Shown piece after piece: positions 1 to 64,000 of a DNA stretch of 64,000 nucleotides. The position numbers and the translations under genes were made by a program. Numbering within the stretch: position 1 is the first letter of the stretch; the number at the start of each line of letters is the position of its first letter. The DNA is from Thermoguttaceae bacterium (lineage in GTDB: Bacteria; Planctomycetota; Planctomycetia; Pirellulales; Thermoguttaceae): assembly GCA_045599605.1 (NCBI GenBank), contig JAZRWE010000033.1, forward strand, positions 85,687 through 149,686. Reading direction: 5' to 3'. Under the pieces are notes generated by a model that ran no database searches, was not told the origin of the DNA, and was given only the letters and a program-made list of their open reading frames with translations.

Positions 1-1730
1 TTGTTGAAGCGTTTGGCGAAGCTGAGACCGTTGAATTGGAAACTGAAACTTCCAACTCCGAATATGAAAGCGTCGACGATTCCGTCGAATTGGATTCGCT
101 GTTTGAAGAAGAGGCCGCCGACGAAGTCGAACTTGACGACGAGCTTGTCGGTTTTGAAGTAGTAGAAGACAAAGTTGAAGACGCCGTCGAACTTGACGAA
201 GTTTTCGAAGACGCCGAAAACGTTGAAAACGAATTAGAAGAACTTGCCGAATTGGACGCCGCTTTTGAGGAAATGGAAGCCAATGAGGAAGCTCTTGAAG
301 AAGAATATGAAGAAGTCGTAGAACTTGACGCTATTTTTGACGAAGTCGCCGACGTTGAAGAAGCTGTTGAAGAAGAAATTGAAGAAGTCGAAGAAGCGAT
401 CGACGACCTTAGCGACCTGATCGACGTTGACGAAGAACCGATCGCGGAAGAAGAAACGGAAGACGTCGCCGCGGCGATCGAAGAAGCTGTTGTTGAAGAA
501 GTCGCCGAGGAACTTGTCGACGAAGTTATTGAAGAACAAGACGACGAGATCGTCGACGAAGTTGCTGAAGAAGCCGACGTTGAAGAGTTGGTCGAGGAAG
601 TTGTTGAGGAACAAGCTGACGAAGTCGTCGACGAATTGGTTGAAGAAGCCGCCGTTGAAGAGTTGGTCGACGAAGTTATTGAAGAGCAAGCGGAAGAAGT
701 TGTTGAAGAACAAGTCGAAGAAGTCGCCGAGACTGTAGTTGAAGAAAGTTCCGACGTTGTCGAGACTGCCGACGTTGCGGAAGTTGAAGTTCAAGAATCG
801 AACGAAGTCAGTTCTATTGAAGATCTTGGTCGCGCCGTTTCGGGCAATCCTGAACCCCCGCTTGCCGAATCTGAGTGGGTCGCGGAAGAAAAGGTCGAGA
901 TCGAGAACGGCGACGTTTCCGAAGTCTCTTATCTTGAAGACCAATACTGGATCGTCATGGCGAACGGCAACGACTTCTTCTGCCAAGTTCTTGACGGCAA
1001 CGTTTGGCGTCAGGTTCCCGCGAGCGAATTTTTCGCGAGCGACAACGCCCAGCGCAGCACGATCGTTTGGGTCCACGGTTTCCAAACCGATATGTCCGGC
1101 GCGGCTCAAAGCGGTTATGTTTTGCGCAACGTCGTCGCGAACGCTCGCGCGGCTTCCGGCTCCGATCGCGCTTTCCGTCTCGTCGTCTGGAAGTGGAATT
1201 CTGAACGCAATACGATGGCGATCCGTTATGACGCGATGCAAAAAGAGCGTCTTGCCGATATCGAAGGCGTCGCGCTTGGCAGATTCGTCGGTATGATCGA
1301 CGGTTCTAACAACGTCTCGTTCATCGGCTTCAGCTTTGGCGCTCGCGTTACCGGTTCCGCTTTGCAGACCCTTGCGACTTGTCAAAGCAAATATATGAGC
1401 AATAAGACCGGCAAGATCTCGTTGGTCCTCGCTAGCGCCGCCTGCGACGCGTGGGCTTTCGACAACGGCGTTTACGCCAAGGGCGCTCGTATCCCGTCTT
1501 ATGTTTTGAACGTATACAACCCCGCCGACCGCGCGTTGCGTTTTTATCCCGCCGTTTCGGAAACGCGCTCCACCGCCCAAGGCGTTATGCCGATCTCCGG
1601 TAACGCGTTCGTCTCCGCGCAAGGTTCTACGTTCAATCTGAACGTTAGCGGTTCTCTTGGCAACGAACATTCGTTCCAACGCGAGATCCAATCGATTCCT
1701 TGCAACGTGATATTCAACGCTCTTTTCTGA
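1..1730 (+). CDS. 5'-partial protein with an extremely acidic E/V/D-rich tandem-repeat N-terminal region and a C-terminal alpha/beta-hydrolase-like domain (GxSxG nucleophile elbow GFSFG)
   Basis: The frame is open from the window edge with no stop upstream of the annotated TTG at 36, and ends at a stop at 1728-1730. Translated residues 1-260 are roughly 20-aa repeats of EELVDEV(I/V)EEQA(D/E)EVVDE. The C-terminal domain contains VWVHGF and GFSFGAR (G-x-S-x-G), which is typical of the serine hydrolase fold. Confidence 0.6.
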   Translation, partial: VEAFGEAETVELETETSNSEYESVDDSVELDSLFEEEAADEVELDDELVGFEVVEDKVEDAVELDEVFEDAENVENELEELAELDAAFEEMEANEEALEEEYEEVVELDAIFDEVADVEEAVEEEIEEVEEAIDDLSDLIDVDEEPIAEEETEDVAAAIEEAVVEEVAEELVDEVIEEQDDEIVDEVAEEADVEELVEEVVEEQADEVVDELVEEAAVEELVDEVIEEQAEEVVEEQVEEVAETVVEESSDVVETADVAEVEVQESNEVSSIEDLGRAVSGNPEPPLAESEWVAEEKVEIENGDVSEVSYLEDQYWIVMANGNDFFCQVLDGNVWRQVPASEFFASDNAQRSTIVWVHGFQTDMSGAAQSGYVLRNVVANARAASGSDRAFRLVVWKWNSERNTMAIRYDAMQKERLADIEGVALGRFVGMIDGSNNVSFIGFSFGARVTGSALQTLATCQSKYMSNKTGKISLVLASAACDAWAFDNGVYAKGARIPSYVLNVYNPADRALRFYPAVSETRSTAQGVMPISGNAFVSAQGSTFNLNVSGSLGNEHSFQREIQSIPCNVIFNALF

Positions 1731-1761
1731 GCCTTGAATAGACTCTCCTAAACTGCAAATA

Positions 1762-1812
1762 AAGAACGCCGTCGATGTTCCACGTGAAACATTGGCGGCG
1801 TTCTTTGTTTTT
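1762..1812 (+). terminator. rho-independent terminator (long imperfect hairpin AAGAACGCCG...CGGCGTTCTT followed by TGTTTTT)
   Basis: A 10-bp stem sits at 1762-1771 and 1796-1805. The loop carries an inner palindrome, and a T-run follows at 1806-1812. It lies directly after the stop of the upstream + strand CDS. Confidence 0.5.
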
Positions 1813-1889
1813 CAAGACTTGAAAAGGTGAATGTTTCACGTGAAACGTTATCGCGATTTCGAGCTAGCGGCGAGTGTTCCACGTGAAAC
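1777..1889. repeat. three copies of a 14-bp palindrome: GTTCCACGTGAAAC (1777-1790), GTTTCACGTGAAAC (1833-1846), GTTCCACGTGAAAC (1876-1889)
   Basis: Read directly from the sequence. The copies are spaced 56 and 43 bp apart in the 175-bp convergent intergenic region between the acidic-repeat hydrolase gene and the CPBP gene. The core is CACGTG. Confidence 0.8.
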
Positions 1890-1904
1890 GTATAAGGGAG
1901 GACG

Positions 1905-3212
1905 TTAGGATAACGACATGCAGAGGAATAGTAGACTTGTGAAGTTTAGTCCGACGTGCATGCCGACGACGGTGGGATAGCTGTGCGTTTTGAAAAAGAC
2001 GACGCCTTCCCATAGCGCGAAGACTAGTATCGGGACCGGGTCTACCACTACGTTGGGAAGAATGTTCTTCAACGCGTTTTGGGTGAGGTAGATCAACGGC
2101 AATGAGAAACAAAACAGGATCGCCCCGCGAGCGAATTCGCCAAGGTATTGACGGAAGCGTTCCTGAATTTTCTCGGCGAACGATCCAAAACCAAGATCTT
2201 GTTTATTGGCGCCAAGACTTCGTTTTAGTATCGCGAGGCCGATCGCGACGACAAAGATGTTGCCGATAACGCTGCTCACCGTGGTCTTGAATAACGTCGC
2301 GGACTTTTCCGGATCGTTGGGGTCTTCGGGAAGCGAGAAGTGAAGTATCGCAAAGATCAACGCCGGGGGAAGGACGACGCGGAGAAAGTTCTTGAGGTTT
2401 AAACTCAACGCCGGAAGGAGCGCGGGCTCTTGTATTTCTCCGTCGACAACGATCCTGTCTCTACCTTGGCGATCGTAAGTAAGTTTTTCAAACGCGCCTT
2501 GGAGCACGACTCGGAAGATCAATTCCTCGACGATAGGAGCAATAATGACGACCGAGAGCGTGAAGAGGATGAAAGCGATCCAGAAATACGGTTTTCCTTT
2601 CGCGCGTAGCAACATTCTCGCGAAGGGATGTTGCGTGGCTAGGTCGCGGTCTTCTTTGGATAATTCTTTGACGTCTTTCGCGTCGGCGGTAGTCGCGTTC
2701 TCTTTGGCTTCTTCTACCGCTGTTTCTTCGCTTGTCTGACGAGCGATATCTTCCGTAGAAGTTTCTTGGGCTTTGTCTTGTTCGTCGGCATTGTCGACGG
2801 TTTGTGCGATAGTTTCTTGCGCGACGCTTTCCTGCGCCTCGTTTGCCGATTCGGACGCGTCGTCGTTTTCTTGCGACTGCTCTATTTGAATTTCGTTGTT
2901 GGTTTCCGTTTGGACTACTTGCTGTTCGTGGAAGTTGGGCGTCAGGTAGCGTTCCAACGGCATAACGGCGATCACGCCGATCGTGGGGCCGACGATCGTG
3001 AAAAGTAAAAAGAATCCAAACGCGACTCCGATCGACCATGGGACGGGCTTATATAGTTGAGGTTTGGAATCGTCTTTGTGAAATATTGAGAAACCGTACC
3101 GCCAGTTGGTTACCGAGAGAAAGACGTAAGCGCATACGATCGCGGTCGGGATCAGGAACCATGGCGAGCGGGTATTGAATGAAAATTCAGCGAAGAGACA
3201 GGCGTTCAACAT
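1905..3212 (-). CDS. CPBP-family (CAAX protease-like / Abi) intramembrane metalloprotease-like membrane protein with an acidic Q/E-rich loop insertion
   Basis: It has multiple hydrophobic segments. It carries the EExxxR motif (VEELIFRV) and an FxxxH motif (FAILHF) characteristic of PF02517. The third motif, HxxxN, is not evident. Confidence 0.55.
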   Translation of the reverse strand: MLNACLFAEFSFNTRSPWFLIPTAIVCAYVFLSVTNWRYGFSIFHKDDSKPQLYKPVPWSIGVAFGFFLLFTIVGPTIGVIAVMPLERYLTPNFHEQQVVQTETNNEIQIEQSQENDDASESANEAQESVAQETIAQTVDNADEQDKAQETSTEDIARQTSEETAVEEAKENATTADAKDVKELSKEDRDLATQHPFARMLLRAKGKPYFWIAFILFTLSVVIIAPIVEELIFRVVLQGAFEKLTYDRQGRDRIVVDGEIQEPALLPALSLNLKNFLRVVLPPALIFAILHFSLPEDPNDPEKSATLFKTTVSSVIGNIFVVAIGLAILKRSLGANKQDLGFGSFAEKIQERFRQYLGEFARGAILFCFSLPLIYLTQNALKNILPNVVVDPVPILVFALWEGVVFFKTHSYPTVVGMHVGLNFTSLLFLCMSLS

Positions 3213-3310
3213 AGTTTTACAAGGAATGGTTTTGAGAAGTCTTTATAAAAACGCCGGGGTCGACATAGGCGCCTACCCCGGCGAACAGAAGAAAACGAGT
3301 TGTCGTTCGC

Positions 3311-3952
3311 TCATTTCTTATTGAGCGTCATCGCGGCGCGGATATAGACCCAGCCGGAATAGAGCGTCAAATAGACGACGACGTACAACAACAAGACGAA
3401 CGCGACTTTGAGCCAACACGGCGCGGCGTCGCCCATGATGAGAATGAGGAAGCCGAGAGGCAGGTCGACGCATTGCAACGCCGTCTTCCATTTTCCGACC
3501 CACTTCGCGGAGAAGTCGCCGCCGCTAGATTCGACCATCGAGCGGAGCATCGTGACGAACATTTCGCGCATAATGATCGCGACGACCATCCAAGTGGCGA
3601 CGCCGATAGGAATTTTGCACATCGGACAAGACCCCGTCGCGCAAGCGCTATTGAAGAGGTCGTGTAGTTCGGGCACGGCGACGAAGTAGATGAACGTGCC
3701 GCAGACGAGCGCTTTATCGGCGAACGGATCCATGATGCGTCCGAATTGCGTCTTCTGGTTGAATTTTCTCGCCCACCATCCGTCGACGTAGTCGGTCAAC
3801 GCGGCGATAACGAACAGAACGAGGCAGGTCTTATAGTAATGGAACGGGAAGATCGCAAAGAGAACGAGCGAGAGGACGATACGCGCTACAGTTAACGCGT
3901 TCGGAACATTGTACAGTTTGCTATTCGGAGAGGCTTGTTGGTTCTCGGACAT
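3311..3952 (-). CDS. pgsA: CDP-diacylglycerol--glycerol-3-phosphate 3-phosphatidyltransferase
   Basis: It carries the CDP-alcohol phosphatidyltransferase signature D-G-x2-A-R-x8-G-x3-D-x3-D (DYVDGWWARKFNQKTQFGRIMDPFADK). It is a multi-TM protein of 213 aa. Confidence 0.8.
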   Translation of the reverse strand: MSENQQASPNSKLYNVPNALTVARIVLSLVLFAIFPFHYYKTCLVLFVIAALTDYVDGWWARKFNQKTQFGRIMDPFADKALVCGTFIYFVAVPELHDLFNSACATGSCPMCKIPIGVATWMVVAIIMREMFVTMLRSMVESSGGDFSAKWVGKWKTALQCVDLPLGFLILIMGDAAPCWLKVAFVLLLYVVVYLTLYSGWVYIRAAMTLNKK

Positions 3953-4000
3953 AGTTTTCGCTCCTTGATTTTTTTATTGCTTGGTGGGTTTAAGCGAAAG

Positions 4001-4942
4001 TCATTCCATGACGATAGTCGGTTCGCCGTCTTTGAACGCGTCGATCTTATTGACGTCGGCGAGCGCTTGAACGAGCGCTTGCGTGCCCTTGCGTTTTCCG
4101 CCTTGGGCAATGAGCGCGACGTAGAGTTGTTTGACGAGCGCGAGACCGGGTAACGATAGTTGCATAGCTTGCGCGTCGTCGAGCGCGATACCCATATCTT
4201 TAACGAAGTGTTCGACGTAGAAGCCGGGCTTGAAGTCGCCGCGCAACATTCTCGGACCGTAATTGGAGAGCGACCAACTTCCCGCCGCGCCTTGGGATAC
4301 CGCCGCCATCACGTCTTCAAGATCCAAGCCCGCGCGATACGCGTACAGGAGCGCTTCGCAGACGCCGATCATACCGCCGGCAATAAGGATCTGATTCGCC
4401 ATCTTGGTGCGTTGCCCCGCGCCGGAACCGCCCATAAGACGGATGTTGGTTCCAAGGTTTTGGAGGATAGGCGTAACGCGGTCGAGCGTTTCTTTTTCAC
4501 CGCCGACCATGATGGAGAGCGTTCCGTTCTTAGCGCCGACGTCGCCGCCGGAGACGGGCGCGTCGAGAGAACGGAAACCCGCTTTGGTAGCGGCGGCGTC
4601 GATCTTCTGCGCTAGCGTCGGGGAACTGGTCGTCATATCGACGAAGATCTTAGGTCGACCGTCGGCGCAGAGCGGTTCGTCTTTCCACGCGTTAAGGACG
4701 CCGCGTTCGCCGAAGAATATCTCGTCGACGTCGTAAGGATAACCGACGGTTGAGAAAACGACGTCGCAACGTTTCGCGAGTTCGTAAGGATCTTGGCTCC
4801 ATTCGGCGCCGGCGGCGAACAGCTTTTCAGCTTTCTCGCGAGTGCGCGTATAGACGGCGACTTGGTAAGACGCGTCAAGCAATCGCGACGCGCAAGACCC
4901 GCCGATGACGCCGGTCCCGATCCAACCGATTCGAAGACTCAT
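4001..4942 (-). CDS. NAD(P)-dependent beta-hydroxyacid dehydrogenase (3-hydroxyisobutyrate dehydrogenase / 2-hydroxy-3-oxopropionate reductase family)
   Basis: It has an N-terminal Rossmann motif GWIGTGVIGG, the family signature DAPVSGG, and a length (313 aa) typical of MmsB/GarR-type enzymes. Confidence 0.8.
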   Translation of the reverse strand: MSLRIGWIGTGVIGGSCASRLLDASYQVAVYTRTREKAEKLFAAGAEWSQDPYELAKRCDVVFSTVGYPYDVDEIFFGERGVLNAWKDEPLCADGRPKIFVDMTTSSPTLAQKIDAAATKAGFRSLDAPVSGGDVGAKNGTLSIMVGGEKETLDRVTPILQNLGTNIRLMGGSGAGQRTKMANQILIAGGMIGVCEALLYAYRAGLDLEDVMAAVSQGAAGSWSLSNYGPRMLRGDFKPGFYVEHFVKDMGIALDDAQAMQLSLPGLALVKQLYVALIAQGGKRKGTQALVQALADVNKIDAFKDGEPTIVME

Positions 4943-5154
4943 AGTGGCTCCTTACATATATGGACGAGACGAAAGGTAGGGCGTCTCGAAATTTTTGATC
5001 TGAGCGTCAAACGTTTCCGGAACGCGTTTGACATTGCGTTAATAATTGTGGTCGAAAAGGGGGCGGGCGTCAAGCGTCGAAGAAGCGCGTTAGTGAAGTT
5101 TTATTCTAGAAATTGTGGATGAAAAGAAAAAAAGAAAATTTTTAAAATAACCCC

Positions 5155-5182
5155 TTGCGTTAGGGGGAAGGAGTGGTATACT
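5155..5182 (+). promoter_or_regulatory. sigma70-like promoter for the tRNA: -35 TTGCGT (5155-5160), 16-nt spacer, -10 TATACT (5177-5182)
   Basis: The hexamers and spacing were read from the sequence. The predicted TSS lies about 15 nt upstream of the tRNA 5' end. Confidence 0.4.
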
Positions 5183-5203
5183 TACTCGTGTTCTAAGCAA
5201 CGC

Positions 5204-5288
5204 GCGGGCGTGGCGGAATTGGTAGACGCGTCAGGTTGAGGGCCTGATGGGAGCTAATCCCGTGGAGGTTCGAGTCCTCTCGCCCGCA
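5204..5288 (+). tRNA. tRNA-Leu (anticodon GAG), class II with a long variable arm
   Basis: A 7-bp acceptor stem pairs GCGGGCG with CGCCCGC. The anticodon stem-loop is tCAGG-TTGAGGG-CCTGa with GAG at positions 34-36. The T-arm is GGAGG-TTCGAGT-CCTCT. Total length is about 85 nt. Confidence 0.85.
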
Positions 5289-5293
5289 CTGAG

Positions 5294-5329
5294 AAACCCG
5301 GTAACTTCGGTTGCCGGGTTTTTCTGTTT
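5294..5329 (+). terminator. rho-independent terminator after the tRNA (AACCCGGTAAC-TTCG-GTTGCCGGGTT followed by TTTTCTGTTTC)
   Basis: A perfect 11-bp stem with a tetraloop is followed by a T-rich run. Confidence 0.6.
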
Positions 5330-5633
5330 CTTGTTGGTATTCATGAGTATCTTACTGATATATCTAGTTATGATTGAATAGTGAAACTTGGAAAACTGGG
5401 AGATTTAATAGCTTTTGAGATATACGTCGAGTCGAGTTGTTGTTTCCCGTCGCGTTGTTCGATACAATCGCAACTTCTGTCATTATTGCTCTTGAAAACC
5501 TGATAACTTTTGATTAGTATTGGATTTGTTCTATTCTCTCAAGGCGGATAGTCGATTTGATGACCACGCGTCGCAGAAACGTTTTCTGTTGAGAGCGTTT
5601 TCTCCGTTGAGGAAGCGGCGCGTTTGACTTAGG

Positions 5634-5972
5634 ATGAGAATAACAATGGTAGAAAGAAATAGAGACACGAACAGATCTTCGCAAGCGCAAGATCGCCGCC
5701 AATTTTGTCGCGTTTGTTTTGCGGCGTTGGCTAGCGCGTTAGTATTGCCCGGTTGCAAAACGCTGAACGAAGATCCTAAGAACGACCGATTCTGGTTCCC
5801 GACGATCGCGCCGCCGTCAAAGAAAGAGCGCGAGTTACGAGGGCGTTACGCCGAAGGGGGCGATCCTTACGTCGACGCCAACGTCGGACCGAAATCGTTT
5901 AACACGCGTCCGAAGGGGTGTACCGACCAACGCTCGCGAACTTATTACGACGATGAGATCGGCGGTTATTAA
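5634..5972 (+). CDS. small putative lipoprotein (lipobox LPGC)
   Basis: It has a signal-peptide-like hydrophobic stretch ALASALVLPGC followed by Cys. No homology was recognised. Confidence 0.4.
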   Translation: MRITMVERNRDTNRSSQAQDRRQFCRVCFAALASALVLPGCKTLNEDPKNDRFWFPTIAPPSKKERELRGRYAEGGDPYVDANVGPKSFNTRPKGCTDQRSRTYYDDEIGGY

Positions 5973-6030
5973 GTCGCGGAAATAAAGCGTTTCGCGAGCA
6001 CGCTGAGACGCCGGTTATATAATAATGAGA

Positions 6031-6060
6031 AACGTCGCTTAATGGCGGCGTTTTTTTATT
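6031..6060 (+). terminator. putative rho-independent terminator (ACGTCGC...GCGGCGT stem with a G-U pair, then TTTTTTTATTT)
   Basis: The hairpin and T-run were read from the sequence, downstream of the small lipoprotein gene. Confidence 0.4.
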
Positions 6061-6273
6061 TAATCGAAAAAGCTTTCTTTTTTGGAAAAATAGGTAAAAA
6101 GTTTTAAATTCTCTTTTCTTTTGCATTAAAAAATGATATAATCGCGACGACTATCGCATTTATACGTAGTCAATATTAATAGTAGTCGCCAAGGGAAGGC
6201 GACTGCGAACCGTTGAGACTCCTACGGTCCCCCCTGCACTTTGAAGTAATAAACTATGAAGGAGACGGACGTT

Positions 6274-7575
6274 ATGAAACGCCTGGCTGGAACGACTTAT
6301 AATAAATCCGGTTTTACGTTGTTGGAATTGCTTATCGTATTGGCGATCTTGATCGTCATTATTGGTATTCTTGGAACGACGATCTGGGGTTCCTATAAAA
6401 AAGCGTTGATCCGCGCGGCTACGGTCCAAGTTCAGACGACGCTCCAAAACGCTTGCGAAGACTTCCATATCGAATTTCATCGTTATCCGAACCAACAAGA
6501 AGGACTTTACATTCTTGCCGACATGGATAATCCGGAAGCCCCCGCGATGAATATGATGGACGCCAATAATATGAATAATATGAACGGCGGCATGAACAAT
6601 ATGGGCATGGGCAACATGGGCATGACCGGCGATATGAACGGCAACATGGGCATGGGTAACATGGGCGCCGGCAACATGGGCATGGCCGGCGACATGAACG
6701 GCAACATGGGCATGGGCAACATGGGTATGGCCGGCGACATGAACGGCAACATGGGCATGGGCAACATGGGCATGGGCAATATGGGCATGACCGGCGACAT
6801 GAACGGTAACATGGGCATGGGCAACATGGGCATGGGGAACACCGGTATGGGCGACATGACCGGCATGAATAACAACATGACGGGCGTTTCTATGACCGGC
6901 GACATGAACAACATGAATAACATGAACAATATGCCCGGCATGAACAACATGAACAACATGAACGGCACGGCTAATTCGACTATGCCGATGAATGGTTCCA
7001 ACACGATCTACAAGCGTCCTAAGATCAGCGTCCCGCTCATCAAAGAAAAAGACCTCATCGACCCGTGGAACAATCCTTACAAGTACGAATACCCGACGAC
7101 CAAGGGTGACGGCAAGAAGCCCGCGATCTGGTCTTGCGGTCCTGACGGTATCGACGACAACGGCGACGGCGACGACGTCATCAACTGGGACGCCGAAGAT
7201 ACTACCGGTATGATGAACGCTCAGCGTCAACAAATGCAACAAAACAACATGAACAACATGAATAACATGACCGGCGACATGAACAACATGAACGGCATGA
7301 TGCAACCGAACATGACCGGCGACATGAATAACATGAACGGCATGATGCAACCGAACATGACCGGCGACATGAACAACATGAACGGCATGATGCAACCGAA
7401 CATGACCGGCGACATGAATAACATGAACGGCATGATGCAACCGAACAACATGAACGGCGGTATGGGCGGTATGAACGGCGGCATGATGCAACCGAATAAC
7501 ATGAACGGCGGCATGGGTGGTATGAACGGCGGCATGAACGGCATGGGCGGCGGTATGACCGGCGGCATGTTCTGA
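6274..7575 (+). CDS. GspG-like major pseudopilin (prepilin-type N-terminal cleavage/methylation domain) with about 250 aa of Met/Asn/Gly-rich repeat insertions
   Basis: The N-terminus reads MKRLAGTTYNKSGFTLLELLIVLAIL, the classic prepilin leader plus hydrophobic helix. The GspG core elements QQEGLY and DPWNNPYKYEYP...GKKPAIWSCGPDGIDDNGDGDDVINWD are present. A perfect SD (AAGGAG, 6259-6264) precedes the ATG at 6274. The ORF track's ATG at 6256 lies inside that SD. Confidence 0.75.
   Translation: MKRLAGTTYNKSGFTLLELLIVLAILIVIIGILGTTIWGSYKKALIRAATVQVQTTLQNACEDFHIEFHRYPNQQEGLYILADMDNPEAPAMNMMDANNMNNMNGGMNNMGMGNMGMTGDMNGNMGMGNMGAGNMGMAGDMNGNMGMGNMGMAGDMNGNMGMGNMGMGNMGMTGDMNGNMGMGNMGMGNTGMGDMTGMNNNMTGVSMTGDMNNMNNMNNMPGMNNMNNMNGTANSTMPMNGSNTIYKRPKISVPLIKEKDLIDPWNNPYKYEYPTTKGDGKKPAIWSCGPDGIDDNGDGDDVINWDAEDTTGMMNAQRQQMQQNNMNNMNNMTGDMNNMNGMMQPNMTGDMNNMNGMMQPNMTGDMNNMNGMMQPNMTGDMNNMNGMMQPNNMNGGMGGMNGGMMQPNNMNGGMGGMNGGMNGMGGGMTGGMF
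6590..7446 (+). repeat. in-frame tandem DNA repeats inside the GspG-like gene: about 42-bp units (GDMNGNMGMGNMGM) across 6590-6960, and four near-perfect 45-bp units (MTGDMNNMNGMMQPN) at 7267-7446
   Basis: Direct reading shows ATGACCGGCGACATGAA(C/T)AACATGAACGGCATGATGCAACCGAAC repeated four times head-to-tail at 7267-7446. Upstream, GGCAACATGGGCATG...GGCGACATGAACGGCAACATGGGCATGGGCAACATGGGCATG recurs several times. Confidence 0.85.
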
Positions 7576-7758
7576 TCGTGAGCTCAGGTTGTTGTTTTGA
7601 TTTGACGCCGCTTCGAGAGCGAGGCGGCGCGTAAAGATATGACGCGATACGGTCGTTTGGCCGAATCGCGCCTTTTTCTGTTTCTAAGGCGAGCGCGACG
7701 GAGCCCCCTTTTGCCGATCGCGCGACATTCGTAGATATAGCTTCACGGCGAGGTTGGA

Positions 7759-9867
7759 ATGAGAAGAACCGCGTTCACGCTGCTTGAACTCTTGTTAGTT
7801 TTGGCGATCATCATCGCGATCGCCGGAATGGGAGTTATGGGGTACCAGCGTCAATACGCTCGTTCTCAATTCAAGAGCGGCGTGATACAGTTGCAGGTCG
7901 ATCTGACTTGCGCGCGCGTCTTGGCCATGCAGTCGGGCAACGCTTACGTCTTTCGCTATGTTCCCGGTTCTAACGTCTATGAGATCGCGCCTCTGAAAAC
8001 TCTGCAAGAAACTCTCTATCGCGTTAACGGCGATCTTGCCCAAGCGGACGGTTACGACTCTCTCGGAGGTTCGCTTACGACTTCCGTAGGTCCGACGCCT
8101 TCGCTCGGCGTTTCCGCGTTAGGCGCGAATCCTCTCGGTATGGATCTTCTAGGCGCGAACTCGTTGAACATGGGCGCGGGGACGACTTCTATCGGATTCG
8201 ATACCTCGGCGCTCGGCGCGTTGACCGGAACCGACCCCGCCGCCGCGATGATGGGGGCGATGATGGGCGTCAATATGGGATCGGGCGCCGCGACCGCGTA
8301 TACCGACGACCTTTTCTCGCCGGAGAATATTGCCGCCGATATGGCGGAGGCGATGAAAGCCAACGAACGCGACGCGCGCTTGGGCGCAACTAACGTCGAT
8401 CTGACCGGCGGTCTTGGCGGGAGTTTGAATTCGATAGCAGGCGTGCCCGCGCTTGCCTCTAATAATATGACGCCCGGACTTGGCGGTTCCGCGCTTGGCG
8501 GGACGGCGCTTGGCGGCGCCGCGATGATGAATGGCGCCGCGACTTCGGGCGTTGCGAGTCCTTACGGTTACGCGACCGATTACTCCGGTATGGGAGGCGA
8601 ATTTGGACTTGATGCGACGGGTATGACGACCGGACAAGTTCCGTCGGCGATACAGACGCTGCGCGATCTCAACGGTACCGAGAAATTACTTGCCGACGAA
8701 CACACGCTAATGTCGCGAGTCAATCTCGACGGTCTTATCATTCGTAAACAGATCGCCGGCGACGTCGTTTTCACTTTCATGCGCGTCTCCGATTCGACCT
8801 CGTCGCCGTTGCGCGCTCGACGTCCCGGCGCAGCGAAAAACGATTCGGCTAGTCCGATCACAGGCGCGAGCGAAGGCGAAGACCTCGGTTCCGCGCTCGG
8901 CGGATCGTTGCGCAGTATCCCAGTCGCTTCTAATAACGACGCCTTGGGCGGCGCGTTGAGCGCGATACCGGGAACGGATCCGACCGGTATGACCGACGCC
9001 GAGTCTTATGAGGAAGATCCGCTTGCGACGAGCATGTGGTCGGAACCGCTCGTGTTCTTTCCCAACGGTAAGACGTCGAGCGCCGTTCTCGGCTTCGCGA
9101 GTATGAACGAGTACTCGTTCTATTCCGAGATCTCGTTGCGCGGTATGACCGGCGTTTCGCGTATCTCCGCGATCTCCGCGGTTCCGCCGGAATACGACCC
9201 CGCGTCGACCGCGTTGACGCAAGAACAGCTCTTCCGACTCTATAATCCCGGCGTCGCGTATTCAGGAAACGACCCCGCAAACGCAAGCGCGACAGGCGGC
9301 GCGCTAAACTCGACGACTCCAAACGCCGCGCTTGGCGTGGACGCGCCCGACGTCGCGACGACGTCCGGATCGCTCGATACGCTTGGCGGACTTGGCGCGA
9401 GCGACTTGTCCGCTCCTTCTGTGAACTATGGTCGAGCGGGCGGAGGCGGTTACGGCTCTACGGAACGTCGCTCGGGCTACAGCTTCAACGCGACCGGCGG
9501 TCGCAACGGCGGCGCGCAAGGCATGCCCGACGCCGGCGGACTTGGCGTCGCGAACGGCGGTATGGACCAAGGCGCGTTAGGCGGAATGAACAACGCGAAC
9601 GGCGCTCTTGGCGGCATGAACGATCCGACAGGCGGAATGAACAACGCGACGGCCGGAGGCGGACTTGGCGGTTTGGGCGGCGCTAATAACGGCGCGCTTG
9701 GCGGTAACGACGATCCGTTTGGAGCAGTCGACGCGGCTATGGGCGGTCTTGGAAACGACGGCGGCGGTCTTGGCGGTAACGCGAACAACGCCGGCGGCGC
9801 GCTTGGCGGCGGCGAAAACGATCGCAACGACAGAAACGAACAAGATATTATGGGAGGCGGACTGTGA
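7759..9867 (+). CDS. GspH/FimT-like minor pseudopilin (prepilin N-terminus) with a long G/A/S/L/M/N-rich low-complexity C-terminal extension
   Basis: The N-terminus is MRRTAFTLLELLLVLAIIIAIAG. A GspH-like segment (GVIQLQVDLTCARVLAMQSGNAYVF) follows. The 702-aa protein is dominated by LGG/ALGG repeats, and an SD (GAGGT) precedes the ATG. Confidence 0.6.
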   Translation: MRRTAFTLLELLLVLAIIIAIAGMGVMGYQRQYARSQFKSGVIQLQVDLTCARVLAMQSGNAYVFRYVPGSNVYEIAPLKTLQETLYRVNGDLAQADGYDSLGGSLTTSVGPTPSLGVSALGANPLGMDLLGANSLNMGAGTTSIGFDTSALGALTGTDPAAAMMGAMMGVNMGSGAATAYTDDLFSPENIAADMAEAMKANERDARLGATNVDLTGGLGGSLNSIAGVPALASNNMTPGLGGSALGGTALGGAAMMNGAATSGVASPYGYATDYSGMGGEFGLDATGMTTGQVPSAIQTLRDLNGTEKLLADEHTLMSRVNLDGLIIRKQIAGDVVFTFMRVSDSTSSPLRARRPGAAKNDSASPITGASEGEDLGSALGGSLRSIPVASNNDALGGALSAIPGTDPTGMTDAESYEEDPLATSMWSEPLVFFPNGKTSSAVLGFASMNEYSFYSEISLRGMTGVSRISAISAVPPEYDPASTALTQEQLFRLYNPGVAYSGNDPANASATGGALNSTTPNAALGVDAPDVATTSGSLDTLGGLGASDLSAPSVNYGRAGGGGYGSTERRSGYSFNATGGRNGGAQGMPDAGGLGVANGGMDQGALGGMNNANGALGGMNDPTGGMNNATAGGGLGGLGGANNGALGGNDDPFGAVDAAMGGLGNDGGGLGGNANNAGGALGGGENDRNDRNEQDIMGGGL

Positions 9868-10652
9868 TCGTCAAACGAAGTTCCGGACTCTTGCGCCGCG
9901 AGCGCGAACGCGTTGCGGCGACACGTCGCGCGTTTACGTTGTTGGAGATCCTTGTCGTGCTCGCCGTCCTCGGCATGGGTATGGGGCTCATCACGCAGAT
10001 GACGCTCGTCGCGTCGCGTCACTCCGAACGCGTTGAAGAAGACACGTTCGTTCAACTTGCTTGCGAGAACATGATGAGTTCGATCCTTGCGGGGAACATG
10101 ACCGCGACGGTCGGCGTCTCTACTCCGATCCCCGACGCGCCAAATTGGGAAACGACGATCGAATTGCTCGACGGCCCGATCGAGAAACTTGTCGCGATAC
10201 GCATCACCGCGCAGCGATACGCGATCGAAGAGTACCCGTCGCAAGACGGTTCCGGGTTCCCTATTAGCGTGCGCGAACCGGAAGACGGTCGACGCTTCGT
10301 GATCAAGGAATACGCGCGTCGCGCCGACATAAAAACGCGCGTCGTCCAGACGAACGCTCAAGGCGAAATGACGGCGACCGACGGGACCGGCGAAACGTTC
10401 GCAAACGATCTCTTGGGTCAACAAAACGCGATGGGCGGCGGACTCGGTATGGACGCGCTCGACCCGTTTGCGGCGGTAGATCGCGGCATGGCGGCGACTA
10501 ACGGCGGTAATAATAACGTCGGCGGCGGTCTAGGCGGCGGAGTCGGCGGTCTAGGCGGCATGACCGGCGGCTTTGGCGGCGATAATATCAACGTCGGCGG
10601 CGGTCTTGGCGGCGGTAATCTCGATCGGGGATTCGGAAACCTTGGTTTCTGA
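9864..10652 (+). CDS. GspI-like minor pseudopilin (prepilin N-terminus), GTG start overlapping the upstream stop
   Basis: The sequence contains RRAFTLLEILVVLAVLGMG. A GTGA start/stop overlap with the previous gene is preceded by a GGGAGG SD. The C-terminus is G-rich GGGLGG repeats. Confidence 0.5.
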   Translation: MIVKRSSGLLRRERERVAATRRAFTLLEILVVLAVLGMGMGLITQMTLVASRHSERVEEDTFVQLACENMMSSILAGNMTATVGVSTPIPDAPNWETTIELLDGPIEKLVAIRITAQRYAIEEYPSQDGSGFPISVREPEDGRRFVIKEYARRADIKTRVVQTNAQGEMTATDGTGETFANDLLGQQNAMGGGLGMDALDPFAAVDRGMAATNGGNNNVGGGLGGGVGGLGGMTGGFGGDNINVGGGLGGGNLDRGFGNLGF

Positions 10653-10693
10653 TCGTAACACAAAAATGAAGCGCGAGTTTCGCGTTATACGAT

Positions 10694-13261
10694 ATGAAAA
10701 AGCAAGAAGACGATACGATGAGAACGAAATTGCGAGTCGAACGCGGCGCGGATCCAACGCGTCGTGGGTTTACTTTGCTTGAAATTCTCCTCGTCTTGGT
10801 GTTGATAGTCGTTCTACTTGGCGGTCTTGCTTCGTTAATACGCGTATTCACCAATAGTTATTTCTCAAATGAACGTCGCGTCGGTAGAGCGCAACTTGCG
10901 CGTTCGATATCGCAGATGCTTGAAGACGATCTTGGCGCCGCGATACAGGATCCAATACAAGCGGTCGCCGAAGACGCTAACCGCCAATTTATCCGCCACT
11001 TCGGACTTCGCGGGGACGCGCGGTCGTTACAGATCGACGTCGTGCAACCTAGCCTGTTTGCGAAGACGGCCACCGTCGACGAGAATATCCGCGTTCAATC
11101 CGGCGGGGATAAATCCGCAGCGTCGCGACAAGCGCCGGAATTGAAAACGATCTTCTACGAATTTGTTCCGATCAACGCAAGCGAAGTTATTGAAGGACAA
11201 CAAAATACGACAAACGGAACCGTCGCCGCGCAAGGCGAGGATCTTGGTTCTTCGCTGACCGGCTCGCTTTCCTCGACTTCGCCCGACTCGGCGTTGTCTA
11301 ACGTTAACGGTGACGTTCTCGCCGACTCGTCTTCTTTCCGCGATCCAACGCTTCCGCTCGCGCAGAAATACGGCTTGTCGCGTCGCGAACTCGATTTTGA
11401 GACGCCGGAAGAAGATACGGAAGAAACGGACCAACTAAGCGCGTACGATCTTGGCGCCTCTATCGATCCTGAGACGGGGGCGGCGACCTCGACGTTGAGC
11501 GGTTCGCTGACGTCCGCGCCGACGACTCAGAACTCTACGCTGACGTCGACCGATCCTAGCGTCAACGCCGCGCTCGGTATCGTCGACGCGACGCAATACG
11601 TTTACAAAGAACCGCTTACCGCCGTACAGATCGCGATGGATTCAGACGACGGCACGACGTGGGCGCCGGAAGTGCTCGATTGCCGTTTCAGCTACTTTGA
11701 CGGCGAAAAATGGCGCGATTCGTGGGATAGTATTCAAGATAAAGGACTTCCGATCGCGATCAAGGTCGAATTGAAGATGGCGCCGCTCGACGACGTCGAT
11801 CTCTATCGCAGCGCGCCGATCTTCGCGATGTTGCCCGTAGCGCCCGACCTTGAAACGCTTTCAAAACTAGCGACCGCGGGAGACCAACTTGTCGATACCG
11901 ACGAAGTTAACGTAAGTCGTTTGGCAGGCTCGCTTACTCGTACCGCGAAAGAAAAAGGCGAACCCGTCGACGTGTTCAATTCGTATCGGCCTCTTGCCGC
12001 TATTCGCGCCGCGATGGAAGGCGTGGTCACCAATCGCGACGGCGCTTCGACGTTCGCGGAAGTCGCCGCGTCCGCTATGCTGTTGCGTGCCAATGAGTTA
12101 GAAACGCAAAACGCGAGTTCGCCCGGCGATATGGAAGGCGGTCTGGCGTTCAGTAGCGGACTTGGCGGTTCGCTCAACGGTTCTTCTACGTCGACGGACG
12201 GCGCGTTAGGGGGCGGCTTGACTTCCGGAACCGCTAATACCGCCAACGTCAATACGGGCGACCCGAGTCTGGACCCGTCGATCGCGATCGTGCAGGAAAT
12301 GATGGCGAACGGCGCCGTATTTAACGAGGCGGGTATCTGCGTCGACTTCTCTAACGACGGTTCTTATGTAACGCTCGAACAGATCGCCGAGGAGATCGGC
12401 GTGACGGAACCCAATGTTTACGAAGTGATCGTCTATCTCCCGACGACTCCGCTCAGCCGCGCGACGACGGTCCAACGCCGCGTCGCGACGACGGTGCGCC
12501 AAGGCAATGTCTCGCAACGACGTAATACGAACGCCGCCGGCGGAAATAGTCGCGATCGTCGCGCGCAAGGTCAGAATCCTTACGCCACCGGTAGAGCGCG
12601 ACAATCGCAACCTCGTGAAAGAACGGAACGCACAAGAAACGAGCGCACGGCGCAAGATCGTCAACGCGCGGATCGGCAGACGGCGGAACGCGGACGCGCC
12701 GATCGTCAAGCGGTCGACCGCGGCGGCCCCGTCGAGCGACAAGCAAATAATCGTCAAGTTAACGAACGCCAAGGAGGCGAAGCGCGAACCGCAAATACGC
12801 GCGAAACGCGAGAACGCGTCGGACGCAACGGCGGTTGGACCGACGATAGCCCCAATACGGTCAACTACGGGAATCGTAACGCGAATAATAGAGCGCAAGT
12901 AGGAGATACTAACGGCGTCGGCGGTTTCGGTAACGCCGCCGCGGATCTCGGCGGTCTTGGCGATCGTAACGCGGTAACGCCGTCTCTTGGTCAAGGGGGC
13001 GGGCTCGCGGGCGGACTTGCCGGCAACGGCGGCGCCACGCAGATTCAGACCGATCCGTTTGCTATCGTCGACCAACAGATGAACGCCGCCTCGTCTGCGC
13101 CGTTTGCGTCGCAAAACGCTGATATGGATATTTTTGGCGGAATGACTACGCCGGGGTTGATCGAGACGCCTAACGGAACGAACACGGTCGCTTCTCCGAC
13201 CGCGCCCGCCGCGCCGCAACGCCAAGGTCAGCAACAAACGTGGATCCGCGGTAAGAAATAA
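10694..13261 (+). CDS. GspJ-like minor pseudopilin (prepilin N-terminus) with large S/T/G-rich and Arg/Gln/Glu-rich low-complexity regions
   Basis: The sequence contains RRGFTLLEILLVLVLIVVLLGG followed by a GspJ-like helix region. The protein is 855 aa, far larger than canonical GspJ. An alternative start is at 10718. Confidence 0.5.
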   Translation: MKKQEDDTMRTKLRVERGADPTRRGFTLLEILLVLVLIVVLLGGLASLIRVFTNSYFSNERRVGRAQLARSISQMLEDDLGAAIQDPIQAVAEDANRQFIRHFGLRGDARSLQIDVVQPSLFAKTATVDENIRVQSGGDKSAASRQAPELKTIFYEFVPINASEVIEGQQNTTNGTVAAQGEDLGSSLTGSLSSTSPDSALSNVNGDVLADSSSFRDPTLPLAQKYGLSRRELDFETPEEDTEETDQLSAYDLGASIDPETGAATSTLSGSLTSAPTTQNSTLTSTDPSVNAALGIVDATQYVYKEPLTAVQIAMDSDDGTTWAPEVLDCRFSYFDGEKWRDSWDSIQDKGLPIAIKVELKMAPLDDVDLYRSAPIFAMLPVAPDLETLSKLATAGDQLVDTDEVNVSRLAGSLTRTAKEKGEPVDVFNSYRPLAAIRAAMEGVVTNRDGASTFAEVAASAMLLRANELETQNASSPGDMEGGLAFSSGLGGSLNGSSTSTDGALGGGLTSGTANTANVNTGDPSLDPSIAIVQEMMANGAVFNEAGICVDFSNDGSYVTLEQIAEEIGVTEPNVYEVIVYLPTTPLSRATTVQRRVATTVRQGNVSQRRNTNAAGGNSRDRRAQGQNPYATGRARQSQPRERTERTRNERTAQDRQRADRQTAERGRADRQAVDRGGPVERQANNRQVNERQGGEARTANTRETRERVGRNGGWTDDSPNTVNYGNRNANNRAQVGDTNGVGGFGNAAADLGGLGDRNAVTPSLGQGGGLAGGLAGNGGATQIQTDPFAIVDQQMNAASSAPFASQNADMDIFGGMTTPGLIETPNGTNTVASPTAPAAPQRQGQQQTWIRGKK

Positions 13262-13307
13262 CGCTTGTTAACGCGGTAATTACGATAGTTCGGATGTGAG
13301 GAACGCT

Positions 13308-15224
13308 ATGGAAAACGACGCTTTAAATACGCAGACTGCCGCGAACGACAACGGCGCCGACTACGACGCCGCGGAACGCGAAGCGAAACGCGTGCGCCGC
13401 GCGATATATAATCTCTTGATATTCGTAGCGTTAGGCGTCGGTTTTGGTAAGATCGCCTCCGTCGATTCCGTTTACGATCGCGCTATTCAGAATTTCCGCT
13501 TGCAACAGATCCCGAAGACGTTGGAAGCTAAGGATAAAGAATTGCAAGACAAAGGCGTCGAACCGGAACGTCGACAAGCGGAATTAGAACGCGTCTACAA
13601 CTCTTTACTAGCCGACGCAAATAAAGCGCGTCCAACGCTTTGCGCTAACGACCGTAGTCGTTGGGCGACGATCCGCGCGCTCGTTGAACCGGATATGCGC
13701 GTCTATCGCTACACGCCTGTGTTCTCCGACGAACAAAAAGCCGATCGTATCTCGGAGCTGTCGATGCGAGAACCGAACAGCGCGAAGAAGATACGCTTTA
13801 AGTTCTACGATAACGAGATCTTACGAAATTGCGCGTCCGATTGCTCCGAACAATTTTCCAAAGAACACGCCGTCGCGAAGCGTTACACGCGAAAGCTAGT
13901 TCCTTACGCCGTCGACAAAGTCTGGGAAACGCCGGGTTGGGATTCTATCGACGTTGTCAAACATGGACTTAAAGACGAAGTTTACGTTCCTGAGAACCCG
14001 TCGTCAGGTTATATCTATTCCAGCAAACCGACCCTATTGCCGACGCTGATGGCGGCCCCGTATTGGGTCTTGTATCATTGCTGCGGATTGTCGCTCTCCA
14101 AAAATCCGTTTGAAGGCGTGAAGATACTACTTGTTTTCTATAACCTTATTCCGTTGGGACTTGCGTTCCTTTGCCTGACGTCGTTAATCGACTCTGTTGG
14201 GAAGACGACGTGGGGGCGGTTGTTCGCGGTCGCAACGCTGCTGTTCGCGTCTTTCGCGTTGACCTTTGTAGCGACGTTAAATAACCATATACCGGGTTTT
14301 GTGGCGATATCGATCTCGCTTTGGGCGGGGATGAAGATCTTACGCGACGGCAAAGATTCATGGATATACTACGCGTTAGCCGGGTTCTTTGGTGCGTTTG
14401 CCGTCGTCTGCGAGTTGCCCGCGCTGGCGTTTGCAGGAACGTTGTTCTTGTGCCTCGTTATAAGTAAAGCCAAGAAAACGCTTGGCGTTTCCGTCCCGTT
14501 TGGACTCGTCGTCGCCGTCGCGTTTGTTTCGACCGACATGATCGCGCATCAATCGCTCAAACCGGCGTATTCTCATAAACGCGATCATATGGCGTTGGCG
14601 GAACAAGCGAAAGCCGCTACGGATGAGACGGCGAAGAACGCCGACGGCGCGCCGTTATTTGAATTCGATCCTAACGACTGGTATTACTACGTTTATTATC
14701 CCGCGGGGAAGACTCGCGAGATGAAGAACGCGCGTATTAGCCACTGGGCTTATCGCACCGGTATCGATCGCGGGGAACCGTCGATCGCGCGTTACGCGTT
14801 CCATTCGACGATCGGCAGTCGCGGGGTATTCTCGCTTGCTCCGGTCTGGATATTCAGTATCTTTGGCGCGATCGCGTTCGCGTTGACAAAAGGAAAGACC
14901 GATCCCGGAAAACGCGCGCTCGGCGTAATGACGCTGGTGTTGACGGTCGTATTTTTTGCGTTCTTCCTGACGCGCGATCAAGGGGACCGCAATTACGGCG
15001 GGGTATGTTGTTACCCGCGTTGGTTCTTCCCGTTGATACCGTTGTTTGCGCCCGCGCTTACGCCGGCCGCCGACGCGTTGTCGAAACGAGCGTTCGGACG
15101 ATGGATCGCGTATTTGGCGTTATTTATCGCGGCGGCTTCCGCGTCCTATCCGACGTGGTCGCCGTGGGTCTCGCCGTGGTTCTATCAATTCGCCGTCGAT
15201 TGGAATTGGATGGAGCCGTATTGA
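13308..15224 (+). CDS. polytopic inner-membrane protein of unknown function (about 230-aa soluble N-terminal domain plus about 10 predicted TM helices)
   Basis: This is a long ORF with many hydrophobic helices. The ATG at 13308 has an SD (GAGGA) 5 nt upstream, whereas the ORF-track start at 13296 is GTG. It lies 35 bp downstream of the pseudopilin genes on the same strand. No recognisable family motif was found. Confidence 0.6.
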   Translation: MENDALNTQTAANDNGADYDAAEREAKRVRRAIYNLLIFVALGVGFGKIASVDSVYDRAIQNFRLQQIPKTLEAKDKELQDKGVEPERRQAELERVYNSLLADANKARPTLCANDRSRWATIRALVEPDMRVYRYTPVFSDEQKADRISELSMREPNSAKKIRFKFYDNEILRNCASDCSEQFSKEHAVAKRYTRKLVPYAVDKVWETPGWDSIDVVKHGLKDEVYVPENPSSGYIYSSKPTLLPTLMAAPYWVLYHCCGLSLSKNPFEGVKILLVFYNLIPLGLAFLCLTSLIDSVGKTTWGRLFAVATLLFASFALTFVATLNNHIPGFVAISISLWAGMKILRDGKDSWIYYALAGFFGAFAVVCELPALAFAGTLFLCLVISKAKKTLGVSVPFGLVVAVAFVSTDMIAHQSLKPAYSHKRDHMALAEQAKAATDETAKNADGAPLFEFDPNDWYYYVYYPAGKTREMKNARISHWAYRTGIDRGEPSIARYAFHSTIGSRGVFSLAPVWIFSIFGAIAFALTKGKTDPGKRALGVMTLVLTVVFFAFFLTRDQGDRNYGGVCCYPRWFFPLIPLFAPALTPAADALSKRAFGRWIAYLALFIAAASASYPTWSPWVSPWFYQFAVDWNWMEPY

Positions 15225-15246
15225 TTTCTTAAAATAATGGTATAAT
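15215..15246 (+). promoter_or_regulatory. possible extended -10 promoter (TGGTATAAT at 15238-15246) upstream of smpB
   Basis: A TGnTATAAT element sits 78 bp upstream of the smpB ATG. Only a weak -35 (TTGATT with a short spacer) is present. Confidence 0.3.
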
Positions 15247-15323
15247 AAAAGAAGCAGACGGCGCGACGCCGTACCGGGTCGAGCGATCCGAGACAATAGA
15301 TACAAATATAGAAGAAAGTCCCC

Positions 15324-15815
15324 ATGGCGGATAAAAATAAGAATAAGAAGAAGGAAGACGACGGTATCGAGCGCGTCGTCAGCGAGAATCGTAAAGCGCG
15401 TCACGATTACGATATTCTCGAAACGCTCGAATGCGGTATCGCGCTTGTCGGTAGCGAGGTCAAGAGCCTTCGCAGCGGCACGGTCTCGTTGTCGGAATCC
15501 TATGCGCGCGTTCGTGATAACGAAGTATTTTGGGTCAATAGCGACATTCCGGAATACATCGACGCCAATCGTTTCAATCATAAGCGTAAGCGCGATCGTA
15601 AGTTGTTGATGCATAAACGCGAAGTGCAGCGTTTCGCGAAACGCGCTATGGAAAAAGGGTTGACGCTCGTGCCGTTGAAACTCTATTTCCGCGGCGGACG
15701 CGCGAAGTTGCTCCTTGGACTCTGTAAAGGCAAGCAAGATTACGATAAGCGTCAAACGCTGAAAAAACAAGACGTTGAACGCGGTCTTCGCCAGATGAAG
15801 ATGTTCCGTAGATGA
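15324..15815 (+). CDS. smpB: SsrA-binding protein
   Basis: It carries conserved SmpB motifs NRKARHDYDIL, GIALVGSEVKSLR and FWV. The C-terminal tail is basic. Confidence 0.9.
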   Translation: MADKNKNKKKEDDGIERVVSENRKARHDYDILETLECGIALVGSEVKSLRSGTVSLSESYARVRDNEVFWVNSDIPEYIDANRFNHKRKRDRKLLMHKREVQRFAKRAMEKGLTLVPLKLYFRGGRAKLLLGLCKGKQDYDKRQTLKKQDVERGLRQMKMFRR

Positions 15816-17131
15816 GTCGCGATATCGATAATGCGTCGTTCGATAACGCAAGCGCTCGCAAGGCGTTATTGGCGTGGTTTGAAAGTTGTGGAAGAAAATT
15901 TCCATGGCGCGACGACCCTACGCCTTATCGCGTCTGGATCAGCGAGATAATGTTGCAACAGACGACGACGCAGACGGTTATCGGGTATTTCGAGCGATTC
16001 GTTACGCGTTTTCCCGATGTCGCGACCTTGGCGGCGGCGTCGGAAGAGGAAACGTTAAAATATTGGGAAGGCTTAGGTTATTATCGTCGCGCGAGAGCGT
16101 TGCGCGCGGCGGCGATCGAGATCGTAGAACGCTTTAACGGCGTCTTTCCCTCTGATTACGACGACGTTCTATCTCTTCCCGGCATAGGACGTTACGCGGT
16201 CGGCGCGATACTTTCTTTCGGTTTCGATAAGCGCGCCGCTATTCTTGAAGCGAACACGACGCGACTCCACGCGCGGTTGTTGGGCTTGCGAGAAGAGACG
16301 ACGCTCGCTGATTCTCAGAAAACGCTATGGCGTTTCGCGGAAGAATGGTTGCCCGAAGAATCTAAACGCCGCGAGTCTGGCGTTTATCGTAATATCAACG
16401 CGGCGTTGACCGATCTTGGGAGAATGGTCTGCTCCCCTAGTTCGCCTAATTGCGGCGCGTGTCCTTTGGCGCGGTTTTGCGAATCGAATCGGCTCGGGAT
16501 ACAAGACGTCGTGCCGGTCTTGAAGAAGAAACAAGAGACTATCCCGCGCGTCGACGTCGACGTATGGATAACGCGACAAGAACTTAGCGACGCGAAGAAT
16601 GTGAAAGACGACCCCGGGATTACAGCCGGACTCTTGGAACCGAAGCCGACGGACGTTTTACTTGTTCTGCGTCGACAAGGCGTTCTTTGGGCGGGGCTCT
16701 GGGAGTTTCCTCGTTTTGAGGCGGCGCAAGGTCGGAAATATTCGCTAGACGAGTTGCCGCGAGACGTGTATCTCAAAGACAGATTGCAATATTTTTTAGA
16801 AGAGGAAGTCGGCGCGACCTCGGGCGATCGCGGACTGACGCCGGCGGAAAAAACGATACGGCATAGCGTAACGCGTTACCGCGTCGAACTTGCGTTATGC
16901 AGATCGACCGCGGAAGGCGTTAGCGTGGACGAGCGACAAAACACGCTCTTCGAATTGGAACCGCGAGCGGAAAACACGAGTCGAGCCGAGGATACGAAGC
17001 CGGCGTTTTGCGCGCGTCAGGCGGAAGAATTGCGCTGGGTCCCGGTAGAGAAATTGGCGGAATATCCGTTGAGTTCGCCGGGTCGACGACTTGCGGACTA
17101 TATCGTGAAGAAGTCGCAAAAAAATAACTAG
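15812..17131 (+). CDS. mutY: A/G-specific adenine DNA glycosylase (with C-terminal NUDIX-like domain)
   Basis: It carries LLAWFESCGRKFPWR, the HhH-GPD motifs VWISEIMLQQTTTQTV and LPGIGRYAVGAI, and the 4-Cys cluster CxxxxxxCxxCxxxxxC (CSPSSPNCGACPLARFC). An ATGA overlap with smpB is present. Confidence 0.85.
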   Translation: MSRDIDNASFDNASARKALLAWFESCGRKFPWRDDPTPYRVWISEIMLQQTTTQTVIGYFERFVTRFPDVATLAAASEEETLKYWEGLGYYRRARALRAAAIEIVERFNGVFPSDYDDVLSLPGIGRYAVGAILSFGFDKRAAILEANTTRLHARLLGLREETTLADSQKTLWRFAEEWLPEESKRRESGVYRNINAALTDLGRMVCSPSSPNCGACPLARFCESNRLGIQDVVPVLKKKQETIPRVDVDVWITRQELSDAKNVKDDPGITAGLLEPKPTDVLLVLRRQGVLWAGLWEFPRFEAAQGRKYSLDELPRDVYLKDRLQYFLEEEVGATSGDRGLTPAEKTIRHSVTRYRVELALCRSTAEGVSVDERQNTLFELEPRAENTSRAEDTKPAFCARQAEELRWVPVEKLAEYPLSSPGRRLADYIVKKSQKNN

Positions 17132-17282
17132 TCAACAGTATAATAATTTTAAATTATTTGTGGATTTTTAATTCTAGCGCTTTGCGTAAATTCGTAAATT
17201 TGGTAGAATAGCATAGAAAATTGGCGCGTGTCGCCCTGACTCGCGCGTTTGGTAAATAGTCTATTTTGAAAGGACTTTAATT

Positions 17283-18638
17283 ATGAAGTTTTGGGCTACT
17301 TTAGCCGCCGTCGCTCTTATGTGCGGTTCCGTCGCTTTCGCTCAACAACCCGGTCAAGCTCCTCGTGGCGGCATGATGCGCGCCCCGATGATGATGGGTA
17401 TGACCCAACCCGAACCGCTCTTCGGTGAAAATCTCGAAAACGGCGATTTCCCGGAAGGCGTTTGGTACCTCGACGAAGACGGTTGCCTCTGCGCGAAGAA
17501 AGACAACGTCATTTGGACGAAACAAAAGTACTCCGCTTACGTCTGCTCGTTCGAATTCAATCTTTCCGAACACACCAACGGCGGTTTCCTCATCCAATGC
17601 TCCGATAAGGACAACTGGATCCCCAATACGATCGAGATCCAACTTCTCGACGATTTCGGTCAAGAACCGGATTACCACACCTGCGGTTCTATCTACGGTT
17701 TCCAAGCTCCTCGCGAAAACGCGACGAAGAAGCCCGGCGAATGGAACAAGATGGTCGTAATGGTCAATGGTCGCGATATCACCGTCGTCCTCAACGACAA
17801 GTTCGTCAACCACATCAATACCGCTGAATGGACCGACAACGCTAAGAGCCCGGCCGGCACCGATATTGAAGAAAAATTCCATGGCCGCACCCTCGCGTCC
17901 TTCGAACCTTACGGCTACATCGGCTTCCAAGGTCTGCACGGCAACTCCCCGATGAAGATCCGCAACGCGGTCATCTCCCCCATCAAGAATGCCGATACCT
18001 CTCGCGAAGGTTGGGTCTCCCTCCTCGGCGATAAGCTCGAAAACGCTGAATTCGATCCCGAAGTTTGGTCTATCGACGACGAAGGCGTCCTCCACGCCAC
18101 CAAAGACGAAGTCATTTGGGCGAAAGATAAGTATGAAAACTTCTCTCTCGACTTCGAATACCAAGTTACCGAAAAGGCTAACTCCGGTATCGTTATCCAA
18201 TGCACCGACAAGGCCAACTGGATCCCCAACTCCTTCGAAGTCCAGATCTTCGATTCCTATGGTCGCGACGTCGATATGAGCGACTGCGGCGCTATCTATG
18301 GCCGTTGCGCTCCCGAATTCAACGCCTGCAAACCGGCCGGCGAATGGAACCACATGACCATCAACGTCATGGGTCCTCGTATCTCCGTCATCCTTAACGA
18401 CCAACTCACCACCGTTATGGATAAGCGCCAATGGACCGAAAAGGATAAGAATCCTGACGGTACCGAACCTTACGGCTGGCTCATCAACAAGGCCCCGGCT
18501 GAAACCGAAAACGCCGGTTTCATCGGTCTCCAAGGCCTCCACGCCGGTCAACCCGTTGTCTATCGCAACGTCAAGATCCGCAAGTTCGAATTCCCGCAAC
18601 GCGGTCAAGGCCAACGCGGCCAACGTCGCGGCAACTGA
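17283..18638 (+). CDS. secreted protein with two tandem DUF1080 (3-keto-disaccharide hydrolase / LamG-like) domains
   Basis: A signal peptide (MKFWATLAAVALMCGSVAFAQQ) leads the protein. Two internally repeated domains of about 200 aa each end with GFIGLQGLH...(V/I)xYRNVKI, which matches the DUF1080 C-terminal signature. Confidence 0.7.
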   Translation: MKFWATLAAVALMCGSVAFAQQPGQAPRGGMMRAPMMMGMTQPEPLFGENLENGDFPEGVWYLDEDGCLCAKKDNVIWTKQKYSAYVCSFEFNLSEHTNGGFLIQCSDKDNWIPNTIEIQLLDDFGQEPDYHTCGSIYGFQAPRENATKKPGEWNKMVVMVNGRDITVVLNDKFVNHINTAEWTDNAKSPAGTDIEEKFHGRTLASFEPYGYIGFQGLHGNSPMKIRNAVISPIKNADTSREGWVSLLGDKLENAEFDPEVWSIDDEGVLHATKDEVIWAKDKYENFSLDFEYQVTEKANSGIVIQCTDKANWIPNSFEVQIFDSYGRDVDMSDCGAIYGRCAPEFNACKPAGEWNHMTINVMGPRISVILNDQLTTVMDKRQWTEKDKNPDGTEPYGWLINKAPAETENAGFIGLQGLHAGQPVVYRNVKIRKFEFPQRGQGQRGQRRGN

Positions 18639-18689
18639 GTCCAACTCAGTTTAACGTCTTTCTCTGAACGACGTTAGATAAGAACAAAT

Positions 18690-18726
18690 GCGCGCTTCTT
18701 CGTCATCGAGGAAGCGCGTTTTTTTA
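18690..18726 (+). terminator. rho-independent terminator (CGCGCTTCTTCG-TCAT-CGAGGAAGCGCG followed by TTTTTTTA)
   Basis: A 12-bp stem containing one G-U pair is followed by a 7-T run, 52 bp after the DUF1080 gene stop. Confidence 0.65.
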
Positions 18727-18949
18727 TGTCTACATAAGTAGTTTATCGTAAGATAAGTCGTTTGCCGCAATGCTTTTATACGCGTTCAGAACTTTCGCGA
18801 GATCGAAGGCGTTGAGGACGCGTAAAGCGTGTTGAGGTATGCGTTAACGCGCTAACGCAATAAGCGCGGTTCGCGTTCCGTTTTGGAACAACGAGCGAGC
18901 GCAGAATATTTTTATATGCGTAAAGTAATGAAGCGAGCGTTCAAGAAAT

Positions 18950-18983
18950 GAAAAACCCGTGAAACTCTAACGAGCGTCACGGG
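18950..18983 (-). terminator. rho-independent terminator on the minus strand (CCCGTGA...TCACGGG hairpin; A-run on the + strand equals a U-run in the minus transcript)
   Basis: The hairpin spans 18956-18983 and the A-run spans 18950-18955. It lies downstream of the small minus-strand lipoprotein gene. Confidence 0.5.
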
Positions 18984-19039
18984 CCTCAATATGATCATCA
19001 GCCTAGAAAACTAGGCCGGCTAATCGACTTGCGTCAATC

Positions 19040-19273
19040 TCATTCAGCAGCGGCTTCAACTTCGACTTCAGCGTCGGCTTCAACAGCGTCGGCGTCGGCG
19101 GCAGCTTCTTCGGTAGCGGCGGCTTCGTCAGCGGCGGCTTCTTCGGTGGTGGCTTCTTCGGTAGCGGTAGCTTCAGCAGCGGGTTGATCGGCAGCTTTGT
19201 CGGCGGGTTTGCAGCCGAAAGAGCAGAACGTGGCGCAAGCGGCGACGAGCATCAAAGCGATGAACTTTTTCAT
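19040..19273 (-). CDS. small acidic Ala/Glu/Thr-rich lipoprotein (lipobox SFGC)
   Basis: The N-terminus MKKFIALMLVAACATFCSFGC is a lipoprotein signal. An SD (AAGGAAA) lies 8 nt upstream. The remainder of the protein is low complexity. Confidence 0.45.
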   Translation of the reverse strand: MKKFIALMLVAACATFCSFGCKPADKAADQPAAEATATEEATTEEAAADEAAATEEAAADADAVEADAEVEVEAAAE

Positions 19274-19572
19274 TTTAATTTCCTTTTAAAGCGCTTTGAA
19301 AATTGTGTCAGAACGAAATGTCCTGACGTAAATTCATATACTATATGATAAATCGAACTATTTTTTATTCAATACCTAGCGCTGTGTTTTTTCCCATTTT
19401 TTCCGATTATGCTCATTAAATCGCAGTCTGTTTAACGACTAGGCAAAATAAAGAAAATGCAAGAGTTACGCTTTGTCTTGTATCGTTTTATTGAGACAAA
19501 CGGTCTTCCGGCGCCACTTGTAAGTCTAGTATTTAGGCTAATATCGCGTTACTGCCGTCGCGTCGACGCGTT

Positions 19573-20448
19573 TTAATGTCGCTTGAACGGTAGGGATAGC
19601 GCGTAGAAGAGCGCGACGACGAGAATGATGACCGGACCGGTCGAGCAGTTGAGTTTCATGCTGAGCCAGATACCAAGCCAAGAACCGACGAAACATACGG
19701 CGATCGAAGCAAGGACCATCGAGCTAAGTCTTTTCGTGAACCTACTTGCCGTAGCGGCGGGCAACGTCAGTAACGCGACGATCATCGCCATACCGACTAG
19801 ACGCAGCATCAAGACGACCGCGATCGCCGTTAAGACGAGTAATAAGCGGTTTTGTCTGCCAACGTCGATACCGCGTAGGCCCGCAAATTCCTCGTCAAAA
19901 CAGACTGCTTCTAACTTCTTGAAATTCCCAAAGATCAACGCGACGATCAACGCGCCGAAAACACCCGCCATTACGACGTCGAAAGACGTTACAAGTAATA
20001 TCTCTCCAAAGAGATAGGTCGACGCCGAAGACGCGTTGCCGCTGACGCGCTCCAAAAAGAGTAGACCGAGCGCCATCCCGATGGCCCAGATCGCGCCTAA
20101 GAGCGTTTCTTCGCGTTCTTTAGCGTGTCGGCGTATCCAGTCGACGAGTAACGCCGCGAGTATGGCGAAGACCATGGCCGCCGCGACAGGATCGATCCAG
20201 CCGCTAATGCGTTGACATACGGCGAGTTCTTTGCCTTCTTCGGTAAAGAGCCCGATCAACCCCGCGCCAAATCCGGCTCTTATCAGTTGTTGTAACCATA
20301 ATCCAAAACCGACTCCGCCAAACGCGCAGTGCGAGACCGCGCCGGTGAGGTACCCAATGCGGCGAGCGACGACAAACGCGCCGATAGCTCCAAATGTTAC
20401 GCTAGCGACGGCGCTTAGAAGATATACGTTTTTCAAGAACTCGGGCAT
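19573..20448 (-). CDS. ABC-3 family metal (Zn/Mn) ABC transporter permease, ZnuB/MntB-like; the likely true start is the internal Met
   Basis: From MPEFLKNVYLLSAV onward the protein is typical of ZnuB/TroC permeases (GAIGAFVVARRIGYLTGAVSHCAFGGVG). The upstream 60 codons of the 351-aa ORF look non-coding. No cognate ATPase or substrate-binding protein gene is adjacent. Confidence 0.7.
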   Translation of the reverse strand: MPEFLKNVYLLSAVASVTFGAIGAFVVARRIGYLTGAVSHCAFGGVGFGLWLQQLIRAGFGAGLIGLFTEEGKELAVCQRISGWIDPVAAAMVFAILAALLVDWIRRHAKEREETLLGAIWAIGMALGLLFLERVSGNASSASTYLFGEILLVTSFDVVMAGVFGALIVALIFGNFKKLEAVCFDEEFAGLRGIDVGRQNRLLLVLTAIAVVLMLRLVGMAMIVALLTLPAATASRFTKRLSSMVLASIAVCFVGSWLGIWLSMKLNCSTGPVIILVVALFYALSLPFKRH

Positions 20449-20736
20449 TGCGGAACCGTTGATAAGTGAAGAGTGATTGCAAGCGTTTCGATAAGTTATG
20501 CGACGTCGATCGTTACGCGTCGGCAAAGACGCGGTTCGGCTTTGTACGCGAGAACTTGACGACGCAAATATTAACGCGACGACATAAATAGATATCGCGC
20601 GGTCATAAATCAAAAAAACGGGAGCCAACGATTGCGACGTAGCGCAACGGACTCCCGTTTCTTATTTCAACACGAACACTCGTAAAGCGTTACGGCGTTA
20701 CGAATATTCGATTCGGCGAATCTGATCGCCGTTTGA

Positions 20737-21753
20737 TCACATATTGCCCATACGATAGATGAGGTCCGCGGCGCGGTTGGAGTAACCCATTTCGTTGTCG
20801 TACCAGGACAGGATCTTGACGAGGTTGCCGCCGATGACCATGGTCCATTCGGGAACGAAGATGGAGGAGTAGGTTTGGCCGACGATGTCAGCGAGGACGA
20901 TCGGGTCTTCGCAGTAATCCAAGATGCCCTTCATCTTGTCGGATTGAGAAGCGGCCTTGACGGCGGCGTTGACTTCTTCAACGGTGACGTCTTTGGCGAG
21001 TTCGGCGACGAGGTCGACGATGGAGCCGGTCGGGGTCGGGACGCGGAGGGAGATACCGGTCAACTTACCATTGACGGACGGGATGACAAGGCCGACAGCC
21101 TTGGCGGCGCCGGTGGTCGTCGGGATGATGTTGACGGAAGCGGCGCGACCGCGGTAGATGTTCTTGTAGGGGCGGTCAAGCGTGACTTGGTCGTTCGTGA
21201 AGGAGTGGACCGTGGTCATCAAACCCTTGACGATACCGAAGTTGTCGTTGAGGACCTTGGCGACCGGCGCGAGGCAGTTGGTCGTGCAGGAAGCGTTGGA
21301 GACGTATTTCTTGTCGGCGGTGAGTTCTTCGTCGTTGACGCCGAGAACGCACGTGAAGACGTCGTCGCCCTTAGCGGGAGCGGAGATGACGACCTTGTCG
21401 ACATTGTGGCTGTCATAGCCTTCTTTGTCTTCGGTGGAGTGAGCGGTGAAGAAACCGGTGGATTCGAGGACGATCTTGGCGCCGAGTTCTTTCCACGGGA
21501 TGCAGGACGGGTTTCTTTCAGCGGTGACCGGGATGGTCTTGCCGTTGACGATGAGGTTCTTTTCATCGTAATCGACGGTGCCGTCGAAGCGACCTTGCGA
21601 AGAGTCGTACTTGAGAAGGAGAGCCAACGTTTTCGTATCGGTCAAGTCGTTGATACCGACGACGTTGTACTTTTCCGGAGCCTTCGCCATTTGACGGAAG
21701 ACGATACGACCAATACGACCGAAACCATTAATACCAACATTAACAGCAGCCAC
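20737..21753 (-). CDS. gap: glyceraldehyde-3-phosphate dehydrogenase
   Basis: It carries NGFGRIGR, the active-site SCTTNCLAP, and full-length conservation over 338 aa. Confidence 0.95.
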
Positions 21754-22044
21754 AGTAAACTCCTTGATTGGTTAAAATAACCTTTTATATGAATCGTCTT
21801 CCATTTTTAGCGCGGAAAACCAGGACGCTTCCGGCTTGTGAAAAGACGGAACAATTATCGTGATCGCTCGCGGAGAGGCCTATCGGCTCTTTCCGCCCGA
21901 TTAGATAAAATCGTTCTCATTATAGGCGTCCGCGCCCCTTCTTCAAGCCCTAGGAACGCTGTTTTAGAATAAAATCTCAAAATTTTCAATTTTTTGCAAA
22001 TATTGAAATTGTTTGAATTACCTATTTTAACTAGTGTGAAAACG

Positions 22045-22093
22045 AAGAACGCCGAGCGCTCGTAGGAGACTCGGCGTGTTCTTGTGTTTTCTT
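22045..22093 (-). terminator. hairpin terminator downstream of the Nif3-like gene (AAGAACGCCGAG...CTCGGCGTGTTCTT), possibly bidirectional
   Basis: A stem of about 12 bp spans 22045-22083. It is flanked by an A-rich run on the left and a T-rich run (GTGTTTTCTT) on the right. Confidence 0.4.
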
Positions 22094-22161
22094 ATTGAGA
22101 AATTACGTTTTGCGTCTACGTTTTTGAAGTATTGCGCGCGCGAAACGTTCTTTTCCAACTT

Positions 22162-23049
22162 TCATACGACGCGGATGGGGTCGCTTTCTTTTTCGCTAGC
22201 GCAAACTTTGAGGCCGGGGAACTTGCGCGCGATACGATCCGCCATGATGCACATGGAGAAGCGTTCGGTGGCGTAGTGCCCGGCGAGGACCATGCCGAGA
22301 CCGCGAGCGCGACCTTCGAGACACGCGTGGAAGCGAGATTCGCCTAAGAGCAGCGCGTCGGCGCCTTCTTTCGCGGCTTGTTCCACAAATTCGTCGGCGG
22401 CGCCGCAACCGATGGCGACTTTACGAACGACGCGATTGTCGTCCCCTTCGACGAGGAGGCGTTCGATCTGGAGCATATCTTTGATCTGCGCGACAAGTTC
22501 CGAGAATTTCTTCGGTTTGGCGAAACGTCCAACGCGGCCCGTACCGAGAATCGACGCTTGTTTGTTCGCGTCTTTCTTGTCGTTGGCGGCGTACAGTTCG
22601 CGTTCCATCTCCGCGGCGTCGACGGGGTCGAGACCGTCGAGCATCTCTCTTGTCGCGGCGATCTTGCCGGGATAGAGCGGCTTCACGTCGATGAGACCGA
22701 GCCCTTCCGCAAGTTGGCGATTGACGCCGAAGAACGCGGAATCATGCGCGGTGTGAGGGCTATAGACGGCGATCTTCGCGCCGGCGAGTTTGAGCAACAG
22801 TTCGCCGTCGGGCGTGTCGGTCGTCCATTTTTTAGCGGCGTGGAACGGGAAGGGGTGATGCGAGACGATGCAGTCGACTTTCTTCTCGATCGCTTCTTCG
22901 ACGACGGCGCGATCGATCGTCAAGCAGGTCATGACGGAACCGACCTCTTGATTGCGATCCCCGAGAGACAATCCGACGTTGTCCCAATCCTCGGCGAGTT
23001 CTAGCGGACAGATTTTTTCAAGGTATTCGATCAGCGATTGCAGCTGCAT
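22162..23049 (-). CDS. Nif3-family dinuclear metal center protein (YbgI/YqfO-like)
   Basis: It carries DWDNVGLSLG, VSHHP, and GHYATER near the C-terminus. The length (295 aa) is typical of the Nif3/YbgI family. Confidence 0.85.
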   Translation of the reverse strand: MQLQSLIEYLEKICPLELAEDWDNVGLSLGDRNQEVGSVMTCLTIDRAVVEEAIEKKVDCIVSHHPFPFHAAKKWTTDTPDGELLLKLAGAKIAVYSPHTAHDSAFFGVNRQLAEGLGLIDVKPLYPGKIAATREMLDGLDPVDAAEMERELYAANDKKDANKQASILGTGRVGRFAKPKKFSELVAQIKDMLQIERLLVEGDDNRVVRKVAIGCGAADEFVEQAAKEGADALLLGESRFHACLEGRARGLGMVLAGHYATERFSMCIMADRIARKFPGLKVCASEKESDPIRVV

Positions 23050-23220
23050 GACGGGGTCCTTAGATTATGACCGGATATGATAAATAATAACATAATAAAA
23101 CGATAAGGCGGGAAAACGCGTCCCCTTTACAATCGTTTCTCGCGCCATTATACTAAATGATAATGATTTTTACTAGTAGCGCGCGGCTTTTTTCATAAAG
23201 ACGCCGATCGACCCGCGCGC

Positions 23221-24297
23221 TTGACGTCGATCCAACCATTTTTTAGAGAGCTCGCCGCCATGACGTCCAAAGACACGACGATCGCCTCTCGCGTTCCCGG
23301 GCGCGCCGCGTTATTCAGCTTCGCGGCGTTCGTCTTGTCGTTATGCGCGCTCTCGGTCTTGGAATCCGCTTATTGGAACGATCGACTCTCGCCCGAGGCG
23401 TTTGAACGCGCCTCCGCTCGATATCTCGTTTCCGGCGAACTTGCGTCGCGCGTTTCATGCGACGACGCTATCTTACCCGCCGCTCTTGACGACCGACTTC
23501 TCGATTCCGCGTCGAAGTACGCGCGTTTTCACGGCTCCGACGCGACGACGTTGCAAACGATCGCCGTCGGACTCGCGCGTTGGGGCGTCGACTCCGAGAA
23601 AACGCGCGACGCGTTAGGCGCTCCTACGGCGGAGACCGACTGCGCGAGATACGATTTCGTCGAAGCGCGATTCCGCGATTCGTTGGCCTCGCTTGACGCG
23701 AAAGACGCGCTGAACGCTATGGAGTCCGTCGATTCCCTCAACGACGCCAATCTGGCTGCCGCGCTCGATTTTCTTAACGCGTTAGACCCTTCGTCAGACG
23801 AATATCATAACGAATATGAAAACGAAAATCATAACGGAAATGATAATGGTTATGATAATAGATATGGTTATGAATATCGATATCGTTTTCATAATGAAAA
23901 CGGAAACGATAACGCAAGAGTCTATCTGTCGACCGCGGCGGTCGAGGGGAGCGATCCTATCGATTCCGTCCTCGTCGTATCTTCCGACGATATAATACCT
24001 TGTGAATACGCGATCTACGCGCGTCGCGCCTGCGAGGCGTCTTCGCGACTCTTCTTCTTACTTGCGTTGGGAACGTTGTTCTATCTCCCTGCCGCGTCGA
24101 GAATTAGCGATTCAGCGTTCGGCGTCGTTTACGGCGTCGCGAGTATCGTTCGCGCGATCGAGGAATACTTGAAACGTCTTAACGAGGCGTCGACGCGATT
24201 TCTCGCGATGATTCGCGTCTATCTTGTTGCCAATACTCGTCTTTTGAAAAACTCAAACGCTTTGGACGCGCTTGAGTCCGTACGTCTTTTGATCTGA
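23221..24297 (+). CDS. hypothetical protein with an N-terminal TM segment and an internal Asn/Tyr/Glu-rich low-complexity stretch
   Basis: The ORF is 358 aa with GC-typical codon usage. One hydrophobic segment (LFSFAAFVLSLCALSVL) is present. The low-complexity run is YHNEYENENHNGNDNGYDNRYGYEYRYRFHNENGNDN. The start is uncertain. Confidence 0.4.
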   Translation: MTSIQPFFRELAAMTSKDTTIASRVPGRAALFSFAAFVLSLCALSVLESAYWNDRLSPEAFERASARYLVSGELASRVSCDDAILPAALDDRLLDSASKYARFHGSDATTLQTIAVGLARWGVDSEKTRDALGAPTAETDCARYDFVEARFRDSLASLDAKDALNAMESVDSLNDANLAAALDFLNALDPSSDEYHNEYENENHNGNDNGYDNRYGYEYRYRFHNENGNDNARVYLSTAAVEGSDPIDSVLVVSSDDIIPCEYAIYARRACEASSRLFFLLALGTLFYLPAASRISDSAFGVVYGVASIVRAIEEYLKRLNEASTRFLAMIRVYLVANTRLLKNSNALDALESVRLLI

Positions 24298-24438
24298 TCG
24301 TCGACAGCTTGGATCGACGTCAAATTCTTCGTTTTTTTGTTCCAAATTTTTCTGTTCCAAAATGGAACGCAAAATGCGGATCTTGTCTTTAGTATTTATT
24401 TATTAATTAATAAACAAATTAATTAAACAAACAAACAA

Positions 24439-25446
24439 ATGAAAGATCGTTTTGGTTTTACTTTGGTAGAACTTTTAGTCGTTATCGCGATAATCGGAAT
24501 TCTGATCGGCTTGCTGTTGCCCGCCGTTCAAGCCGCTCGCGAAGCCGCTAGGAGGATGCAATGCCAAAACAACGTTAAGCAGTGGTGCTTAGCGTTGACG
24601 AATTACGCAGACGCGACGCTCGCGTTTCCGACGTTCACGAGCTGGGGAAACAGCGTAAGCGCGGGAACGACCGGACTCAATACCGGTTTTTCGATCCATG
24701 CGCGCATCTTGCCGTACATCGAGCAAGGTTCGTTTATGCTCGGGATAGATTTCGGCGACTACGACAAGTATCGCCTCTGGGCCAATCAGTCCGCGATCAA
24801 TTCCGCGCTCTTTGAGAAATGCGATTTCCCTTGCGCGACGCTGTGGTGTCCTAGCGAAGACCAGGAAAAAAAGGCGTTGCAACCGCGCAACGACAACTTG
24901 TACTGCAATAACGTGAACTACGTGTTCTGTTCCGGAACAAGCGTAGGGCGCGCGAACAACCTTGACGGGCTCATGAACGACGGGACGTTTCGTTACGCGC
25001 AGACGACGTTTGCGACGCTCGTCGACGGGACCTCGAACACGATGGTCGTCTCGGAAGCGCGTATGCAGCTTGCCGCGTTTTCCGACGCCGAGAAGACTAT
25101 GGATCGCATGAGCGTTTTAGGCGAGGGGACTTGCGAGTCGTATATCGACCCCGACTTGACGGCGATGCGTTCTCAAGCGTCGTTGACGCACCGCGGTTCG
25201 CCGTGGCTTGCGGGCAGACATTACGCGACCGGGTATTCCGCGTACTCCGCGCCTAACGCGAAAGTTCCGGGGATATGGCTGCGCGGATCGGAATTGCTGT
25301 TCGAGGGCGCGGCGTCGAATCATCCGGGCATAGTCGTCGTGGGATACGCCGACGGCAGCGCGCATATCGTCTCCGAGACGATCGCGCTAGACGTTTGGCG
25401 CGCCGCCGCGACCGCCGCGGGGGGAGAGACCGTCTCCGCGCTGTGA
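24439..25446 (+). CDS. DUF1559 (H-X9-DG) domain protein with prepilin-type N-terminal cleavage/methylation motif
   Basis: The N-terminus is MKDRFGFTLVELLVVIAIIGILIGLLLPAVQAAREAARRMQCQNN, which matches the stereotyped start of the large Planctomycete DUF1559 family. An HxxxxxxxxxDG-like element lies near the C-terminus (YADGSAH). Confidence 0.85.
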   Translation: MKDRFGFTLVELLVVIAIIGILIGLLLPAVQAAREAARRMQCQNNVKQWCLALTNYADATLAFPTFTSWGNSVSAGTTGLNTGFSIHARILPYIEQGSFMLGIDFGDYDKYRLWANQSAINSALFEKCDFPCATLWCPSEDQEKKALQPRNDNLYCNNVNYVFCSGTSVGRANNLDGLMNDGTFRYAQTTFATLVDGTSNTMVVSEARMQLAAFSDAEKTMDRMSVLGEGTCESYIDPDLTAMRSQASLTHRGSPWLAGRHYATGYSAYSAPNAKVPGIWLRGSELLFEGAASNHPGIVVVGYADGSAHIVSETIALDVWRAAATAAGGETVSAL

Positions 25447-25496
25447 GCTCGTCTCCGGTATTTTTTTAAGAAATTTTTTTAGAAATCACGAATGAA

Positions 25497-27101
25497 ATGA
25501 AAAATATTTACAATCTTTTACTTGTTGCCGGCGCTTGCGCGTCGTTATGCGTTCCCGCCGTTTACGCTCAGAAGCCGAGCGACGCCGAGAAGCCCGCGAA
25601 GAGGTCGTTCTTCTCGTTCGACACGATGGTCGACGCGTTTCGCACCAAAGACGGCAAGATCGACGTTTCCAACCTCCCCGAGTTCTTTATGCCGGAACGC
25701 GTGGTGACGGCGATCAAAAAAGCGGATAAAGACAAAAACGGACTCATCGACGCCGAAGAAGAAAAAGTCTTGCGCGCGCTCTTCCAAGACGAAAAGAAAG
25801 CCGCCGGTTCCGAGACTCGACCCGCGACTACGTCTAACGCCCAAAGTAACTCCCAAACTAACGCGCGCGGAGGTCGGCCCGCTAGCGCGGCGGGACAAAG
25901 CGGCGGCGCCGGACAAGGCGCGAACGGTCGCGGAGGCATGGGCGGCCCCGGCGGTCCGGGTATGGGCGGTCGCGGAGGTAACGGCGGCCCCGGCGCGTCC
26001 GCGCAAGTATCGCCCGCAAAGAAGATGCGCAGCGAGTTGAGCAAGGAAGAGAAAGCCGACCTCGAAGCGTTGCGCGTGAAGATGATCGACGACGGCGTGA
26101 AGCGGCTTGCCAAGTCGCAGGGCGAAAACGGTTCGTTCTCTGCGTCTCCTCGCGCCGGTATCGGTCCTACGCTCATCGACGCCATCGGGCTATTGCGCGT
26201 CGGCGTGAAGTTGGACGAGCCCGTCTTGGCCAACGCGATGAAATTCCTGGAAGCGTCGGTCCACGACGACGGCGGCGTCTATTCCGAGGGGATGCATCTT
26301 TCGTCGTACGAATCCTGCTTGGGTCTTGTGTGCTTCATGCTCGCCAACGAGCAAGCCGGCGACGGGCGTTACGACGAGGTCGTGAAGAACGCGGAACGTT
26401 TTGTTCGCGGGTCGCAGTACAACGAGTCGACCGGCGTTTCTCGCGAAGACGAGTATTTTGGCGGGGTAGGTTACGGCGCGGATAGTTCGTCGCGTCCCGA
26501 CCTCTCCAACACGCAGTTCTTTATCGAAGCGTTGCGCGAGATCGGCGTCGAGGAAGACGACCAAGCGATCCAAGACGCGCTCGTCTTCGTTTCGCGTTGC
26601 CAGAACCTCGAATCGGAACACAACGCTAGCGGGCAAGTCAAGACGAACGACGGCGGATTTATCTACACGTTCGTCGACGGCGAAGAGAACCCCGCCGGAC
26701 AGGAAGTCAGCGGCGGGCTGCGAAGCTACGGCAGCATCACCTACGCCGGACTCAAAAGCCTGATCTACGCCGGCTTGAAAGCCGACGACCCGCGCGTTGA
26801 CGCCGCGACGGGATGGATCAAAGAAAATTATTCGATGGAACAGAATCCCGGGTTGGGAAAACGCGGTCTGTATTACTATTATCATACGTTGTCGAAGTGC
26901 TTTAAAGTCATCGGCGACGAGACGATCGTCGACGCGAAAGGCGTCGAACATAACTGGCGTTCGGAGTTGATCGAGACGCTTGCGCTCGCGGAAAACGCGG
27001 ACGGTTCTTGGGTCAACGAGGATCGCATGTGGATGGAGACGGACGCTAATCTTGTCACGGGCTACGTCTTGATCGTTTTATCTTATTGCTCTAAAGAATG
27101 A
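25497..27101 (+). CDS. secreted protein with an N-terminal EF-hand calcium-binding loop, a Gly/Arg-rich linker and a prenyltransferase/squalene-oxidase-like alpha/alpha-toroid repeat domain
   Basis: A signal peptide is present (LLLVAGACASLCVPAVYAQ). A canonical EF-hand loop follows (DKDKNGLIDAEE). Recurring Q/W-type motifs (SQGENGSF, SQYNESTGV, CQNLESEHNASG, ENADGSWVNE) are spaced as in terpene-cyclase/prenyltransferase beta-subunit repeats. Confidence 0.5.
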   Translation: MKNIYNLLLVAGACASLCVPAVYAQKPSDAEKPAKRSFFSFDTMVDAFRTKDGKIDVSNLPEFFMPERVVTAIKKADKDKNGLIDAEEEKVLRALFQDEKKAAGSETRPATTSNAQSNSQTNARGGRPASAAGQSGGAGQGANGRGGMGGPGGPGMGGRGGNGGPGASAQVSPAKKMRSELSKEEKADLEALRVKMIDDGVKRLAKSQGENGSFSASPRAGIGPTLIDAIGLLRVGVKLDEPVLANAMKFLEASVHDDGGVYSEGMHLSSYESCLGLVCFMLANEQAGDGRYDEVVKNAERFVRGSQYNESTGVSREDEYFGGVGYGADSSSRPDLSNTQFFIEALREIGVEEDDQAIQDALVFVSRCQNLESEHNASGQVKTNDGGFIYTFVDGEENPAGQEVSGGLRSYGSITYAGLKSLIYAGLKADDPRVDAATGWIKENYSMEQNPGLGKRGLYYYYHTLSKCFKVIGDETIVDAKGVEHNWRSELIETLALAENADGSWVNEDRMWMETDANLVTGYVLIVLSYCSKE

Positions 27102-27120
27102 TATTTACGAAAGGTCTTTA

Positions 27121-27891
27121 ATGGAAGATATCAAAGCGCCGGCCGTTCAGACGATCGGCTTGACAAAGCGATATCCGCGCGGCGACGCGGAGTTTGACGC
27201 GGTCTCGAATCTCGATCTTACGGTCGAACAAGGCGATTTCGTCGCGATCATGGGAGCGAGCGGCTCGGGTAAGAGCACGGCGATGCACCTTATCGCGGGC
27301 TTAACGCGTCCCACCTCGGGCGAGGTCAGGATCGAAGGTGAGACTATCTCGAAGATGAGCGATCGCGCGTTGACGATCTTTCGTCGACGACGTATGGGGA
27401 TCGTTTTTCAGAGCTATAATCTCATTCCGCACTTGACCGCGGAAGAGAATATCTTGTTCCCATTACGCGCCGATCGTCGCAAGATCGATTCGACCACGAT
27501 GGATAAACTCCGCGCGTTTTGGGAAGAACTCGATATCGTTAAACAGCTTGGGCAATACCCCGACGCGTTGAGCGGCGGACAACAACAACGCGTCGCGCTG
27601 GCGAGAGCGTTGGCGACGGAACCGGCCGCGCTGCTTGCCGACGAGCCGACCGGCAACCTCGACTGGACGAGCAGTCAGAATATCTGTCGATTCTTCGATA
27701 AGTTGAATCGCGAAGAATCGCGGACGATCGTGCTTGTTACGCATGAGCCCGCCGTCGCTATTTGGGCGAAGCGCGTGGTCGTTTTGCGCGACGGCAAGAT
27801 CGCGATGGATTATCAGACCTCTCAATTCTCCGACGCGGCGGAATTGGCGGCGACGTATCAAAGCATAGCGCGCCGCGCCGACGAATGTTGA
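27121..27891 (+). CDS. ABC transporter ATP-binding protein (MacB/LolD/FtsE-like)
   Basis: It carries Walker A GASGSGKST, the ABC signature LSGGQQQRVALARAL, and Walker B LLADEPTGNLD. It lies 19 bp downstream of the preceding gene. Confidence 0.85.
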   Translation: MEDIKAPAVQTIGLTKRYPRGDAEFDAVSNLDLTVEQGDFVAIMGASGSGKSTAMHLIAGLTRPTSGEVRIEGETISKMSDRALTIFRRRRMGIVFQSYNLIPHLTAEENILFPLRADRRKIDSTTMDKLRAFWEELDIVKQLGQYPDALSGGQQQRVALARALATEPAALLADEPTGNLDWTSSQNICRFFDKLNREESRTIVLVTHEPAVAIWAKRVVVLRDGKIAMDYQTSQFSDAAELAATYQSIARRADEC

Positions 27892-27906
27892 CGAAGGGAG
27901 ACGCGT

Positions 27907-30900
27907 ATGAATTTCATCTGGAAACTCACGCTGTCGCGGATGTTGCGGCAGAAGGTGCGGCTCTTGTTCGTCTTGCTCGCGATCGCGGCTTCGTCGTGTT
28001 TAGTCGTCTGGACGATCGGCGGATTCCAAGCGCTCTTTATTGACGCGACGACCGGCGACGTCGACCACCTCGGCAATTACGACCTCCGCGTCGCCGCGGC
28101 GTTGCCTACCTCTATGCCCGACTTGCAAGCGCAAAACGCGCAAGGAGGCAAGGGAAACGAACGCGCTTTTAAAAGTCCGTTGGCGCGACCCGACGACAAG
28201 CAAAAACAGAACGCCGAAAAAGACGCTAAGAAGCCCGTTGCGGAAGAAAAAAATGAAGAGAGCGTAAATGAGCGTTCCGAATCGGAAAACGCTAGCGGCG
28301 AGCCTCAAAACGGCGCCAATGGGCGTTCTGAGAACGCGAACAAGCCTCGCGGAGGCCCTCGCGGCGGTTTCGGAGGACGGATGTTCGGCATGGGCGCGCC
28401 CGCGCTCGAGATACCCGAGACGCTAGCGGCCGAGATGCGCGCCGACGACGCCGTCGCGATCTGCGACGAAGTCTCGACGTTGAGGATGTACGTCTATTCC
28501 CCGGGCGTTGAGACGTCGATCTTAGAAGATTCCGACGGGGTCGACGAGGGCTTGAAACCGACGCTGAAACGCGCGTTGTCGATCACCGACGAAGAACTAG
28601 CGGCGGTAGGCGAAGCGCCGAAAGGCGTCGATCCGGAACTGCATCGCAAGGCGTTGGCGGCGTATCGCGCGACGATGGGAACGCCGTTGGGCAAAGGTTC
28701 GACTTTCCAAGCGACTACCGCCGGAAACTCGCCTTACGAGATACAAGAAGGGCGATGGTTTGAAAGTAAAGCCGCCGACGGAACCGTTCCTTTTGAAGCC
28801 GTTTTGACGACGAAGGGCGTCGCGAAATTTAACGCGAAAGTCGGCGATACGATCTTATTGCTCGACAACTCCTCGCAGCTGGGGATCTCCGCGGAATATC
28901 AGTTGAGCGTCGTCGGGATCGTCGACGACGTCGAGACCGATAGCTTTTACGTCTCGCGAGAATTGGCGAACGCGATATCCAAGTCGCCGGTCAAGACGAA
29001 CTCGTTGTATGTGAAGTTACGCGGCGACGTCAACGAATTTCGCGATCGTTGGAACGCGAGATTTGAGAAGGAACTGCCCGGCGCCAAGGCGGTGACGAAG
29101 GAAGAGATCAAAGAGGCGATCGCGAACGCGATGCGCGATAATCAGGCGTTCAAGTACCAATTTGCGAGCGGGACGTTGCTTGCGGCGTTGGCGGCGTTAT
29201 TGATAGTCTTCACGGCGTTGAATATGAGCGTCGACGAGGAAAAGCGTCTTATCGCGTTCTATCGTCTTGCGGGTCTAACGCGTTCTCAAGTCGGGCGATC
29301 GATCTTGATCGAAGCGACGATCTTGGCGTTGCCGGGTTGGGTCGCGGGGATGCTCAGCGGTTGGGCGTTAGTCTCGATCAACGCGGGCAAGGTCACGGGG
29401 CTCAATCCTCAAACGGTCGGGTATTCGTTCGTTTGCACGTTCATCGGCGGCGTGCTCGCGGCAATGTACCCGATATTCCGCAGCGCGAGAGTTAGACCGC
29501 TCGACGCGATCGGCGCGCCGGAGAAGAAATACGATACCGCGAAGACTCGCCGTCGTCAGAATATCAACTGCTGTATCGCGACGGCGATCGGCGTGTTGGC
29601 GATAGCCGCCGACTTGTATTTGGTCCACCATTTACCCGGCGATAGTTTGAAACGCGCGGCGCTCCATTCCGGCTACGGCGTGGCGCTCCTCGCCGTCGGA
29701 GTCGTCTGCATGTTGCCGCTGACGATACGCTTAGCGGAAATGCTCTTATTGCCGATACTCGCGTGGATATTCCGTTTTGACGCGAAAGTCTTGCGTCGCG
29801 AATTGTCGGGCAACGCGAGTCGCGTTATCGCCGTTTCCGTGGCGCTTAGCGTCGGCGGCGGTTTATTCTGCACGATGCAGATCTGGGGATATTCGATGCT
29901 CGATCCGTTCCTGCCGGGTAGACGCACGCCCGACGCGTTCGCGGCGTTCTTGCCTAACGGCTTGCGACCCGAGATCGTCGACGAGTTGAAGAAGATTCCA
30001 AATATCGATATGGAACGGTTTATACCCGTCGCCGTCGAACAAGCCGCGTTTACCGCCGATCTGATCCCCGACGACGAGAGGAAAAAGGAATTCGCCAACG
30101 TCGTCTTTTTTGGCGTCGACGTTGAAAAAGCGTTTCTGGGAAGATCGCCGCTCGTCGGGATGCGGTTCCGTCAAGGCTCCGTAAAAGACGCCGTTAAAGC
30201 GATGAAAGACGGACGAGGCGTTATCGTGACCGATTCGCTGCCGGGCGATTATAACTTGAAACTGGGAGACACGCTGAAAGTCATACATCCTCGCGATCCA
30301 GAGAAAGTATTGGAGTACCCGATCGTCGGGGTCGTGTCTTTCCCGGGATGGCAATGGTTGTCGAAGACGGGCGGCGTGCGACGTAATTTCGGCCGATCCG
30401 GCGGCGTGGTCTTCGCTCGCGAGGATATTATCGCTAGCGACTACGATATCGAGCGCAGGTCGTATTTCTGGTTCGACTCCAAAGACGGCAAGATCGATTA
30501 CGCGTCGACGGAATTTGCTTGCGACTACTTAGCGCGTAAGAACTTAGCCGCCGACGTCGCCGACGGGACTATCGATATCGCCGACGTGTTCTCGCAGACC
30601 GCTTACGTCAAGTTGTCGACGCGAGAATCGTTGACCGAGTCGATCTCGAGTCGCGCGGATTCCGTGATCTGGGCGTTGTCCAAGACGCCGCTCACGACGC
30701 TGATCATCTCCGCGATCGCGGTCGTCGGCGCGATCGCCAACTCGGTGCGCGCAAGACGCTGGGTCTACGGCGTGATGCGCGCCGTCGGGATGACGCGTTG
30801 GGCGATAATTCGCGCTATCCTTGTGGAGGCGATATTGATCGGGGTCGTCGCTTCGATCGCGAGTTTTTCTTTCGGGTTCCTAGCCGCGCACGGCGTGTTG

Positions 30901-31080
30901 AAACTCGGACAGAGCATGTTCGGGTCGTTCGATCCTCCGCTCGTCTTGCCGTTCAAGGGGTTGGCGTTAGGTTTCGGCTTGACGCTCGCGCTGTGCATGG
31001 CGGCGGCTATTTATCCCGCGATCAAGACCGGTAGAACGGAAACGCTCAAACTCTTGCAAGGCGGAAGATCCGTCGAGTAA
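27907..31080 (+). CDS. ABC transporter permease with two FtsX-like domains (MacB/LolE-like, duplicated) and large extracytoplasmic domains
   Basis: The protein is 1057 aa. Two 4-TM FtsX-type modules are present (around LAGLTRSQVGRSILIEATILALPGW and VGMTRWAIIRAILVEAILIGVV). It lies immediately downstream of the ABC ATPase. Confidence 0.75.
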   Translation: MNFIWKLTLSRMLRQKVRLLFVLLAIAASSCLVVWTIGGFQALFIDATTGDVDHLGNYDLRVAAALPTSMPDLQAQNAQGGKGNERAFKSPLARPDDKQKQNAEKDAKKPVAEEKNEESVNERSESENASGEPQNGANGRSENANKPRGGPRGGFGGRMFGMGAPALEIPETLAAEMRADDAVAICDEVSTLRMYVYSPGVETSILEDSDGVDEGLKPTLKRALSITDEELAAVGEAPKGVDPELHRKALAAYRATMGTPLGKGSTFQATTAGNSPYEIQEGRWFESKAADGTVPFEAVLTTKGVAKFNAKVGDTILLLDNSSQLGISAEYQLSVVGIVDDVETDSFYVSRELANAISKSPVKTNSLYVKLRGDVNEFRDRWNARFEKELPGAKAVTKEEIKEAIANAMRDNQAFKYQFASGTLLAALAALLIVFTALNMSVDEEKRLIAFYRLAGLTRSQVGRSILIEATILALPGWVAGMLSGWALVSINAGKVTGLNPQTVGYSFVCTFIGGVLAAMYPIFRSARVRPLDAIGAPEKKYDTAKTRRRQNINCCIATAIGVLAIAADLYLVHHLPGDSLKRAALHSGYGVALLAVGVVCMLPLTIRLAEMLLLPILAWIFRFDAKVLRRELSGNASRVIAVSVALSVGGGLFCTMQIWGYSMLDPFLPGRRTPDAFAAFLPNGLRPEIVDELKKIPNIDMERFIPVAVEQAAFTADLIPDDERKKEFANVVFFGVDVEKAFLGRSPLVGMRFRQGSVKDAVKAMKDGRGVIVTDSLPGDYNLKLGDTLKVIHPRDPEKVLEYPIVGVVSFPGWQWLSKTGGVRRNFGRSGGVVFAREDIIASDYDIERRSYFWFDSKDGKIDYASTEFACDYLARKNLAADVADGTIDIADVFSQTAYVKLSTRESLTESISSRADSVIWALSKTPLTTLIISAIAVVGAIANSVRARRWVYGVMRAVGMTRWAIIRAILVEAILIGVVASIASFSFGFLAAHGVLKLGQSMFGSFDPPLVLPFKGLALGFGLTLALCMAAAIYPAIKTGRTETLKLLQGGRSVE

Positions 31081-31105
31081 CGTCTAGCCGTTTACGGTAA
31101 TGAAA

Positions 31106-31151
31106 GAAGCCTTAGACCGAACGTAGAGTCGATCTAAGGCTTCTGTTATTT
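31106..31151. terminator. bidirectional rho-independent terminator between convergent genes (GAAGCCTTAGA...TCTAAGGCTTC, then TGTTATTT)
   Basis: An 11-bp perfect stem spans 31106-31143. It is flanked by an A-rich run on the left and a T-rich run on the right. Confidence 0.6.
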
Positions 31152-31168
31152 AACGAACGACGTTAACG

Positions 31169-32833
31169 TCATTCCGCTACTTTCATATCCGGCTCGACGG
31201 CTTCCGCGTCGACGACCGGCGCTTTTTCAACGGCTTGTTCCGTGCCCGCGAGCTTCGCGAAAACGTCCGGGAACTCGACGCCGCCGACTTCCTTCATGAC
31301 TTCGAGCATCGGCGGCAGCGTCTTCGCCATATTGCGCAACCAACTCGACGTGGCGGTCTCGCCGTTGGCGCCGCCGTTAGCGCCGTCCCAGACGACGACT
31401 TTATCGAATTTGATCGAGGAGATCGCTTGCGCGGACGCGGCGACGAGTTCGTCGAAGTGATCGAGCATGAGCATTTGGAACGCTTCTTTGGCGCCGCCGC
31501 ACGCTTCGACGATAGCCGCGAGACCTTCGCCCTTCTTCTTCAAGATCTCAAATTGACCGCGCGCCTCGGCTTCGAGCTTGGCGTAGATAGCCGCCGCTTC
31601 GCCTTCCGCCTCGATGCGTTTTTGTTCCGCCGCGGCTTCCGCCTCGACGATGATGCGCGCTTTTTCAGCCTTAGCCGGCGCTTCCAATTCTGCGCGGCGT
31701 TCCGCTTCGACGCGTTCCGCTTTCGCGGTCGCGGCGACGGCTTGCGCTTTGTGCTCGGCTTCCGCGACGGACGCTTCAGCTTGACGTTTGCGCGTTTCGG
31801 AGAGTTGGAACGCTTCCGCTTTCTTGATCGCGAGTTCCGCGGTGGAGTTGACGACGACGGCTTGCGCGACGTTTTCGCCCTTGACCGCTTCCGCGTTGGC
31901 GTTAGCGAGTCGTACGCGCATTTCGCGTTCCGCGTCTTTGATCTGAGCGTCTTTTTCAAATTCCGCGGATTGTTGACCAACGAGCTTGACGCGTTCGAGG
32001 TCGGCGAGGCGCACCGCTTGTTCTTGGTCGATCTCGGCGGTCTTGACGATCTGTTCGCGGTCCGCTTCTCTCGTACCGATGACTTGGTCTTTCTTCGCGT
32101 TCGCTACTTGGATCGCCTTTTCTTTTTCGGCGTCGGCGACGCGGATCTCGCCCATACGTTCGTTGTCGGCGACGTCGCCGCGCGCTTTTTGGATCGCTTC
32201 GGAAGCCGCTTTACGCCCGATCGCTTCGATATAGCCGGATTCGTCGGTGATGTCCGTCACGTTGACGTTGATGAGAACGAGACCGAGCTTCTTGAGTTCC
32301 GGTTCCAAAGACGCTTGGATGTTGGACAGGAACGCGTCGCGGTCGCGGTTGATCTCGTCGATCTTCATCGACGCGATAACTTGACGCAGTTGCCCGAAGA
32401 TGACGTCTTCCGCTTGTTTCGCAACCGCTTGTTTCGGCATGCCGAGCAAACGAATAGCGGCGTTTTGCATAAGTTCCGGGGTCGTGCCGATAGCGATCGA
32501 GAAGACGCTAGGGACGTTGACGCGGATGTTTTCCATCGAGAGCGCGCCGCGCAGCGGGATCTCGATCTGCATCGGTTCCAAGCTCAGGAACGCGTAGTCT
32601 TGGAACAACGGGACAATGAATTTCGCGCCGCCGTGGATGCACATCGCGGAGGATTTGCTCGACGAACGACCGAAAATGACCATGATCTTGTTACTGGGGC
32701 ATCTCTTGTAGCGCGTGCTGAAGAGAATGAGCGTGCCGAAGACCAGGAACGCGGCAAGAACCGCGCCGCTCGCAATGACGCCGGCGGCTCCAAGCAACGG
32801 CGTCGAAACGAAGGATAAAGCTGAAAGCGTCAT
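31169..32833 (-). CDS. flotillin-like SPFH/Band-7 family protein (YqiK/FloT-like)
   Basis: An N-terminal TM segment is followed by an SPFH domain and a long Ala/Glu-rich coiled-coil (EAEAAAEQKRIEAEGEAAAIYAKLEAEA). The length (554 aa) is typical of bacterial flotillins. Confidence 0.85.
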   Translation of the reverse strand: MTLSALSFVSTPLLGAAGVIASGAVLAAFLVFGTLILFSTRYKRCPSNKIMVIFGRSSSKSSAMCIHGGAKFIVPLFQDYAFLSLEPMQIEIPLRGALSMENIRVNVPSVFSIAIGTTPELMQNAAIRLLGMPKQAVAKQAEDVIFGQLRQVIASMKIDEINRDRDAFLSNIQASLEPELKKLGLVLINVNVTDITDESGYIEAIGRKAASEAIQKARGDVADNERMGEIRVADAEKEKAIQVANAKKDQVIGTREADREQIVKTAEIDQEQAVRLADLERVKLVGQQSAEFEKDAQIKDAEREMRVRLANANAEAVKGENVAQAVVVNSTAELAIKKAEAFQLSETRKRQAEASVAEAEHKAQAVAATAKAERVEAERRAELEAPAKAEKARIIVEAEAAAEQKRIEAEGEAAAIYAKLEAEARGQFEILKKKGEGLAAIVEACGGAKEAFQMLMLDHFDELVAASAQAISSIKFDKVVVWDGANGGANGETATSSWLRNMAKTLPPMLEVMKEVGGVEFPDVFAKLAGTEQAVEKAPVVDAEAVEPDMKVAE

Positions 32834-33250
32834 CTGAATGTCCTTGTTTGTAAAAAAATATTGGATCTGGCGGATAATTCTTTCGATCGGGAACGCGACG
32901 TCGTATAAAGACGGTATCGCGCTTATGAATGATATCTGCTAAAATAGTTAAAATAAAAAGCGAAGAAAAAATATTGCAAGATTGTTTGATTGTATCAGTT
33001 TTGTCGGAAAAGCGTGTCTCGGATTTTTCTCGAAAGATTGAAAATCAGGGCGAAGTCGTATCTTCTATCCTCGTAGAACTCCTAGCGCTTTACGCGTTTT
33101 ATGTAAGACGGAGAAAAATTTTTAGGAAATTTATAAAATTGATATTTATCATAACAGTAATAATCGCTATTATCGCGAAGCTATTTAGGTAATGCGGCGG
33201 AGTCTGCGCGCGAGGGTGCGACGCGGAAAGCCGCGGAATGGAGTGCTCAC

Positions 33251-33421
33251 ATGGTATTGATCGTACTTGCGTTGATCGTCGTCGCCCTTGTCGCGTTGAA
33301 CTGCTTTTATGACGTTTCCGGTCTGCTTTGTTATGTCGCCGGAGTCAAAGGACCCGCTTACGACGACTTCGCGCGTCGTCGTGAAGAAGTCAAACCGTTT
33401 AGCGATTCTGATTTCAATTGA
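33251..33421 (+). CDS. possible small membrane protein (56 aa, one TM)
   Basis: The ORF encodes MVLIVLALIVVALVALNCFYDVSGLLCYVAGVKGPAYDDFARRREEVKPFSDSDFN. An SD-like GGAGTG lies 7 nt upstream. It is shorter than the ORF-track cutoff. Confidence 0.25.
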   Translation: MVLIVLALIVVALVALNCFYDVSGLLCYVAGVKGPAYDDFARRREEVKPFSDSDFN

Positions 33422-33646
33422 TCGTTATCGCTTGTATCGACGGTAATATCGTCGCCTAGAATACTGACCTCGTCGCGCTCGTATTGAGTACGACGAGGTC
33501 TTTTCATATCGTTTTCAGTTCGTTTTCCACGGATTTTTGTTGCGCGACCCTGTTTTTGCGCTTACTATATTAGTATAATATTCGTAAAGTCTCGACGAAA
33601 TTACGTCGAACGACGCCGCTATCCATATTTACGAAAGGTAAGATTG

Positions 33647-34273
33647 ATGGAAAAACTCTTTTTCTTTTGCGCGATCTTTGGTTCCGTGTTTGTCGTCTTG
33701 CAGTTCGTAATGTCGTTGTTTGGCATGGATGGAAACGTCGACGCGGACGGCTCTTTTGACGACGGCGCGTTGGGCGACGTCGACGGCGACGGTTTCGCCG
33801 ACGCGCAACACCACGTCGATTCCAACGGTTCGCTCTTCTTGCGCGCGTTTACGTTCAAGACGGTGACCGCCGGCGTCGCGTTCTTTGGACTCGCCGGGAT
33901 GGCTTGCCGTAGCGCCGGATGGAGCGTCTCGGCTCAGTTGGGCGCCGCTTCCGCATGCGGTCTCGTCGCCGTCTACGCGGTCTATTTCATGATCCGCGCT
34001 CTCTCCTCGTTCAATCATAACGGTTCGATCAAGACTGCTTCCGCGGTCGGCGCGACCGGCAGCGTTTACCTCACGATCCCCGGCGCTCGTCAAGGTCGAG
34101 GGAAAGTTACGATCGTCCAACAGGAACGCTCTATGGAGTACGACGCCGTTACCGACGCGAAAGAACCGCTGCAAAACGGCGCGCCTATCGTCGTACTCGA
34201 AGTTCTGAACGATTCGCTTCTACTTGTCGCGTCGTGTAATAATGGCGTCGCCGCGCCTTCACTCGATAAATGA
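33647..34273 (+). CDS. NfeD-like membrane protein (YqiJ-like; TM segments plus C-terminal OB-fold), the usual partner of flotillin
   Basis: An N-terminal hydrophobic segment is followed by an Asp/Gly-rich linker, two TM helices and a C-terminal beta-rich domain (GSVYLTIPGARQGRGKVTIVQQERSMEYDAV...APIVVLEV), as in the NfeD short form. The ATG at 33647 lies just after the ORF-track TTG. Confidence 0.6.
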   Translation: MEKLFFFCAIFGSVFVVLQFVMSLFGMDGNVDADGSFDDGALGDVDGDGFADAQHHVDSNGSLFLRAFTFKTVTAGVAFFGLAGMACRSAGWSVSAQLGAASACGLVAVYAVYFMIRALSSFNHNGSIKTASAVGATGSVYLTIPGARQGRGKVTIVQQERSMEYDAVTDAKEPLQNGAPIVVLEVLNDSLLLVASCNNGVAAPSLDK

Positions 34274-34500
34274 GCGTCGAGTTAACGCGTTGAAAAAGAT
34301 CGCCATATCAAGACCGCCGCGCCGTTGTTGGTTCGACGGTCTTTTGATTTGGGACGTTTCATCGGAGCGTCGAATTTCTTTTCTTCATTTTTTGAATTTC
34401 GTTGTTGCTTTTTTCCTCGAACCGCTTACTAATGACTAGACGACGCGAACGACGTCGGTTCCACTAACTTGCGTAAATGCAAAACATAAGGAGAATGAAG

Positions 34501-34629
34501 ATGAATATCATTTTTGGAGCCGTTAATGTTATGGGGATGAATTGCTGGGTCGCCGCGGCCGCTATCGTCGCGATCTTTGGCGGAGCTTATTGCGTTTTCG
34601 ATCGAATGGAACGCGAACAAAGCAAATGA
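34501..34629 (+). CDS. possible small hydrophobic peptide (42 aa)
   Basis: The ORF encodes MNIIFGAVNVMGMNCWVAAAAIVAIFGGAYCVFDRMEREQSK. It is preceded by a perfect SD (AAGGAG, 34488-34493) at 7-nt spacing. Confidence 0.25.
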   Translation: MNIIFGAVNVMGMNCWVAAAAIVAIFGGAYCVFDRMEREQSK

Positions 34630-35016
34630 GGGACGCAACGAGCTGTCGGATAGACGACGCCGACGAAAGGGAATCGGTATAAGGAGCAGATAGTGAGAAC
34701 TTCATCAACGCGCGACGCTTTGAACGCGTCTTAGACCGCCGGTCTTCAATAAGATCGGCGGTTTTTTATTATCTTACGCGGACGTTGCGACCTCGAATTT
34801 CCGCGAGCGCGTTAGACCTTAACGTCTATGTTGAACTATTGATTATTACGGTTGTCTTTTCTTTTGAAAAATTGTGAAAATTCCTTCTCGGCGCTTGCAT
34901 AGAGATTGATAATTTAGTATCATTGACTATCGAGCGAGGTTGCGTCGGCCTTGCTTTTGCGGAGGCGCGGGCTTTGCGTTTTCGCTAAATGTTTTTAAAA
35001 GGTCTGCGGCAATACG

Positions 35017-36666
35017 ATGAGCGATAATTTGAACGAGTCTCGACTTGAAAGCGCGCAAGACGACGGAGCGAAAAGCGCGCCCGTTCGCGAGCAACAAGGT
35101 CTATTAAAGTATGCGGTCATCTTGGCTTCGATGGTCGTGATCTTGGCCGGCATACACTTCGCTCGCGGGGTGCTTGGTCCTTTCTTTCTTGCGACGTTCT
35201 TCGCAGTATTGCTGACGTCCCCTATCAACTGGCTGAAATCCAAAGGCTTGCCATCGTGGTGCGCGTTGACCGTCGCGGTCGTCGGCGTTGCGATCGTCGG
35301 TCTTGGCACGATGACGGTAGTCGGCGCGCAACTTGCGCAATTTGCCGTCAATATCCCGACGTATCGCGATCGTTTTAACGCGACGTTGGAGAGTTACGAC
35401 CTCGATATCGGCGAATTTATTCCGCTCTTGAAATCAGATAAAGCGAAAGAAGAAGGCGAAGAGGTCGAGGAAGAGACTCCCGAGGAAGAAGCGTATCTCG
35501 AGGAACTGCGTTTACGCGCCGAATACGCGAAAGATCCGGTTGCAGGAAAAGACGCCGCGGTCGAGAAGGAAACGGTCGAGACAAATAAGCCGGAGCCCGT
35601 TAAACAGACCGCCTATTTGAGCGATCCCGTTACGCCCGTCGCGCCTGTCGCGCTACAAAACGAGCTGCCCCACGAACTTGCCGCGGACGCGGAGCCCGTC
35701 GTCGCGACTCCGACCAACGAGGCGATCGATAGCGACTTGCTGAGCGGCGGTCTTACGCCGATGAATCCGCCGGAGTATTTCTCTCATCCCGACGCGATGA
35801 CGCAACATATCGACACGACGATCGCCAACGCGCTTGCCGGCGAATCCGAGCCGAACGCCGAAAAAGAGAACGGCGAAGCCGCGAGCGCAGCCTCCGACGC
35901 CGACAACGATTACGAAGAATACCTCCGCGCGTTGCGCGAGCGTAAAGATAAAGTCAAGGTGAGCGCGGTCAACGCGAGCTCGCAAGAATTGTTCCGCTTC
36001 TTACGCGGTCTTGTCGGCGAACTGAGCTATCTCGGTTCCAACGCGTTTTTGGTCACGCTGCTCGTTATCTTCATGCTGTGCGAAACGGCTAAGATACCTC
36101 AGAAACTTGTCGCCGCGTTAGGCAAACGCCGTTTCACGAACACGCATATTGAAGGCGTTATCGCCGATATCCGCAACTATATGGTCATCAAGACGCTGAT
36201 GAGCGTTTTGGTCGGTATGCTCGTCGCGGTCTTATGCGTCGTGTCCAACGTCCAGTACCCCGTATTGTGGGGACTCGTCGCGTTCTTGCTGAACTATATT
36301 CCGAATATCGGCTCCGTCGCCGCCGCGATCCCGCCGATCGTTTTGGCGACCGTCGATCACGGTCTGATGGTAGGTTGCGTCGACGCGATCTGTCTCGCGG
36401 CGATCAACTGCTTCGTCGGTTACGGCTTGGAACCGCGGCTCCTTGGAGACGGCTTGGACCTGTCGCCGTTGATCGTTTTGATCTCGTTGATCTTCTTTGG
36501 CTGGCTCCTCGGCCCCGTCGGGATGTTCCTTTCCCCGCCGCTAGCCGTCGTTATGAAGATCATTTTCCAATCCTTCCCGGAAACGAAATGGATCGCGGCT
36601 TTGATGGCGTTGAGACCGCCGAAGGTCGCCGTCGACGACGAAGAAGTCGCGGAAGCCGCCGCGTGA
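35017..36666 (+). CDS. AI-2E family transporter (PerM/YhhT, UPF0118) with an acidic insertion of about 200 aa
   Basis: Conserved TM regions of the AI-2E family are present at both ends (e.g. LLNYIPNIGSVAAAIPPIVLA...GWLLGPVGMFLSPPLAVVMKIIF). The central region (residues about 130-330) is E/D/A-rich low complexity. Confidence 0.8.
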   Translation: MSDNLNESRLESAQDDGAKSAPVREQQGLLKYAVILASMVVILAGIHFARGVLGPFFLATFFAVLLTSPINWLKSKGLPSWCALTVAVVGVAIVGLGTMTVVGAQLAQFAVNIPTYRDRFNATLESYDLDIGEFIPLLKSDKAKEEGEEVEEETPEEEAYLEELRLRAEYAKDPVAGKDAAVEKETVETNKPEPVKQTAYLSDPVTPVAPVALQNELPHELAADAEPVVATPTNEAIDSDLLSGGLTPMNPPEYFSHPDAMTQHIDTTIANALAGESEPNAEKENGEAASAASDADNDYEEYLRALRERKDKVKVSAVNASSQELFRFLRGLVGELSYLGSNAFLVTLLVIFMLCETAKIPQKLVAALGKRRFTNTHIEGVIADIRNYMVIKTLMSVLVGMLVAVLCVVSNVQYPVLWGLVAFLLNYIPNIGSVAAAIPPIVLATVDHGLMVGCVDAICLAAINCFVGYGLEPRLLGDGLDLSPLIVLISLIFFGWLLGPVGMFLSPPLAVVMKIIFQSFPETKWIAALMALRPPKVAVDDEEVAEAAA

Positions 36667-36757
36667 AAGATACTAGAGTTTTAAGAAAAGCTCGAAAGAT
36701 AAATAAAAAAAGGCGCGTTCCGAGCGAACGCGCCGCGCATGCCGAGATGACGAACGT

Positions 36758-36961
36758 TTACCACTTAGGTTTATCGGCTTGAAGGAAATCGTCGACCGTT
36801 TTGTCGTTTTTAGCGCTCTTGGTCGATTGGCATCCGACGCAACAAGCTCCGAGGAGAACGAGACACGCGAGCGACGCGAAACGTTTAATGGTTCTGCGTT
36901 TAGCTTCGTCGACGCGATCGTTCGAGTCAATATTTTGCGTATCGTTGTTATGAACGCGCAT
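36758..36961 (-). CDS. small putative lipoprotein (lipobox-like LLGACCVGC) with an unusually long charged n-region
   Basis: From the ATG at 36961 it reads MRVHNNDTQNIDSNDRVDEAKRRTIKRFASLACLVLLGACCVGCQS. An SD (AAAGGA) lies 8 nt upstream. A minus-strand terminator hairpin lies downstream at about 36700-36730. Confidence 0.35.
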   Translation of the reverse strand: MRVHNNDTQNIDSNDRVDEAKRRTIKRFASLACLVLLGACCVGCQSTKSAKNDKTVDDFLQADKPKW

Positions 36962-37266
36962 TTTCAAGTCCTTTTCGATCGATGAGGGGTTGAAACGTGA
37001 TCGGACGTTATAACCTGTTTAATAACGATTATACGTAAAAATCGTTCTTTAAGAAATATCGGATTTTTTATTCCATTTCTTAACGAGCGTCTCGTGATTT
37101 GTTGCGAATACTACGAAATTATCGTCGAAATACAGTCGCAAAAGCGCGCCTTCTCGCGTCGAGGTTCTTTTTTACCGGCCTCGTTTCGCTGAGTATCGCA
37201 ACCGTGCTTAGCGCAACCTACGGCGCCTGGTGCGCTTGGAATTTTATTATAGGAGTTTTGTTTAAG

Positions 37267-38526
37267 ATGAGTAAAGTTGAACAAGCGTTTGCTCTGGCTA
37301 AAGAACGTTATGCCGAACTTGGAGTCGACGTTGACGCCGCTATCGCGAAAATTGAAAACACGGCGATCTCGCTGCACTGCTGGCAAGGCGACGACGTTGG
37401 CGGTTTCGAAGCTGCCGGCGAAGCGTTGAGCGGCGGTATCCTCTCCACGGGCAACTATCCGGGCAAAGCTCGCACTCCGGACGAACTTCGTCAAGACGCT
37501 GAAAAGGCGATGTCGTTGATCCCGGGTAAACTTCGTTTCAACCTTCACGCGATCTATCTTGAAAACGGCGGCAAGAAAGTCGACCGCGACGAGATCGAAC
37601 CTTGCCATTTCCAAGGCTGGGTCGACTGGGCTAAGAAACAAGGCATTGGTCTTGATTTCAACCCGACGTTCTTCTCTCACCCGAAGGCCGCCGACGGCTT
37701 GACTCTTTCTCACCCGAGCAAAGAGATCCGCGACTTCTGGATCCAACACGACAAGCAATGCCGTAAGATCGCCAACTATTTCGGCGAACAACTCGGTACC
37801 GAATGCGTTGTCAATCACTGGACTCCGGACGGTATCAAAGACACGCCGGTCGATCGTCTTGCCCCGCGTCAACGCTTGGCCGAATCCTACGACGAGATCT
37901 TCTCCGTCAAGTACGATCCCAAGAACATCCGCGACGGCGTTGAAAGCAAGTTGTTCGGTATCGGCGCTGAAAGCTACACCGTCGGCAGTCACGAATGGTG
38001 CATGGGTTACGCGGTCAAGAACAACCTTATCGCGACGCTCGACGCGGGCCACTTCCATCCGACCGAATGCATCAGCGACAAGTTGACCTCGATCTCGATG
38101 TTCACCGAAAAGCTCTTGCTGCACGTCTCTCGCGGCGTTCGTTGGGACTCCGACCACGTCGTTATCTATAACGACCAAATGCGCGCTATCGCCGAAGAAT
38201 TGGTCCGCAACGACCTGCTTCCGAGAACCTATATCGCGCTCGACTTCTTCGACGGCTCGATCAACCGTATCGCCGCGTGGACCGTCGGTACTCGCGCCGC
38301 GTTCAAAGCGCTCCTTATTGCCGCGCTCGAACCGACCGCCGAACTTCGCAAGCTCGAAAACGAATTTAACTACTCCAAGCGCTTGGCTCTTCTCGAAGAA
38401 CTCAAGTCCGCGCCGTTCGCCGCCGTTTGGGATTACTACTGCGAAAAGAACAACGCCCCCGTCGGCGCCAACTGGATCGCCGATTGCGAACAATACGAAA
38501 AAGACGTCCTCAGCAAGCGCTGCTGA
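37267..38526 (+). CDS. rhaA: L-rhamnose isomerase
   Basis: It aligns in my recollection nearly end-to-end with E. coli RhaA ([45 protein letters not shown]). An SD (AGGAG) lies before the ATG at 37267, and the upstream 56 codons of the ORF track are not RhaA-like. Confidence 0.9.
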
Positions 38527-38559
38527 ATCTAGCGTCGTCGCGTGTTGAGCGCGACTAGG

Positions 38560-38609
38560 AAATAAGAAACGACCTTGCGTTCTCGTTGACGCAAGGTCGT
38601 TTTTGTTTT
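38560..38609. terminator. bidirectional rho-independent terminator between rhaA and hemD (AAACGACCTTGCG...CGCAAGGTCGTTT, then TTTGTTTT)
   Basis: A 13-bp perfect stem is flanked by an A-rich run on the left and a T-rich run on the right. Confidence 0.6.
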
Positions 38610-38633
38610 AGCTCGTTTTACTTCGACGCTTTA

Positions 38634-39422
38634 TTATTTATCGTTTTGCAAGCGTTTATGTAACGCCGCGACGGTCTCGACTAAGCTCTCGATAGTCGCT
38701 TCTTCCGCGATCGCGTCGACTTCGACGCCTTCTTTACGCATCGCGTCCGCCGTTAACGCGCTTAACGCGACCCAGCGCGTCTTCTTTACGTTTTCGCCTA
38801 AGAGGTTGACGAGCGCTTTGGCCGTCGCGGAACTCATGACGGTCGCGTAGTCGATCTTGCCGGCTTCCAACGCGCTCACGACTTCGGGCAAGGGCGTCGT
38901 CGCGTCGACGCTGCGATACGTTTCGACTTCGCGTATCTCGGCGCCTAGCGCGGTAAGTCGGTCGCGTAACGTCTTGCGCCCGCGGTTGGCGCGAAAAGAT
39001 ACGAATCGTTGTCGCGCGATATCGTCCGCGTGGAGCGCGACAAGCGCGTCGACGATCCCGTCGGCGTCAAATTTTGCGGGGACAAGATCGCATTGCAGTC
39101 CGGATCCCGCCAACGCGTCGCGCGTGCCCGAGCCTACCGCCGCTATCTTCACGTTATCGAACGCGACGACGTTTAACGCGTTTGCGCGTTCGAGCGCGTA
39201 TTTGACGCCGTTCGCGCTGGAAAATATCGCCCACTCGTATTCTCCGCGCGCGAGTCGAAACAGCTCGTCGTCAAGATCGGCGTAGTCGTTGGGCGGAAGT
39301 ATCTCGATACCCGGCTGCACTAGCGTTGAACCGCCGTACGACGCGACGAGGTCTTGAAGGTCTTGAGCTTGTTCTTTTGCGCGAGTGATCAGCGTGACGG
39401 TTCCGAGTAGTTCTGACGACAT
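38634..39422 (-). CDS. hemD: uroporphyrinogen-III synthase
   Basis: It has a HemD-like fold pattern (VTLITRAKEQAQDLQDLVASYGGSTLVQPGIEILPP ... WAIFSSANGVKY). The length (262 aa) fits HemD. Confidence 0.6.
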   Translation of the reverse strand: MSSELLGTVTLITRAKEQAQDLQDLVASYGGSTLVQPGIEILPPNDYADLDDELFRLARGEYEWAIFSSANGVKYALERANALNVVAFDNVKIAAVGSGTRDALAGSGLQCDLVPAKFDADGIVDALVALHADDIARQRFVSFRANRGRKTLRDRLTALGAEIREVETYRSVDATTPLPEVVSALEAGKIDYATVMSSATAKALVNLLGENVKKTRWVALSALTADAMRKEGVEVDAIAEEATIESLVETVAALHKRLQNDK

Positions 39423-39697
39423 AGCGTGCTTTCTATTTTTTTTGCAAAGAGCGCGTCAAGCAAGCGTATTGCTCTTGACGCTACGATCGATATTTTATCA
39501 AATAAAGATAACAAAAGAATGACCCAAACGGCGTAAGACGCATAAAAACGCGGATAGTTCGACAAAGAAAAATTTTTCCAACTGCTGTTGACGAAGTTTG
39601 TGAAAATGTTCACAATACGCAAAGTTTTACGGAAACAATTTTTCAAGCGTCGGCGTACCTGATTCGCGGCGTTTTGACTGATAAGGGATCATTTCAC

Positions 39698-40315
39698 ATG
39701 ACGAGATCGTTTCGACTTTGCTTTGCGTTGGCTGTGGCGTTGTCGCTGCCGTTGACGGGTTGCGGCAAAGGTAAGGCGACGGTAGGGCCAAGCGTAAGCA
39801 ACGAAGCCGTTGAAGTTAGCGACGAAAAAACAGAAGCCGTTCCCTTGGACGCTCCTGAACTCGACGAAACGCCTCTCGATTCGGAGAATCCCGACACGCC
39901 CGAAGGCGTTGTCAATATGTTCTTTAAGACGTTTTTCAGCGGAGACGACGACGGCGCGTTCGCCTTGTTGACTTCTCGAGCACAACGCGCGAAGCGTGAA
40001 CACTTTAACGCGCAAGAGAGCGACACCGTTCGTTGGCGTATCACGAAGAAGATGAAGCCCGTGCGCGGAAGAGTCTTGGTGCAAGTCGAAGTTGAAGACT
40101 ATACCGAGACCGGCGCGATCCAATTGGACGAATTGACGTTCGTGCTCACCAACGACGATTACGTCTGGCGTATCGCGGGTTTCAGCGTCGGCGAACTGGC
40201 GATCAATTTTGAAGAACAAGCCTCCGACGACGAAGAGTATTACGTCAAAGACGACGAGGATTCCGCGCCCGCGAGAACGGCGCGTGCGATCGAATCGAGC
40301 GTTCTCGTTCGATGA
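39698..40315 (+). CDS. lipoprotein of unknown function (lipobox LTGC), DUF4878-like
   Basis: The ATG at 39698 has an SD (AAGGGA) upstream. A signal peptide plus LPLTGCGKG follows. The mature part resembles small SnoaL/DUF4878-type lipoproteins (MFFKTFFSGDDDGAFALLTS). Confidence 0.5.
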   Translation: MTRSFRLCFALAVALSLPLTGCGKGKATVGPSVSNEAVEVSDEKTEAVPLDAPELDETPLDSENPDTPEGVVNMFFKTFFSGDDDGAFALLTSRAQRAKREHFNAQESDTVRWRITKKMKPVRGRVLVQVEVEDYTETGAIQLDELTFVLTNDDYVWRIAGFSVGELAINFEEQASDDEEYYVKDDEDSAPARTARAIESSVLVR

Positions 40316-40754
40316 GCCGATCAAAGAAACACTAACGCTGCGAGCAAGGATGCTCAATGACATGGACGTCGAAAGCGTTTTATTACCCAGCGGTACGCAA
40401 GGATGCGATCTAAGCAAGGATGCTTTTCCGCCGGGTTTTTTGTATTAACGTTAGTCCGCGTTTGCAAGCGCGGCGCGTTCCGAGACTTGGGAAACGGTTT
40501 CCCGGTTTTGTTCTATAAAGCGTCGATAACCTCGGCGCTTTTTTTTATTGCGTATAAGATCGGATATCTTTCGCGGTCGAGCGTCGTAGCGATAGAAATG
40601 CGGCGCAGGCGGCGATTAGATACCGGCGGGCAGATCGGCGACTTGTTAGAAGGAACCGTCGGAACCGGCGCAAGCTCTACGCCGTAAGAACGACGGCGAA
40701 GGGTAGGCGACTCTTCGACGCTTTGACACATTTCCTTCACGCGCTCGCGTCGAC

Positions 40755-40803
40755 AATAAAAAAGCCGGAAGACCTGTGAAGATCTTCCGGCGTATTTTAT
40801 TTA
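40755..40803. terminator. bidirectional rho-independent terminator (GCCGGAAGA...TCTTCCGGC flanked by AATAAAAAA and TATTTTATTT)
   Basis: A 9-bp stem spans 40764-40791. It lies 55 bp downstream of the minus-strand poly-Asn protein gene. Confidence 0.55.
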
Positions 40804-40845
40804 CGATAGTCGAACGCTAAGCGTTTATCTATCGAGCGTTGGAAC

Positions 40846-42375
40846 TCAGTCCCACCACCAAGCGGTAACGTCGTTGTTTTCAGCTTGGGCGCGTTTGGCT
40901 TCGACCGTACCTTTTTCGTCGTACTTCATGTGTTCTTGATCGAGCGCGACTTGGGGTTCGATGGAGACGCCGCCGCCGGTCGGGTAGGAGACCATGTTGT
41001 TACTACGACGAACGGTGTTGACCGCGGTTTGCGCGAATTCAACGGCGTTGAGGTTTTCAGTTTGGTATTGCGCTTCGTCGGCGAAGAATTCGGCGTTCCA
41101 GTTGGTCTTGCCGTAAACGTTTTCCTTTTGGAGGTAAGCGGCGACGATGGACATATCGATCAAGTTACGGAGGTTAGCGTAGACCGGAACTTGGTCGGCG
41201 ATCTTTTCGAATTTTTGCGTGAAGCTCTTAGCGTAAGCGCGAGTCGCGGGGTTGCCCTTGCCCTTGTTGGCGGAACGAGTACCGTCGGCGGCGACGAGTT
41301 CGTCTTCGCCAAGGAGGTTGACGCCGTTGCCAACGAGTTGCATCGCGTTGCCGTCTTCGGTCTCAACGACGCAATCGTAGTTGGGTTGGAAGTACCAACG
41401 AACGAGGGCGTTGGAAGCGTTGTTGCGCGGGTTAGATTTATCGACGTAGGTAACGAGCTTGACGGGGGATTCTTCAAGACCGATACCGATGAGTTTCATA
41501 CGATAGTCGGCGGCGACGAGGGTCACGGCGAAGTTGGTCTTGGGGGAGACGCCCCAGACGGTGACGTTTTGGAGCCCGAGCGCTTCGCGGATACCGGCGG
41601 CGTATTCGACGCAGTCGGCGTCGTTAGCGACGTTCGGTTGAGCGGCGGTGTTCAAGTAGGATTGCATCGAGCGGAGACCTTCTTCGGTCGGGTCGATGGA
41701 GCAGCCGACTAAGCTCGCGCCTTTGCCGTTGGCGGGATAAGCGCGCATGGCGACGACGAGGTCTTCAAGGCGAAGAGTCGGACGACCGCTCTTCATACCG
41801 ACGGTGGCGCCTTCAGCGCCGACGGTCCAACCTTCCGCGGGACCGGCGATAACGACGTCGCCCGTTTCGGGATAAACGAAGACGTTTTCAATACGAGTAA
41901 GACCGGCAAGATTCGCCATTTCGTCGGAAACGACGCCGTTGTTGGCTTGGATCGCGGCTTCAAGGCGATTCAAGGAAACTTTACGCATCTTGCTGACGGC
42001 GCGCATTTCGCTCGGGACGCTGCGATAGGCTTCTTCGCGGATCGAAGCGAGAAGACCGTCGTCCATGGAGACGCGTTGCAAAACGCCGTTAGGATCGACG
42101 ACGACGCCGGAACCGTAGGAGGAACCGTTGCCGCTGTTACCGCCGTTGTTGTTATTGTTATTATTGTTGTTGTTACGGCCGCCGTTGTTATTGTTGTTAT
42201 TATTGTTGTTGTTGTTGTTACGGCCGCCGTTATTATTATTATTATTATTATTATTATTGTTGTTGTAGTTCTGTCCGAAAGCCGTCGACATAGGCGAATT
42301 CGACATAGGCGCGGAAAAGAGAACGATCAGCGCCAGGATCGCGCTTAAACGAAGGACGAAATTACTCCGACTCAT
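40846..42375 (-). CDS. secreted protein of unknown function with an N-terminal poly-Asn/GGR tract
   Basis: A signal peptide (LSAILALIVLFSAPMSNSPMSTAFGQ) is followed by N14-GGR-N14-GGR-N10-GGN and then a 400-aa globular region. No family was recognised. Confidence 0.7.
   Translation of the reverse strand: MSRSNFVLRLSAILALIVLFSAPMSNSPMSTAFGQNYNNNNNNNNNNNNGGRNNNNNNNNNNNNGGRNNNNNNNNNNGGNSGNGSSYGSGVVVDPNGVLQRVSMDDGLLASIREEAYRSVPSEMRAVSKMRKVSLNRLEAAIQANNGVVSDEMANLAGLTRIENVFVYPETGDVVIAGPAEGWTVGAEGATVGMKSGRPTLRLEDLVVAMRAYPANGKGASLVGCSIDPTEEGLRSMQSYLNTAAQPNVANDADCVEYAAGIREALGLQNVTVWGVSPKTNFAVTLVAADYRMKLIGIGLEESPVKLVTYVDKSNPRNNASNALVRWYFQPNYDCVVETEDGNAMQLVGNGVNLLGEDELVAADGTRSANKGKGNPATRAYAKSFTQKFEKIADQVPVYANLRNLIDMSIVAAYLQKENVYGKTNWNAEFFADEAQYQTENLNAVEFAQTAVNTVRRSNNMVSYPTGGGVSIEPQVALDQEHMKYDEKGTVEAKRAQAENNDVTAWWWD
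42146..42266. repeat. trinucleotide microsatellite (GTT/ATT on the + strand, equal to AAC/AAT codons on the coding strand), about 120 bp, interrupted twice by ACGGCCGCC
   Basis: Read directly from the sequence (gttgttgttattgttattattgttgttgtt ACGGCC gccgttgttattgttgttattattgttgttgttgttgtt ACGGCCGCC gttattattattattattattattattattgttgttgta). It encodes the poly-Asn tract. Confidence 0.85.
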
Positions 42376-43109
42376 GAATATCTCCTAAATCAACTTAGGC
42401 TTTTGACGGTGATGATCTATCTAAATAACGGACGTTAAACCGTCCTCTCGTTCGCGCCGACGCGGAGTCGAAACGATCGATCGATCCGCATTGCGCTGCC
42501 GGACATAAAGTCGGCGTCCGATCGACGAGCGAACCGGCGGCATTTTTGCCGCGCGTGTTTTCCTATACCGGACCGCGCGTCGTCAACTTGAGACTACGGC
42601 GCCACAATCCTACTTTATAATGATAATTTGAGCGCGCCTTTTCTACAAGTATTAAGTTATGAAAATCCTTTTTTTTTGCTGAAAATTTTTCAAAGTAAGA
42701 TTGAAGTATCGATTTTAACGGCTGGTTAAGTAAAAGGGAATAGCGTGTTGTGTTTGTTAGGGTAAGTGAGGTTGATTTTACGCGACGCTTTATTATCTTG
42801 TTTTGTTTATTGAATTCGTTCTATCTTACCGCTTTTAAACAATAGGATTAAAACTCTTTTATATTTTTGTCGTTAAGCGAAAAGTAAGTCTGAAGTATTT
42901 TGTAAAAGACGACGAAAAAGAGAAATGAATTTATGTCGAGAAGTCTGTCGCGTAGACGGCTTCTTGAATTTGCTCGAGAGATTCGAGCTATCCGGTTCAA
43001 GACGAGACGCGCTTTGTTTCGTCGCCCGCGCCTTGTTATTGGCGCAGATCGATCGCGGCCGCGTTCCTGTAGACGGAATGATAAGTAGTCCGCGTATATA
43101 AAACGGAAT

Positions 43110-46013
43110 ATGGATATGACCTTTATTACCAAACTCACGACGTTCCGAGCGACTCCCGCTGTTTTGGCTTCGCTTGTCGCTCTTTTTTTGAGCTCCGCAG
43201 CCACCGCGCAAGACCCCGTCGGCGCGAACGCTCAGCAGAACGTTGTTAAAGTCGCTCAACGAGGAGTCGTTCGTTCTTTATTAGGCGTGCGCGATAACGA
43301 AGCCGGGACGCGCGACGCGCGCCTTGCGCCCTCTTATAACGCGAGCGCTAATAACGCCAATACGACGGAACGTCAATCTGCGCGCGCGACGCGTCGCAAT
43401 TCCGACGCGATTCCTCAAGGCACGGTTCGTATGCGTTCTAATAACGCGGAACAACAAGCGAAGGATACCGCTCCCGCGTTTACGCCCGTCTCGATGACGC
43501 GAACTGCGGACGCGCAAGACGAACCGCTTCCGACGCTCGATATAGTCGAAGAACCCGCCGTTGTTGAAGAGCAACAAGTTCCCGGCGACGGCGAAGACGA
43601 TCGCGTTTTAGAAGAAATGCAACAAGCGGCGGCAGAAGCGCAAGGCGCGGACGTACCCGCGGAAGTCAAGACGCGCGCGTTGGCTAACGTCGACGAAGAC
43701 GCGCCCGACGCCAAAGTGCGTTTGACCGATCTCGACGTTACAGAAGAAGCTATTGCCGAACATACGCAAGACGAACCTCAAACGGCGGTTGAGATCCCGG
43801 AACCGAAGACGATCGCTTCTAACGCGCCTCGTCAGACGAAGCCGGTTCTCGGTTTTGCGGATTCCGCGCGCGCCGTTCGTGATATGAGTTCCGACCTCGT
43901 CGAACAACTCAAGGCGCACGGCGGTTCCGAATTATACGCTCGTTGGCGCGCGTATAACGCGAGTATTCGTAGTCGTACCAATAGTTTGCAGACCGGCAAC
44001 GAGTTGAACAACCGCGCTCGTTTACAATGGTATGAGAAGTTGTATCAAGACCCGTTGAATTCCGTTAACGAAGCGGAAGCCGTTTCTCGCGCGTGGGCGG
44101 AAGAATTTATGGGGTCCGCCGACGACGTAATCGAAGGCGTTCGCAACGCTCGCGCGCATATGGGCGTTTCCGTTCGCGGTGAACGTCCGAAGCGTAAGGC
44201 CGTCGCTTCTTCTAACGACGCGCTCGATCAACTCAAGGCGGTATTGGTCGAAGCGGCTTCTTTACACGCCAAGGCAGTCGCGCCTTGCAGTAAGAACGAT
44301 CTTGCCGCCGTTATGAACGAAGCGTATTCGATCTTCTGCGGTCAAGTTCAAAGCGGTCACACGATCCCGAGTCGCGGTCGCGGTCAATACTTGATCGACG
44401 CGATGGAGAAGATGAACAAGGCCGCGTTGTACGAAGCGGGCGAAGCCGTCTTGTCGTTGATCGACGAAGATATGAAAGCCGCGTTGGCTAATATCGATTT
44501 CAATAGCTTAGAGAAAACGAAGATCGGCGACAACCAGATCGTCGGCCTTATTTCTACGGAAGCCGGCGATATCCTTATCGGCGATTCCAATCGCACGGTC
44601 TGGGATCTGGATAAATACCCGAAAGCTTGCTGCATTATCGATCTTGGCGGCAACGACGTCTATCGCGAAGGCGCTTGCGTTTTGGCGCGTCCTCTGCTCG
44701 TCGTTATCGACCTTGGTAAAGGCAACGACGAATATACCGGTAAGAATTACGCGATCCAAGCTGGAACCGTTCTCGGCGTCACGATGTGGTACGACGACGG
44801 CGGCAACGACTACTATCTCGCGAAAGATATTTGCCAAGGTTCCGCGATCGGCGGTTTCGCCGCGTTGATCAACGAAGAAGGCAACGATCGTTACGTCGGT
44901 TTCCGTCGCGCCCAAGGCGCCGCGCTTGGCGGTTTCGGCTTGTTGCTCGACCGCGCCGGTAAAGACGATTACCGCGCCGCGTTGCTCGCGCAAGGTTTTG
45001 GCGCGCCCGGCGGTTTCGGCGCTATCGTCGATAAGTCCGGCGACGACCACTACTATGTCGGCGGTTACTTCTTCGATTCTTATCCTGAACATCCCGGCTA
45101 CGACGGTTGGGGCCAAGGTATTGGCGCGGGCATCCGTCGTTGCGCTTGCGGCGGTATCGGGGTTCTTCTTGACGGCGCCGGCGACGACGCTTACGAATGC
45201 GACTATTTCGGCCATGGCGGCGGTTACTGGATGGGCGTCGGTATCGCTCGCGACTTTGGCGGCAACGATATGCGTTACTCCGCGACCTCGACGATGTACG
45301 ACGGTTCTCGCCGTCGCGAACAACGTTGGACGCGTTTCACTAACGGCTTTGGTTGCCATTACGCGGTCGGGTACTGCTTCGACGACCTCGGCGACGACGT
45401 CTACGGCGGCACGATCATGGGACTTGGCATGGGCTGGGACCTCGGTTCCGGTTTCCTCGTCGACTTCGACGGCAACGACTCGTTCGAAGCGACCGGCGGT
45501 CTGACGCAAGGCGCGGGCGGCGAAGGTAGTATCGGCGTCATCATGAACTATCGCGGCAACGACACGTACTTGGGCAACTACCAAGGCTACGCCAGCGGTC
45601 AGCTCTCCTATCACGCTCCTTCGAACTGCGGCGCGAACTTCAGCTTCGTCGTCGACCACGGCGGTAAGGACGTCTACGGCGGCGTCGGCAACGATCGTCG
45701 TCCGATCCAAAACAACGCGATCACCGTTCGCGGGTATTCCACCGGTCTCGTGATCGATCGTCCGTCCCCGACGGAAGAAAAAGATACGGCGAACGCCGCC
45801 GCGGCGACCGGTAAAGCGCAGATCGCTTCGTCCGGCATGTCCGCGAAGGAAGGTCAGGTCCGTACGATGGTCGAACCTCCGCCGCTCTACGACACTAACC
45901 CGCATCCGACGAGCAGCGGCACTAACGCGTTTAATCCTCAACCTGAATCCGGCGGTTTCGGCGGAGGTTGGGGCAACGGCGGCGGCCTCTTTGGTCGCGG
46001 CGGATTATTCTAA
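43110..46013 (+). CDS. large secreted repeat protein: N-terminal domain of about 470 aa plus about 12 degenerate repeats of 22-30 aa with a conserved (D)xGG(N/D)DxY core, and a Gly-rich C-terminus
   Basis: A signal peptide is present (ASLVALFLSSAATAQD). The repeats are DLGGNDVY, GKGNDEY, DGGNDYY, EEGNDRY, RAGKDDY, KSGDDHY, GAGDDAY, FGGNDMRY, LGDDVY, DGNDSF, YRGNDTY and HGGKDVY, each followed by Gly-rich hydrophobic strands. Confidence 0.7.
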   Translation: MDMTFITKLTTFRATPAVLASLVALFLSSAATAQDPVGANAQQNVVKVAQRGVVRSLLGVRDNEAGTRDARLAPSYNASANNANTTERQSARATRRNSDAIPQGTVRMRSNNAEQQAKDTAPAFTPVSMTRTADAQDEPLPTLDIVEEPAVVEEQQVPGDGEDDRVLEEMQQAAAEAQGADVPAEVKTRALANVDEDAPDAKVRLTDLDVTEEAIAEHTQDEPQTAVEIPEPKTIASNAPRQTKPVLGFADSARAVRDMSSDLVEQLKAHGGSELYARWRAYNASIRSRTNSLQTGNELNNRARLQWYEKLYQDPLNSVNEAEAVSRAWAEEFMGSADDVIEGVRNARAHMGVSVRGERPKRKAVASSNDALDQLKAVLVEAASLHAKAVAPCSKNDLAAVMNEAYSIFCGQVQSGHTIPSRGRGQYLIDAMEKMNKAALYEAGEAVLSLIDEDMKAALANIDFNSLEKTKIGDNQIVGLISTEAGDILIGDSNRTVWDLDKYPKACCIIDLGGNDVYREGACVLARPLLVVIDLGKGNDEYTGKNYAIQAGTVLGVTMWYDDGGNDYYLAKDICQGSAIGGFAALINEEGNDRYVGFRRAQGAALGGFGLLLDRAGKDDYRAALLAQGFGAPGGFGAIVDKSGDDHYYVGGYFFDSYPEHPGYDGWGQGIGAGIRRCACGGIGVLLDGAGDDAYECDYFGHGGGYWMGVGIARDFGGNDMRYSATSTMYDGSRRREQRWTRFTNGFGCHYAVGYCFDDLGDDVYGGTIMGLGMGWDLGSGFLVDFDGNDSFEATGGLTQGAGGEGSIGVIMNYRGNDTYLGNYQGYASGQLSYHAPSNCGANFSFVVDHGGKDVYGGVGNDRRPIQNNAITVRGYSTGLVIDRPSPTEEKDTANAAAATGKAQIASSGMSAKEGQVRTMVEPPPLYDTNPHPTSSGTNAFNPQPESGGFGGGWGNGGGLFGRGGLF

Positions 46014-46271
46014 GATCTAGCGCCTGGTCTTATGAGAGCGCGGCAAACGTTTTCGAGCGTTTGCCGTGTTTTTTTTATTTTCGTTTTGACGCCGCGTCCG
46101 GATCGCTTGAAAGCCAAGTTCCTTTTTGTAAAATATTGACGCGAGTTTGGACCGGTTAAGAAACTGACGAAACTTAGTCCTCCTTCATGATCAGAAAGCA
46201 ATACATTTTTTAGAACGATCGTAAGTATTCGGAGCAACGATCTTGCGCCGACCGGTCGTTCCGCCGTTCCT

Positions 46272-47117
46272 ATGATCGAAAAAGACGTTGAAGTATCCGA
46301 TTACGTGTCGCCGTCGAAGTTGTGCAATTACACGATCAATCCGTATGTCGGTTGTCCGCATGCTTGTCGGTACTGTTACGCGTCGTTTATGAAGCGTTTC
46401 ACGGAACATGAAGAACCTTGGGGGGAGTTCCTTGACGTCAAGCGTTGTTCTAAGCCGTTAGGCGCGAAGCGATTGACGGGCAAGACCGTCTTTATGTCGT
46501 CGGTCACGGATTGTTATAATCCTTGGGAGGCGAAGTACGGAATAACGCGTAGGATCTTGGAGGAGTTGGCGCCGATCGAATGCGAGCTGTCGATCACGAC
46601 GAAGTCCGATCTCTTGTTGCGCGACCTCGATCTGCTGAAAGCGCGAACGGAGTTGTTTCGACGTCCTAAGACATTATTTGACTTTGCCGAGCCCGACGAG
46701 CGTTGCGGGATACGCGTTCTCGCGTCGGTCAACACGCTCGACGAAGGATTCAGAACGGATATGGATCGCGCTTCCCCGATCGCGAAGCGGTTGGAGATGT
46801 TGAAGGTCTGTCACGCGGCGGGTATTCCGACGCTGTTGTTCATGTCGCCGATATTTCCGCATATCACCGACTTTCGCGCGATCGTCGACGCCGCGGCTTC
46901 TTATGTCGACGCGTTTTGGTTCGAGAACCTGAATCTTCGCCCTGATTTTGAAGACGCGATATTGTTTTATATTCGCGAACGTTATCCGCAATATTTTGAA
47001 ACGTATCTCGATATTTATCGTCGCGGCGATCTGTCGTATTGGCGCGCGCTAAAAGAAGAGATCAAAGAGTATTGCGAACATAAAGGCGTCGCGTTTCAAT
47101 TATGTTTTCACTATTGA
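46272..47117 (+). CDS. radical SAM protein, SPL (spore-photoproduct-lyase-like / DNA repair photolyase COG1533) family
   Basis: The N-terminal INPYVGCPHACRYCYASF contains the C-x3-C-x2-C radical SAM cluster motif in the exact context typical of the SPL family. Confidence 0.75.
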   Translation: MIEKDVEVSDYVSPSKLCNYTINPYVGCPHACRYCYASFMKRFTEHEEPWGEFLDVKRCSKPLGAKRLTGKTVFMSSVTDCYNPWEAKYGITRRILEELAPIECELSITTKSDLLLRDLDLLKARTELFRRPKTLFDFAEPDERCGIRVLASVNTLDEGFRTDMDRASPIAKRLEMLKVCHAAGIPTLLFMSPIFPHITDFRAIVDAAASYVDAFWFENLNLRPDFEDAILFYIRERYPQYFETYLDIYRRGDLSYWRALKEEIKEYCEHKGVAFQLCFHY

Positions 47118-47247
47118 CCCAACCCCTTAAAAAAAAGATACTGTTAGTTATAATATAGGGACGCTCTGTCGCGAGTACGCGCGCGTTAGCGAGGCGACGG
47201 AGAACGCTGTACGTTAAAAGAATCACTCAGGGTGGAGGAAAGCCCAA

Positions 47248-49011
47248 ATGAAATGGTCGCAAACGCTTATTCCGACGATGAAAGAAACTCCGAATGGAGC
47301 GGAAATTCCTAGTCATATCTTTATGCTCCGAGCCGGTATGATCTCTCAAGTAATGGCCGGCGCGTACGCTTATCTCCCGCTTGGATGGCGTTGTCTGCAT
47401 AAAGCGACGAATATCGTTCGCGACGAAATGAATAAGGCCGGCGCGGTCGAATTGTTCATGACGGCGCTTTGTCCTCAATCCCTTTACGAACAAACGAACC
47501 GCGTCGAAGCGTTCGGCAACGTTCTCGTCAAGACCGCGTTGGTACGCGGCGGCACGAAGACCCCCGTCGTCTTCTGCCCGACGCACGAAGAAGAGATCAC
47601 GAGCCTCGTTTCGCAATACGTTTCCAGCTATCGTCAACTCCCGTTGCTGCTTTATCAGATCCAAACGAAGTTCCGTAACGAAGAACGCCCGAAGTTCGGC
47701 GTTTTGCGTACGAGCGAATTCCTGATGAAAGACGCGTACAGCTTCCACACCGACCTTGAAACGCTCGACGCGACGTACAAGAAGATGTACAACGCGTATT
47801 GCAAGATCTTCTCGCGTTGCGGTCTGCCTTATCTGCCGGTCGAAGCGGAATCCGGCCCGATCGGCGGCGACGGTTCTCACGAATTCATGATCCCGTCTCC
47901 GAACGGCGAAGACGACGTCGTTTTCTGCCCGAGCTGCAAATACGCCGCCAACGTCGAAAAGGCCGAGATCGGCGCCGTCGATTACGCGCGTCCCGCCGAC
48001 GCCGTCCTCAAAGAAGTCGCCGAATTGGCCACGCCCGGCGCGCATACGATCGAACAAGTCTGCGCGTTCTTGAAGGCTAAGCCGAAGAAGGTCGTCAAGA
48101 CGCTCATTTACAGCGTCGACGGAACCCCCGTCGCCGTCCTCGTTCGCGGCGATTGCGACGTTAATGAAAACAAGCTCCGCCGCTTGCTCAAGGCGGAGAA
48201 AGTCGAACTTGCCGACGAAGCGACGATCCAACGCGTCACCGGCGCTCCTGTCGGTTTTGCGGGCCCCGTCGGACTCAAAGAGAAAGTCAAGATCGTCGCC
48301 GACCCGACGATCAAAGAGATGGTCAACGTCATCGTCGGCGCGAACAAGGCGGAAGCGCATTTGGTCAACGTCAACTTGGATCGCGATTTCACGGTCGACC
48401 TCTTTGGCGACGTCCGTAACGCGATCGTCGGCGACGCTTGCCCGCACTGCGGTCAACCGCTCACGATGGAAAACGCGATCGAAGTCGGTCACGTCTTCAA
48501 GCTCGGCACGAAGTACACCGACGCGTTGAACGCGAAGTATCTCGACGAAAACGGCACGTTGCAAACGATCATCATGGGTTGCTACGGCATCGGCGTCAGC
48601 CGCATCATCGCGGGTCTCGCGGAAACGAGCCACGACGACTCCGGTATCATTTGGCCTGTCGCGCTCGCGCCTTACGAAGTTTGCGTTTGCCCTGTCAAGG
48701 CGAGCGATCCCGTCGCGATGGAAGCTGCGGAAAAGATTACGGCGGGTCTCGAAGCGGCGGGTTGCGACGTCATTCTCGACGACCGCGACGAACGTCCCGG
48801 CGTGAAATTCAAGGACGCCGACCTCATCGGTTTCCCGTGCCGCGTTACGATCGGCAAGGGCTTGGCGGACGGCAAAGTCGAAGTCAAATGGCGTTGGGAT
48901 TCCGAATCGACGCTTATGTCTGTCGACGAAGTCGTCGAAACGCTCGCCGCTCAAGTCAAAGAAGAACGCGAGACCTCCGCGCGCTTCAACGCGGCGAAGA
49001 AGGCGAACTGA
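47248..49011 (+). CDS. proS: proline--tRNA ligase (bacterial type with editing domain)
   Basis: It carries class II aaRS motifs (FMLRAGMISQ, RxE, FRNEERPKFGVLRTSEFLMKDAYSFH), an insertion/editing domain and a C-terminal anticodon-binding domain. An SD (GGAGGA) precedes the start. Confidence 0.95.
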   Translation: MKWSQTLIPTMKETPNGAEIPSHIFMLRAGMISQVMAGAYAYLPLGWRCLHKATNIVRDEMNKAGAVELFMTALCPQSLYEQTNRVEAFGNVLVKTALVRGGTKTPVVFCPTHEEEITSLVSQYVSSYRQLPLLLYQIQTKFRNEERPKFGVLRTSEFLMKDAYSFHTDLETLDATYKKMYNAYCKIFSRCGLPYLPVEAESGPIGGDGSHEFMIPSPNGEDDVVFCPSCKYAANVEKAEIGAVDYARPADAVLKEVAELATPGAHTIEQVCAFLKAKPKKVVKTLIYSVDGTPVAVLVRGDCDVNENKLRRLLKAEKVELADEATIQRVTGAPVGFAGPVGLKEKVKIVADPTIKEMVNVIVGANKAEAHLVNVNLDRDFTVDLFGDVRNAIVGDACPHCGQPLTMENAIEVGHVFKLGTKYTDALNAKYLDENGTLQTIIMGCYGIGVSRIIAGLAETSHDDSGIIWPVALAPYEVCVCPVKASDPVAMEAAEKITAGLEAAGCDVILDDRDERPGVKFKDADLIGFPCRVTIGKGLADGKVEVKWRWDSESTLMSVDEVVETLAAQVKEERETSARFNAAKKAN

Positions 49012-49102
49012 CGCAACATATTCTCGTATAAGATTTTTCCGCGCGGACGCGCCTTGCGTCCGCGTTCCATATATAGCATAAAGCCAATAAAAAACGAATA
49101 AA

Positions 49103-51727
49103 ATGTTTACGACTAACGAAATTCGTGAAATGTATTTGACGTTCTTCGAATCGAAGGGCTGCGTTCGCCGACCTAGCGACGTGTTGGTTCCGTATTGGGA
49201 TCCTTCCGTCTTGTTCACGCCGGCGGGTATGAACCAGTTCAAGGACCACTTCCTTGGGCGTTGCAAATTGGATTTCACGCGCGCGACCACTTGCCAAAAG
49301 TGCTTGCGTACGGGCGACATCGACAACGTCGGTCGCACGGCGTTCCACCACACGTTCTTCGAAATGCTCGGTAACTTCAGTTTTGGCGACTACTTCAAGC
49401 GCGAAGCTATCCACTGGGCTTGGGAATTCCTGACGAGCAAGCAATGGCTCGGCATCGACCCCGCGATGTTGTCCGCGACCGTCTATAAAGACGACCACGA
49501 AGCCGCGAAGATCTGGCTTGAAGAGATCAAGCTGCCCGCCGAAAAGCTCCAATACCTTGACGAAGACGAAAACTTCTGGCCTTCTTCCGCCCCGAGCCAA
49601 GGTCCCGACGGCGTTTGCGGTCCGTGTTCCGAGATCTATCACAAGACCCCGCAAGGCGAAGTCGAGATCTGGAACCTCGTTTTCACGCAATTCAATCGCG
49701 TTGGCAACCCGCCTAACAACCTCCGCCCGCTCCCGAGCAAGAACATCGACACCGGTATGGGCTTGGAACGCGTCACCTCCGTTCTCCAAGGCGTTGAAAC
49801 GAACTTCCATATCGATTCTCTCCGTCCGCTCGTCGAAGCCGCCGCAGAGATCTGCTCGCAAAAATACGACGACGTCGATCTTACGAACGAAAACGGCCGT
49901 CGTCTGCGCCGTATCGCCGACCATGTCCGCGCTTGCACGTTCGCGATCCACGAAAACGTCTATCCGGGTCCGAAAGAAGAGAAGTACGTCATCCGTCGTT
50001 TGCTTCGTCGCGCGGTCCTCGACGGCGTCCAAATGGGCATGAAGAAGCCGTTCCTGCACCAACTCGTCCCGGTCGTCGCCGACCTCATGAAGGTCCCGTA
50101 TCCGGAACTTGGCGAAACCATCGAACGCGTTCAAGGCGTTATCTCCGCTGAAGAAGAACGCTTCATGAGCAGCATCGACGGCGGTCTTCGTCGTCTGGAC
50201 CACGTCTTCAAGACGATGGAAGAAGAAAAGCGCGCGACCGTCGCCGGCGCCGATGCTTTCGAAATGTATCAAACGTACGGTTTCCCGCCGGAATTGTTTG
50301 AAACGCTTGCCGGCGAACGCAACTACGGGTTCGACTGGGACGGTTTCGGCAAAGAGATGGAACGCCACGGCGAACTCTCCGGTCTGACCGAAAAGAACTT
50401 GCTCTTCAAACGTGACCCGTTGGAAGGCATTAAGAAGACGACGAATCCGCCGGAATTCCTTGGTTACGCGACCACCGAAACGACCGACGCTTCCGTCCTC
50501 GCTATCCTTGACGGCGAAACGCTCGTCGACTCCATCGAAGCCGACGCCGCTAAGAAGATCCGCATCGTCTTGAACAAGACCCCGTTCTATGGCGAAAAGG
50601 GCGGTCAAGTTGGCGATTCCGGCGTTATCACCGCCGGCAACGCGGTCTTCAACGTCGAATCCGCGCAATACGACGGCGAATTCATCGTCCACGTCGGCAC
50701 GCTCGTCGAAGGCACGCTCAGCGTCGGCTCCAACGCCGTCGCTAAGGTCGATTCCGCTCGTCGCGCGGCTATTTCTCGCGCGCACACCGCGACGCACTTG
50801 CTGCACTGCGCGTTGCACAAGCTTCTTGGCGAACACGCGAACCAACAAGGTTCGAAGGTCGACGCCGATATCTTGCGTTTCGACTTCACGCACCACAAGG
50901 GCTTGGATCGCGAAACGTTGATCCAACTTGAAGCGGACGTCAACGCGATGATCTTGGAATCCTTCCCGGTCTGCTGCGAAGAGATGCCGAAAGAAGAAGC
51001 GTGCAAGCTCGGCGCGATGATGTTGTTCGGCGAAAAGTATCCCGACGTCGTTCGCGTCGTCAAGATGGGTCCGTCCCTCGAATTCTGCGGCGGCACGCAC
51101 CTTAAGTGCGTCTCGCAAGTCGGTTTCTGCAAGATCGTCGCTGAAGAAAGCGTTAGCGCGGGCACGCGTCGTATCACTGCGTTGACCGGTCTTGAAGCGC
51201 TGAAGAAGATCCAAGCGGCGGACGAAGTCGAAACGGCTTTGGCCGGCGTTTTGCGCGTTCCGGCCGCCGATATCGTCTCTCGCGTCGAAAAGCTCGCCGC
51301 GGAAAACAAGAAGCTCCGCAAGGATCTTGAAGCCGCTTCTAAGAAAGAAGCCGTCGACGTCGACGCTCTTATCGCGAAGGCTGAAGAAGTCGCCGGCGCT
51401 AAGTTTGTCGCGTTCACTTGCAACGACGTCGACGCCAACGCGTTGCGCGAAGCGATCGACCAGATCCGTCGCAAGACTGAAAACGCCGCGATCTTCATCG
51501 CTAATATCGACACGAAGGCCGGTAAGGTCGCTCTCATGACCGCCGCGACTCGCAACCTCGTTGAAAAGAAATTCAGCGCGGTCGAATGGGTCAAGGCTGT
51601 CGCGTCCCTCGTCAAGGGCGGCGGCGGTGGTCGTCCCGATATGGCGCAAGCCGGCGGTAAAGACCCCGCGGGCGTTCCCGCCGCGATCGAAGCCGCGAAG
51701 AAGTTCCTCGCCGAAAAACTCGCGTGA
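49103..51727 (+). CDS. alaS: alanine--tRNA ligase
   Basis: The N-terminus (IREMYLTFFESKGCVRRPSDVLVPYWDPSVLFTPAGMNQFKDHFLG) is canonical AlaRS. An editing-domain HxxxH/CxxxH zinc site is present (HTATHLLHCAL...C), and the length is 874 aa. Confidence 0.95.
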   Translation: MFTTNEIREMYLTFFESKGCVRRPSDVLVPYWDPSVLFTPAGMNQFKDHFLGRCKLDFTRATTCQKCLRTGDIDNVGRTAFHHTFFEMLGNFSFGDYFKREAIHWAWEFLTSKQWLGIDPAMLSATVYKDDHEAAKIWLEEIKLPAEKLQYLDEDENFWPSSAPSQGPDGVCGPCSEIYHKTPQGEVEIWNLVFTQFNRVGNPPNNLRPLPSKNIDTGMGLERVTSVLQGVETNFHIDSLRPLVEAAAEICSQKYDDVDLTNENGRRLRRIADHVRACTFAIHENVYPGPKEEKYVIRRLLRRAVLDGVQMGMKKPFLHQLVPVVADLMKVPYPELGETIERVQGVISAEEERFMSSIDGGLRRLDHVFKTMEEEKRATVAGADAFEMYQTYGFPPELFETLAGERNYGFDWDGFGKEMERHGELSGLTEKNLLFKRDPLEGIKKTTNPPEFLGYATTETTDASVLAILDGETLVDSIEADAAKKIRIVLNKTPFYGEKGGQVGDSGVITAGNAVFNVESAQYDGEFIVHVGTLVEGTLSVGSNAVAKVDSARRAAISRAHTATHLLHCALHKLLGEHANQQGSKVDADILRFDFTHHKGLDRETLIQLEADVNAMILESFPVCCEEMPKEEACKLGAMMLFGEKYPDVVRVVKMGPSLEFCGGTHLKCVSQVGFCKIVAEESVSAGTRRITALTGLEALKKIQAADEVETALAGVLRVPAADIVSRVEKLAAENKKLRKDLEAASKKEAVDVDALIAKAEEVAGAKFVAFTCNDVDANALREAIDQIRRKTENAAIFIANIDTKAGKVALMTAATRNLVEKKFSAVEWVKAVASLVKGGGGGRPDMAQAGGKDPAGVPAAIEAAKKFLAEKLA

Positions 51728-51764
51728 GTTGCAAGATAACTTCTTGTTGAAGTGAAATAAAATA

Positions 51765-51804
51765 AGGACGTTTGGATCTTTGGTTCAAACGTCCTTTTTG
51801 TTTG
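51765..51804 (+). terminator. rho-independent terminator after alaS (AGGACGTTTG...CAAACGTCCT, then TTTTGTTTGG), plausibly bidirectional
   Basis: A 10-bp stem spans 51765-51795 and is followed by a T-run. Confidence 0.6.
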
Positions 51805-51904
51805 GTTAGGATATTGGCGCGGCTAGAAAAAAGTCGCGCCGTCGTTATCGACGAATCTTGATAGAAATTTCTTTCGCTTTTATCGTCTCGATACTAAAAG
51901 GGGA

Positions 51905-54900
51905 TCACGGTTCCGTTCGCGCGTTTCTGAAACCCGGTCTATCGGCTTCGGGGCGTTTGTCGGCGAGGGCTTTTCCTTTAAGTATAGCGTTGTACAGCGC
52001 TTGCCATTGCGCGTCGTCTTTTGACTCGAACACGAGCGCGGGCGAATCTTCCGGCGCGTTCTTATCGGTGGAGAGTCCGCGTCCGCCTGCGGCTTTGGCT
52101 AAGTGCGCGTTGAGTAGCGCGCTCTTTTCAGGTCGCGTGAGGTCGATCCAGCCGAAACGTCCTATCCAGTCGGTGTTCGGACCTTCAAAGACTTCGGAAC
52201 GATCGCGATTTTCGCCCGTAAGACGTTTATGGCAGTCCGCGCATTTCTCGGCGTAGATCGGCGCGAGTTCTTTACTGAACCAGTCTGCGAGTCCGGCTTT
52301 ATCGAGCGGCGCCCAGCGGTCGCGTCTGCCCGCGGATAGCGGCCGCGCGTTGGCGTAGGTCCCTTGATAGATCGCGTTAGAATCGAGCCAGAAATAGACG
52401 CGGCGCAGCGAGACGTCGTCGACTTCTTGACCGCAATGCTCTTTCGTGAAATATTCAGGCAAACGACTAGCGAGCGCGCCCGTCGTGTACGGCATATTGA
52501 CCGCGGAAGTCGTCCATAACAGCCAATAGAATTGCACTAACGGCTTGCCGAGCGCTTGTTGGTCTTCCGGCATTTCCCCGGTAAGCATATCCGCTTGACG
52601 ATACGAACGACTCTTTAATAACAACGATTCGTAACTTGCGCTGAAATAACGAGTAGCGTCGCCGCTGAGATCGTATCCGCCCGTCGGGTCGGCGCCGTCG
52701 TGACAGGAAACGCAGTAGCGATCCAGTACCGGTTGCATCAGCGACGGATAATCGACTACGCCGGCGTCGAGCGAGAGATTGCCGTCGTGCGATTGGCGGT
52801 ATTCGTACGCGTCGTAGATAAAATCAGGCAATACGGGCATATCGGGACTACGCAGCGCGGCGGTCGGGCGACGGCTCTCGTCTTGCGCGGTCGCGGGTAT
52901 CGAGTCGCGATCTTCGTGACAGCCGACGCAGCCGATCGATTCTCCGGGCATGAATTGCGCGGCGCTCGTCATGCGCTGTATCTCGCGTCCTTCCGCGTCT
53001 AGCGCTTGGAAATAGATCTCGCGCAACGCCGGGACGTAGAAATTCGCGCTGCCGTCTTCGTCGACCGGGACTTCGCCCCAGCAACGCTTGGCGTAATACG
53101 TCGCCACGCCCATCGACGGCGATTGGTCGAACGAACGGTCATACAGTTCTTCCGATTTGCGTATCTGTTCCATAATGCGCAGCTTCTTGACTTCGCCGCG
53201 CTTCACGATCGGTTCGAGCCCTTGATAGACGTCCGCGAGAACGACCTGTCCGACGGGGTCGCCTTCAAGCAGATCCATGCGTTCGGGGATCCCCCATTCG
53301 CCGACGGCAACGGCGGCGCCGTCGATCTCGCATTGCGATTCGTGCGAGACGTTATAGTATTCCGCGAGCTTGGAGTACTCGTTGCACGCTTCTACGCCGT
53401 CAGTCTTGCGCAAGCCGCTAAATACTTCCGCGGGTTTGAGTTCCGGACGGAGTTTCGCTTTCATGTCTTTCTCGACGATACGCGTAGGCAGCACGGGCGG
53501 TCGCGGCGTCTCTTCCACCGCGATCGGGCAAAACGCGTCGAATTCCGGGTCTTCCCAGAGGAGTCGCTTCTCGCCGTCGCAGTCGAGCAACCAGATGCGA
53601 TAGCGTTGCGTTTCCGCGTCGTTTTCGTCGATACGCGTCGCGCCGCCGTAAGCGCATAACGCGCGTTCCTCGTCTAGCGGGAACGGGTCGCGATACGCGT
53701 AGTCTCGCGAGACGTCCACGACCGTCGGGAACTCTTTCGTCCAGTACTTGTAGCCGCCCTTATCCGCGCCGGCTTCCACCCCCATCGCGCGGTCTACGAC
53801 GCCGATCGCGCCGTGAGGATAGCCATGGTGAGGCGTGAAGGTCGCAAGGACTCGCGACGACGGCGCGCCGGGAATAGGACGCGCTTGTAGGATCGAACCG
53901 AAGTCGCGCAACGTGTTGCCGTAATAGAGTTGGTAGAGCGTTCCCTCGGGATTCTGCGTCCATAGCGATTGTCGGTACGTCAGGTCGCGGTCGACGTATT
54001 CCCAACGCGTGAAGATAACGCGTCCGTCCGCAAGGACTTGCGGGTTAAAATCGGAGAGCGTGTTCATACTGACGCATTGGATATCGTCGCCGTTCTTGTC
54101 CATGCGGAAGAGGTTAGAGGCGGGACCGGGTTGACAAACGGTGCGTCCGAAACGTCGCGAGGAGACGAAGACGATACCGCCGTCGGGTAATTCCGCGGGC
54201 GAAACGTCGAAGAACGGGCCGTTGGTCAGTTGTCTTAACCCTTTACCGTCGACGCCGACGCTCCAGATGTTCCAGTAGGAGTTGTTCTTAGGGCGGTACG
54301 AGAAGTAGACGGTCTTCGCGTCGTACGACAAGTTCATATCGTATATCGAGCCGTCGGGGTCTTCAAATATCGTCTTGACTTCCGCGGTCGGGTCGGCGGG
54401 ATCGACCATGCGTATCGCGCAACCCGGCGTTTGCGGCGTCGCTTGCCAGAAGTCGTTGCCAACGGAATTAGGACGTCCGCGCATCGCTCTCGCGACGTAG
54501 ATGAACGGCGGTAAGTCGTCCGTAGCTAGCGTTTCCGGATAATCGCTCGACTCTTCTTCCGGCTTAACTAAGTCGACGGCGGTGAAGGGCGCGTCGACGA
54601 AACCGTCGGTCGTGGCGTCAAGACGAACGCGGAGATCGCGATACTCGACGTCGTTTTGCCAAGAACGGAACGTGAATGTGCCCGCGCGTAATGGATCGGT
54701 CGCTTTCAGTTCCGCCTCGTGGTATTCGCCTTTATAAACGCCGTCGAGATAGAACGCGAATCCTGTTTCGTCGAACTCGACGCGTAACGTGAAGTATTCG
54801 CCGACGGGCACGTCGTACGGCACGCGCGTTATCGCGGTATAGTTTTGGCGATGCGCGCCGACATTGACGTGTTTCTCGGCGGGATTGAATCCCAACTCGT

Positions 54901-55267
54901 AGCCGTTGAACGCGTCGGCGCCGATCCCGGAACCGCTTATCTTGAAACATATCCCGGAGTACCCCGGCGTCGCGGCGTTGAAACGCAGGTCTACTTCGAT
55001 CGCGCCGCGCGTCGCGTTAGCCCATTCCTGCGCGTCGTAAGTCAGTCGCGAGCCGGAATCGCCCTTGCATAAGAGAACGCCGTCGTTAAGCGTCCAAGAA
55101 CCGCCGTACGCCTCGAAACCTTCCAACGGTCTTGCGGGGCCGCTCGGCGTAAACGGCATAGCGAGTATGCGTTCAAGTCGAGTAGATTCCGCGGCTTGTA
55201 ACATAGCGCTCGGCGAAGCGACGAAGACGAGAACGAGTAATATATAGCGTAGGCGTTTCAAGTTCAT
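51905..55267 (-). CDS. large secreted multidomain protein: N-terminal LamG/DUF1080-like domain, central TolB-like beta-propeller region, and a C-terminal region with three CxxCH heme-binding motifs (Planctomycete cytochrome-c-domain-like)
   Basis: A signal peptide is present (ILLVLVFVASPSAMLQAAE). The N-terminal domain ends with the DUF1080-like FTFRSWQNDVEYRDLRV. The CxxCH motifs are CVGCHED, CVSCHDG and CADCHKR. The length is 1120 aa. Confidence 0.75.
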   Translation of the reverse strand: MNLKRLRYILLVLVFVASPSAMLQAAESTRLERILAMPFTPSGPARPLEGFEAYGGSWTLNDGVLLCKGDSGSRLTYDAQEWANATRGAIEVDLRFNAATPGYSGICFKISGSGIGADAFNGYELGFNPAEKHVNVGAHRQNYTAITRVPYDVPVGEYFTLRVEFDETGFAFYLDGVYKGEYHEAELKATDPLRAGTFTFRSWQNDVEYRDLRVRLDATTDGFVDAPFTAVDLVKPEEESSDYPETLATDDLPPFIYVARAMRGRPNSVGNDFWQATPQTPGCAIRMVDPADPTAEVKTIFEDPDGSIYDMNLSYDAKTVYFSYRPKNNSYWNIWSVGVDGKGLRQLTNGPFFDVSPAELPDGGIVFVSSRRFGRTVCQPGPASNLFRMDKNGDDIQCVSMNTLSDFNPQVLADGRVIFTRWEYVDRDLTYRQSLWTQNPEGTLYQLYYGNTLRDFGSILQARPIPGAPSSRVLATFTPHHGYPHGAIGVVDRAMGVEAGADKGGYKYWTKEFPTVVDVSRDYAYRDPFPLDEERALCAYGGATRIDENDAETQRYRIWLLDCDGEKRLLWEDPEFDAFCPIAVEETPRPPVLPTRIVEKDMKAKLRPELKPAEVFSGLRKTDGVEACNEYSKLAEYYNVSHESQCEIDGAAVAVGEWGIPERMDLLEGDPVGQVVLADVYQGLEPIVKRGEVKKLRIMEQIRKSEELYDRSFDQSPSMGVATYYAKRCWGEVPVDEDGSANFYVPALREIYFQALDAEGREIQRMTSAAQFMPGESIGCVGCHEDRDSIPATAQDESRRPTAALRSPDMPVLPDFIYDAYEYRQSHDGNLSLDAGVVDYPSLMQPVLDRYCVSCHDGADPTGGYDLSGDATRYFSASYESLLLKSRSYRQADMLTGEMPEDQQALGKPLVQFYWLLWTTSAVNMPYTTGALASRLPEYFTKEHCGQEVDDVSLRRVYFWLDSNAIYQGTYANARPLSAGRRDRWAPLDKAGLADWFSKELAPIYAEKCADCHKRLTGENRDRSEVFEGPNTDWIGRFGWIDLTRPEKSALLNAHLAKAAGGRGLSTDKNAPEDSPALVFESKDDAQWQALYNAILKGKALADKRPEADRPGFRNARTEP

Positions 55268-55523
55268 TTTTGGAACCTATATTAGCGGCGTCGAATAAAA
55301 TGCGACAGTTTAACTCTAACGCCTAATTATAACTTGCTAACGCGTAATATTCAAGAAAAAATAGTCGGGTCTTTATGTTCTGGCGCGGAAGAAATTATTT
55401 GACTTTCTAACGTCGTCGGTATACAATAACGTGGAAAATTTTGAACTGAACGTTCCCGTCGGAGCGTCGAATTATATTGGGATCAAGTCCCCCCGCCTCA
55501 ATGATAAGTAAAGGAATAGACTC

Positions 55524-56795
55524 GTGAAACGGTCGACTTCTATATGTGTTCTAACGCTATTGTTGACTATTGTCGTTTCCGGTTGCGCGCCCAAACAAGA
55601 CGCGGACGATAAGAAGAAAGAAGAAGGTCCGGTTCCCGCGCACGTCGTTCCGGTCGTGACTCGCAACGTCGTCGAGTACGCCGAGTTGACCGGTCGCACG
55701 GCCGCCGTCGAATCTGTCGAAGTACGCGCTCAAGTCTCCGGATATCTTGAATCGATCGACTTCAAGCCCGGCTCGATGGTGCGTAAAGGCGACGTGTTGT
55801 TCAAGTTAGATTCGCGCGTTTATAAGGCGGTATTCGATCAACGCCAAAGCGACGTCGACGCGAAAGAGGCGGAATTGAAACAACTTGCGTCCGACCTCAA
55901 ACGCCAAGAGACGCTCGATACGCGCAACGCGACCTCGAAACAACAAGTGGAACAAGCGCAGACGAATTACAACACCTGTCTCGCGCAACTTGAAGCCGCT
56001 CGCGCTAATCTCGAACGCGCTCGTATCGACCTCGATTACGCGACGATCGTTTCTCCTATCGACGGCGAAGTTAGCCGCGAACAGATCACCGTCGGGAACC
56101 TGGTCTCCTCCGGTACGACGCTGCTGACGAGAGTCGTAGCGGTCGACCCCGTGTATATCTTCTTTGACGTCGACGAACGCTCGTTACTACGGTTCCGCGA
56201 AGAATCTAAAGAGCTTGCCGCCGATGAAACGCTCACCGTGAAATTCGCGATCGGCGACGGCGCGTTTGACCGCGAAGCCGCGATCGATTTCTCGGAACCG
56301 CGTCTCAATGAAACGACCGGCACGCTCGAATTTCGCGCCGTCGTCGACAATAAGCCTAATGAAAAAGGGCGTCGCGACCTCATTCCCGGCTTGCGTCTGC
56401 GCGTTTTGTTCCCGGTCTCGCCGGAGTATGAGGCGACGGTCGTGCCCGAGGAAGCGATCGTGACCGACCAGAACGTCAAGCGCGTCTGGGTCTTGGGGCC
56501 CGACAACGGCGTTATCTCTACCCCGATCGAATTAGGACCGTTGCAAGACGACAATATGCGCGTCGTCAAGATGGGCTTGAAGCCGGGCGATAAAGTCATT
56601 GTCGACAACTTGTTGAAGATCCGTCCTAACTCTACGATCGACCCGACGGAAGCGCCCGCCGCGTCTACCACGCGCGTCGTTCGCGAAGACGGCACGATCG
56701 TTAATCCCGACGGCACGATAGAATACGACGGTATTTATGAATGGTCGCTAGAACGCGGCAAGGAGAAAGATCCTTCCGATTCCGACGACGCTTGA
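55524..56795 (+). CDS. RND efflux membrane fusion protein (periplasmic adaptor, HlyD/AcrA family), lipoprotein
   Basis: A GTG start has an SD (AAAGGA). The lipobox is VVSGC. Lipoyl/beta-barrel adaptor motifs are present (VEVRAQVSGYLESIDFKPGSMVRKGDVLFKLD) along with a coiled-coil hairpin. Confidence 0.8.
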   Translation: MKRSTSICVLTLLLTIVVSGCAPKQDADDKKKEEGPVPAHVVPVVTRNVVEYAELTGRTAAVESVEVRAQVSGYLESIDFKPGSMVRKGDVLFKLDSRVYKAVFDQRQSDVDAKEAELKQLASDLKRQETLDTRNATSKQQVEQAQTNYNTCLAQLEAARANLERARIDLDYATIVSPIDGEVSREQITVGNLVSSGTTLLTRVVAVDPVYIFFDVDERSLLRFREESKELAADETLTVKFAIGDGAFDREAAIDFSEPRLNETTGTLEFRAVVDNKPNEKGRRDLIPGLRLRVLFPVSPEYEATVVPEEAIVTDQNVKRVWVLGPDNGVISTPIELGPLQDDNMRVVKMGLKPGDKVIVDNLLKIRPNSTIDPTEAPAASTTRVVREDGTIVNPDGTIEYDGIYEWSLERGKEKDPSDSDDA

Positions 56796-56854
56796 AGCGT
56801 TTCGGTATTGGATCTCTCGCGAATAACCAAAATTGCAGATAAAGGGTCGTTCTC

Positions 56855-59800
56855 TTGGCACGTTTTTTTATCGATAGACCGATTTTTGCGAGCGTGCTCT
56901 CGATCTTGATCGTCTTGATCGGGGCGCTCGCGTATTTTAAACTCCCGCTAGCGCAGTATCCTAACGTGGCGCCGCCGACGATCAACGTCAGCGCGTCGTA
57001 CACCGGCGCGAACGCTCGCGCAGTCGCGGACTCTGTTACGACGCTTGTTGAAGAGCAGATCAACGGCGTCGAAGGGATGCTCTATATGGAGTCTAACAGC
57101 TCCAACGACGGGCGTATGAGCATCAATATCACGTTCGAGACGGGTACAAATCTCGACGACGCGTTAGTTCTTGTGCAGAACCGCGTTTCACTTGCGACGG
57201 CGAAGTTGCCCGAGCAGGTCAAGAAGAGCGGCGTCACCGTGCGTAAACGTTCCCCGACGAACTTGATGATGATCAACTTCATCTCGCCGGATAAGAAATT
57301 CAATCAGGTTTACCTCAGCAACTACGTCTCTTTACGCGTCAGAGACGCGTTGTCGCGCGTCGAAGGCGTCGGCGATATCTCCATCTTTGGCGAAAAAGCG
57401 TATAGTATGCGCGTCTGGCTCGACCCCGCCGCTATTGCAGCAAGACATATGAACGCGTCGCAAGTCGTCGCGGCGATCAAAGAGCAGAACAAGCAGGTCT
57501 CGGCGGGCACGCTCGGCGATCCTCCGATCGACAAACCGATCGTCTTTCAGATCCCGACGAACGTTCGCGGACGTCTTACCGAACCTGAGGATTTCGAGCA
57601 GATCGTCGTCAAGACGGACGACGCGGGGCGCGTCACGCTTCTTAAAGACGTCGCGCGCGTCGAGTTGGCGGCGTTGAGCACGACGATCACCTCCGCGTTT
57701 AACGGTCTTCCCACCGTCACGCTCTCCATCTACCAGTTGCCCGACGCGAACGCCGTCGCGACCGCTAAGCGCGTGCGTAAGACGCTTGCGGAACTCTCGA
57801 AGAGCTTCCCCGACGGACTCGTTTACGACGTTTCGTTTGACACGACCCCTTATGTCGAAGAATCTATCCGCGAAGTGAAGAAGACGTTTATCGAAGCGAT
57901 CGTTCTCGTCGCGATCGTCGTTATTCTGTTTTTACAGAGCTGGCGCGCCGCGGTCATTCCGTTGCTTGCCGTTCCGATCTCTTTGATCGGGACCTGCGCG
58001 GCGATGTACGCGTTAGGGTTCAGTTTGAACAACTTATCGCTCTTCGGACTTGTGCTCGCGATCGGTATCGTCGTCGACGACGCGATCGTCGTAGTTGAAA
58101 ACGTCGAACGGCATATGGCTAAGGGGCTTTCTCCGAAAGACGCGGCGTATGTCGCGATGAAAGAAGTATCCGGCGCGTTGGTGGCGATCGCGCTCGTCTT
58201 GGCGTCGGTATTTGTGCCCGCGTCTTGCGTTCCCGGTATCGTCGGGATGTTCTATCGCGAATTCGCGTTGACTATCGCCGTTTCGACGCTCATCTCGTGC
58301 TTCGTCTCGTTGACGCTTAGCCCCGCGTTGTGCGCCGTCTTCTTGCTTCCGAAAGGCGCGAGACGCGATCCTATCACGTTCCTCGTCGACGTTTGCTTCG
58401 GTTGGCTGTTCAAATTATTCAACGGCGTTTTCAATATCACGACGGCGGTCTATGTCGGGATCGTGCGCTGCTTATTGCGCGTCTCGTTGTTGGTATTGAT
58501 CGTTTACGGCGGCTTGATCTACCTTACCGCGCAAGAATTTACGAACACGCGCACGGGCTTCATACCCCAACAGGATAAAGGCATCATGCGCGGGGCCGTG
58601 CAGCTTCCCGACTCCGCGTCGTTGTTCCGCACGCGCGAGATGATGCGCAAGGCGTATCGCTTGGCGTTGGAAACCGAGGGCGTTAAGAACGTCATTGGAT
58701 TTGAGGGACGCAGTAATCTCGTCGACAGCGCCGCGTCTAACGTCGGCTCGCTGATGTTCATTCTCGCACCGTTTGAAGAACGCGCGAAGAGCGGACGCAC
58801 CGACGTCGTCATTCAAGAAGAATTGTTGAAGAAGTTTTCGCAACTTCAAGAAGGAAAAGCGTTTGTTTTCCGCTCTCCGCCGGTCGACGGCGTCGGACTT
58901 GGCGGGTTCAAAGTCCAGCTCCAAGACAAGAGCGGCTCCAAAGACCTTTCCAATTTGCAAGCGGTCGGCGATATGATCGTGGACGAGGGAACGCAGGTCC
59001 CCGAGATCTTCTCGCTGCAAAACGCGTTTCGCGGGGCAACTCCGCAGCTCTTTATCGACGTCGATCGTAAGAAGCTCAAGTCGATGAACGTCTCGCTCGA
59101 CGACGTATTCGACACGTTAAATATCTATCTTGGCTCCGATTACGTCAACGATATCACGTTCCTTGAACGCAGCTTCCGCGTCACCGCGCAAGCCGATTGG
59201 AGTCGCCGTTCTTGCGCCGACGATATCTATCGTCTCTATGTCCAGAACAAGAAGGGCGAGTCGGTACCGCTAGGCTCGTTATTGACGGCTCGCGATATCA
59301 CCGGCCCTATGGCGATCAAGCGATTTAATATGTTCCCGTCGTCGGCGATCAGCGGTCAGACCGCTCCCGGCTATTCTTCCGGCGAAGCGATGAAGGCGAT
59401 GGAACGATTGCTAGACGAGAAGTTGCCCGACAGCATGGGGTACGAATGGACGGAATTAGCGCTCCTGGAAAAGCGCGCGGGCAACACCGCGATCTACGTC
59501 TTCGCGCTCGCCGTCGTCCTCGTTTTCCTGCTTCTCGCGGCGTTGTACGAGAGTTGGTCGTTGCCTTTCGCGATCGTCTTAGTCGTGCCAATGTGCTTGT
59601 TATGCTCGCTCGTTGGCGTGAATATCGCGCAATCCGATATGAACGTGTTTACCCAGATCGGGTTCTTCGTCTTGATCGGACTGGCGTGTAAGAACGCGAT
59701 CCTTATCGTGGAATTCGCAAAAGACTTGCAAGAACAAGAAGATATGTCGAGCTTCGACGCGACGCTGCGCGCTTGTCGACTGCGCTTGCGTCCTATCGTG

Positions 59801-60001
59801 ATGACGTCGCTCGCTTTCATCTTGGGCGTCGCGCCCTTGATGTACGGTATGGGCGCGGGACACGAGATGCGCTTTGCGCTCGGCGTCGCCGTATTCTCCG
59901 GGATGATCGGCGTTACTGTTTTCGGCGTCTTCTTGACCCCGGTGTTCTACTACGTCATCAGAAAGTTTTCGTGGAAGAAACGCCGCGAAAGCGTGAAATG
60001 A
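56855..60001 (+). CDS. RND family efflux transporter (HAE1/AcrB-like), TTG start
   Basis: The N-terminus is (M)ARFFIDRPIFASVLSILIVLIGALAYFKLPLAQYPNVAPPTI, the canonical AcrB start. It has 12 TM helices and two large periplasmic loops over 1048 aa. An SD (AAAGGG) lies 8 nt upstream of the TTG. Confidence 0.9.
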   Translation: MARFFIDRPIFASVLSILIVLIGALAYFKLPLAQYPNVAPPTINVSASYTGANARAVADSVTTLVEEQINGVEGMLYMESNSSNDGRMSINITFETGTNLDDALVLVQNRVSLATAKLPEQVKKSGVTVRKRSPTNLMMINFISPDKKFNQVYLSNYVSLRVRDALSRVEGVGDISIFGEKAYSMRVWLDPAAIAARHMNASQVVAAIKEQNKQVSAGTLGDPPIDKPIVFQIPTNVRGRLTEPEDFEQIVVKTDDAGRVTLLKDVARVELAALSTTITSAFNGLPTVTLSIYQLPDANAVATAKRVRKTLAELSKSFPDGLVYDVSFDTTPYVEESIREVKKTFIEAIVLVAIVVILFLQSWRAAVIPLLAVPISLIGTCAAMYALGFSLNNLSLFGLVLAIGIVVDDAIVVVENVERHMAKGLSPKDAAYVAMKEVSGALVAIALVLASVFVPASCVPGIVGMFYREFALTIAVSTLISCFVSLTLSPALCAVFLLPKGARRDPITFLVDVCFGWLFKLFNGVFNITTAVYVGIVRCLLRVSLLVLIVYGGLIYLTAQEFTNTRTGFIPQQDKGIMRGAVQLPDSASLFRTREMMRKAYRLALETEGVKNVIGFEGRSNLVDSAASNVGSLMFILAPFEERAKSGRTDVVIQEELLKKFSQLQEGKAFVFRSPPVDGVGLGGFKVQLQDKSGSKDLSNLQAVGDMIVDEGTQVPEIFSLQNAFRGATPQLFIDVDRKKLKSMNVSLDDVFDTLNIYLGSDYVNDITFLERSFRVTAQADWSRRSCADDIYRLYVQNKKGESVPLGSLLTARDITGPMAIKRFNMFPSSAISGQTAPGYSSGEAMKAMERLLDEKLPDSMGYEWTELALLEKRAGNTAIYVFALAVVLVFLLLAALYESWSLPFAIVLVVPMCLLCSLVGVNIAQSDMNVFTQIGFFVLIGLACKNAILIVEFAKDLQEQEDMSSFDATLRACRLRLRPIVMTSLAFILGVAPLMYGMGAGHEMRFALGVAVFSGMIGVTVFGVFLTPVFYYVIRKFSWKKRRESVK

Positions 60002-60046
60002 CAATAGCGTAGACCTTGGAATCTGCTAGTCGCGCTTTAATGATAA

Positions 60047-60089
60047 AAGGCGTCGCGTATTTTGCTCGCGGCGCCTTATTTTATTTCTT
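60047..60089 (+). terminator. rho-independent terminator after the RND pump gene (AAGGCGTCGCG...CGCGGCGCCTT, then ATTTTATTTCTT)
   Basis: An 11-bp stem containing one G-U pair is followed by a T-rich run. Confidence 0.55.
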
Positions 60090-60518
60090 GCAAGACAAGA
60101 CGAAATGAAGAACGTTGGCTCGCCGAGGGTTCCGCATAACGTGTCGAGTTCTCGTGAAGAGTAGGGCGCGACGAAGAAACGCCGCCGTCTATGCGTCTAA
60201 GAACGTTGGTAAAGAAACGCGTAATTCAGCCGCAAGAAACAAAAAATCGGCGCGGTATCAAATGAAACGCACGCCGATTTTCAGAATACTATATATTGCT
60301 TATCTGGACTCTCTCGTAACAAAGAAGACGCGGAAGCGTCGTCTTTGTTCGATATTACGCCAAAATGGGTAAACACCCTAATAAGACGCTAATTCTCAAA
60401 GAATCAGCGTAACGATCAACGTATCGTTCGACGCTCGCATAAAGCGAGGATTGAGGCGCGACAGGACTAGGTCCTATCGCACGTGTGAAAGCGAAGGCGC
60501 GAGCTAACGCGCAACGAC

Positions 60519-60695
60519 TCATTCTTCGTCGGCGTCGTCTTGGTCGATATCACGACCGGGGTCGTATTCAGGACGAAGGAGAGCGGACTTGTCTTTATCA
60601 AGTTCTTGGTAGTCGTTGACGTTTTCTTTGGCTTCGAAAGACAAAACGGTGCAGACGGGCGCGGCGTACTTTTCGCGGTTGGCAAATTTCATCAT
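60519..60695 (-). CDS. small acidic protein (58 aa) of unknown function; candidate substrate peptide of the adjacent RRE/kinase/nucleotidyltransferase/peptidase operon
   Basis: The ORF encodes MMKFANREKYAAPVCTVLSFEAKENVNDYQELDKDKSALLRPEYDPGRDIDQDDADEE. An SD (AAAGGA) lies 6 nt upstream of the first ATG (60695). Upstream of it is a 275-bp AT-rich region, and a hairpin lies downstream at 60494-60510. Confidence 0.4.
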   Translation of the reverse strand: MMKFANREKYAAPVCTVLSFEAKENVNDYQELDKDKSALLRPEYDPGRDIDQDDADEE

Positions 60696-60991
60696 AGTGT
60701 TCCTTTTTATAAGCAATATTGTCGACGTAACAGCAAAAGCTGATCCCCACGTCGGCTGTTAAGGAGAAAGTCTCCTGTAATAGCCAAGCCTATTTCTCAA
60801 GACTATACGCCTTTGTATTGTATTATCTTTTTGGATAATGGCAAGGGCGCAGAAAGACTTTTTATAGAGTTTTGTTTTTTCTTTTTTTAGAATACAGTAA
60901 ACAGTTTACGATTATGTGATTTCTGTAATATATTGATTTTGGGTAATTTGTTAATGTGTTGATAAAATACGGCGTCTAGGAAATGTTTTTG

Positions 60992-61534
60992 TTATCTTTT
61001 AACTCTCGGAATAGGCGCTTTTTTACCGAATACGCTTCTTTTTATAGCCCCGAGTTTACGCCGAAAGAACTTCAGAGTTCGTTTTATCATCCGCCGCGTT
61101 TCCCTTTGCGCGTATAGTATTCGCGAATAGAGTTTGTAAGCGCGTGAACGTTCGCAATCTATGCGTAGCTTACCGCGTTCGATCGCGTAGACCTTGGCGT
61201 AGATATCTTCTTTATTTACCGGCGGTTCCGGATTCACGAACGCGTCGCCGCGAAAGATAGCGTCGCCGTTCTTTAATACGGCGACGACGCGATGGAGGTT
61301 GTATTTGCCGTTGGCGGCGCGATAGAGCGCGATATCGTATTTCTCGATCTTGTCGCATAAGCCAAGATAGACGACGTCTTTACGGTCGCGCAACGTCGGC
61401 TTCATACTTGTTCCGCCGGGACAAAACGCGACGCGCTTCTCCTTATCGCCGTCGAGCGTTTCTAGCAATAGCTTGAAATACTCTTCTGCGGGAAGCGTTA
61501 GATTCTCGCGTTCTTCGGCGTTATGGGCGTTCAT
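60992..61534 (-). CDS. soluble S26/S24-family signal-peptidase-like serine protease (SMxPTL catalytic-Ser motif; Ser/His-type)
   Basis: The segment VAFCPGGTSMKPTLRDRKDVVYL matches the signal peptidase I box B (G-x-S-M-x-P-T-L). Downstream, YNLHRVVAVLKNGDAIFRGD resembles box D (KRVIGLPGD), with His in place of the catalytic Lys as in ER/archaeal/SipW-type enzymes. No TM segment is present. A 4-bp ATGA overlap links it to the upstream PqqD-like gene. Confidence 0.6.
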   Translation of the reverse strand: MNAHNAEERENLTLPAEEYFKLLLETLDGDKEKRVAFCPGGTSMKPTLRDRKDVVYLGLCDKIEKYDIALYRAANGKYNLHRVVAVLKNGDAIFRGDAFVNPEPPVNKEDIYAKVYAIERGKLRIDCERSRAYKLYSRILYAQRETRRMIKRTLKFFRRKLGAIKRSVFGKKAPIPRVKR

Positions 61535-61797
61535 TCGCTCAGCGCTCCATTTTCACGCAGCTGAGTCAGGAACGTTTCGACGTCGCGCGCGGCGGTATCG
61601 TTATCGATCTCAAAGCGTTCGACGACGGCTTCGACGATAGCTTCCGCCGTCGTTTCTTCTTGCAGTTTCTCCGCGATGAACGCGCCGACTTTATTGAGCG
61701 TCAGCATTCCGTTGAATTTGATCATCTTCTTACCAAACGGCACGAGGACGGCGGAATCGACGACGCGGCGAAGTACGAAATCTGAACTGAGTTTCAC
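61531..61797 (-). CDS. PqqD-family protein (RiPP precursor recognition element, lasso B1-like)
   Basis: The 88-aa protein reads VLRRVVDSAVLVPFGKKMIKFNGMLTLNKVGAFIAEKL...AEAIVEAVVERFEID...AARDVETFLTQLRENGAL, which is the PqqD/RRE pattern (beta-strands followed by a winged helix-turn-helix). A GTG start has an SD. Confidence 0.75.
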   Translation of the reverse strand: MKLSSDFVLRRVVDSAVLVPFGKKMIKFNGMLTLNKVGAFIAEKLQEETTAEAIVEAVVERFEIDNDTAARDVETFLTQLRENGALSE

Positions 61798-61832
61798 GTT
61801 GCTGCCTTATTGATCGAAGTGTGAAGTTGGAG

Positions 61833-62546
61833 TTATTGGACGTTAGGAAAACGCATAGCGCGATAAGACGCTTGCGCGGCGTTTGGCGTGTTTGTGCAGC
61901 CGACGCGGTAGACGGGCACGGTCGTCAAGAGGTCGACGATCAGATCGAGCGCCTGTTCTAAAACGCGATGCTTCAACGGCGACATCGATTGCTTCATGAA
62001 TAGCCCGATCGCTTCGTCGGCGCCGATACGCGCGACGCTATCGACTTTGGCGCGTTCCAGGAAGCCTATGCCTTGTAACGGTACTTGTTTATTGACGTTG
62101 ATGAACGTCGAACCAGCCCACGGCGTACCGCAAGCGCGCCAGACGCCGTCGAATTTCCTGAGCGCCGGAGCGTCGTCGTTCAAAATATACGCGCCGTTTG
62201 CGCCGAAGTTTTGTAGCCAGTACCGCGTGTGCGTCGATTTGCCTACCCCGCTGTCCGCGGAGAAAAGATACGCGCGATCCTCGTAAACTACCGACGAGGA
62301 ATGGAGCACAAGCGTTCCGAAGCGCGTCGACTCGCGGTGGAATAGGTAACGCATGAACGCGTATTCCGCAAAATCCGGTTCGTTGCCGCTATACTTCAAC
62401 GCGTAGGCGATATCGTCGTCGGTCACCTTGAAGACGACGTCGGGCGCGAGACTGTCGTCGACTCGATACGGTTCCGCCTGTTTCAGCGATAATTCGTATC
62501 GCGCGTCGAACGCGACGGTTATGCCCGCCACTTGGTAATTGCGCAT
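61833..62546 (-). CDS. HPr kinase/phosphorylase C-terminal-domain-like P-loop serine kinase (lasso-peptide-kinase-like)
   Basis: The segment LHSSSVVYEDRAYLFSADSGVGKSTHTRYWLQNFGANGAYILNDDAP matches the HprK core (LHG..V..G.GVL..G.SG.GKSE....L...G..LV.DD). An ATGA start/stop overlap links it to the upstream gene. Confidence 0.75.
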   Translation of the reverse strand: MRNYQVAGITVAFDARYELSLKQAEPYRVDDSLAPDVVFKVTDDDIAYALKYSGNEPDFAEYAFMRYLFHRESTRFGTLVLHSSSVVYEDRAYLFSADSGVGKSTHTRYWLQNFGANGAYILNDDAPALRKFDGVWRACGTPWAGSTFINVNKQVPLQGIGFLERAKVDSVARIGADEAIGLFMKQSMSPLKHRVLEQALDLIVDLLTTVPVYRVGCTNTPNAAQASYRAMRFPNVQ

Positions 62547-63808
62547 CAGTCGTCTTCCTTCCAGTCTTGGGCGTTGAATCGGCTAGGATCTAACCCCGCG
62601 CGACGTTGGAACGCCGCCGCCGCGGAGACTTGCTTCTCGTTCGCGCTTAGGAACGTGCGGAGATTGCGATAGAAGTTCTTGCGCGTCAGGCGCGTATGCC
62701 AGAACTTAAAGAACAACTTCGTCGCGACCCAGGGCTTTTTCCACGTCGGGACGCCGCGCAGACGATGCACGACCTCGTAATTGACGCGTTGCGGGAAGAT
62801 CGTTAATAGATGCCGTATGCGCGCGAAACGTTTTTTCTTCCCGTCCGTCGCGGAACTCGCGAGATACGAGGAGTAACAGCAGACGGCGCCTTCTTCGTCG
62901 GAAGTCGCGTTCGTCTCGTGACGGAAGAACTGGTAGAGCGTCATCTCCGTCAATACCGCGTCGAGCGGCTTGTGTCCAAACCAAGCGTCGACAAGACGTT
63001 CGATATTTTTTTCGAATTCAAGCGTTCCCGCGGAGTCGAGATCCGCGTCGAGCTTCTTGCGATCGAGAGTCGCGCCGCGAGCGCGGAGATAGAGCGCGAC
63101 GTCGAGATAGTCGCGCAACGCCGTTTGGCTCTGGATCCAGTGCTTGAGTAGGTGTTCCAGCATATAGCGATAGAAGTCTTCGTCGGTGAAGCGGTATTCC
63201 GTCGACTCATACGCGACGAGCCGTTTCCACGAGACGCTTCTCCCGCGCTCGAACGCCCCGGAAGCGTTGAAGAGCTTGTAGTGCTGTTCGACCATGAATC
63301 GTCCGGCTTTGAGGAAGACGTCGTGATGCTCGTCTCCTTTGACGTATTCGTAGCCTTGGCGTTCAAGCGCTTCTCGCGCTTTATCAAAATCCTCCGGCCG
63401 AACTAACACGTCGTAGTCGGACATCGTCCTCAGATACGCTTCCGGATAAAGGTCTCTCATCAAGAACCCTTTGAGCGGCATATAGCAGACTCCGGCGTCG
63501 CGAAACGCTTGATTCAGCGCGTTGAATTCTTGTGTTTGCAGCGCTTCGTCTTCGACGGCGGCGTTGAGCGTGGAACCGCATTTCGCCAAGATCGCCGGGG
63601 TCGACGCGTTAGGCGCCGACAGCGAGACATACGCAAGCAGCGGCGCGACTTTTTGACGTTTCGCAAGTTGCGTCAACGCCTCTACGTCGAGTTCGTCGGG
63701 GGGATCGGGCGCCGCCTCGTTATTGAAAAACGCCGCCAACACGTCCAAGAGGTATCGCTCTTCGACGCGTAACGACGCGGAGCCGTATTGTTCGGTGACT
63801 TGCGGCAT
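62546..63808 (-). CDS. uncharacterised nucleotidyltransferase family protein (PF14907-like), first gene of the operon
   Basis: The 420-aa protein contains CYMPLKGFLMRDLYPEAYLRTMSDYDVLVRPEDFDKAREALERQGYEY, the GS/hG[SG]...D.D signature region of this nucleotidyltransferase family. A perfect SD (AAGGAG) lies 7 nt before the ATG, with an intergenic region of at least 190 bp upstream. Confidence 0.65.
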   Translation of the reverse strand: MPQVTEQYGSASLRVEERYLLDVLAAFFNNEAAPDPPDELDVEALTQLAKRQKVAPLLAYVSLSAPNASTPAILAKCGSTLNAAVEDEALQTQEFNALNQAFRDAGVCYMPLKGFLMRDLYPEAYLRTMSDYDVLVRPEDFDKAREALERQGYEYVKGDEHHDVFLKAGRFMVEQHYKLFNASGAFERGRSVSWKRLVAYESTEYRFTDEDFYRYMLEHLLKHWIQSQTALRDYLDVALYLRARGATLDRKKLDADLDSAGTLEFEKNIERLVDAWFGHKPLDAVLTEMTLYQFFRHETNATSDEEGAVCCYSSYLASSATDGKKKRFARIRHLLTIFPQRVNYEVVHRLRGVPTWKKPWVATKLFFKFWHTRLTRKNFYRNLRTFLSANEKQVSAAAAFQRRAGLDPSRFNAQDWKEDD

Positions 63809-64000
63809 AGGATCTCCTTAGGTTAGTCTTGCGCTACTCGGTAATTTTAACAATACGCATAAGAAAGTCAACGCGCAACCGGCCCCGAAACGTTGGCGTT
63901 TGGACCGCGATTTACGGCGTCGCGACTTCGGCTAATCGTTGACGTCGAAACGCTTCTTCGCTATAATCAACGCGATAACGCGCGGGTAGGGCTTGCGCGG

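Follow-up and report, generated by a model that had tools for sequence, protein, structure and literature searches.

What does a conserved short peptide do in the glycine-rich tails of three consecutive pseudopilin-like proteins of a Thermoguttaceae bacterium, and is it a docking site, a processing site or a by-product of tail composition? The window, by which we mean the whole 64,000-nucleotide stretch analysed, holds a plus-strand operon of four prepilin-type genes, G-, H-, I- and J-like. The G-like major pseudopilin (6256..7575, plus strand; 439 aa) is matched by Pfam T2SSG (5.8e-12) and N_methyl, and by TIGR01710 gspG at 65 bits, which is under that model's cutoff, and it carries very large Met/Asn/Gly-rich inserts. 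It is followed on the same strand by the H-like minor pseudopilin (7759..9867; 702 aa), with the prepilin segment RRTA/FTLLE (the slash stands between −1 and +1) and long disordered inserts and tail, and then by the I-like (9864..10652; 262 aa) and J-like (10694..13261; 855 aa) minor pseudopilins. A class III signal peptide has a short basic leader together with a hydrophobic alpha-1 helix, and its marker residues are G or A at −1, F at +1 and E at +5. All four proteins have one (KSG/FTLLE in G, RTA/FTLLE in H, RRA/FTLLE in I and RRG/FTLLE in J), the −1 residue of H and I being Ala and not Gly; by this measure they are type IV filament pilins or pseudopilins.

Assignment to individual fold families is uneven. 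Pfam N_methyl scores over its cutoff for G, I and J and under it for H (13.8 bits). The I-like protein has the alpha-1 helix and small antiparallel sheet of the GspI fold and the J-like protein has the GspJ fold, and so both are placed in those families. The H-like protein is less securely a GspH, as the GspH, ComGD and XpsH models match its N-terminal 60-85 residues only, far under their cutoffs, although its position in the operon is consistent with H.

A canonical T2SS operon runs G-H-I-J-K, with GspK as the cap and with GspC-F, L, M and D nearby. Here no GspK-like gene was found in the operon, J being followed after 35 bp by a gene for a polytopic GT-C-like membrane protein, a putative glycosyltransferase (13296-15224), and then by the SmpB and MutY genes; just upstream of the operon is a conserved gene (5634-5972 in the window) for a small lipoprotein of 90-116 residues. 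Nor were secretin, ATPase or platform genes (GspD/E/F) found among the large ORFs scanned in the 64-kb window. Because K is missing and the core genes lie elsewhere, the operon is not of the canonical T2SS pseudopilin type. The proteins differ from T2SS GspH, GspI and GspJ in length also, being 2-5 times longer by way of disordered inserts and tails rich in Gly, Ser, Thr and Asn, and to our knowledge classical GspH, GspI and GspJ have no such tail motifs. All homologues with a source name, including those among the 65 H-like homologues found, belong to metagenome genomes of uncultured Thermoguttaceae or Planctomycetia; the sources stated for four related loci are goat omasum, buffalo colon and two other metagenome assemblies.

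The motif and its conservation

Translation gives DDPFGAVDAAMG in the H-like, DPFAAVDRGMAA in the I-like and DPFAIVDQQMNAA in the J-like protein, in agreement with the first-pass annotation, which had noticed a shared C-terminal motif behind a Gly-rich run. The copies, all on the plus strand, are DPFGAVDAAMG at 9712..9744 (H-like aa 652-662; 26.9 bits with the matrix described below), DPFAAVDRGMA at 10461..10493 (I-like aa 200-210) and DPFAIVDQQMN at 13052..13084 (J-like aa 787-797; 22.4 bits). The Gly-rich run is borne out, with 23-40% glycine in the 30 residues preceding each copy and a GGGL/GALGG element in each of the three, and the motif is indeed shared, but it is not at the very end of the proteins, since 40 (H), 52 (I) and 58 (J) residues follow it. 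The simple pattern DPF..[VILM]D has three occurrences in the six-frame translation of the whole 64 kb, all within the H-, I- and J-like genes, and DPF..VD..M is expected from composition at 2-5e-6 per protein.

At the DNA level the 33-nt motif cores have 18-20 bases in common between copies and the 90-nt flanks are 16-40% identical, which rules out gene conversion as well as the recent duplication that the earlier reading had dismissed from the divergence of the copies. Two candidate nucleotide signals were set aside. The word GAYCCGTTTG occurs three times where 0.5 is expected, a count that is also attained in 3 of 100 shuffles. A bias to TTT for the motif Phe, seen in 13 of 14 strict-motif instances, shrinks to 16 of 25 against a 46% background (p=0.05), and these 25 are not phylogenetically independent, with TTT usage tracking the preceding Pro codon.

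Conservation was scored with a 12-residue matrix trained on I-like instances only and then applied to H and J. At 12 bits or more it finds the motif in 76 of 86 I, 52 of 66 J and 32 of 65 H orthologues, and so the peptide is not a feature that orthologues lack; those H, I and J orthologues that bear it are all from Thermoguttaceae-type metagenome genomes. Against composition-preserving shuffles, 28 of 59 non-redundant H and 51 of 66 non-redundant J orthologues reach p<=0.01, and the H and J matches fall mostly at relative position 0.88-0.96. Among the 86 I-like homologues the motif is in the same place, directly past the globular domain and a GGLG element, in variants of DPF[AGS]x[ILV]D that shade into SPF[AS]ELDAA, SLFDSFDA and AFDAVDAA, while many J orthologues keep [DSN]PFAIVDQQ. 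Synonymous sites vary, both between paralogues and between orthologues, and in a 22-sequence I-like alignment the Phe (Phe202 in the window protein) is at least 90% conserved where the remaining tail is unalignable; the proposal of selection on the peptide itself is therefore upheld.

Across loci the motif is always present in I, usually in J and in about half of H, at 2-5 copies per operon, and it is found in all three subunits only in the window's subclade (the window, L025 and L026). A clade that has lost the J-tail copy carries 2-3 copies in its I-like protein. About half of the H orthologues do without the motif, as do the J tails in that clade, so no single copy is indispensable, and since copy number shifts between subunits, a shared partner fits better than a structural role particular to one subunit.

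The motif is also specific. At 14 bits or more the matrix finds, in six frames of the window (about 128,000 positions), the three H, I and J sites only, the next-best score being 10.1 bits in a frame antisense to an AcrB gene. The contig search was dominated by the generic prepilin pattern and gave about five true orthologous loci, and the outgroup loci were used as negative controls: in 369 kb of related loci every match of at least 14 bits lies inside H, I or J genes of Thermoguttaceae-type loci, and 16 outgroup pseudopilin loci (Verrucomicrobia and other groups) have no match at that score. Flanking control proteins gave one matrix match in 18,281 aa. The motif is absent from the G-like protein and from its orthologues in 7 other loci, and the strict pattern has no occurrence in the G-like, upstream lipoprotein, GT-C-like or six flanking housekeeping genes of seven syntenic loci. 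Matches so confined do not bear out the concern that low-complexity proteins of the same genome would carry the motif as often.

Outside these genomes, no Pfam or NCBIfam model matches the motif, PDB sequence searches with an I-like profile and with the GT-C-like protein returned nothing useful, and the literature on Planctomycetes pseudopilins, on disordered or glycine-rich pseudopilins and on Thermoguttaceae secretion yielded no description of it. A search of 1.84 billion representatives with the J-tail module found J-like proteins and their fragments only, and so the module is not one that is portable to other types of protein.

Anatomy of the motif and its tails

When the instances are pooled, the pattern is [DSN]-[PA]-F-[ADGS]-x-[VIL]-D-[AQ]-[AQ]-(F/L/M/T), about 10 residues, in which F (position 0), a hydrophobic residue at +3 and D at +4 are invariant. 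Pro is present in 33-55% of instances, and about half of the orthologous ones have Ala or Leu in its place. The peptide first picked out by its DPF is thus genuine but DPF is not its conserved core, which is rather F-x-x-[VIL]-D with an N-cap. A D, S or N followed by Pro is the classical helix N-cap and N1 pair, and the hydrophobic positions 0, +3 and +7 share one helical face. On residue pattern, then, the motif looks like an N-capped amphipathic helix within a disordered tail, as one would typically expect of a docking motif and not of a cleavage site.

Predicted structures point the same way for the I-like protein. Its Gly-rich disordered tail (10389..10649, plus strand; aa 176-262) has pLDDT <50 at 191-198 and 214-262, and between these the AlphaFold model has a helix at 201-213, starting exactly at the motif Pro, with the block 201-210 at a mean pLDDT of 59 and the adjoining blocks at 45 and 47. 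The disordered C-terminal extension of the J-like protein (12449..13258, plus strand; aa 586-855) is at pLDDT <50 from 586 onward except at 625, and in that model the motif is neither helical nor docked. In both the I-like and the J-like models it is not docked on the protein's own globular domain. The motif is accordingly in predicted disorder, with helix propensity and with no predicted packing on its own domain, the putative helix being drawn from one model of modest confidence (pLDDT ~59) and from the residue pattern. A peptide of at most 12 residues, in disorder, forming an island of conservation and having predicted local helix propensity is what is generally called a short linear motif or MoRF, and the DPF-type peptide has each of these features. 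The motif is real, specific and conserved, lies in predicted disorder and has a helix-type periodicity.

It is not the sole conserved element of these tails. The low-complexity tail of the H-like protein (9376..9864, plus strand; about aa 540-702) begins its series of elements with YGSTE-RRSGY-SF, after which come Gly-rich G[SA]L units, then the motif, and at the end GGGL; YGS..RRSGY.F is kept in nearly all H orthologues and a GG[GSA]L terminus in many, and G[SA]L occurs 11 times where shuffles give 2.7. In the J family G190-S191-L192, G270-S271-L272 and G412..L414 are invariant or nearly so, in low-confidence loops. The J-like extension has, in order, a stretch with Arg every 5 residues, GGLxGGLxG, the motif, PF[AS]x, PGLIETP and a terminal QQTWIRGKK. 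The J tail that can be aligned across the family reads GGLxGGLxG - [DS]PFAIVDQQ - PF[AS]D - xAFSxVDAA - PGLIETPxG - QQTWIRGKK, its second F-x-x-V-D copy (xAFSxVDAA) being present in many J orthologues and missing from the window's J. W850-I851-R852, at the extreme C-terminus of a 270-residue disordered tail, is invariant. The I and J tails contain FG dipeptides, and Phe density in the tails is low, at 2-3%. A more distant Planctomycetia operon with short tails, L009, encodes H, I and J proteins that already have [MI][VI]GSLQ..P followed by DPLFEAIE or DLFQDAGF, and this vocabulary is thus older than the long tails.

A proposed tethered docking peptide and its rivals

The reading we favour, to which we give a probability of about one half, is that the motif is a docking peptide that folds on binding, held on a Gly-rich tether and present in several copies at the pseudopilus tip. 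In the T2SS the N-terminal helix of a pseudopilin serves as its anchor, the rest of the protein is extracytoplasmic, and the tip is made up of H, I and J; this anchoring places the tails outside the cytoplasm and at or near the pseudopilus tip. The free motif would be disordered and would fold to an amphipathic helix of two to three turns when binding a hydrophobic groove, which Phe, the Val/Ile/Leu and the Met/Leu/Phe would contact from one helix face. Several copies per tip complex could then bind one shared partner multivalently, candidates being an I-J groove in a tip that has no K, the periplasmic domains of the secretin or of the assembly platform, and the upstream lipoprotein.

Machines of this family offer three precedents. 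A T2SS secretin has, close to its C-terminus, a peptide of 18 residues that is unstructured when free and turns helical on pilotin binding (PMC3276575), a likeness in size, position and behaviour, although this S-domain peptide belongs to another protein, is present once per subunit and has no sequence similarity to the DPF-type motif. In PilC/PilY1 it is the final ~10 residues that dock into the tip complex of minor pilins, which in GspK/CpaL is completed by an in-cis strand, so that in these proteins a peptide of about 10 residues, sometimes ending a long dispensable region, licenses tip assembly (PMC13533445). There, however, the element is an extreme C-terminal beta-strand, whereas the DPF-type motif is internal, helix-type and on three subunits; the W-I-R terminus of the J-like protein is a better candidate for strand addition than the motif. 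In the TCP system the disordered export signal of TcpF binds the tip minor pilin TcpB (PMC10120004). A bolder proposal, which we hold to be unlikely, is that in this K-less pseudopilus the tethered H, I and J tail peptides build or license the tip, the DPF-type helices, about three to a tip wherever they are encoded, forming a bundle or docking into the I-J groove and the J W-I-R giving the beta-strand that GspK or PilY1 gives elsewhere. If true it would be a new mode of type IV filament assembly or capping, by largely disordered and possibly glycosylated chains.

The docking reading has to be set against others that use the same observations. The tails might form a disordered brush that is gel-like or self-associating, in which the Phe-centred motif is a cohesive sticker. 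It and other F-G and G-S-L elements would make weak multivalent contacts from tail to tail, perhaps also to the Met/Asn/Gly-rich loops of the G-like protein, giving a flexible cap, plug or adhesive tip instead of binding to a single defined groove. The large low-complexity regions of all four pseudopilins fit this, as do the recurrent short elements (G[SA]L about 4-fold enriched over shuffles in H and J, FG in the I and J tails) and motif copies that vary in number and redistribute within the range of 2-5 per operon. But the motif is defined precisely over 10 residues, N-capped and with Asp invariant at +4, which goes beyond the specificity of typical stickers, Phe is sparse in the tails at 2-3%, and the G-like protein is wholly without the motif, and so we find a sticker rather unlikely. 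That the motif is an empty by-product, either a neutral relic of common ancestry or an outcome of biased composition, draws on H, I and J being paralogous with compositionally similar tails and on some lineages dispensing with the motif; yet the expectation from composition is about 1e-6 per protein, shuffled sequences seldom attain the observed scores, the DNA flanks are unrelated and the motif is kept where the surrounding tail of orthologues cannot be aligned, which makes absence of function very improbable.

Two further possibilities invoke an enzyme, and each seems quite improbable to us. A dedicated periplasmic protease or export factor could trim or route the tails by way of the motif, as the first-pass annotation had suggested. 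The motif is conserved and system-specific, and the related TCP system proteolyses a disordered recognition segment after use (PMC10120004). Against this, while a search in relatives does find that the motif marks the H, I and J families, no protease or transporter gene accompanies it in the strictly conserved neighbourhood, the stretch past the motif runs from about 8 to more than 100 residues with variable content, cleavage would remove the conserved elements further on (PGLIETP and the invariant terminal W-I-R in J), and no known sorting-signal architecture is seen; no evidence for a protease site or an export tag emerges, and the related idea of a system-specific assembly tag is compatible with the results. 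Alternatively the GT-C-type putative glycosyltransferase may dock via the motif and glycosylate nearby Ser or Thr of the tails, for instance in G-S-L. Its gene gives weak PMT_2 and LA_3751/3752 glycosyltransferase matches, keeps the same position at 58-72% identity in each of the ten Thermoguttaceae-type loci reaching beyond J, and is missing in the short-tailed outgroup operon L009. In Pseudomonas aeruginosa the gene for TfpW adjoins the pilin gene. TfpW is a known GT-C pilin glycosyltransferase of that organism (bioRxiv 10.1101/2020.04.19.049825). On the other side, the family assignment here is under curated cutoffs, the motif itself has no Ser or Thr, and SmpB and MutY are equally syntenic, so that the adjacency may be mere conserved gene order. 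Nor do we know of any GT-C enzyme with a helical docking motif.

Known peptide signals and what the tails may mean

Several familiar peptides resemble the motif in part. In PEP-CTERM, LPXTG and GlyGly-CTERM signals the signature precedes a transmembrane helix and the extreme C-terminus has a basic cluster, and here the 40-58 residues past the motif are polar or Gly-rich and include no hydrophobic segment, nor does any such Pfam or NCBIfam model match; the earlier statement that it is not PEP-CTERM or LPXTG and has no TM segment after it holds. RTX or beta-roll proteins are built of tandem GGxGxDxUx nonapeptides, and no HemolysinCabind or similar Pfam match was found at E<=1, the Gly runs showing by eye no regular nonapeptide; this reading was rejected. 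Eukaryotic endocytic DPF/NPF tripeptides likewise sit in disorder, sometimes in multiple copies, and NPF appears in some orthologues here; however their core is D/N-P-F, whereas here it is F-x-x-[VIL]-D in extracytoplasmic tails. An adaptor-binding motif of that kind is excluded by a Pro present in 33-55% of instances, and since Pro is not conserved the likeness is superficial and is considered to be by chance. SSB has a folded domain, a Gly-rich disordered linker and a conserved acidic/aromatic tip (..DDDIPF) that recruits partners, which is a like design of domain, linker and Asp/Phe peptide, although SSB is cytoplasmic and DNA-binding and there is no homology. The disordered linker of E. 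coli SSB and its partner binding are the stated topic of one paper (PMC12143593).

Overall these proteins are ordinary minor pseudopilins that have been elaborated with disordered extensions bearing conserved short linear motifs. Minor pseudopilins are usually small and fully folded, and the dialogue of the pseudopilus tip with the secretin, with substrates and with assembly factors has so far been poorly defined. In this gut and rumen planctomycete lineage the tip subunits are mostly disordered chains with a small vocabulary of conserved peptides. Should this be merely a lineage-specific embellishment, its interest would be local. If docking is true, the tip partner could be sought, in a system that has no GspK, with a 10-residue bait for which there are clear point mutants, and pseudopilins would join the few bacterial envelope machines that use disordered linkers and short linear motifs.

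The C-terminus of the J-like protein and its arginine-periodic tail

In an operon that has no GspK gene, the J-like protein ends in QQTWIRGKK (13229-13258 of the window, residues 846-855), at the far end of a disordered tail of about 270 residues, and comparison with its orthologues found the W-I-R within it invariant in all 58. It is retained even in the short-tailed pseudopilin operon of a more distant member of the Planctomycetia (L009), whose J protein terminates in QQSWIRNPH. Terminal beta-strand addition has been described for GspK, PilY1 and CpaL (PMC13533445), and the W-I-R terminus of the J-like protein is a candidate for an addition of this type. Further upstream in the same protein, at 12599-12820 (residues ~636-708), an arginine recurs every five residues across about 70 residues (R636, 641, 646, 651, 661, 666, 671, 676, 682 and onwards), and these positions are nearly invariant within the J family in a region predicted to be disordered.

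Other conserved peptides in the H-, I- and J-like proteins

The H-like tail carries a motif of its own, YGSTE-RRSGY-SF (9376-9450, residues ~540-565), which is kept in nearly all of 65 H orthologues; a few I-like tails have it too. The C-terminus is GG[GSA]L in many H orthologues and Phe or Tyr in many I and G orthologues. Within an otherwise variable insert of the H-like protein lies the segment DDLFSPENIAADMAEAM (8290-8340, residues ~178-195), kept in both of the other H orthologues compared, as DDLFSRENIQADME in the related locus L001 and as DDLFSPANVAADME in L003.

Also recurrent in the H-like and J-like proteins (7759-9867 and 10694-13261) is a second short motif, L-x-G-[SA]-L-[STN], which often continues with ..P and occurs at about four times its frequency in shuffled sequences. 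At three sites in the J family it is invariant or nearly so, and AlphaFold places these three sites in disordered loops. As GALGG or GGGL, the G-[SA]-L motif immediately precedes the DPF-type motif (a conserved peptide of about ten residues with the core F-x-x-[VIL]-D) in all three tails, H, I and J.

All three copies of the DPF-type motif in the window use the minority codon TTT for their Phe (9718-9720, 10467-10469 and 13058-13060), as do 13 of 14 strict-motif instances. In a larger set of 25 motif instances, which are not independent of one another, TTT was used 16 times vs 9 for TTC, against a background of 46% (p=0.05). The use of TTT tracks the codon of the preceding Pro, and the preference is probably a codon-pair effect.

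At the prepilin cleavage site both the H-like protein (RTA|FTLLE, 7768-7773) and the I-like protein (RRA|FTLLE, 9930-9935) have Ala instead of Gly at −1; most I orthologues have Gly there. Another prepilin-type protein in the window, of the planctomycete DUF1559 (SBP_bac_10) family (24439-25446), is without the DPF-type motif.

Flanking genes and the G-like major pseudopilin

Upstream of the G-like gene a small predicted lipoprotein (5634-5972; 112 aa, lipobox LPGC) has no Pfam match. By tblastn it is present in 10 of 12 Thermoguttaceae-type loci (related loci with the orthologous operon), the remaining two ending short of that region, and was not found in L009. This predicted lipoprotein is possibly pilotin-like or a partner protein.

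Met/Asn/Gly-rich repeats (MGMGNMGM..., MNNMNGMMQPN...) make up about 300 residues of the G-like major pseudopilin (6256-7575); some interrupt its globular domain and others lie at its C-terminal end. Its orthologues have inserts of other sequence that are equally Met-, Gln- or Pro-rich. Assembled into a filament, subunits of this kind would form a disordered bottle-brush.

Starting 35 bp downstream of the J-like gene is a polytopic membrane protein (13296-15224) with sub-threshold matches to the PMT_2 and LA_3751/3752 glycosyltransferases (GT-C type). In all 10 Thermoguttaceae-type loci that reach beyond J it keeps its position, at 58-72% identity, and it is absent beside the short-tailed operon of L009. 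This putative GT-C-like protein may glycosylate the Ser/Thr-rich pseudopilin tails.

Follow-up and report, generated by a model that had tools for sequence, protein, structure and literature searches.

Gene organization of the locus

The window, namely the whole 64,000-nucleotide stretch of DNA analyzed here, contains a 967-aa ORF in the ORF list (Table 1). Its product was 100% identical to P0001, an NCBI protein of 965 aa, and BLASTP detected 22 homologues at 51-71% identity along with one distant member at 34%; these homologues came from Thermoguttaceae/Planctomycetia MAGs. The habitat of the organism is gut and rumen. The gene upstream of the ORF runs divergently in the ORF list, and this orientation together with the hairpin behind the stop codon suggested that the 967-aa gene is a monocistronic unit. 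The antisense ORFs within the repeat region were rejected as genes, being shadow ORFs of the Gly/Asp-rich frame. The comparison of the neighbourhoods in five family contexts detected neither a conserved partner gene nor a conserved neighbour pointing to a pathway, with synteny among close relatives only, and the upstream DUF1598 gene showed no linkage outside Thermoguttaceae.

The N-terminus, as read from the sequence, has K8 and R13, a hydrophobic core at aa 14-30 and then ATA followed by QD, and P0023 and P0024 likewise begin with hydrophobic leaders. Sec-dependent export of the 967-aa protein via this leader is probable on such sequence features. The AF2 pLDDT was below 50 across most of aa 34-245. 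The helical domain at aa 246-465 had no match in Pfam or PDB; since the family matches typically covered profile positions of approximately 270-855, this domain travels with the repeats. The preliminary description had placed the repeats at the C-terminal end (44520-45780, corresponding to aa 471-891). They indeed lie near this end, but are followed by an 82-aa Pro/Gly-rich tail, mostly of low confidence in the AF2 model, where a short helix at aa 887-896 showed a pLDDT of ~76 and several segments beyond it fell below 50. The Gly-rich tail was conserved among close homologues only and was absent from P0024.

Table 1. Features of the 967-aa gene and its product in the window
Feature	Coordinates	Strand	Basis
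Complete gene, 967 aa and stop codon	43110..46013	+	ORF list; BLASTP relatives
Probable Sec signal peptide, aa 1-33, MDMTFITKLTTFRATPAVLASLVALFLSSAATA followed by QD	43110..43208	+	Sequence reading and hydropathy window
Acidic, low-confidence, probably disordered region, aa 34-245, net charge -16	43209..43844	+	AF2 pLDDT, composition
Conserved all-helical domain, aa 246-465	43845..44504	+	AF2 helices, pLDDT ~90
N-terminal cap strands of the solenoid, aa 466-505, without G-x-D turn	44505..44624	+	DSSP strands, domain residues 7-38, confident model
Unit 1, aa 506-529, ACCIIDLGGNDVYREGACVLARPL	44625..44696	+	
Unit 2, aa 530-556, LVVIDLGKGNDEYTGKNYAIQAGTVLG	44697..44777	+	
Unit 3, aa 557-582	44778..44855	+	
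Unit 4, aa 583-608	44856..44933	+	
Unit 5, aa 609-635	44934..45014	+	
Unit 6, aa 636-682, with conserved 20-aa insertion, YFFDSYPEHPGYDGWGQGIGAGIRR	45015..45155	+	
Unit 7, aa 683-709, with conserved E696, F700, and Y706	45156..45236	+	
Unit 8, aa 710-752, with insertion; R742 and family-invariant H750	45237..45365	+	
Unit 9, aa 753-779, with W776 and family-invariant D777	45366..45446	+	
Unit 10, aa 780-807	45447..45530	+	
Unit 11, aa 808-843, with insertion; Y834-H835	45531..45638	+	
Unit 12 and closing strand/C-cap, aa 844-885	45639..45764	+	
C-terminal extension, aa 886-967: short helix, Pro-rich stretch, Gly/aromatic tail ending in GGFGGGWGNGGGLFGRGGLF	45765..46010	+	
Strong terminator-like hairpin, 18-pair stem, and T-run	46034..46083	+	20 nt 3' of stop codon

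Repeat units and their conservation

The repeats at aa 506-885 consist of 12 units, mostly of 24-28 aa, and four of the 12 are lengthened to 36-51 aa by insertions. The G-[NDK]-D turns were located at aa 514, 538, 565, 591, 617, 644, 691, 718, 761, 788, 816, and 852, with spacings of 24, 27, 26, 26, 27, 47, 27, 43, 27, 28, and 36, and an extra degenerate G-[NDK]-D turn was present at aa 860. The motif G[NDK]D.[YF] was observed 11 times in aa 471-895, whereas 5000 shuffles gave 0.16 occurrences on average and never more than 3, and the residue autocorrelation of the solenoid showed peaks at lags 26, 27, and 53. The unit HMM detected 12 significant copies in the 967-aa ORF and none in all other reading frames of the 64-kb window. 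The approximately 12 units claimed in the preliminary description are thus real by spacing, unit HMM, and motif count. Low complexity or chance as the source of the repeats was ruled out by the shuffle test in combination with the conservation described below. Tandem Repeats Finder found no DNA-level tandem repeat in the repeat region, indicating that the units are old and diverged; neither recent expansion nor an artefact of assembly can therefore explain them.

The unit consensus was h-G-h-h-h-D-x-x-G-(N/D)-D-x-Y. Among 281 units from 24 proteins, the Gly and Asp of the turn were found at 98-99%, the preceding Asp at 75% (with Asn at another 16%), and the Tyr at 84%. Of the core originally proposed, (D)xGG(N/D)DxY, the residues D, G, D, and Y were therefore borne out, but the second Gly of 'GG' occurred in merely ~41% of the units. 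The four motif residues were invariant or near-invariant in most units of the 24 homologues, and the Gly and Asp positions were still invariant in most units across 119 family members sharing ~30-35% identity. Conservation was also seen outside the repeat motif, where H750 and D777 are family-invariant, and Y706, R742, W776, and R676 of unit 6, the insertion of which is kept family-wide, are near-invariant. The solenoid contains 42 Asp and has a net charge of -21.

Distribution of the repeat domain

Searches of Pfam-A gave no family with the whole protein at E<=1, and none with the isolated repeat domain at E<=10. The repeats were likewise unmatched in Pfam-A, NCBIfam, and PDB by sequence, domain, family-profile, and single-unit-profile searches, and the unit profile retrieved neither an RTX chain nor 3p4g from PDB. 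The sole library matches were weak to clear PDZ hits in distant members, with none in the window's protein. The literature yielded nothing relevant on the motif strings or on PDZ/beta-helix proteins in planctomycetes, and the cluster-member look-up for the window's 967-aa protein returned neither names nor accessions. The module composed of the helical domain and the solenoid was found in 3,723 clusters (50% identity) at E<=1e-3, none of which bears a functional name. The repeat domain represents an unnamed family, absent from the libraries searched, though present in thousands of uncharacterised bacterial proteins.

The proteins designated as 'PDZ domain-containing protein' in Planctomycetota, Phycisphaerae, Burkholderiales, and others (P0024, P0040, P0095) were true homologues with profile-search E-values reaching 1e-80 to 1e-130, and share the helical domain, 12-13 repeats, and the same insertions with the window's protein. 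The usual architecture in the family is a compact PDZ protein of ~750 aa, and an N-terminal PDZ domain precedes the module in most members, with the repeat number constant at ~12 (12-13) family-wide. These PDZ members lack the C-terminal Gly-rich tail, while the window's protein shows the reverse, and the Thermoguttaceae branch including the window's gene has the acidic, probably disordered region in place of PDZ. Fusions to LysM (one member), BlaR1/M56, and CarboxypepD_reg domains, along with PDZ in most members, place the family in an envelope context. The fixed pairing of the repeats with the helical domain, usually accompanied by PDZ, suggested that the module has an envelope function not yet studied.

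Predicted fold and its structural neighbours

The AF2 model of the domain (pLDDT 93.3, pTM 0.92) showed about two clear, strictly periodic strands per unit, and the full-length model had the same layout. The repeats are thus predicted to form a larger-period beta-solenoid, in agreement with the fold first proposed for them. Neither of the two models retrieved a PDB structure by Foldseek at E<=0.001: the lowest E-value was 0.42 for the domain model, to 3p4g, and 0.25 for the full-length model, the matches of which were spurious and helical. The statement in the preliminary description that no named repeat family fits held up in Pfam-A, NCBIfam, PDB sequence/profile, and Foldseek searches, and at the sequence/profile level nothing matched the pectate-lyase-like or RTX families. 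The closest structural neighbour, and the sole one at 20% identity, was the Ca2+-dependent roll 3p4g, the fold of which was superposable on the solenoid model.

Pectate-lyase-type helices typically have a period of ~22-27 residues, and right-handed helices of this type (PL1/PL6, GH28, AlgE/AlgG, phage tailspikes, NosD) resemble the solenoid in coil length (~22-27) and in coils that are probably three-sided. The domain might be a carbohydrate-active right-handed beta-helix of the pectate-lyase superfamily (polysaccharide lyase, hydrolase, epimerase, or glycan-binding domain), in which the conserved His/Asp/Arg/Trp/Tyr of coils 6-11 would line an active or binding groove. The period, the invariant and near-invariant residues outside the motif, and the LysM domain in one family member fit this idea. 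However, the pectate-lyase-like clan (Beta_helix, PbH1 repeats) gave no Pfam HMM match at E<=10, nor did pectate lyase, NosD, or glycoside hydrolase/lyase families, and the structural matches of this type showed 4-13% identity with rmsd higher than that of 3p4g, such scores being common among beta-solenoids. CAZyme or sugar-utilisation genes were not conserved nearby, and the PDZ partners favour peptides over glycans. Pectate-lyase-type helices also have neither a strict sequence repeat nor a metal-binding turn in each coil (PMC6891781). We regard a carbohydrate-active helix as improbable.

Comparison with Ca2+-binding beta-rolls

The RTX rolls (HemolysinCabind PF00353; serralysins, CyaA, HlyA) have in common with the present repeats a Gly/Asp-rich turn with one invariant Gly and Asp followed by x-U-x, and an acidic domain; Ca2+-triggered folding after export, as in RTX rolls, is also proposed for the present repeats. 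If the protein were a canonical RTX protein, namely one with a nonapeptide beta-roll that is secreted by a type I system, this would account for the similarity of G-N-D-x-hydrophobic to part of GGxGxDxUx and for a weak Foldseek row of the domain model to the CyaA RTX domain (E 3.5), and an HlyD-like gene (55524..56795) and MacB/FtsX-like genes (27907..31080) are present in the window. In contrast, the period was 26-27, whereas RTX rolls have a period of 9/18 with Ca2+ on both edges, and the turn DxxG(N/D)D is without the Gly residues that open the RTX turn GGxGxD. HemolysinCabind was unmatched at E<=10, in line with the unit profile, and the earlier claim that the repeats are not an RTX beta-roll stood. 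T1SS substrates carry an uncleaved C-terminal signal (PMC6891781), whereas the window's protein begins with a segment like a signal peptide. The transporter genes lie 9-12 kb off, past unrelated housekeeping genes (aminoacyl-tRNA synthetase genes in the case of the HlyD-like gene, 9.5 kb away), and were not syntenic in P0023. Judged by HMM, nonapeptide period, and type I secretion hallmarks, the protein falls outside PF00353 at the sequence level, and a canonical RTX protein is hardly credible.

Region IV of MpIBP (MpAFP), the ice-binding adhesin of Marinomonas primoryensis (3p4g), is a non-canonical RTX-type beta-roll with ~12 coils in one continuous run, as here. In both proteins, each coil has one conserved turn ending in G-N-D with h-h-D before it, and the strand after the turn points an aromatic or hydrophobic residue inward. 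The XGTGND turn, on a single edge of region IV, is the only element there that binds Ca2+, and Asp bridges the ions (PMC6891781). The unit KIDAGTGNDEIYI of 3p4g resembles IIDLGGNDVYRE and VIDLGKGNDEYT of the window's protein, and the best BLASTP local match to 3p4g (E 0.052) fell on unit 2, where the turn D-L-G-K-G-N-D is equal in length to D-x-G-T-G-N-D of MpIBP.

The period is, however, 27 here and 19 in MpIBP, the extra ~8 residues forming a third, Gly/Gln-rich side, and the turn is one residue shorter than that of MpIBP in 11 of the 12 units. The window's protein has a near-invariant Tyr after the turn, unlike MpIBP, and lacks the Thr/Asx ice-binding face. The 19-residue MpIBP unit XGTGND-XUXU-GGXUXG-XUX was not found in it, the shared part being G-N-D and x-U only. 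MpIBP is a T1SS substrate within a 1.5-MDa adhesin, in contrast to the Sec-type leader here, and comes from a different phylum, with other domain partners than the helical domain and PDZ. Homology to MpIBP was undetected, with 3p4g absent from the phmmer/hmmsearch results and an hhalign probability of 0.3%; the 3p4g sequence was recovered with a synthetic consensus query, a recovery that is no evidence of similarity. Convergence might explain the resemblance to MpIBP and RTX, which might also amount to no more than an Asx ladder.

MpIBP, the closest structure, is itself part of an adhesin (PMC3492233), and this relation, along with the gut and rumen habitats, would be compatible with an adhesin-type passenger exposed at the surface for attachment, as a beta-helix of the autotransporter or two-partner-secretion kind. 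But neither a beta-barrel translocator nor a TPS domain or TpsB partner was detected, the compact PDZ architecture of the family is unlike adhesins, and its repeat number is fixed rather than variable, making such a passenger very unlikely.

The solenoid could alternatively be metal-free, with the Asp/Asn/Gly turns forming a structural Asx/Gly ladder, comparable to the Asn ladders of pectate-lyase-type helices, and held by hydrogen bonds and core Tyr stacking with Ca2+ uninvolved. The undetectable sequence homology to RTX or MpIBP repeats and the turn without the RTX Gly-Gly start are consistent with this explanation. On the other hand, the 12 in-register invariant Asp, together with ten others located three residues before them, would repel each other strongly if no counter-ions were present, and the net charge of the solenoid also argues against it. 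Moreover, the top structural neighbour is a Ca2+-dependent roll, in which the G-N-D-x-aromatic turn-to-strand pattern binds Ca2+. A metal-free solenoid thus appeared unlikely, though less so than the carbohydrate-active helix.

Proposed function of the solenoid

We infer Ca2+ binding, export-coupled folding, a ligand patch, and a cellular role for the protein, and consider, at a probability of roughly 0.6, that it is an envelope protein exported via Sec, in which a Ca2+-stabilised beta-roll, as a variant of larger period, serves as a scaffold that presents a ligand patch. The protein would reside in the periplasm or on the cell surface of this gut/rumen-type Thermoguttaceae planctomycete, with the probable order of signal peptide, acidic region, helical domain, 12-coil capped beta-solenoid, and Gly/Pro-rich tail. 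In each coil of ~27 residues, a turn of six residues (D-x-x-G-(N/D)-D) would link a first strand (h-G-h-h-h-D) to a second (x-Y-x-x), and a looser, Gly-rich third side, frequently with Q-G, would follow. As the coils would be stacked in register, the twelve turns would be aligned on one edge of the solenoid, which may hold a row of Ca2+, roughly one ion for each coil. Adjacent ions would be bridged by the invariant Asp, and the invariant Gly would permit the turn geometry, as in MpIBP region IV and RTX rolls, and ~12 Ca2+ would roughly neutralise the charge of -21. The solenoid would stay unfolded until it crosses the membrane, and then fold upon meeting Ca2+.

The folded, Ca2+-stabilised solenoid is proposed to act as a rigid scaffold showing a ligand the conserved non-repeat patch on coils 6-11, composed of R676, Y706, R742, H750, W776-D777, and Y834-H835. 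Because PDZ stands before the module in most members, the ligand would most likely be an envelope polypeptide or a cell-wall component; this argument is second-hand for the window's protein, which has no PDZ. We put forward only tentatively, as a rather doubtful extension, that a distinct, unnamed Ca2+-dependent solenoid (27-residue, three-sided, one-edge, and Sec-exported) is the core of a PDZ-linked envelope family, and that its invariant His-Asp(-Trp/Tyr/Arg) patch is a novel site of catalysis or peptide binding, such as that of an unrecognised envelope protease, a peptidoglycan-directed enzyme, or a quality-control factor.

The Ca2+-triggered beta-rolls that are known are chiefly nonapeptide RTX rolls, found in toxins and adhesins exported by type I secretion, and one 19-residue variant is known besides. 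If the 27-residue, Sec-exported variant binds Ca2+, this would be a case of the turn motif being put to use again, or arising anew, within a solenoid of larger frame. Such a finding would likewise provide a domain that is unannotated in ~3,700 protein clusters with a name and with a fold open to testing. As the module is regular, capped, and confidently predicted, it is a candidate for use as a protein-engineering scaffold, a role already filled by RTX rolls. The repeat domain was carried by nearly all of the gut and rumen Thermoguttaceae sampled.

Twelve diverged units in the 967-aa protein

The repeat region (44520-45780) corresponds to aa 471-891 of the ORF. Within it, aa 506-885 contained 12 G-[N/D/K]-D turns, at aa 514, 538, 565, 591, 617, 644, 691, 718, 761, 788, 816 and 852, and a degenerate 13th turn was present at aa 860. 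The turn-to-turn spacings were 24, 27, 26, 26, 27, 47, 27, 43, 27, 28 and 36 residues, the larger ones being canonical units with insertions. The motif G[NDK]D.[YF] occurred 11 times, whereas 5000 shuffled versions of these residues gave a mean of 0.16 and a maximum of 3. The residue autocorrelation peaked at lags 26, 27 and 53, and an HMM of the unit detected 12 significant copies in the ORF and none in the other reading frames of the window. These results confirm the repeat of about 12 units claimed in the preliminary description. No DNA-level tandem repeat was found, so the protein repeats are old and diverged, and neither recent expansion nor misassembly explains them. Two long ORFs overlapping this region, 44508..45941 (minus strand, 477 aa, antisense) and 44926..45504 (plus strand, 192 aa, in a different sense frame), were attributed to GC-rich Gly/Asp codon usage and rejected as shadow ORFs.

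Across 24 homologues, 281 units gave the consensus G-[FVI]-G-h-h-h-D-x-x-G-(N/D)-D-x-Y-x-(G/A), with conservation of 98% for G, 99% for D, 75% for the upstream D (plus 16% N) and 84% for Y; the D, G, D and Y of the motif were invariant or near-invariant in most units. The core motif first proposed, (D)xGG(N/D)DxY, was retained except for its double glycine, which is usually x-G. The repeats had been placed in the C-terminal 420 residues; an 82-aa tail follows them, so they stop short of the C-terminus.

Positions in the window of the repeat gene and of other features
Feature	Position	Strand	Basis or remark
DUF1598 protein, 509 aa, divergent upstream gene	40846..42375	-	PF07643, E 2.9e-28
Repeat protein, 967 aa	43110..46013	+	ORF list
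Conserved non-repeat residues (aa 695-777)	45192..45440	+	family alignment; candidate ligand-binding or catalytic patch
C-terminal tail (aa 898-967)	45801..46010		Pro-rich, then Gly/aromatic
Terminator-like hairpin, very strong	46034..46083	+	18-pair stem, 7 GC pairs, then T-run; 20 nt 3' of stop codon
1120-aa protein	51905..55267	-	3-keto-disaccharide hydrolase and hydrazine-synthase alpha middle domain (PF18582, E 1.2e-24)

Predicted structure

The N-terminus (MDMTFITKLTTFRATPAVLASLVALFLSSAATA, followed by QD) can be read, by eye on the sequence and from a hydropathy window, as a Sec signal peptide with its n-, h- and c-regions. AlphaFold2 modelling of the full protein gave a mostly low-confidence segment at aa 34-245 (pLDDT <50), which is acidic with a net charge of -16, a confident all-helical domain at aa 246-465, a beta-solenoid at aa 466-885, and a short helix leading into a Pro/Gly-rich tail of low confidence at aa 886-967.

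When the domain (aa 462-897) was modelled on an alignment with 118 family members, AlphaFold2 returned a pLDDT of 93.3 and a pTM of 0.92, and no segment fell below 50. The secondary structure of this model was strictly periodic, each coil comprising a strand of 6-10 residues with the first Asp at its end, a five-residue turn, a four-residue strand beginning x-Y, and a looser stretch in which bridge residues occur singly. When the coils are aligned in register their turn residues stack, and N-cap strands and a C-terminal helix completed the domain.

Comparison with known families and structures

Even at E<=10, neither the protein nor the domain matched any model of Pfam-A (2025 copy) or NCBIfam 20.0, in line with the earlier remark that the repeat could not be assigned to a named family. 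No solved structure for the repeats was found with the protein, the family profile or the single-unit profile, and Foldseek, one of the checks suggested beforehand, gave no significant match with either the full-length or the domain AlphaFold2 model. The literature searched also held no match to the repeat. A carbohydrate-active beta-helix is improbable, as it lacked HMM support and the structural likeness was generic.

The top Foldseek row for the domain model, at a non-significant E of 0.42, was 3p4g, the structure of region IV of the Marinomonas primoryensis ice-binding adhesin MpIBP. This region forms an unusual beta-roll in which a 19-residue unit (XGTGND-XUXU-GGXUXG-XUX) is repeated twelve times; in it, only the XGTGND turn binds Ca2+ and the ions are Asp-bridged (PMC6891781, a review of RTX structures); all ions therefore lie along one edge. 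One of its units, KID-AGTGND-EIYI, resembles IID-LGGND-VYRE and VID-LGKGND-EYT of the repeat protein in having hydrophobic-hydrophobic-Asp, a Gly-rich turn ending in G-N-D and, after the turn, a strand from which a hydrophobic or aromatic residue points inward. The best local BLASTP match to 3p4g had an E of 0.052 as a single comparison, and hhalign of the unit profile with 3p4g gave a probability of 0.3%. At the sequence level, the likeness is statistically confined to that motif, and since similarity is so limited, region IV is regarded as the nearest analogue, homology not being demonstrated.

The Gly and the Asp that are invariant in each turn are also the two residues that RTX and MpIBP turns cannot do without (PMC6891781); the turn is RTX-like, as noted initially. 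A canonical RTX protein secreted as a T1SS substrate is hardly credible: there is no HMM match, and the period and the leader speak against it. The repeat is not an RTX nonapeptide roll, in keeping with the preliminary description, which holds in both its observations and its interpretation. The repeat domain is best classed as a putative Ca2+-turn beta-roll/solenoid, and it defines a large, uncharacterised family. For domain annotation and structural biology it is a solid lead, though no surprise in principle, the fold type being familiar.

Extent and architecture of the family

A word-indexed search detected 24 related proteins, one identical, 22 close (51-71% BLASTP identity) and one distant (P0024, 34%); those with taxon labels all came from Thermoguttaceae/Planctomycetia MAGs, and no names or Pfam domains were recorded among the 24. 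The distant relative P0024 (783 aa) matches PDZ weakly and has, besides a helical region, the same repeats in a more regular form. It has at least 895 relatives of its own, in Planctomycetota, Phycisphaerae, Burkholderiales and others, for which the best label was 'PDZ domain-containing protein' and the only recorded Pfam domain PDZ. With clusters defined at 50% identity, an exhaustive profile search matched 3,723 of them at E<=1e-3, and 1,816 passed E<=1e-30; the matches typically ran over profile positions ~270-855, taking in both the helical domain and the repeats; the modal repeat period in the family was 27. There were 327 family loci in reference genomes, the best 80 of which all belonged to Planctomycetes MAGs; rumen, gut or termite samples were the source of many of these. 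Some Thermoguttaceae MAGs carried two copies on different contigs (locus pairs L013/L027, L069/L074 and L060/L080), which suggests paralogues within one genome.

In five unusual members outside the window (P0153, P0267, P0117, P0245 and P0270), the helical-solenoid module was fused to other domains: a BlaR1/M56 peptidase with CarboxypepD_reg repeats, DUF4912 with two PDZ and LysM, an EEP-family (nuclease/phosphatase) domain, or C-terminal HEAT repeats. These fusions point to the cell envelope. An adhesin passenger is very unlikely, because the architecture is compact and of fixed length and translocator domains are absent.

In the Thermoguttaceae branch, the PDZ domain is replaced by the acidic, probably disordered segment and the Gly/aromatic tail is gained. 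This tail (PPPLYDT..NAFNP..GGFGGGWGNGGGLFGRGGLF, with Phe as the final residue) is kept in close Thermoguttaceae homologues and missing in PDZ-type members, and may act as a signal for sorting or anchoring.

A putative Ca2+-binding edge and a candidate surface patch

Each coil supplies one D-x-x-G-(N/D)-D turn and, as the coils stack in register, acidic side chains run in two ladders along one edge of the predicted solenoid. The solenoid domain contains 42 Asp and has a net charge of -21. Carboxylates stacked at beta-sheet spacing would need counter-ions, and we infer that about 12 Ca2+ would roughly offset the domain charge. The explanation we favour is a one-edge beta-roll stabilised by Ca2+, in which the coil, enlarged to 27 residues, is probably three-sided. 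The main rival, a metal-free Asx-ladder solenoid, is unlikely but deserves some weight. The proposed Ca2+-stabilised roll would fold only once exported via Sec; RTX domains have been argued to fold after type I secretion (PMC6891781).

Among residues that are not part of the repeat motif, H750 and D777 were invariant over the 119 sequences, and R676, F700, Y706, R742, W776 and Y834 were near-invariant. Y706, H750 and D777 share one register position on the consecutive coils 7, 8 and 9, which suggests a candidate surface patch that would bind a ligand or act in catalysis. Peptide termini are what PDZ domains bind, and such a domain lies N-terminal to the module in most family members; together with the LysM and BlaR1 fusions, this would favour an envelope protein or a cell-wall component as the ligand.

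Gene context

As a terminator-like hairpin follows the stop codon and the upstream neighbour is divergent, the repeat gene probably forms a transcription unit of its own. Housekeeping genes surround it, encoding HemD, RhaA, ProRS, AlaRS, a radical-SAM protein and the DUF1598 protein. Synteny was confined to close relatives, and the 51%-identity homologue had a different context; the neighbourhoods of distant family members had no partner gene in common. The DUF1598 gene adjoins the repeat gene in close relatives (locus L005), not on the contig of the 51%-identity homologue. Its product has remarkable poly-Asn runs broken by GGR at aa ~37-90, after a signal-like leader. The 1120-aa protein also gave a weak cytochrome c match and is syntenic in relatives (loci L004/L005).

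Follow-up and report, generated by a model that had tools for sequence, protein, structure and literature searches.

The last 4 kb of the window, by which we mean the whole 64,000-nucleotide stretch of DNA that was analysed, hold a 3.3-kb operon (60519-63808) whose product is most likely a linear peptide, phosphorylated and exported. Its four cassette genes all lie on the minus strand, where each is present as the open reading frame given for it in the preliminary description, and they follow one another in the order nucleotidyltransferase, kinase, PqqD protein, peptidase (N-K-B-S). The lppN-like gene (62546-63808) encodes a protein of 420 aa with a PF14907 (NTP_transf_5) match, the lppK-like gene (61833-62546) a P-loop kinase of 237 aa with the HprK/P fold and of the ScmC family, the lppB-like gene (61531-61797, GTG start) a discrete PqqD-type RiPP recognition element (RRE) of 88 aa, and the lppS-like gene (60992-61534) a predicted soluble Ser-His leader peptidase of 180 aa, of the SipW/Sec11 type (S26B-like). 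Further downstream on the same strand lies a putative precursor ORF of 58 aa, lppA-like, with an AAGGA Shine-Dalgarno (SD) sequence (60519-60695).

The first gene starts with an ATG at 63808, and AAGGAG stands 6 nt 5′ of it, the perfect SD that had been reported there; the gap between the kinase and PqqD genes, read from the sequence, is 35 nt, also as reported. ATGA overlaps had been claimed at the other two junctions. The PqqD and peptidase genes do overlap by a 4-nt ATGA (61531-61534), while the transferase and kinase genes share 1 nt at 62546, in a TGATG. The promoter scan was one of consensus matching only, by which Planctomycete promoters are poorly covered. It places a promoter-like site, TTGACT-16-TAAAAT with a TG, on the minus strand 5′ of the operon's first gene (63844-63871), another, TTGACG-17-TATAAT (11/12), on the plus strand, facing out toward a divergent exporter gene (63939-63967), and two more in an AT-rich spacer (GC ~0.40; 60817-60954, minus strand) 5′ of the precursor ORF. 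Seven nt past the precursor stop there is a terminator-like hairpin (60497-60512, minus strand), a weak candidate because the regional hairpin count is not above the shuffle expectation.

Judged from contig L005, which is 98.4% identical to the window end, the divergent gene is an LppD-like ABC exporter gene that would start ~36 bp past position 64000. In L005 it encodes an ABC_membrane/ABC_tran exporter, 63% identical to the exporter of a second locus, L001, and such a divergent ABC exporter is found in two Planctomycete clades. The downstream neighbour of the cassette is an RND pump.

Enzymes of the cassette

Linear polyphosphorylated peptides (LPP) were defined in Bacilli by Popov et al. 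(Nat Commun 2026;17:6633, PMC13381572, 20 May 2026), with a gene set of a precursor (LppA), an HprK-like kinase (LppK), a discrete RRE (LppB), a SipW-type leader peptidase (LppS), an MsbA-like exporter (LppD) and a PF14907 transferase (LppN). The core set is given there as SpI + RRE + HprK + NTP_transf_5 + MsbA, without a lasso cyclase, and the reference cluster is lppA-K-B-S-D-N of Paenibacillus alginolyticus DSM5050. The functions of kinase, RRE and peptidase have been proven experimentally, and LppN was inactive even in the published system (PMC13381572), a point that weighs against an LPP assignment of the window cluster.

In the window, the transferase matches PF14907 over residues 39-278 (E=6.4e-47, Pfam profile search), with a further ~140 aa C-terminal to the match, and its gene has the same position in the Planctomycete loci L001, L004 and L005; NTP_transf_5 is listed as a core LPP domain (PMC13381572 table). 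The kinase has no match in the same Pfam search. It matches TIGR04249 ScmC (E=3.4e-7), the model that LPP kinases also match (PMC13381572 table), and its homologues carry PF27840 ScmC. Its AF2 model (pLDDT 94.4) has HprK/P of L. casei (1kkm, E=7e-5) as the best PDB match, and on this fold the P-loop, His and Asp-Asp motifs are intact, the invariant residues being H82, S84, G100-x-GKST105, N123-D-D125 and GTP142. We liken the kinase to LppK through the shared TIGR04249 model and the HprK/P fold.

The PqqD protein matches PF05402 (E=2.3e-18) as well as lasso_PqqD models. Its PDB matches are TbiB1 (0.0025), TfuB1 (0.0047), LppB (9x8z_B, 0.0053) and PbaB1 (0.11), and the HMM of its family scores LppB at 35-44 bits and PbaB1 at 34.5 bits. 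On these scores the window RRE stands about as near to LppB as to TbiB1 and TfuB1, and nearer than to PbaB1; that LppB does not stand out among the lasso B1s counts against an LPP assignment, as does the classing of the RRE of one Ruminococcus relative under 'RRE others' and not as an LPP RRE (PMC13381572).

The peptidase, again without a match in the Pfam profile search, weakly matches signal peptidase I (E=0.003). When it was tested for S26B, TIGR02227 (17.5 bits) and the SipW model (12.6 bits) stayed below their cut-offs of 47 and 190, and the cut-off of TIGR02228 was missed too. Its AF2 model (pLDDT 92.5) has a LexA/signal-peptidase fold, with matches to LexA, lambda cI, SpsB and SipA. In the model, residues 16-27 form an N-terminal helix and residues 131-169 a long basic helix at the C-terminus, with a beta core between the two, and hydropathy gives no transmembrane segment (max KD19 = 0.68). 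Ser43, His81, Arg82, Gly96, Asp97 and Glu103 are invariant across the family alignments. The HMM of the peptidase family matches LppS of P. alginolyticus (WP_029196374.1) over its full length with 80.9 bits, and in this alignment S43, H81 and E103 fall on the proven catalytic residues S29, H68 and D93. The homology includes the N-terminal helix, which in LppS contacts the RRE-leader sheet, although identity to the LppS proteins of Bacilli is only 23-30% and a Glu stands where LppS has Asp93 as its third catalytic residue. With SipW and Sec11, the Bacillus subtilis and eukaryotic S26B enzymes, it has in common the GxSMxP, HR and GD boxes and Ser-His instead of Ser-Lys catalysis. Unlike them, it has no membrane anchor, and by analogy with LppS it would act in the cytoplasm on a RiPP leader, in dependence on the RRE, whereas their substrate is a Sec signal peptide.

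Profile searches had been named as the check on these assignments, and Pfam supports those of PF14907 and PqqD; the kinase and the peptidase are assigned by other models and by fold.

Comparison with published LPP clusters

We read the locus as an LPP-type RiPP gene cluster in a Thermoguttaceae-like Planctomycete, and we give this reading a probability of about 80%. Common to the window and P. alginolyticus are a YxxP precursor (putative in the window), an HprK-like/ScmC-type kinase, a discrete PqqD RRE, a soluble archaeal-type (SipW-like) peptidase and a PF14907 transferase, and neither P. alginolyticus nor the window at 40-64 kb has a macrolactam cyclase. The MsbA-like exporter would have its counterpart in the gene that L005 predicts past the window end. 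The LPP features found in the window extend to the Ser/His/acid triad of the SpI-type peptidase, whose gene overlaps that of the RRE by 4 nt, beside the HprK-like kinase and PF14907 and with neither cyclase nor B2 at 40-64 kb. The differences lie in the gene order, with N-K-B-S in one direction, the exporter gene divergent and the precursor gene downstream with its own promoter region; in the phylum, Planctomycetota instead of Bacillota; in the leader, which is without the HQxIxFET box; in the core, which is acidic whereas that of P. alginolyticus is basic (pI 10) and Gly/Asn-rich; and in the surroundings, since no capsule locus surrounds the window cluster and no lasso cluster adjoins it.

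SynChlorMet (ScmC/ScmD; TIGR04249/TIGR04248) and HPr-rel-A (TIGR04352/TIGR04353) likewise comprise a PqqD-family chaperone and, as its partner, an HprK-related kinase. The models of these systems match the window proteins weakly, with scores far below the curated cut-offs, and the cassette differs in having a peptidase and PF14907 and no radical SAM/SPASM maturases.

The preliminary description had called the system possibly undescribed, which no longer holds, since the same gene set has been published as LPP (PMC13381572); that family is only months old, and the window cluster opens no new mechanism class. What is new here is the Planctomycete host, of Thermoguttaceae type and from a phylum without an earlier LPP report, together with a divergent sub-family. 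The functional reading proposed at that time, an RRE that presents a peptide to a kinase, a nucleotidyltransferase and a signal-peptidase-like protease, has fared better and is essentially supported.

In the published pathway, LppK phosphorylates Ser3 of the core and does not accept Thr or Tyr, and leader cleavage by LppS (S29/H68/D93) requires LppB (PMC13381572). It is from this system that we infer RRE-dependent cleavage, phosphorylation, the order of the steps and export for the window cluster. The 58-aa peptide would be translated from its own transcription unit, and the PqqD-type RRE would bind its N-terminal Y-x-x-P leader as a beta-strand. The RRE-peptide complex would recruit the HprK-like kinase, so that a core residue is phosphorylated with ATP, and also the soluble SipW-type peptidase, whose Ser43/His81/Glu103 would remove the leader around residues 25-29. 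The phosphate may receive a further group from the PF14907 transferase, and the divergent ABC exporter just outside the window would export the product, which would stay linear because no macrolactam is made.

Precursor peptide and product chemistry

The precursor is composed of a leader, MMKFANREK-Y-AA-P-VCTVLSF, and an acidic core (pI ~4) ending in DIDQDDADEE, and it is the sole ORF of the window matched by the peptide HMM (E=2.4e-16). A search among 11,067 small ORFs gave YxxP-leader peptides with E-values of 1e-9 to 1e-20; in 17 loci these lie 61-2152 bp from the kinase gene, most of them within ~1.1 kb. Homologous peptides adjoin homologous cassettes in L001-L004 and in 10 loci of Clostridia, and for this reason no better substrate candidate exists than the acidic small ORF, in line with its original nomination. 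Bacilli LppA scores at most 8 bits with the peptide HMM, and of the published leader consensus YxxPxVLxHQxIxFETxxS the window peptide has only the YxxP part (relatives also have MKKxY), which weighs against the LPP reading.

At the presumed leader/core junction the window has E-N-V-N-D-Y and its relatives E-D-V-h-T-x-S. The Thr/Ser pair of this junction (T-x-S) is found in the Clostridial and L001 relatives, and in its place stand N-D-Y in the window, again a point against the LPP reading, and N-G-A in L004. In the window peptide, Ser is absent from core positions 2 and 3 and from the expected phospho-position, and the distal Ser37 is the only Ser of the predicted core. Perhaps, then, the same machinery carries out a different chemistry, with the kinase and transferase modifying another position or residue type (Ser37, Tyr or the E/D-x-N/D-x-G motif) and the peptides forming a class distinct from LPP proper. 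The acidity of the cores (pI ~4, against pI 10 in P. alginolyticus) would fit this, as would the Gly-containing motif (E/D-x-N/D-x-G) near the peptide C-terminus, which is conserved across Clostridia and Planctomycetes. However, the catalytic motifs of the kinase are of the HprK-like Ser kinase type, LppK accepts neither Thr nor Tyr (PMC13381572), and most relatives do have a Ser two residues past the conserved Thr, near the published T(-1)/S(+3) layout, and we consider such a departure from LPP chemistry unlikely.

Distribution and neighbourhood

The nucleotidyltransferase-kinase-PqqD-peptidase order is kept in independent Planctomycete contigs at 44-75% protein identity, and a K-D-P(-ABC)(-NT) cassette (K the kinase, D the PqqD protein, P the peptidase) is recurrent in many gut and rumen Clostridia MAGs. 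Recurrence of an S26-like peptidase beside the kinase, which had been proposed beforehand as a test, was observed at 22 of the 51 well-flanked loci, and kinase-peptidase fusion proteins exist as well (P0063, L056). Members of the peptidase family abound in metagenomes of gut and rumen, with 3,599 protein clusters at 90% identity. Many of the surveyed kinase genes adjoin an RRE alone or nothing recognisable, which counts against the LPP reading; with kinase genes often lacking the full set beside them, a complete LPP pathway may not operate wherever the module occurs.

These Clostridial loci with only K or K+D would also suit a decayed, non-functional locus, or a set of enzymes whose substrate is a protein, for instance one of the cell envelope or capsule; the small ORF would then be incidental. 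Clostridial cassettes often adjoin Wzz/CpsD, CpsB, LCP and SLH genes, and the published family occurs in capsule loci too (PMC13381572). In the window, however, there are no capsule genes among the neighbours, no catalytic residue has been lost, the genes are tightly coupled and have good SDs, and the small ORF is conserved as protein across loci although, over the cassette and peptide region, window and L004 DNA give no blastn alignment. Decay or a protein substrate thus seems very improbable to us.

The window cluster, read as LPP-type, belongs to a large clade of gut and rumen Clostridia that is not treated as LPP in PMC13381572. The leader of this clade is MKKxYxxPExhxxFxxEDVhTxS instead of the YxxPxVLxHQxIxFETxxS of Bacilli, its cores are acidic instead of basic, and its third catalytic peptidase residue is Glu instead of Asp. 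Tentatively, and with more doubt than confidence, we suggest that it is a separate and very abundant LPP-like sister class, which has its centre in uncultured Clostridia of gut and rumen and reached gut-associated Thermoguttaceae by a single transfer, with its own leader code (YxxPEhxhxxFxxEDVhTxS), acidic E/D-x-N/D-x-G cores and a modification site relocated or different in the Planctomycete branch. If so, the product would be chemically distinct from the LPPs of Bacilli, and the description of LPP as "restricted to the Bacillota" (PMC13381572) would be wrong. On the LPP-type reading itself, the machinery is not confined to Bacillota but is present in Planctomycetes too, and a RiPP cassette has apparently been transferred between Clostridia and Planctomycetes of the gut. 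The operon, self-contained in 3.3 kb, with its very different acidic precursor and as a natural variant without the canonical acceptor Ser, would make a compact system in which to test substrate recognition by the kinase and by the PF14907 transferase, an enigmatic enzyme.

The paeninodin and pseudomycoidin lasso clusters of Firmicutes, as described by Zhu et al. 2016 and Zyubko et al. 2019 (as cited in PMC7533575 and PMC13381572), are alike in having an HprK-like kinase that phosphorylates a precursor Ser, as the window kinase would by analogy, a PF14907 transferase (PsmN) and an ABC exporter, and a discrete B1 RRE for a [Y/W]xxP leader. In these accounts they differ in their Asn-synthase-like cyclase and transglutaminase-like B2, in place of which the window has a Ser-His signal-peptidase homologue as putative leader peptidase, and in the leader, typically with Trp in paeninodin and with Tyr in the window. 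It is extremely unlikely that the window cuts through an ordinary paeninodin-type cluster and leaves its cyclase and B2 outside: an HprK-like kinase, PF14907 and a PqqD B1 typically accompany Firmicute lasso clusters as accessory genes and one third of published LPP clusters adjoin lasso clusters (PMC13381572), but the dedicated Ser-His peptidase takes the place of B2, the RND pump lies on the downstream side and, past 64000, where a cyclase and B2 would have meant a lasso cluster, L005 points to the divergent ABC exporter instead. The absence of both genes, as first described, was upheld among ORFs of at least 150 aa at 40-60 kb of the window, and Asn_synthase and Transglut_core3 were not found at 40-64 kb, nor within 10 kb of the cassette in L001 and L004. 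Over the next 8 kb upstream, L001 encodes an FAD/CCG oxidase, a B12-binding protein and UvrB, and the upstream gene of L004 encodes an 868-aa repeat protein.

Gene order and surroundings of the cassette

All four minus-strand genes named in the preliminary description are present as open reading frames: a PF14907 transferase gene (62546-63808), an HprK-like kinase gene (61833-62546), a PqqD gene with a GTG start (61531-61797) and a peptidase gene (60992-61534), with a 58-aa precursor-like ORF on the same strand (60519-60695) preceded by an AAGGA Shine-Dalgarno sequence. Read from the sequence, AAGGAG lies 6 nt 5′ of the transferase ATG. ATGA overlaps had been proposed at two junctions; the one between PqqD and peptidase is a true ATGA, while stop and start of the transferase and kinase genes share a 1-nt TGATG overlap. 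The GTG start of PqqD follows a 35-nt gap after the kinase gene, and an AT-rich spacer of 275 bp (GC ~0.40) separates the peptidase stop from the 58-aa ORF. A short GC-rich palindrome, GACGCGGAAGCGTC (60327-60340), is found between the precursor ORF and the gene for the RND pump; T-runs follow it on both strands, and it looks like a bidirectional terminator. An Rfam scan of 59.8-64 kb in the window gave zero matches.

The region beyond the window was read from contig L005, which was reached via kinase homologue P0005 (99% identical to the window kinase) and is 98.4% identical to the window end. Its next gene encodes a divergent exporter with ABC_membrane and ABC_tran domains and begins about 36 bp after position 64000; a divergent ABC exporter is also found in L001. 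The order transferase-kinase-PqqD-peptidase is kept in L001-L003, from a Thermoguttaceae MAG, and in L004, at protein identities of 44-75%, and the Planctomycete contig L018 has the order kinase-peptidase-PqqD, with no transferase or exporter next to it. Neither an Asn-synthase-like cyclase nor a transglutaminase-like B2 protein was found within 10 kb in these Planctomycete contigs (L001-L003, L004, L018).

The closest named homologues are from Thermoguttaceae, Planctomycetota, and the window contains the DUF1598 family (PF07643), which was defined on Rhodopirellula proteins. Between 40 and 60 kb the window encodes tRNA synthetases, a radical SAM protein, an HZS-alpha-domain protein and an RND pump. 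The radical SAM protein (281 aa; 46272-47117, plus strand) lies 14 kb from the cassette and was rejected as a partner, since prolyl- and alanyl-tRNA synthetase genes and the RND efflux system lie between and related loci do not keep it together with the cassette. The HZS-alpha protein (about 1,120 aa; 51905-55267, minus strand) combines 3-keto-disaccharide hydrolase, HZS-alpha middle and cytochrome c domains, and several Planctomycete contigs have it in synteny with the cassette region (L004:11351-14722, L001:17472-20738); the protein is unrelated to the cassette finding and may be usable as a taxonomic marker. A defence-system reading of the locus was dropped because the PADLOC defence models gave zero matches.

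The four proteins and their LPP counterparts

A comparable gene set has been described by Popov et al. (Nat Commun 2026;17:6633; PMC13381572), who defined the linear polyphosphorylated peptides (LPP). Their clusters encode a signal peptidase I of the archaeal type (LppS), a stand-alone RRE (LppB), a kinase resembling HprK (LppK), an NTP_transf_5 protein (LppN) and an MsbA-like pump (LppD), and two thirds of them lack lasso genes. In that system the core Ser3 is poly-phosphorylated by LppK, LppS (S29/H68/D93) cuts the leader after Thr-1 in a reaction that requires LppB, and no activity was seen for LppN; the function of LPP is given as unknown, and the system is stated to be restricted to Bacillota (PMC13381572). 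Sequences for comparison were taken from Supplementary Data 1 of that paper.

The domain calls of the preliminary description were right for all four proteins. The transferase matches PF14907/NTP_transf_5 at E=6e-47 in a Pfam profile search, and an exact-sequence look-up of this protein returned no record. The third gene encodes a PqqD domain (E=2e-18) whose lower-ranking matches are to lasso-type PqqD chaperone models (Pfam, NCBIfam), and PDB sequence search and HMM scoring place this RRE about as near to the lasso B1 proteins as to LppB. The kinase has no match in the local Pfam copy and matches TIGR04249 (ScmC, an HprK relative) at 3e-7; the newer family PF27840 'ScmC' is present in all kinase homologues. 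An alignment of 32 kinases shows invariant His82/Ser84, a GxGKST P-loop and N-D-D and G-T-P motifs. In the fold search with the AF2 model (pLDDT 94.4), L. casei HprK/P is the top solved structure (E=7e-5) and PEP carboxykinases, which share its fold, come next; searched against the PDB by sequence, the kinase profile gave generic P-loop matches only, so that HprK/P is visible only by fold search.

The peptidase has no Pfam match and a marginal one to the signal peptidase I model (E=0.003). Against the PDB, the single sequence found nothing and the family profile found marginal signal-peptidase-I matches only. Across family alignments of 41-46 sequences, G41, S43, M44, P46, H81, R82, G96, D97 and E103 are invariant, and these residues form the GxSMxP, HR and GD boxes of ER/archaeal-type (SipW/Sec11) signal peptidases. 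The AF2 model (pLDDT 92.5) has the LexA/lambda-cI/SpsB/SipA fold, and the protein has no hydrophobic segment. The family comprises 3,599 clusters in the protein database, under the NCBI name 'S24/S26 family peptidase'. Its HMM matches LppS over the full length at 80.9 bits, with S43/H81/E103 aligned to S29/H68/D93, and scores 151 bits with a Ruminococcus protein from the minor SSN cluster 9 of PMC13381572, a cluster whose neighbouring RRE is classed as 'other' by the authors, who gave no precursor for it. A LexA-like autoprotease or regulator was rejected on the lack of an HTH, on a general base that is His and not Lys, and on the full-length homology to LppS.

The candidate precursor and a proposed pathway

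The 58-aa ORF is the only member of its peptide family that the peptide HMM finds in the whole window. Relatives adjoin the cassette in ten Clostridia loci, in L004 and in L001-L003, where they lie on the opposite strand; a search over 11,067 small ORFs gave them E-values of 1e-9 to 1e-20, and the earlier proposal of this ORF as a candidate substrate gains from finding its family beside homologous cassettes. NCBIfam and Pfam gave nothing on the small peptides but one chance-level thiopeptide match. The Clostridial consensus is MKKxY-x-x-P-E-h-x-h-x-x-F-x-h-E-D-V-h-T-x-S, followed across the family by a variable acidic core and a C-terminus that is acidic or aromatic. The Planctomycete peptides retain Y-x-A-P-x-C-x-V-x-S-F, and at the position of T-x-S in other peptides the window peptide has N-D-Y and the L004 peptide N-G-A. 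All three Planctomycete leaders have a Cys two residues past the YxxP proline, and a core motif (E/D)-x-(N/D)-x-G is conserved near the C-terminus (EYDPG in the window, EYNIG, EVNVG, EADGG and others). In L001 the precursor ORF (11708-11866) points the opposite way to the operon, with a DDE transposase (13889-15274) 2 kb beyond it, which suggests a local rearrangement.

The published LPP leader is YxxPxVLxHQxIxFETxxS (PMC13381572), and MKKxYxAP is the only part that the peptide HMM shares with Bacilli LppA. The window locus lacks one defining feature of LPP sensu stricto, the leader consensus with acceptor Ser, and its core has a pI of ~4 as against pI 10 in the P. alginolyticus LPP. In a neighbour-joining tree without support values, Bacilli LppS is sister to a Clostridia and Planctomycete clade, within which the Planctomycete peptidases are monophyletic; this nesting suggests a single transfer of the cassette from gut Clostridia to Planctomycetes. 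Since the leader with its acceptor Ser differs, the clade is a sister one and the phylum is new, we regard the locus as a variant of a system type that is already known. The earlier functional interpretation holds for the most part, and its description as possibly undescribed falls with the publication of LPP (PMC13381572).

Judging from its fold and from the YxxP motif, the RRE would bind the YxxP leader. By homology and by analogy with LPP, the kinase would then phosphorylate a core Ser, Ser37 being the sole one available, the Ser43/His81/Glu103 peptidase would cut off the leader around residues 25-29, the transferase may modify the phosphate, and the divergent ABC pump would export the linear product.

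Kinase loci across genomes

Protein-database clusters of the kinase family number more than 400, and most come from uncultured Clostridia of gut and rumen. Eighty genome loci, mainly Clostridia, were taken from the listed matches of a genome-contig scan and searched with iterated HMMs, and partners were counted in the 51 non-redundant loci with adequate flanks. Among these listed matches the kinase has a PqqD gene beside it in 36/51 loci, a peptidase in 22/51, an ABC exporter in 20/51 and a PF14907 transferase in 10/51, so that S26-like peptidases do recur beside it; the commonest order is kinase-PqqD-peptidase-ABC exporter, in some cases followed by the transferase. No cyclase-like family recurs among the neighbours in the listed loci. 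Within 5 kb, 12 of the 51 listed loci have kinase and PqqD only and 10 have the kinase alone, and for this reason the kinase/RRE pair may have its partners encoded elsewhere, or serve another pathway.

Two independent fusions join an N-terminal ScmC/HprK-like kinase to a C-terminal SipW-like peptidase in a single polypeptide (P0063 at L009:10001-11140, also in L010; and L056:7992-9131). The L009 fusion gene is solitary, with DNA polymerase III alpha on one side and PRPP synthetase on the other, and has no RRE, exporter or recognisable precursor nearby.

Recurrent neighbours in the survey are Wzz/CpsD, CpsB, LCP and SLH proteins. Clostridial cassettes often adjoin such envelope or capsule genes, with Wzz and a CpsD-like tyrosine kinase in at least 15 loci, together with CpsB phosphatase, LytR-CpsA-Psr and SLH proteins (for example L073:10681-12249, L021:5498-6256, L082:8680-9810 and L090:5332-6948). 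An association with capsule loci is likewise reported for Bacilli LPP. The window locus is without such neighbours. In some Clostridia the genes 5′ of the kinase encode proteins with signal- or lipoprotein-type N-termini; those at L007:9493-9990 and L011:9262-9999 are very G/S/N/D-rich and of low complexity, L011:7959-9056 encodes a secreted protein with repeats, and the L011 genes adjoin a 42-aa precursor-like ORF.

Follow-up and report, generated by a model that had tools for sequence, protein, structure and literature searches.

An LPP-like tailoring operon and its candidate precursor peptide gene in a Thermoguttaceae bacterium

Organisation of the locus

The stretch of DNA analysed here (the window) is 64,000 nt long and comes from a Thermoguttaceae bacterium. 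Its relevant features are collected in Table 1. Four genes on the minus strand, running from 63808 to 60992, form an operon that encodes, in order, an NTP_transf_5 protein, a ScmC/HprK-like protein, a PqqD protein and an S26 peptidase. Neighbouring genes abut or overlap, at 62546 and at 61531-61534.

Directly downstream of the operon and on the same strand, as the original prediction stated, there is a small open reading frame. Its longest reading (60519..60716, minus strand) gives 65 aa from an upstream TTG. The reading of 58 aa starts at the first of two ATG codons, at 60695, the second being in frame at 60692. The 58-residue peptide, MMKFANREKYAAPVCTVLSFEAKENVNDYQELDKDKSALLRPEYDPGRDIDQDDADEE, has a net charge of -8, and contains both the CTVLSFEAKE segment and the Asp/Glu-rich tail noted earlier, so that its description as small and acidic is accurate. 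The ribosome-binding site that had been proposed is likewise present, as an AAGGA 5 nt before the first ATG, and a purine-rich element resembling GGAG or AGGA occupies the equivalent position in all ten precursor homologues examined.

Table 1. Positions of the genes and predicted features at the locus, counted from the first letter of the window.
Feature	Position	Strand	Remarks
Stronger bidirectional hairpin	60318-60349		Downstream of the precursor gene
Weak terminator-like hairpin	60497..60512	-	Just 3' of the precursor stop; folds no better than shuffled sequence
Precursor peptide gene (predicted)	60519..60695	-	58 codons + stop; homologues at matching position in 10 further loci
Predicted core K23-E58	60522..60629	-	Net charge -9; candidate acceptor Ser37 at 60585-60587
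Predicted leader M1-A22	60630..60695	-	Y10-A-A-P13-V-C15 at 60651-60668; F20-E21-A22 at 60630-60638
AT-rich spacer	60696..60991	-	34% GC; peptidase stop to precursor start; contains candidate promoter and predicted 5' UTR
Shine-Dalgarno-like AAGGA	60701..60705	-	5 nt upstream of first ATG
Hairpin GGAGAAAGTCTCC	60763..60775		Inside predicted 5' UTR; possibly without function
Sigma-70-like promoter, precursor gene	60817..60844	-	TTGCCA-16-TACAAT, 10/12 matches; consensus match only
SipW/archaeal-type S26 leader peptidase (LppS-like)	60992..61534	-	180 aa; candidate catalytic residues S43, H81, E103; TIGR02227, E 0.003
Discrete PqqD-type RRE (LppB-like)	61531..61797	-	88 aa; Pfam PqqD, 2.3e-18; stop overlaps peptidase start by 4 nt
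ScmC/HprK-related P-loop protein (LppK-like predicted kinase)	61833..62546	-	237 aa; TIGR04249, 3.4e-7
NTP_transf_5 protein (LppN-like)	62546..63808	-	420 aa, first gene; PF14907, 6.4e-47, full-length model
Promoter-like site, four-gene operon	63844..63871	-	TTGACT-16-TAAAAT, with TG
Divergent promoter-like site	63939..63967	+	TTGACG-17-TATAAT, 11/12 matches; toward gene past window end

The enzymes of the operon

The four enzymes resemble those of a recently defined family of RiPPs, the "linear polyphosphorylated peptides" or LPPs (Popov et al., Nat Commun 2026; PMC13381572), for which the reference cluster is lppAKBSDN of Paenibacillus alginolyticus (PMC13381572). The LPP core consists of LppS, a leader peptidase of the SipW type resembling signal peptidase I, the discrete RRE LppB, the HprK-like kinase LppK, the uncharacterised NTP transferase LppN, and an MsbA-like exporter (PMC13381572). 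A cluster has between one and three precursors, 35-200 aa long, whose N-termini follow the consensus YxxPxVLxHQxIxFETxxS, and LppK puts several phosphates on Ser3 of the LppA core (PMC13381572). LppS has the catalytic triad S29, H68 and D93, requires LppB, and cuts after T-1. Cleavage is influenced by residues F-3, E-2 and T-1, and Y-16 and P-13 are important for binding to the RRE, in which N33 and D70 of LppB hold the proline kink and the tyrosine of the leader (PMC13381572). In the supplement of that paper, from which we took the LPP reference proteins for comparison, the "NTP transferase" is the Pfam family NTP_transf_5, and the "HprK kinase" group comprises TIGR04249, TIGR04352 and TIGR04355 (PMC13381572).

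For the peptidase, a profile built from the window protein and its relatives aligns to LppS with an hhalign probability of 97% (E 8e-11), with S43, H81 and E103 placed on S29, H68 and D93, the acid being Glu instead of Asp. These three residues are invariant among the homologues, and the GxSMxPT and HR boxes align to structures of signal peptidase I. An AlphaFold2 model of the peptidase, made from a four-sequence alignment, was discarded as too poor to use (mean pLDDT 54.8).

The PqqD protein aligns to LppB by BLASTP (E 2e-8), with N35 and D72 falling on N33 and D70 at the same 37-residue spacing. By sequence it is no closer to LppB than to the RREs of lasso peptide clusters: its best NCBIfam matches are lasso-type PqqD chaperones, and its top matches in the PDB are TbiB1, TfuB1, LppB (9x8z_B) and PbaB1.

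The kinase-like protein has an invariant GxGKST P-loop and an invariant NDD motif, and the named families that it matches best are ScmC and HprK-related kinase A. Among seven homologues, TIGR04249 and TIGR04352 each match all seven and TIGR04355 matches four, in every case far below the curated cut-offs. The Pfam model Hpr_kinase_C reaches E 0.34, in one member only. When the PDB was searched with the kinase-like protein, as a single sequence or as a profile, the matches were confined to nanobody noise and generic ABC P-loops.

Conservation of the small gene

There are 106 ORFs of at least 30 aa in 12 kb here, and a 58-codon frame is therefore by itself within what chance would produce. The argument that it is a real gene depends instead on its conservation across loci. 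Homologues of the peptidase numbered four in a collection of 5.8 billion proteins, and the contigs that encode them bear the same operon. Further members of the precursor family were added by phmmer and profile searches, from which two matches (P0006 and P0007) were set aside as spurious, being repetitive proteins of 1,000-1,300 aa that match by way of repeated 'FANRSGFDAPIGVVLAWEE' units. The related loci come from Thermoguttaceae or planctomycete MAGs and from metagenome contigs, and those that are named are called Thermoguttaceae or "uncultured planctomycete". Genes flanking the cluster in the window are 84-89% identical to theirs, and the window encodes planctomycete-specific domains, both of which point to the same group. 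Two of the precursor homologues are NCBI hypothetical proteins from Thermoguttaceae MAGs. Since the scan of genome contigs yielded two loci and that of metagenome contigs one, the true distribution of the family is under-sampled.

Absence of the ORF beside orthologous operons was the outcome that the original prediction had put forward as telling against it. No such absence was seen: each related locus of sufficient length has the ORF. After the peptidase gene there is a small ORF encoding MKYTREEYVAPKCFVVSFEPAENVNGSGPSNPTRPEYNIGDDVEQDDIE in L001 and MKKMIVREKYAAPECAVVSFEAVENVNRDKPSEIPGSTDPDNPNPDGSYFEPDSP in L002, and a homologue stands beside the S26 and PqqD genes in L001, L002-4, L008, L009-12 and L019. 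In L017 both of these genes are present in a rearranged order, with the S26 gene not adjacent to the peptide genes. In L013 the homologue has the PqqD and kinase genes as neighbours, and an assembly gap spans the expected position of the peptidase. The contig of L014 is too short to show the operon. L014 and L017 each have two copies of the precursor gene.

These observations bear on the idea that the frame arose by chance in non-coding DNA, either a regulatory spacer or a small RNA. The abundance of short ORFs here would suit this idea, as would the result that the ORF has no match to any Pfam or NCBIfam family. Against it, the frame, its length, its N-terminal residues and its ribosome-binding site are all kept where the surrounding DNA no longer aligns. 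A scan of 59900-61200 found no Rfam family at threshold; two sub-threshold matches downstream of the ORF (E 0.33 and 0.41) were taken as chance. We regard a chance reading frame as very improbable.

The rates of divergence set the peptide and the enzymes apart from their surroundings. Between loci, identity is 34-50% for the peptide, 42-63% for the peptidase, 45-61% for the kinase-like protein and 35-71% for the NTP_transf_5 protein (L007, being near-identical, and matches that are short and partial were left out of these ranges). For the RND pump in the flank the figure is 84-89%, compared with 35-74% for the cluster genes, and this difference indicates that peptide and enzymes evolve together as a faster unit. 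In L019 the neighbour on the other side of the precursor gene is an FAD oxidoreductase and not the RND pump, so that the constant unit is the peptide plus the four enzymes. A copy of the ORF that is related at strain level, in L018 (99% identical), differs by one non-synonymous and two synonymous changes, which are too few for a test of selection.

A different possibility is that the ORF encodes a genuine small acidic protein, such as a regulator, a chaperone-like partner or an immunity factor, which has nothing to do with the operon and lies nearby simply because the genomes are akin. Several observations could be read in this way: the orientation of the gene relative to the operon varies between loci, Ser is missing from the site at which LppA is phosphorylated, and the planctomycete loci all belong to one fairly narrow clade, as the identity of the RND pump illustrates, so that part of the synteny could be inherited and not selected. 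However, the YxxP and F-E residues are invariant, with the spacing of a Clostridia LPP-like precursor described below. The pairing also persists where the other neighbour has changed (L019) and where the order has been rearranged (L017), paralogous copies of the precursor exist, and the ORF, like the cluster genes, evolves much faster than the flanks. We give an unrelated protein a small chance, roughly that of an outsider. On the sequence comparisons, the small gene is real and travels with the operon, which encodes homologues of LppS, LppB and LppN together with a candidate counterpart of LppK.

The spacer and its predicted promoter

The region 60717-60991 had been singled out as AT-rich, and it is: its GC content is 34.2%, against 54.5% for the window, which places it in the lowest 0.6% of all 275-bp windows. 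About 14 other stretches of the window also have 40% GC or less, and an AT-rich spacer is therefore normal for promoter-bearing spacers here and not unique to this gene. The spacer was also said to be without an ORF on either strand, which holds for frames of at least 30 aa, the only ones present being trivial frames of 25-26 aa.

The suggestion that the spacer holds an internal promoter is supported by a sigma-70-like match at 60844-60817 (Table 1), which would give a 5' UTR of about 115 nt. The site is kept in L001, as a match to the consensus: the promoter core CCCTTG..N..TACAATAC is common to the two loci, and the remainder of the spacer has diverged. Orientation provides a further argument. 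The precursor gene is convergent with the operon in L008, L009-12, L013 and L019, and the two copies in L017 are divergent from it. Such arrangements rule out co-transcription with the operon, and the inverted genes thus need a promoter of their own. Most of them have CTTGAC[AG]-16/17-nATAAT about 75 nt upstream, and promoter-like sites are found 5' of nearly all precursor homologues. The sites carried by the inverted homologues support an independent promoter, by consensus only. Judged from these sequence matches, transcription of the precursor gene is probably driven by the promoter in the spacer at 60844-60817. On the minus strand there is no terminator-like site between the peptidase gene and the precursor gene, so read-through from the operon is also possible.

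The short hairpin reported in the spacer, GGAGAAAGTCTCC, is present, although it lies at 60763-60775 and not at 60759-60771, a displacement of 4 nt. In neither of the relatives that can be aligned here, L001 and L002, is it conserved. Extended to 31 nt it has a folding energy of -9.3 kcal/mol (z = -3.1). The predicted 5' UTR as a whole folds with z = -2.1 in the window as against -0.13 in L001, and the structures are not shared.

An invertible cassette would be expected to have inverted repeats at its flanks. A 13-nt inverted pair occurs in the window (60072-60084 and 60962-60974); nothing comparable surrounds the gene in five relatives, and for this reason there is no evidence of site-specific inversion.

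The probable precursor peptide

The precursor sequences have a conserved N-terminus and a variable C-terminus. In an alignment of ten of them, Y10, A12, P13, C15, F20 and E24 are invariant. Averaged over pairs, identity falls from 61% in residues 8-22 through 59% in residues 23-27 to 27% in residues 28-58. Within the six-frame translation of the whole window, the motif Y..P.[CVLIFAM]....F[ED] has a single occurrence.

The conserved part resembles the leader of LppA in pattern. Comparison of the precursor profile with LppA by hhalign gives E 0.11, which is not significant, but the alignment pairs Y with Y, P with P, F with F and E with E at the cost of one gap of three residues: KYAAPVC (gap) TVLSFEA/KENVN is set against LYARPMVLSQQPVRFET/AQSWN, the slash marking the cut, which is a predicted one in the window peptide. 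By analogy with LppS we infer cleavage at or near F20-E21-A22/K23. The homologues differ in the residue that precedes this predicted cut (A, I, P or V), and such residues are unusual for an enzyme of the S26 type.

It is worth considering whether the N-terminus is an ordinary signal peptide of the Sec type, the S26 enzyme being a plain signal peptidase that releases an acidic peptide, with no role for an RRE or for tailoring. The enzyme is indeed of the S26 signal-peptidase type, and the peptide begins with basic residues followed by a short apolar stretch that ends in F-E-A. However, this stretch is only about 10 residues long, and in homologues it has charged residues inside it (YVAPKCF, YAAPECA, YVAPICE). 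Signal peptidase I follows a small-residue rule at positions -1 and -3. Here most homologues have I, V or P at -1, and at -3 there is Phe, contrary to the rule. Because of the charged residues within the apolar stretch and the bulky residues at -1 and -3, we consider a Sec signal peptide improbable. In addition LppS, the closest characterised relative of the peptidase, needs its RRE in order to cut (PMC13381572).

The Ser and Thr residues of CTVLSFEAKE had been proposed as targets for a kinase, a suggestion that the present analysis does not favour. By analogy with LppA they would belong to the leader and not to the core. Moreover Thr16 is not conserved, and Ser19 is replaced by Ala in P0013 and by Thr in one of the L017 copies. 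The acceptor must also differ from Ser3 of LppA, because that residue aligns to Asn25 here; of the ten homologues in the alignment, six have N there, two have D, one has S and one has P. A Ser is found 5-13 residues past the invariant E24 in 11 of the 11 homologues read, and in the window it is Ser37. In the homologue P0008 the equivalent Ser is the sole S, T or Y of the predicted core. These two observations lead us to propose Ser37, which on sequence grounds would be the best candidate for the phosphate acceptor.

Candidate exporters

The window ends 192 nt upstream of the operon. A contig that is 98.4% identical to positions 60986-64000 of the window (L007) continues further and contains a divergent ABC_membrane gene (PF00664, 3e-27), which starts about 36 nt beyond the equivalent of the window end. 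From this near-identical contig, an MsbA-type ABC exporter gene is inferred to adjoin the operon in the genome of the window as well. In the sequenced parts of L001, L009 and L019 no ABC gene was seen beside the operon. The RND pump was considered as a dedicated exporter, since it is adjacent in most loci, and was rejected: its conservation greatly exceeds that of the cluster and L019 lacks it, so that it is probably a mere neighbour.

Proposed pathway

The suggestion that the ORF encodes a precursor or substrate of the adjoining tailoring operon is supported by its retention beside the operon, by the division into a conserved N-terminus and a variable C-terminus, by the YxxP motif, and by the match to the LPP family. 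We consider it likely, with good confidence, that the product of the ORF is the precursor peptide for an LPP-like RiPP pathway, the host being a planctomycete of the Thermoguttaceae type.

On the basis of the LPP system, we hypothesise that Tyr10 and Pro13 are the leader residues bound by the PqqD protein, Cys15 serving as a hydrophobic anchor. The PqqD protein would present the peptide to the P-loop kinase-like enzyme, which would phosphorylate a Ser of the core, Ser37 being the best candidate, and also to the S26 Ser/His peptidase, which would cut off the leader at or near F20-E21-A22/K23. The NTP_transf_5 protein may add a further group. The resulting anionic product would probably be exported by the divergently encoded ABC exporter just past the end of the window.

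Such a pathway would provide a concrete annotation for small genes of Thermoguttaceae MAGs that at present are unnamed and "hypothetical", having been missed by Pfam, NCBIfam and automatic pipelines.

Comparison with known systems

The operon has features in common with several described systems. The kinase-like and PqqD proteins both match models of the SynChlorMet system: the best match of the former is ScmC (TIGR04249, 3.4e-7), and the latter matches ScmD (TIGR04248, 4.4e-5). The scores are however far below the cut-offs, at 29.9 against 125 bits for ScmC and 23.6 against 100 bits for ScmD. The SynChlorMet cassette also includes radical-SAM enzymes; no radical-SAM gene adjoins the operon, the nearest being 14 kb away.

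There is also a resemblance to the phosphorylated lasso peptides of the paeninodin type, in which the tailoring enzymes are an HprK-like kinase and an NTP_transf_5 protein and the leader motif [Y/W]xxP is read by an RRE of the PqqD type. The ORF might accordingly be taken for the precursor of a lasso peptide, the more so as the PqqD protein has lasso RREs as its best named matches. The paeninodin-type clusters differ in possessing a lasso cyclase and a B2 cysteine protease. The genes beside the operon in the window, L001, L009 and L019 include no Asn-synthetase-like cyclase and no B2 protease, and in the place of B2 there is the serine peptidase, which is predicted to remove the leader. A lasso peptide is therefore very unlikely, and the missing cyclase and B2 protease agree with a linear product.

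The LPP family itself provides the best comparison. Like the LPP clusters, the locus has an S26 peptidase of the SipW type, a PqqD-type RRE, an NTP_transf_5 protein and a kinase-like protein that matches the same TIGR models, below their cut-offs. An MsbA-type ABC exporter, as deduced from L007, would lie a short way outside the window. The precursor is a small peptide, of a length within the LPP range of 35-200 aa, in which an N-terminal YxxP...F-E-x pattern is conserved and the C-terminus varies. Clusters have one precursor gene or two, and there is no cyclase.

The differences are also marked. The host belongs to Planctomycetota and not to Bacillota, to which LPPs, first described in 2026, were said to be restricted; Planctomycetota peptidases (from Candidatus Brocadia) are present in the LPP dataset, only without an associated RRE (PMC13381572). 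Our literature search found no other paper that names LPPs or a planctomycete counterpart. The spacing from Tyr to Phe is 10 residues instead of 13, so that the leader is three residues shorter, and the VLxHQ segment is missing. The core has Asn25 and not Ser at its third position, and is strongly acidic (net charge -6 to -12), unlike the two LPP cores that were compared, which are rich in Gly, Asn, Pro and Lys. The precursor gene has its own candidate promoter and a variable orientation, and the exporter gene is divergent, and is absent from the sequenced part of some relatives. From these sequence features, what is new here is a planctomycete version of the LPP cluster, with a shorter leader, no Ser3, an acidic core and a free-standing precursor gene.

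A relative outside the planctomycetes is an unnamed LPP-like cluster in a Clostridia MAG (L016, JAQXHF010000107.1), which was located through its peptidase. Its peptidase and kinase are 32% and 34% identical to those of the window, and its layout is precursor-kinase-MsbA-like ABC-PqqD-SpI. The precursor, MKKMKYIRPEMDIEKFDIIEEIT..., aligns with the precursor family of the window without gaps (hhalign E 5.6e-4) and has the same 10-residue spacing from Tyr to Phe. Unlike in the window, the precursor gene comes first, the MsbA-like ABC exporter lies within the cluster, there is no NTP_transf_5 gene in the 11-kb stretch seen, and the precursor core is rich in Ala, Gly, Ser and Thr and is not acidic.

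Taken together, these comparisons allow a broader proposal, which is tentative and in our view has the odds against it: the product could be a distinct polyanionic linear RiPP, in which enzymes of the ScmC and NTP_transf_5 types modify Ser37 or a residue other than Ser in an Asp/Glu-rich peptide that has no Ser3, and the pathway could have been transferred between Clostridia and Planctomycetota, an event of which the short-leader subtype would be the mark. If this is true, the pathway is not confined to Bacillota. An LPP-like cluster in a second phylum offers an independent system for finding out what the LPP enzymes recognise and make, and a precursor with an acidic core, no Ser3 and a shorter leader offers a very different substrate for comparison with the LPPs.

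Precursor genes in related loci

The putative precursor gene, a 58-codon acidic ORF proposed to encode the substrate peptide of the adjoining four-gene operon, does not run in the same direction relative to that operon in all relatives. The two are co-directional in the window and in the related loci L001 and L002, and convergent in L008, L009, L013 and L019, while L017 carries the precursor as two divergent copies. Both L014 and L017 have two paralogous precursor genes, whose leaders are conserved and whose acidic cores are unlike one another. The peptidase gene is seemingly missing from L013, but this is an assembly artefact, because its expected position falls in a scaffold gap, filled with N, at about 2870-3010.

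Two protein matches to the 58-residue query, P0006 and P0007, were rejected as precursor homologues. They are 1,000-1,300 residues long and built of degenerate tandem repeats such as RFANRSGFDAPIGVVLAWEERGSCLNIF, and their E-values of 1e-11 to 1e-13 arise from scores summed over these repeats. Both resemble satellite DNA read as protein and could pass for precursor homologues.

Coordinates of features in the window and in related loci
Locus	Feature	Position	Strand	Remark
Window	Radical-SAM protein, 281 aa	46272-47117	+	14 kb from cluster
Window	1120-aa protein	51905-55267	-	Hydrazine-synthase-alpha middle domain and 3-keto-disaccharide-hydrolase domain
Window	13-nt inverted repeat	60072-60084 and 60962-60974		12/13 complementary; encloses precursor gene and promoter
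Window	14-nt inverted repeat	60318-60349		Between RND pump and precursor genes
Window	GTAAACAGTTTAC	about 60896-60908		In place of the L001/L002 palindromes
L001	Palindrome	5271-5324		ATTTTTTCTAAT/ATTAGAAAAAAT
L002	Palindrome	2565-2598		ATTAATTAGAAAATT/AATTTTCTAATTAAT
L008	Precursor	1086-1241		
L009	Precursor	10001-10150		
L009	Beta-helix protein	13153-15642		Chlamydia-PMP repeats
L013	Precursor	2575-2748		
L014	Precursor copies	530-685 and 977-1147		
L017	Precursor copy	3094-3237	-	
L017	Precursor copy	3837-3989	+	
L017	Beta-helix protein	4420-6657		Chlamydia-PMP repeats; precedes PqqD
L019	Precursor	1874-2017		

Neighbouring genes

In L009 and L017 the cluster is directly adjoined by a large secreted beta-helix protein of 745-829 residues, whose position there may reflect an association with the cluster or a coincidence. 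The 1120-residue protein of the window is kept beside the RND pump in relatives, at 66-78% identity. No link between the radical-SAM gene and the cluster is evident.

Repeats and palindromes around the precursor gene

The RND pump and precursor genes are convergent, and the roughly 500 nt between them (window 60002-60518) contain no convincing gene. Rfam gave two matches in this region, both sub-threshold (naRNA4, E 0.33; LPR69, E 0.41). Several hairpins are present, one of which, the 14-nt inverted repeat, looks like a bidirectional terminator. The 13-nt repeat roughly matches chance expectation for AT-rich DNA, and five relatives have no counterpart of it; a search of the window and five relatives found no inverted repeats that consistently flank the precursor gene. 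Upstream of the precursor promoter, L001 and L002 have perfect palindromes that share the half-site TTCTAAT/ATTAGAA, and these may be operator sites for a regulator.
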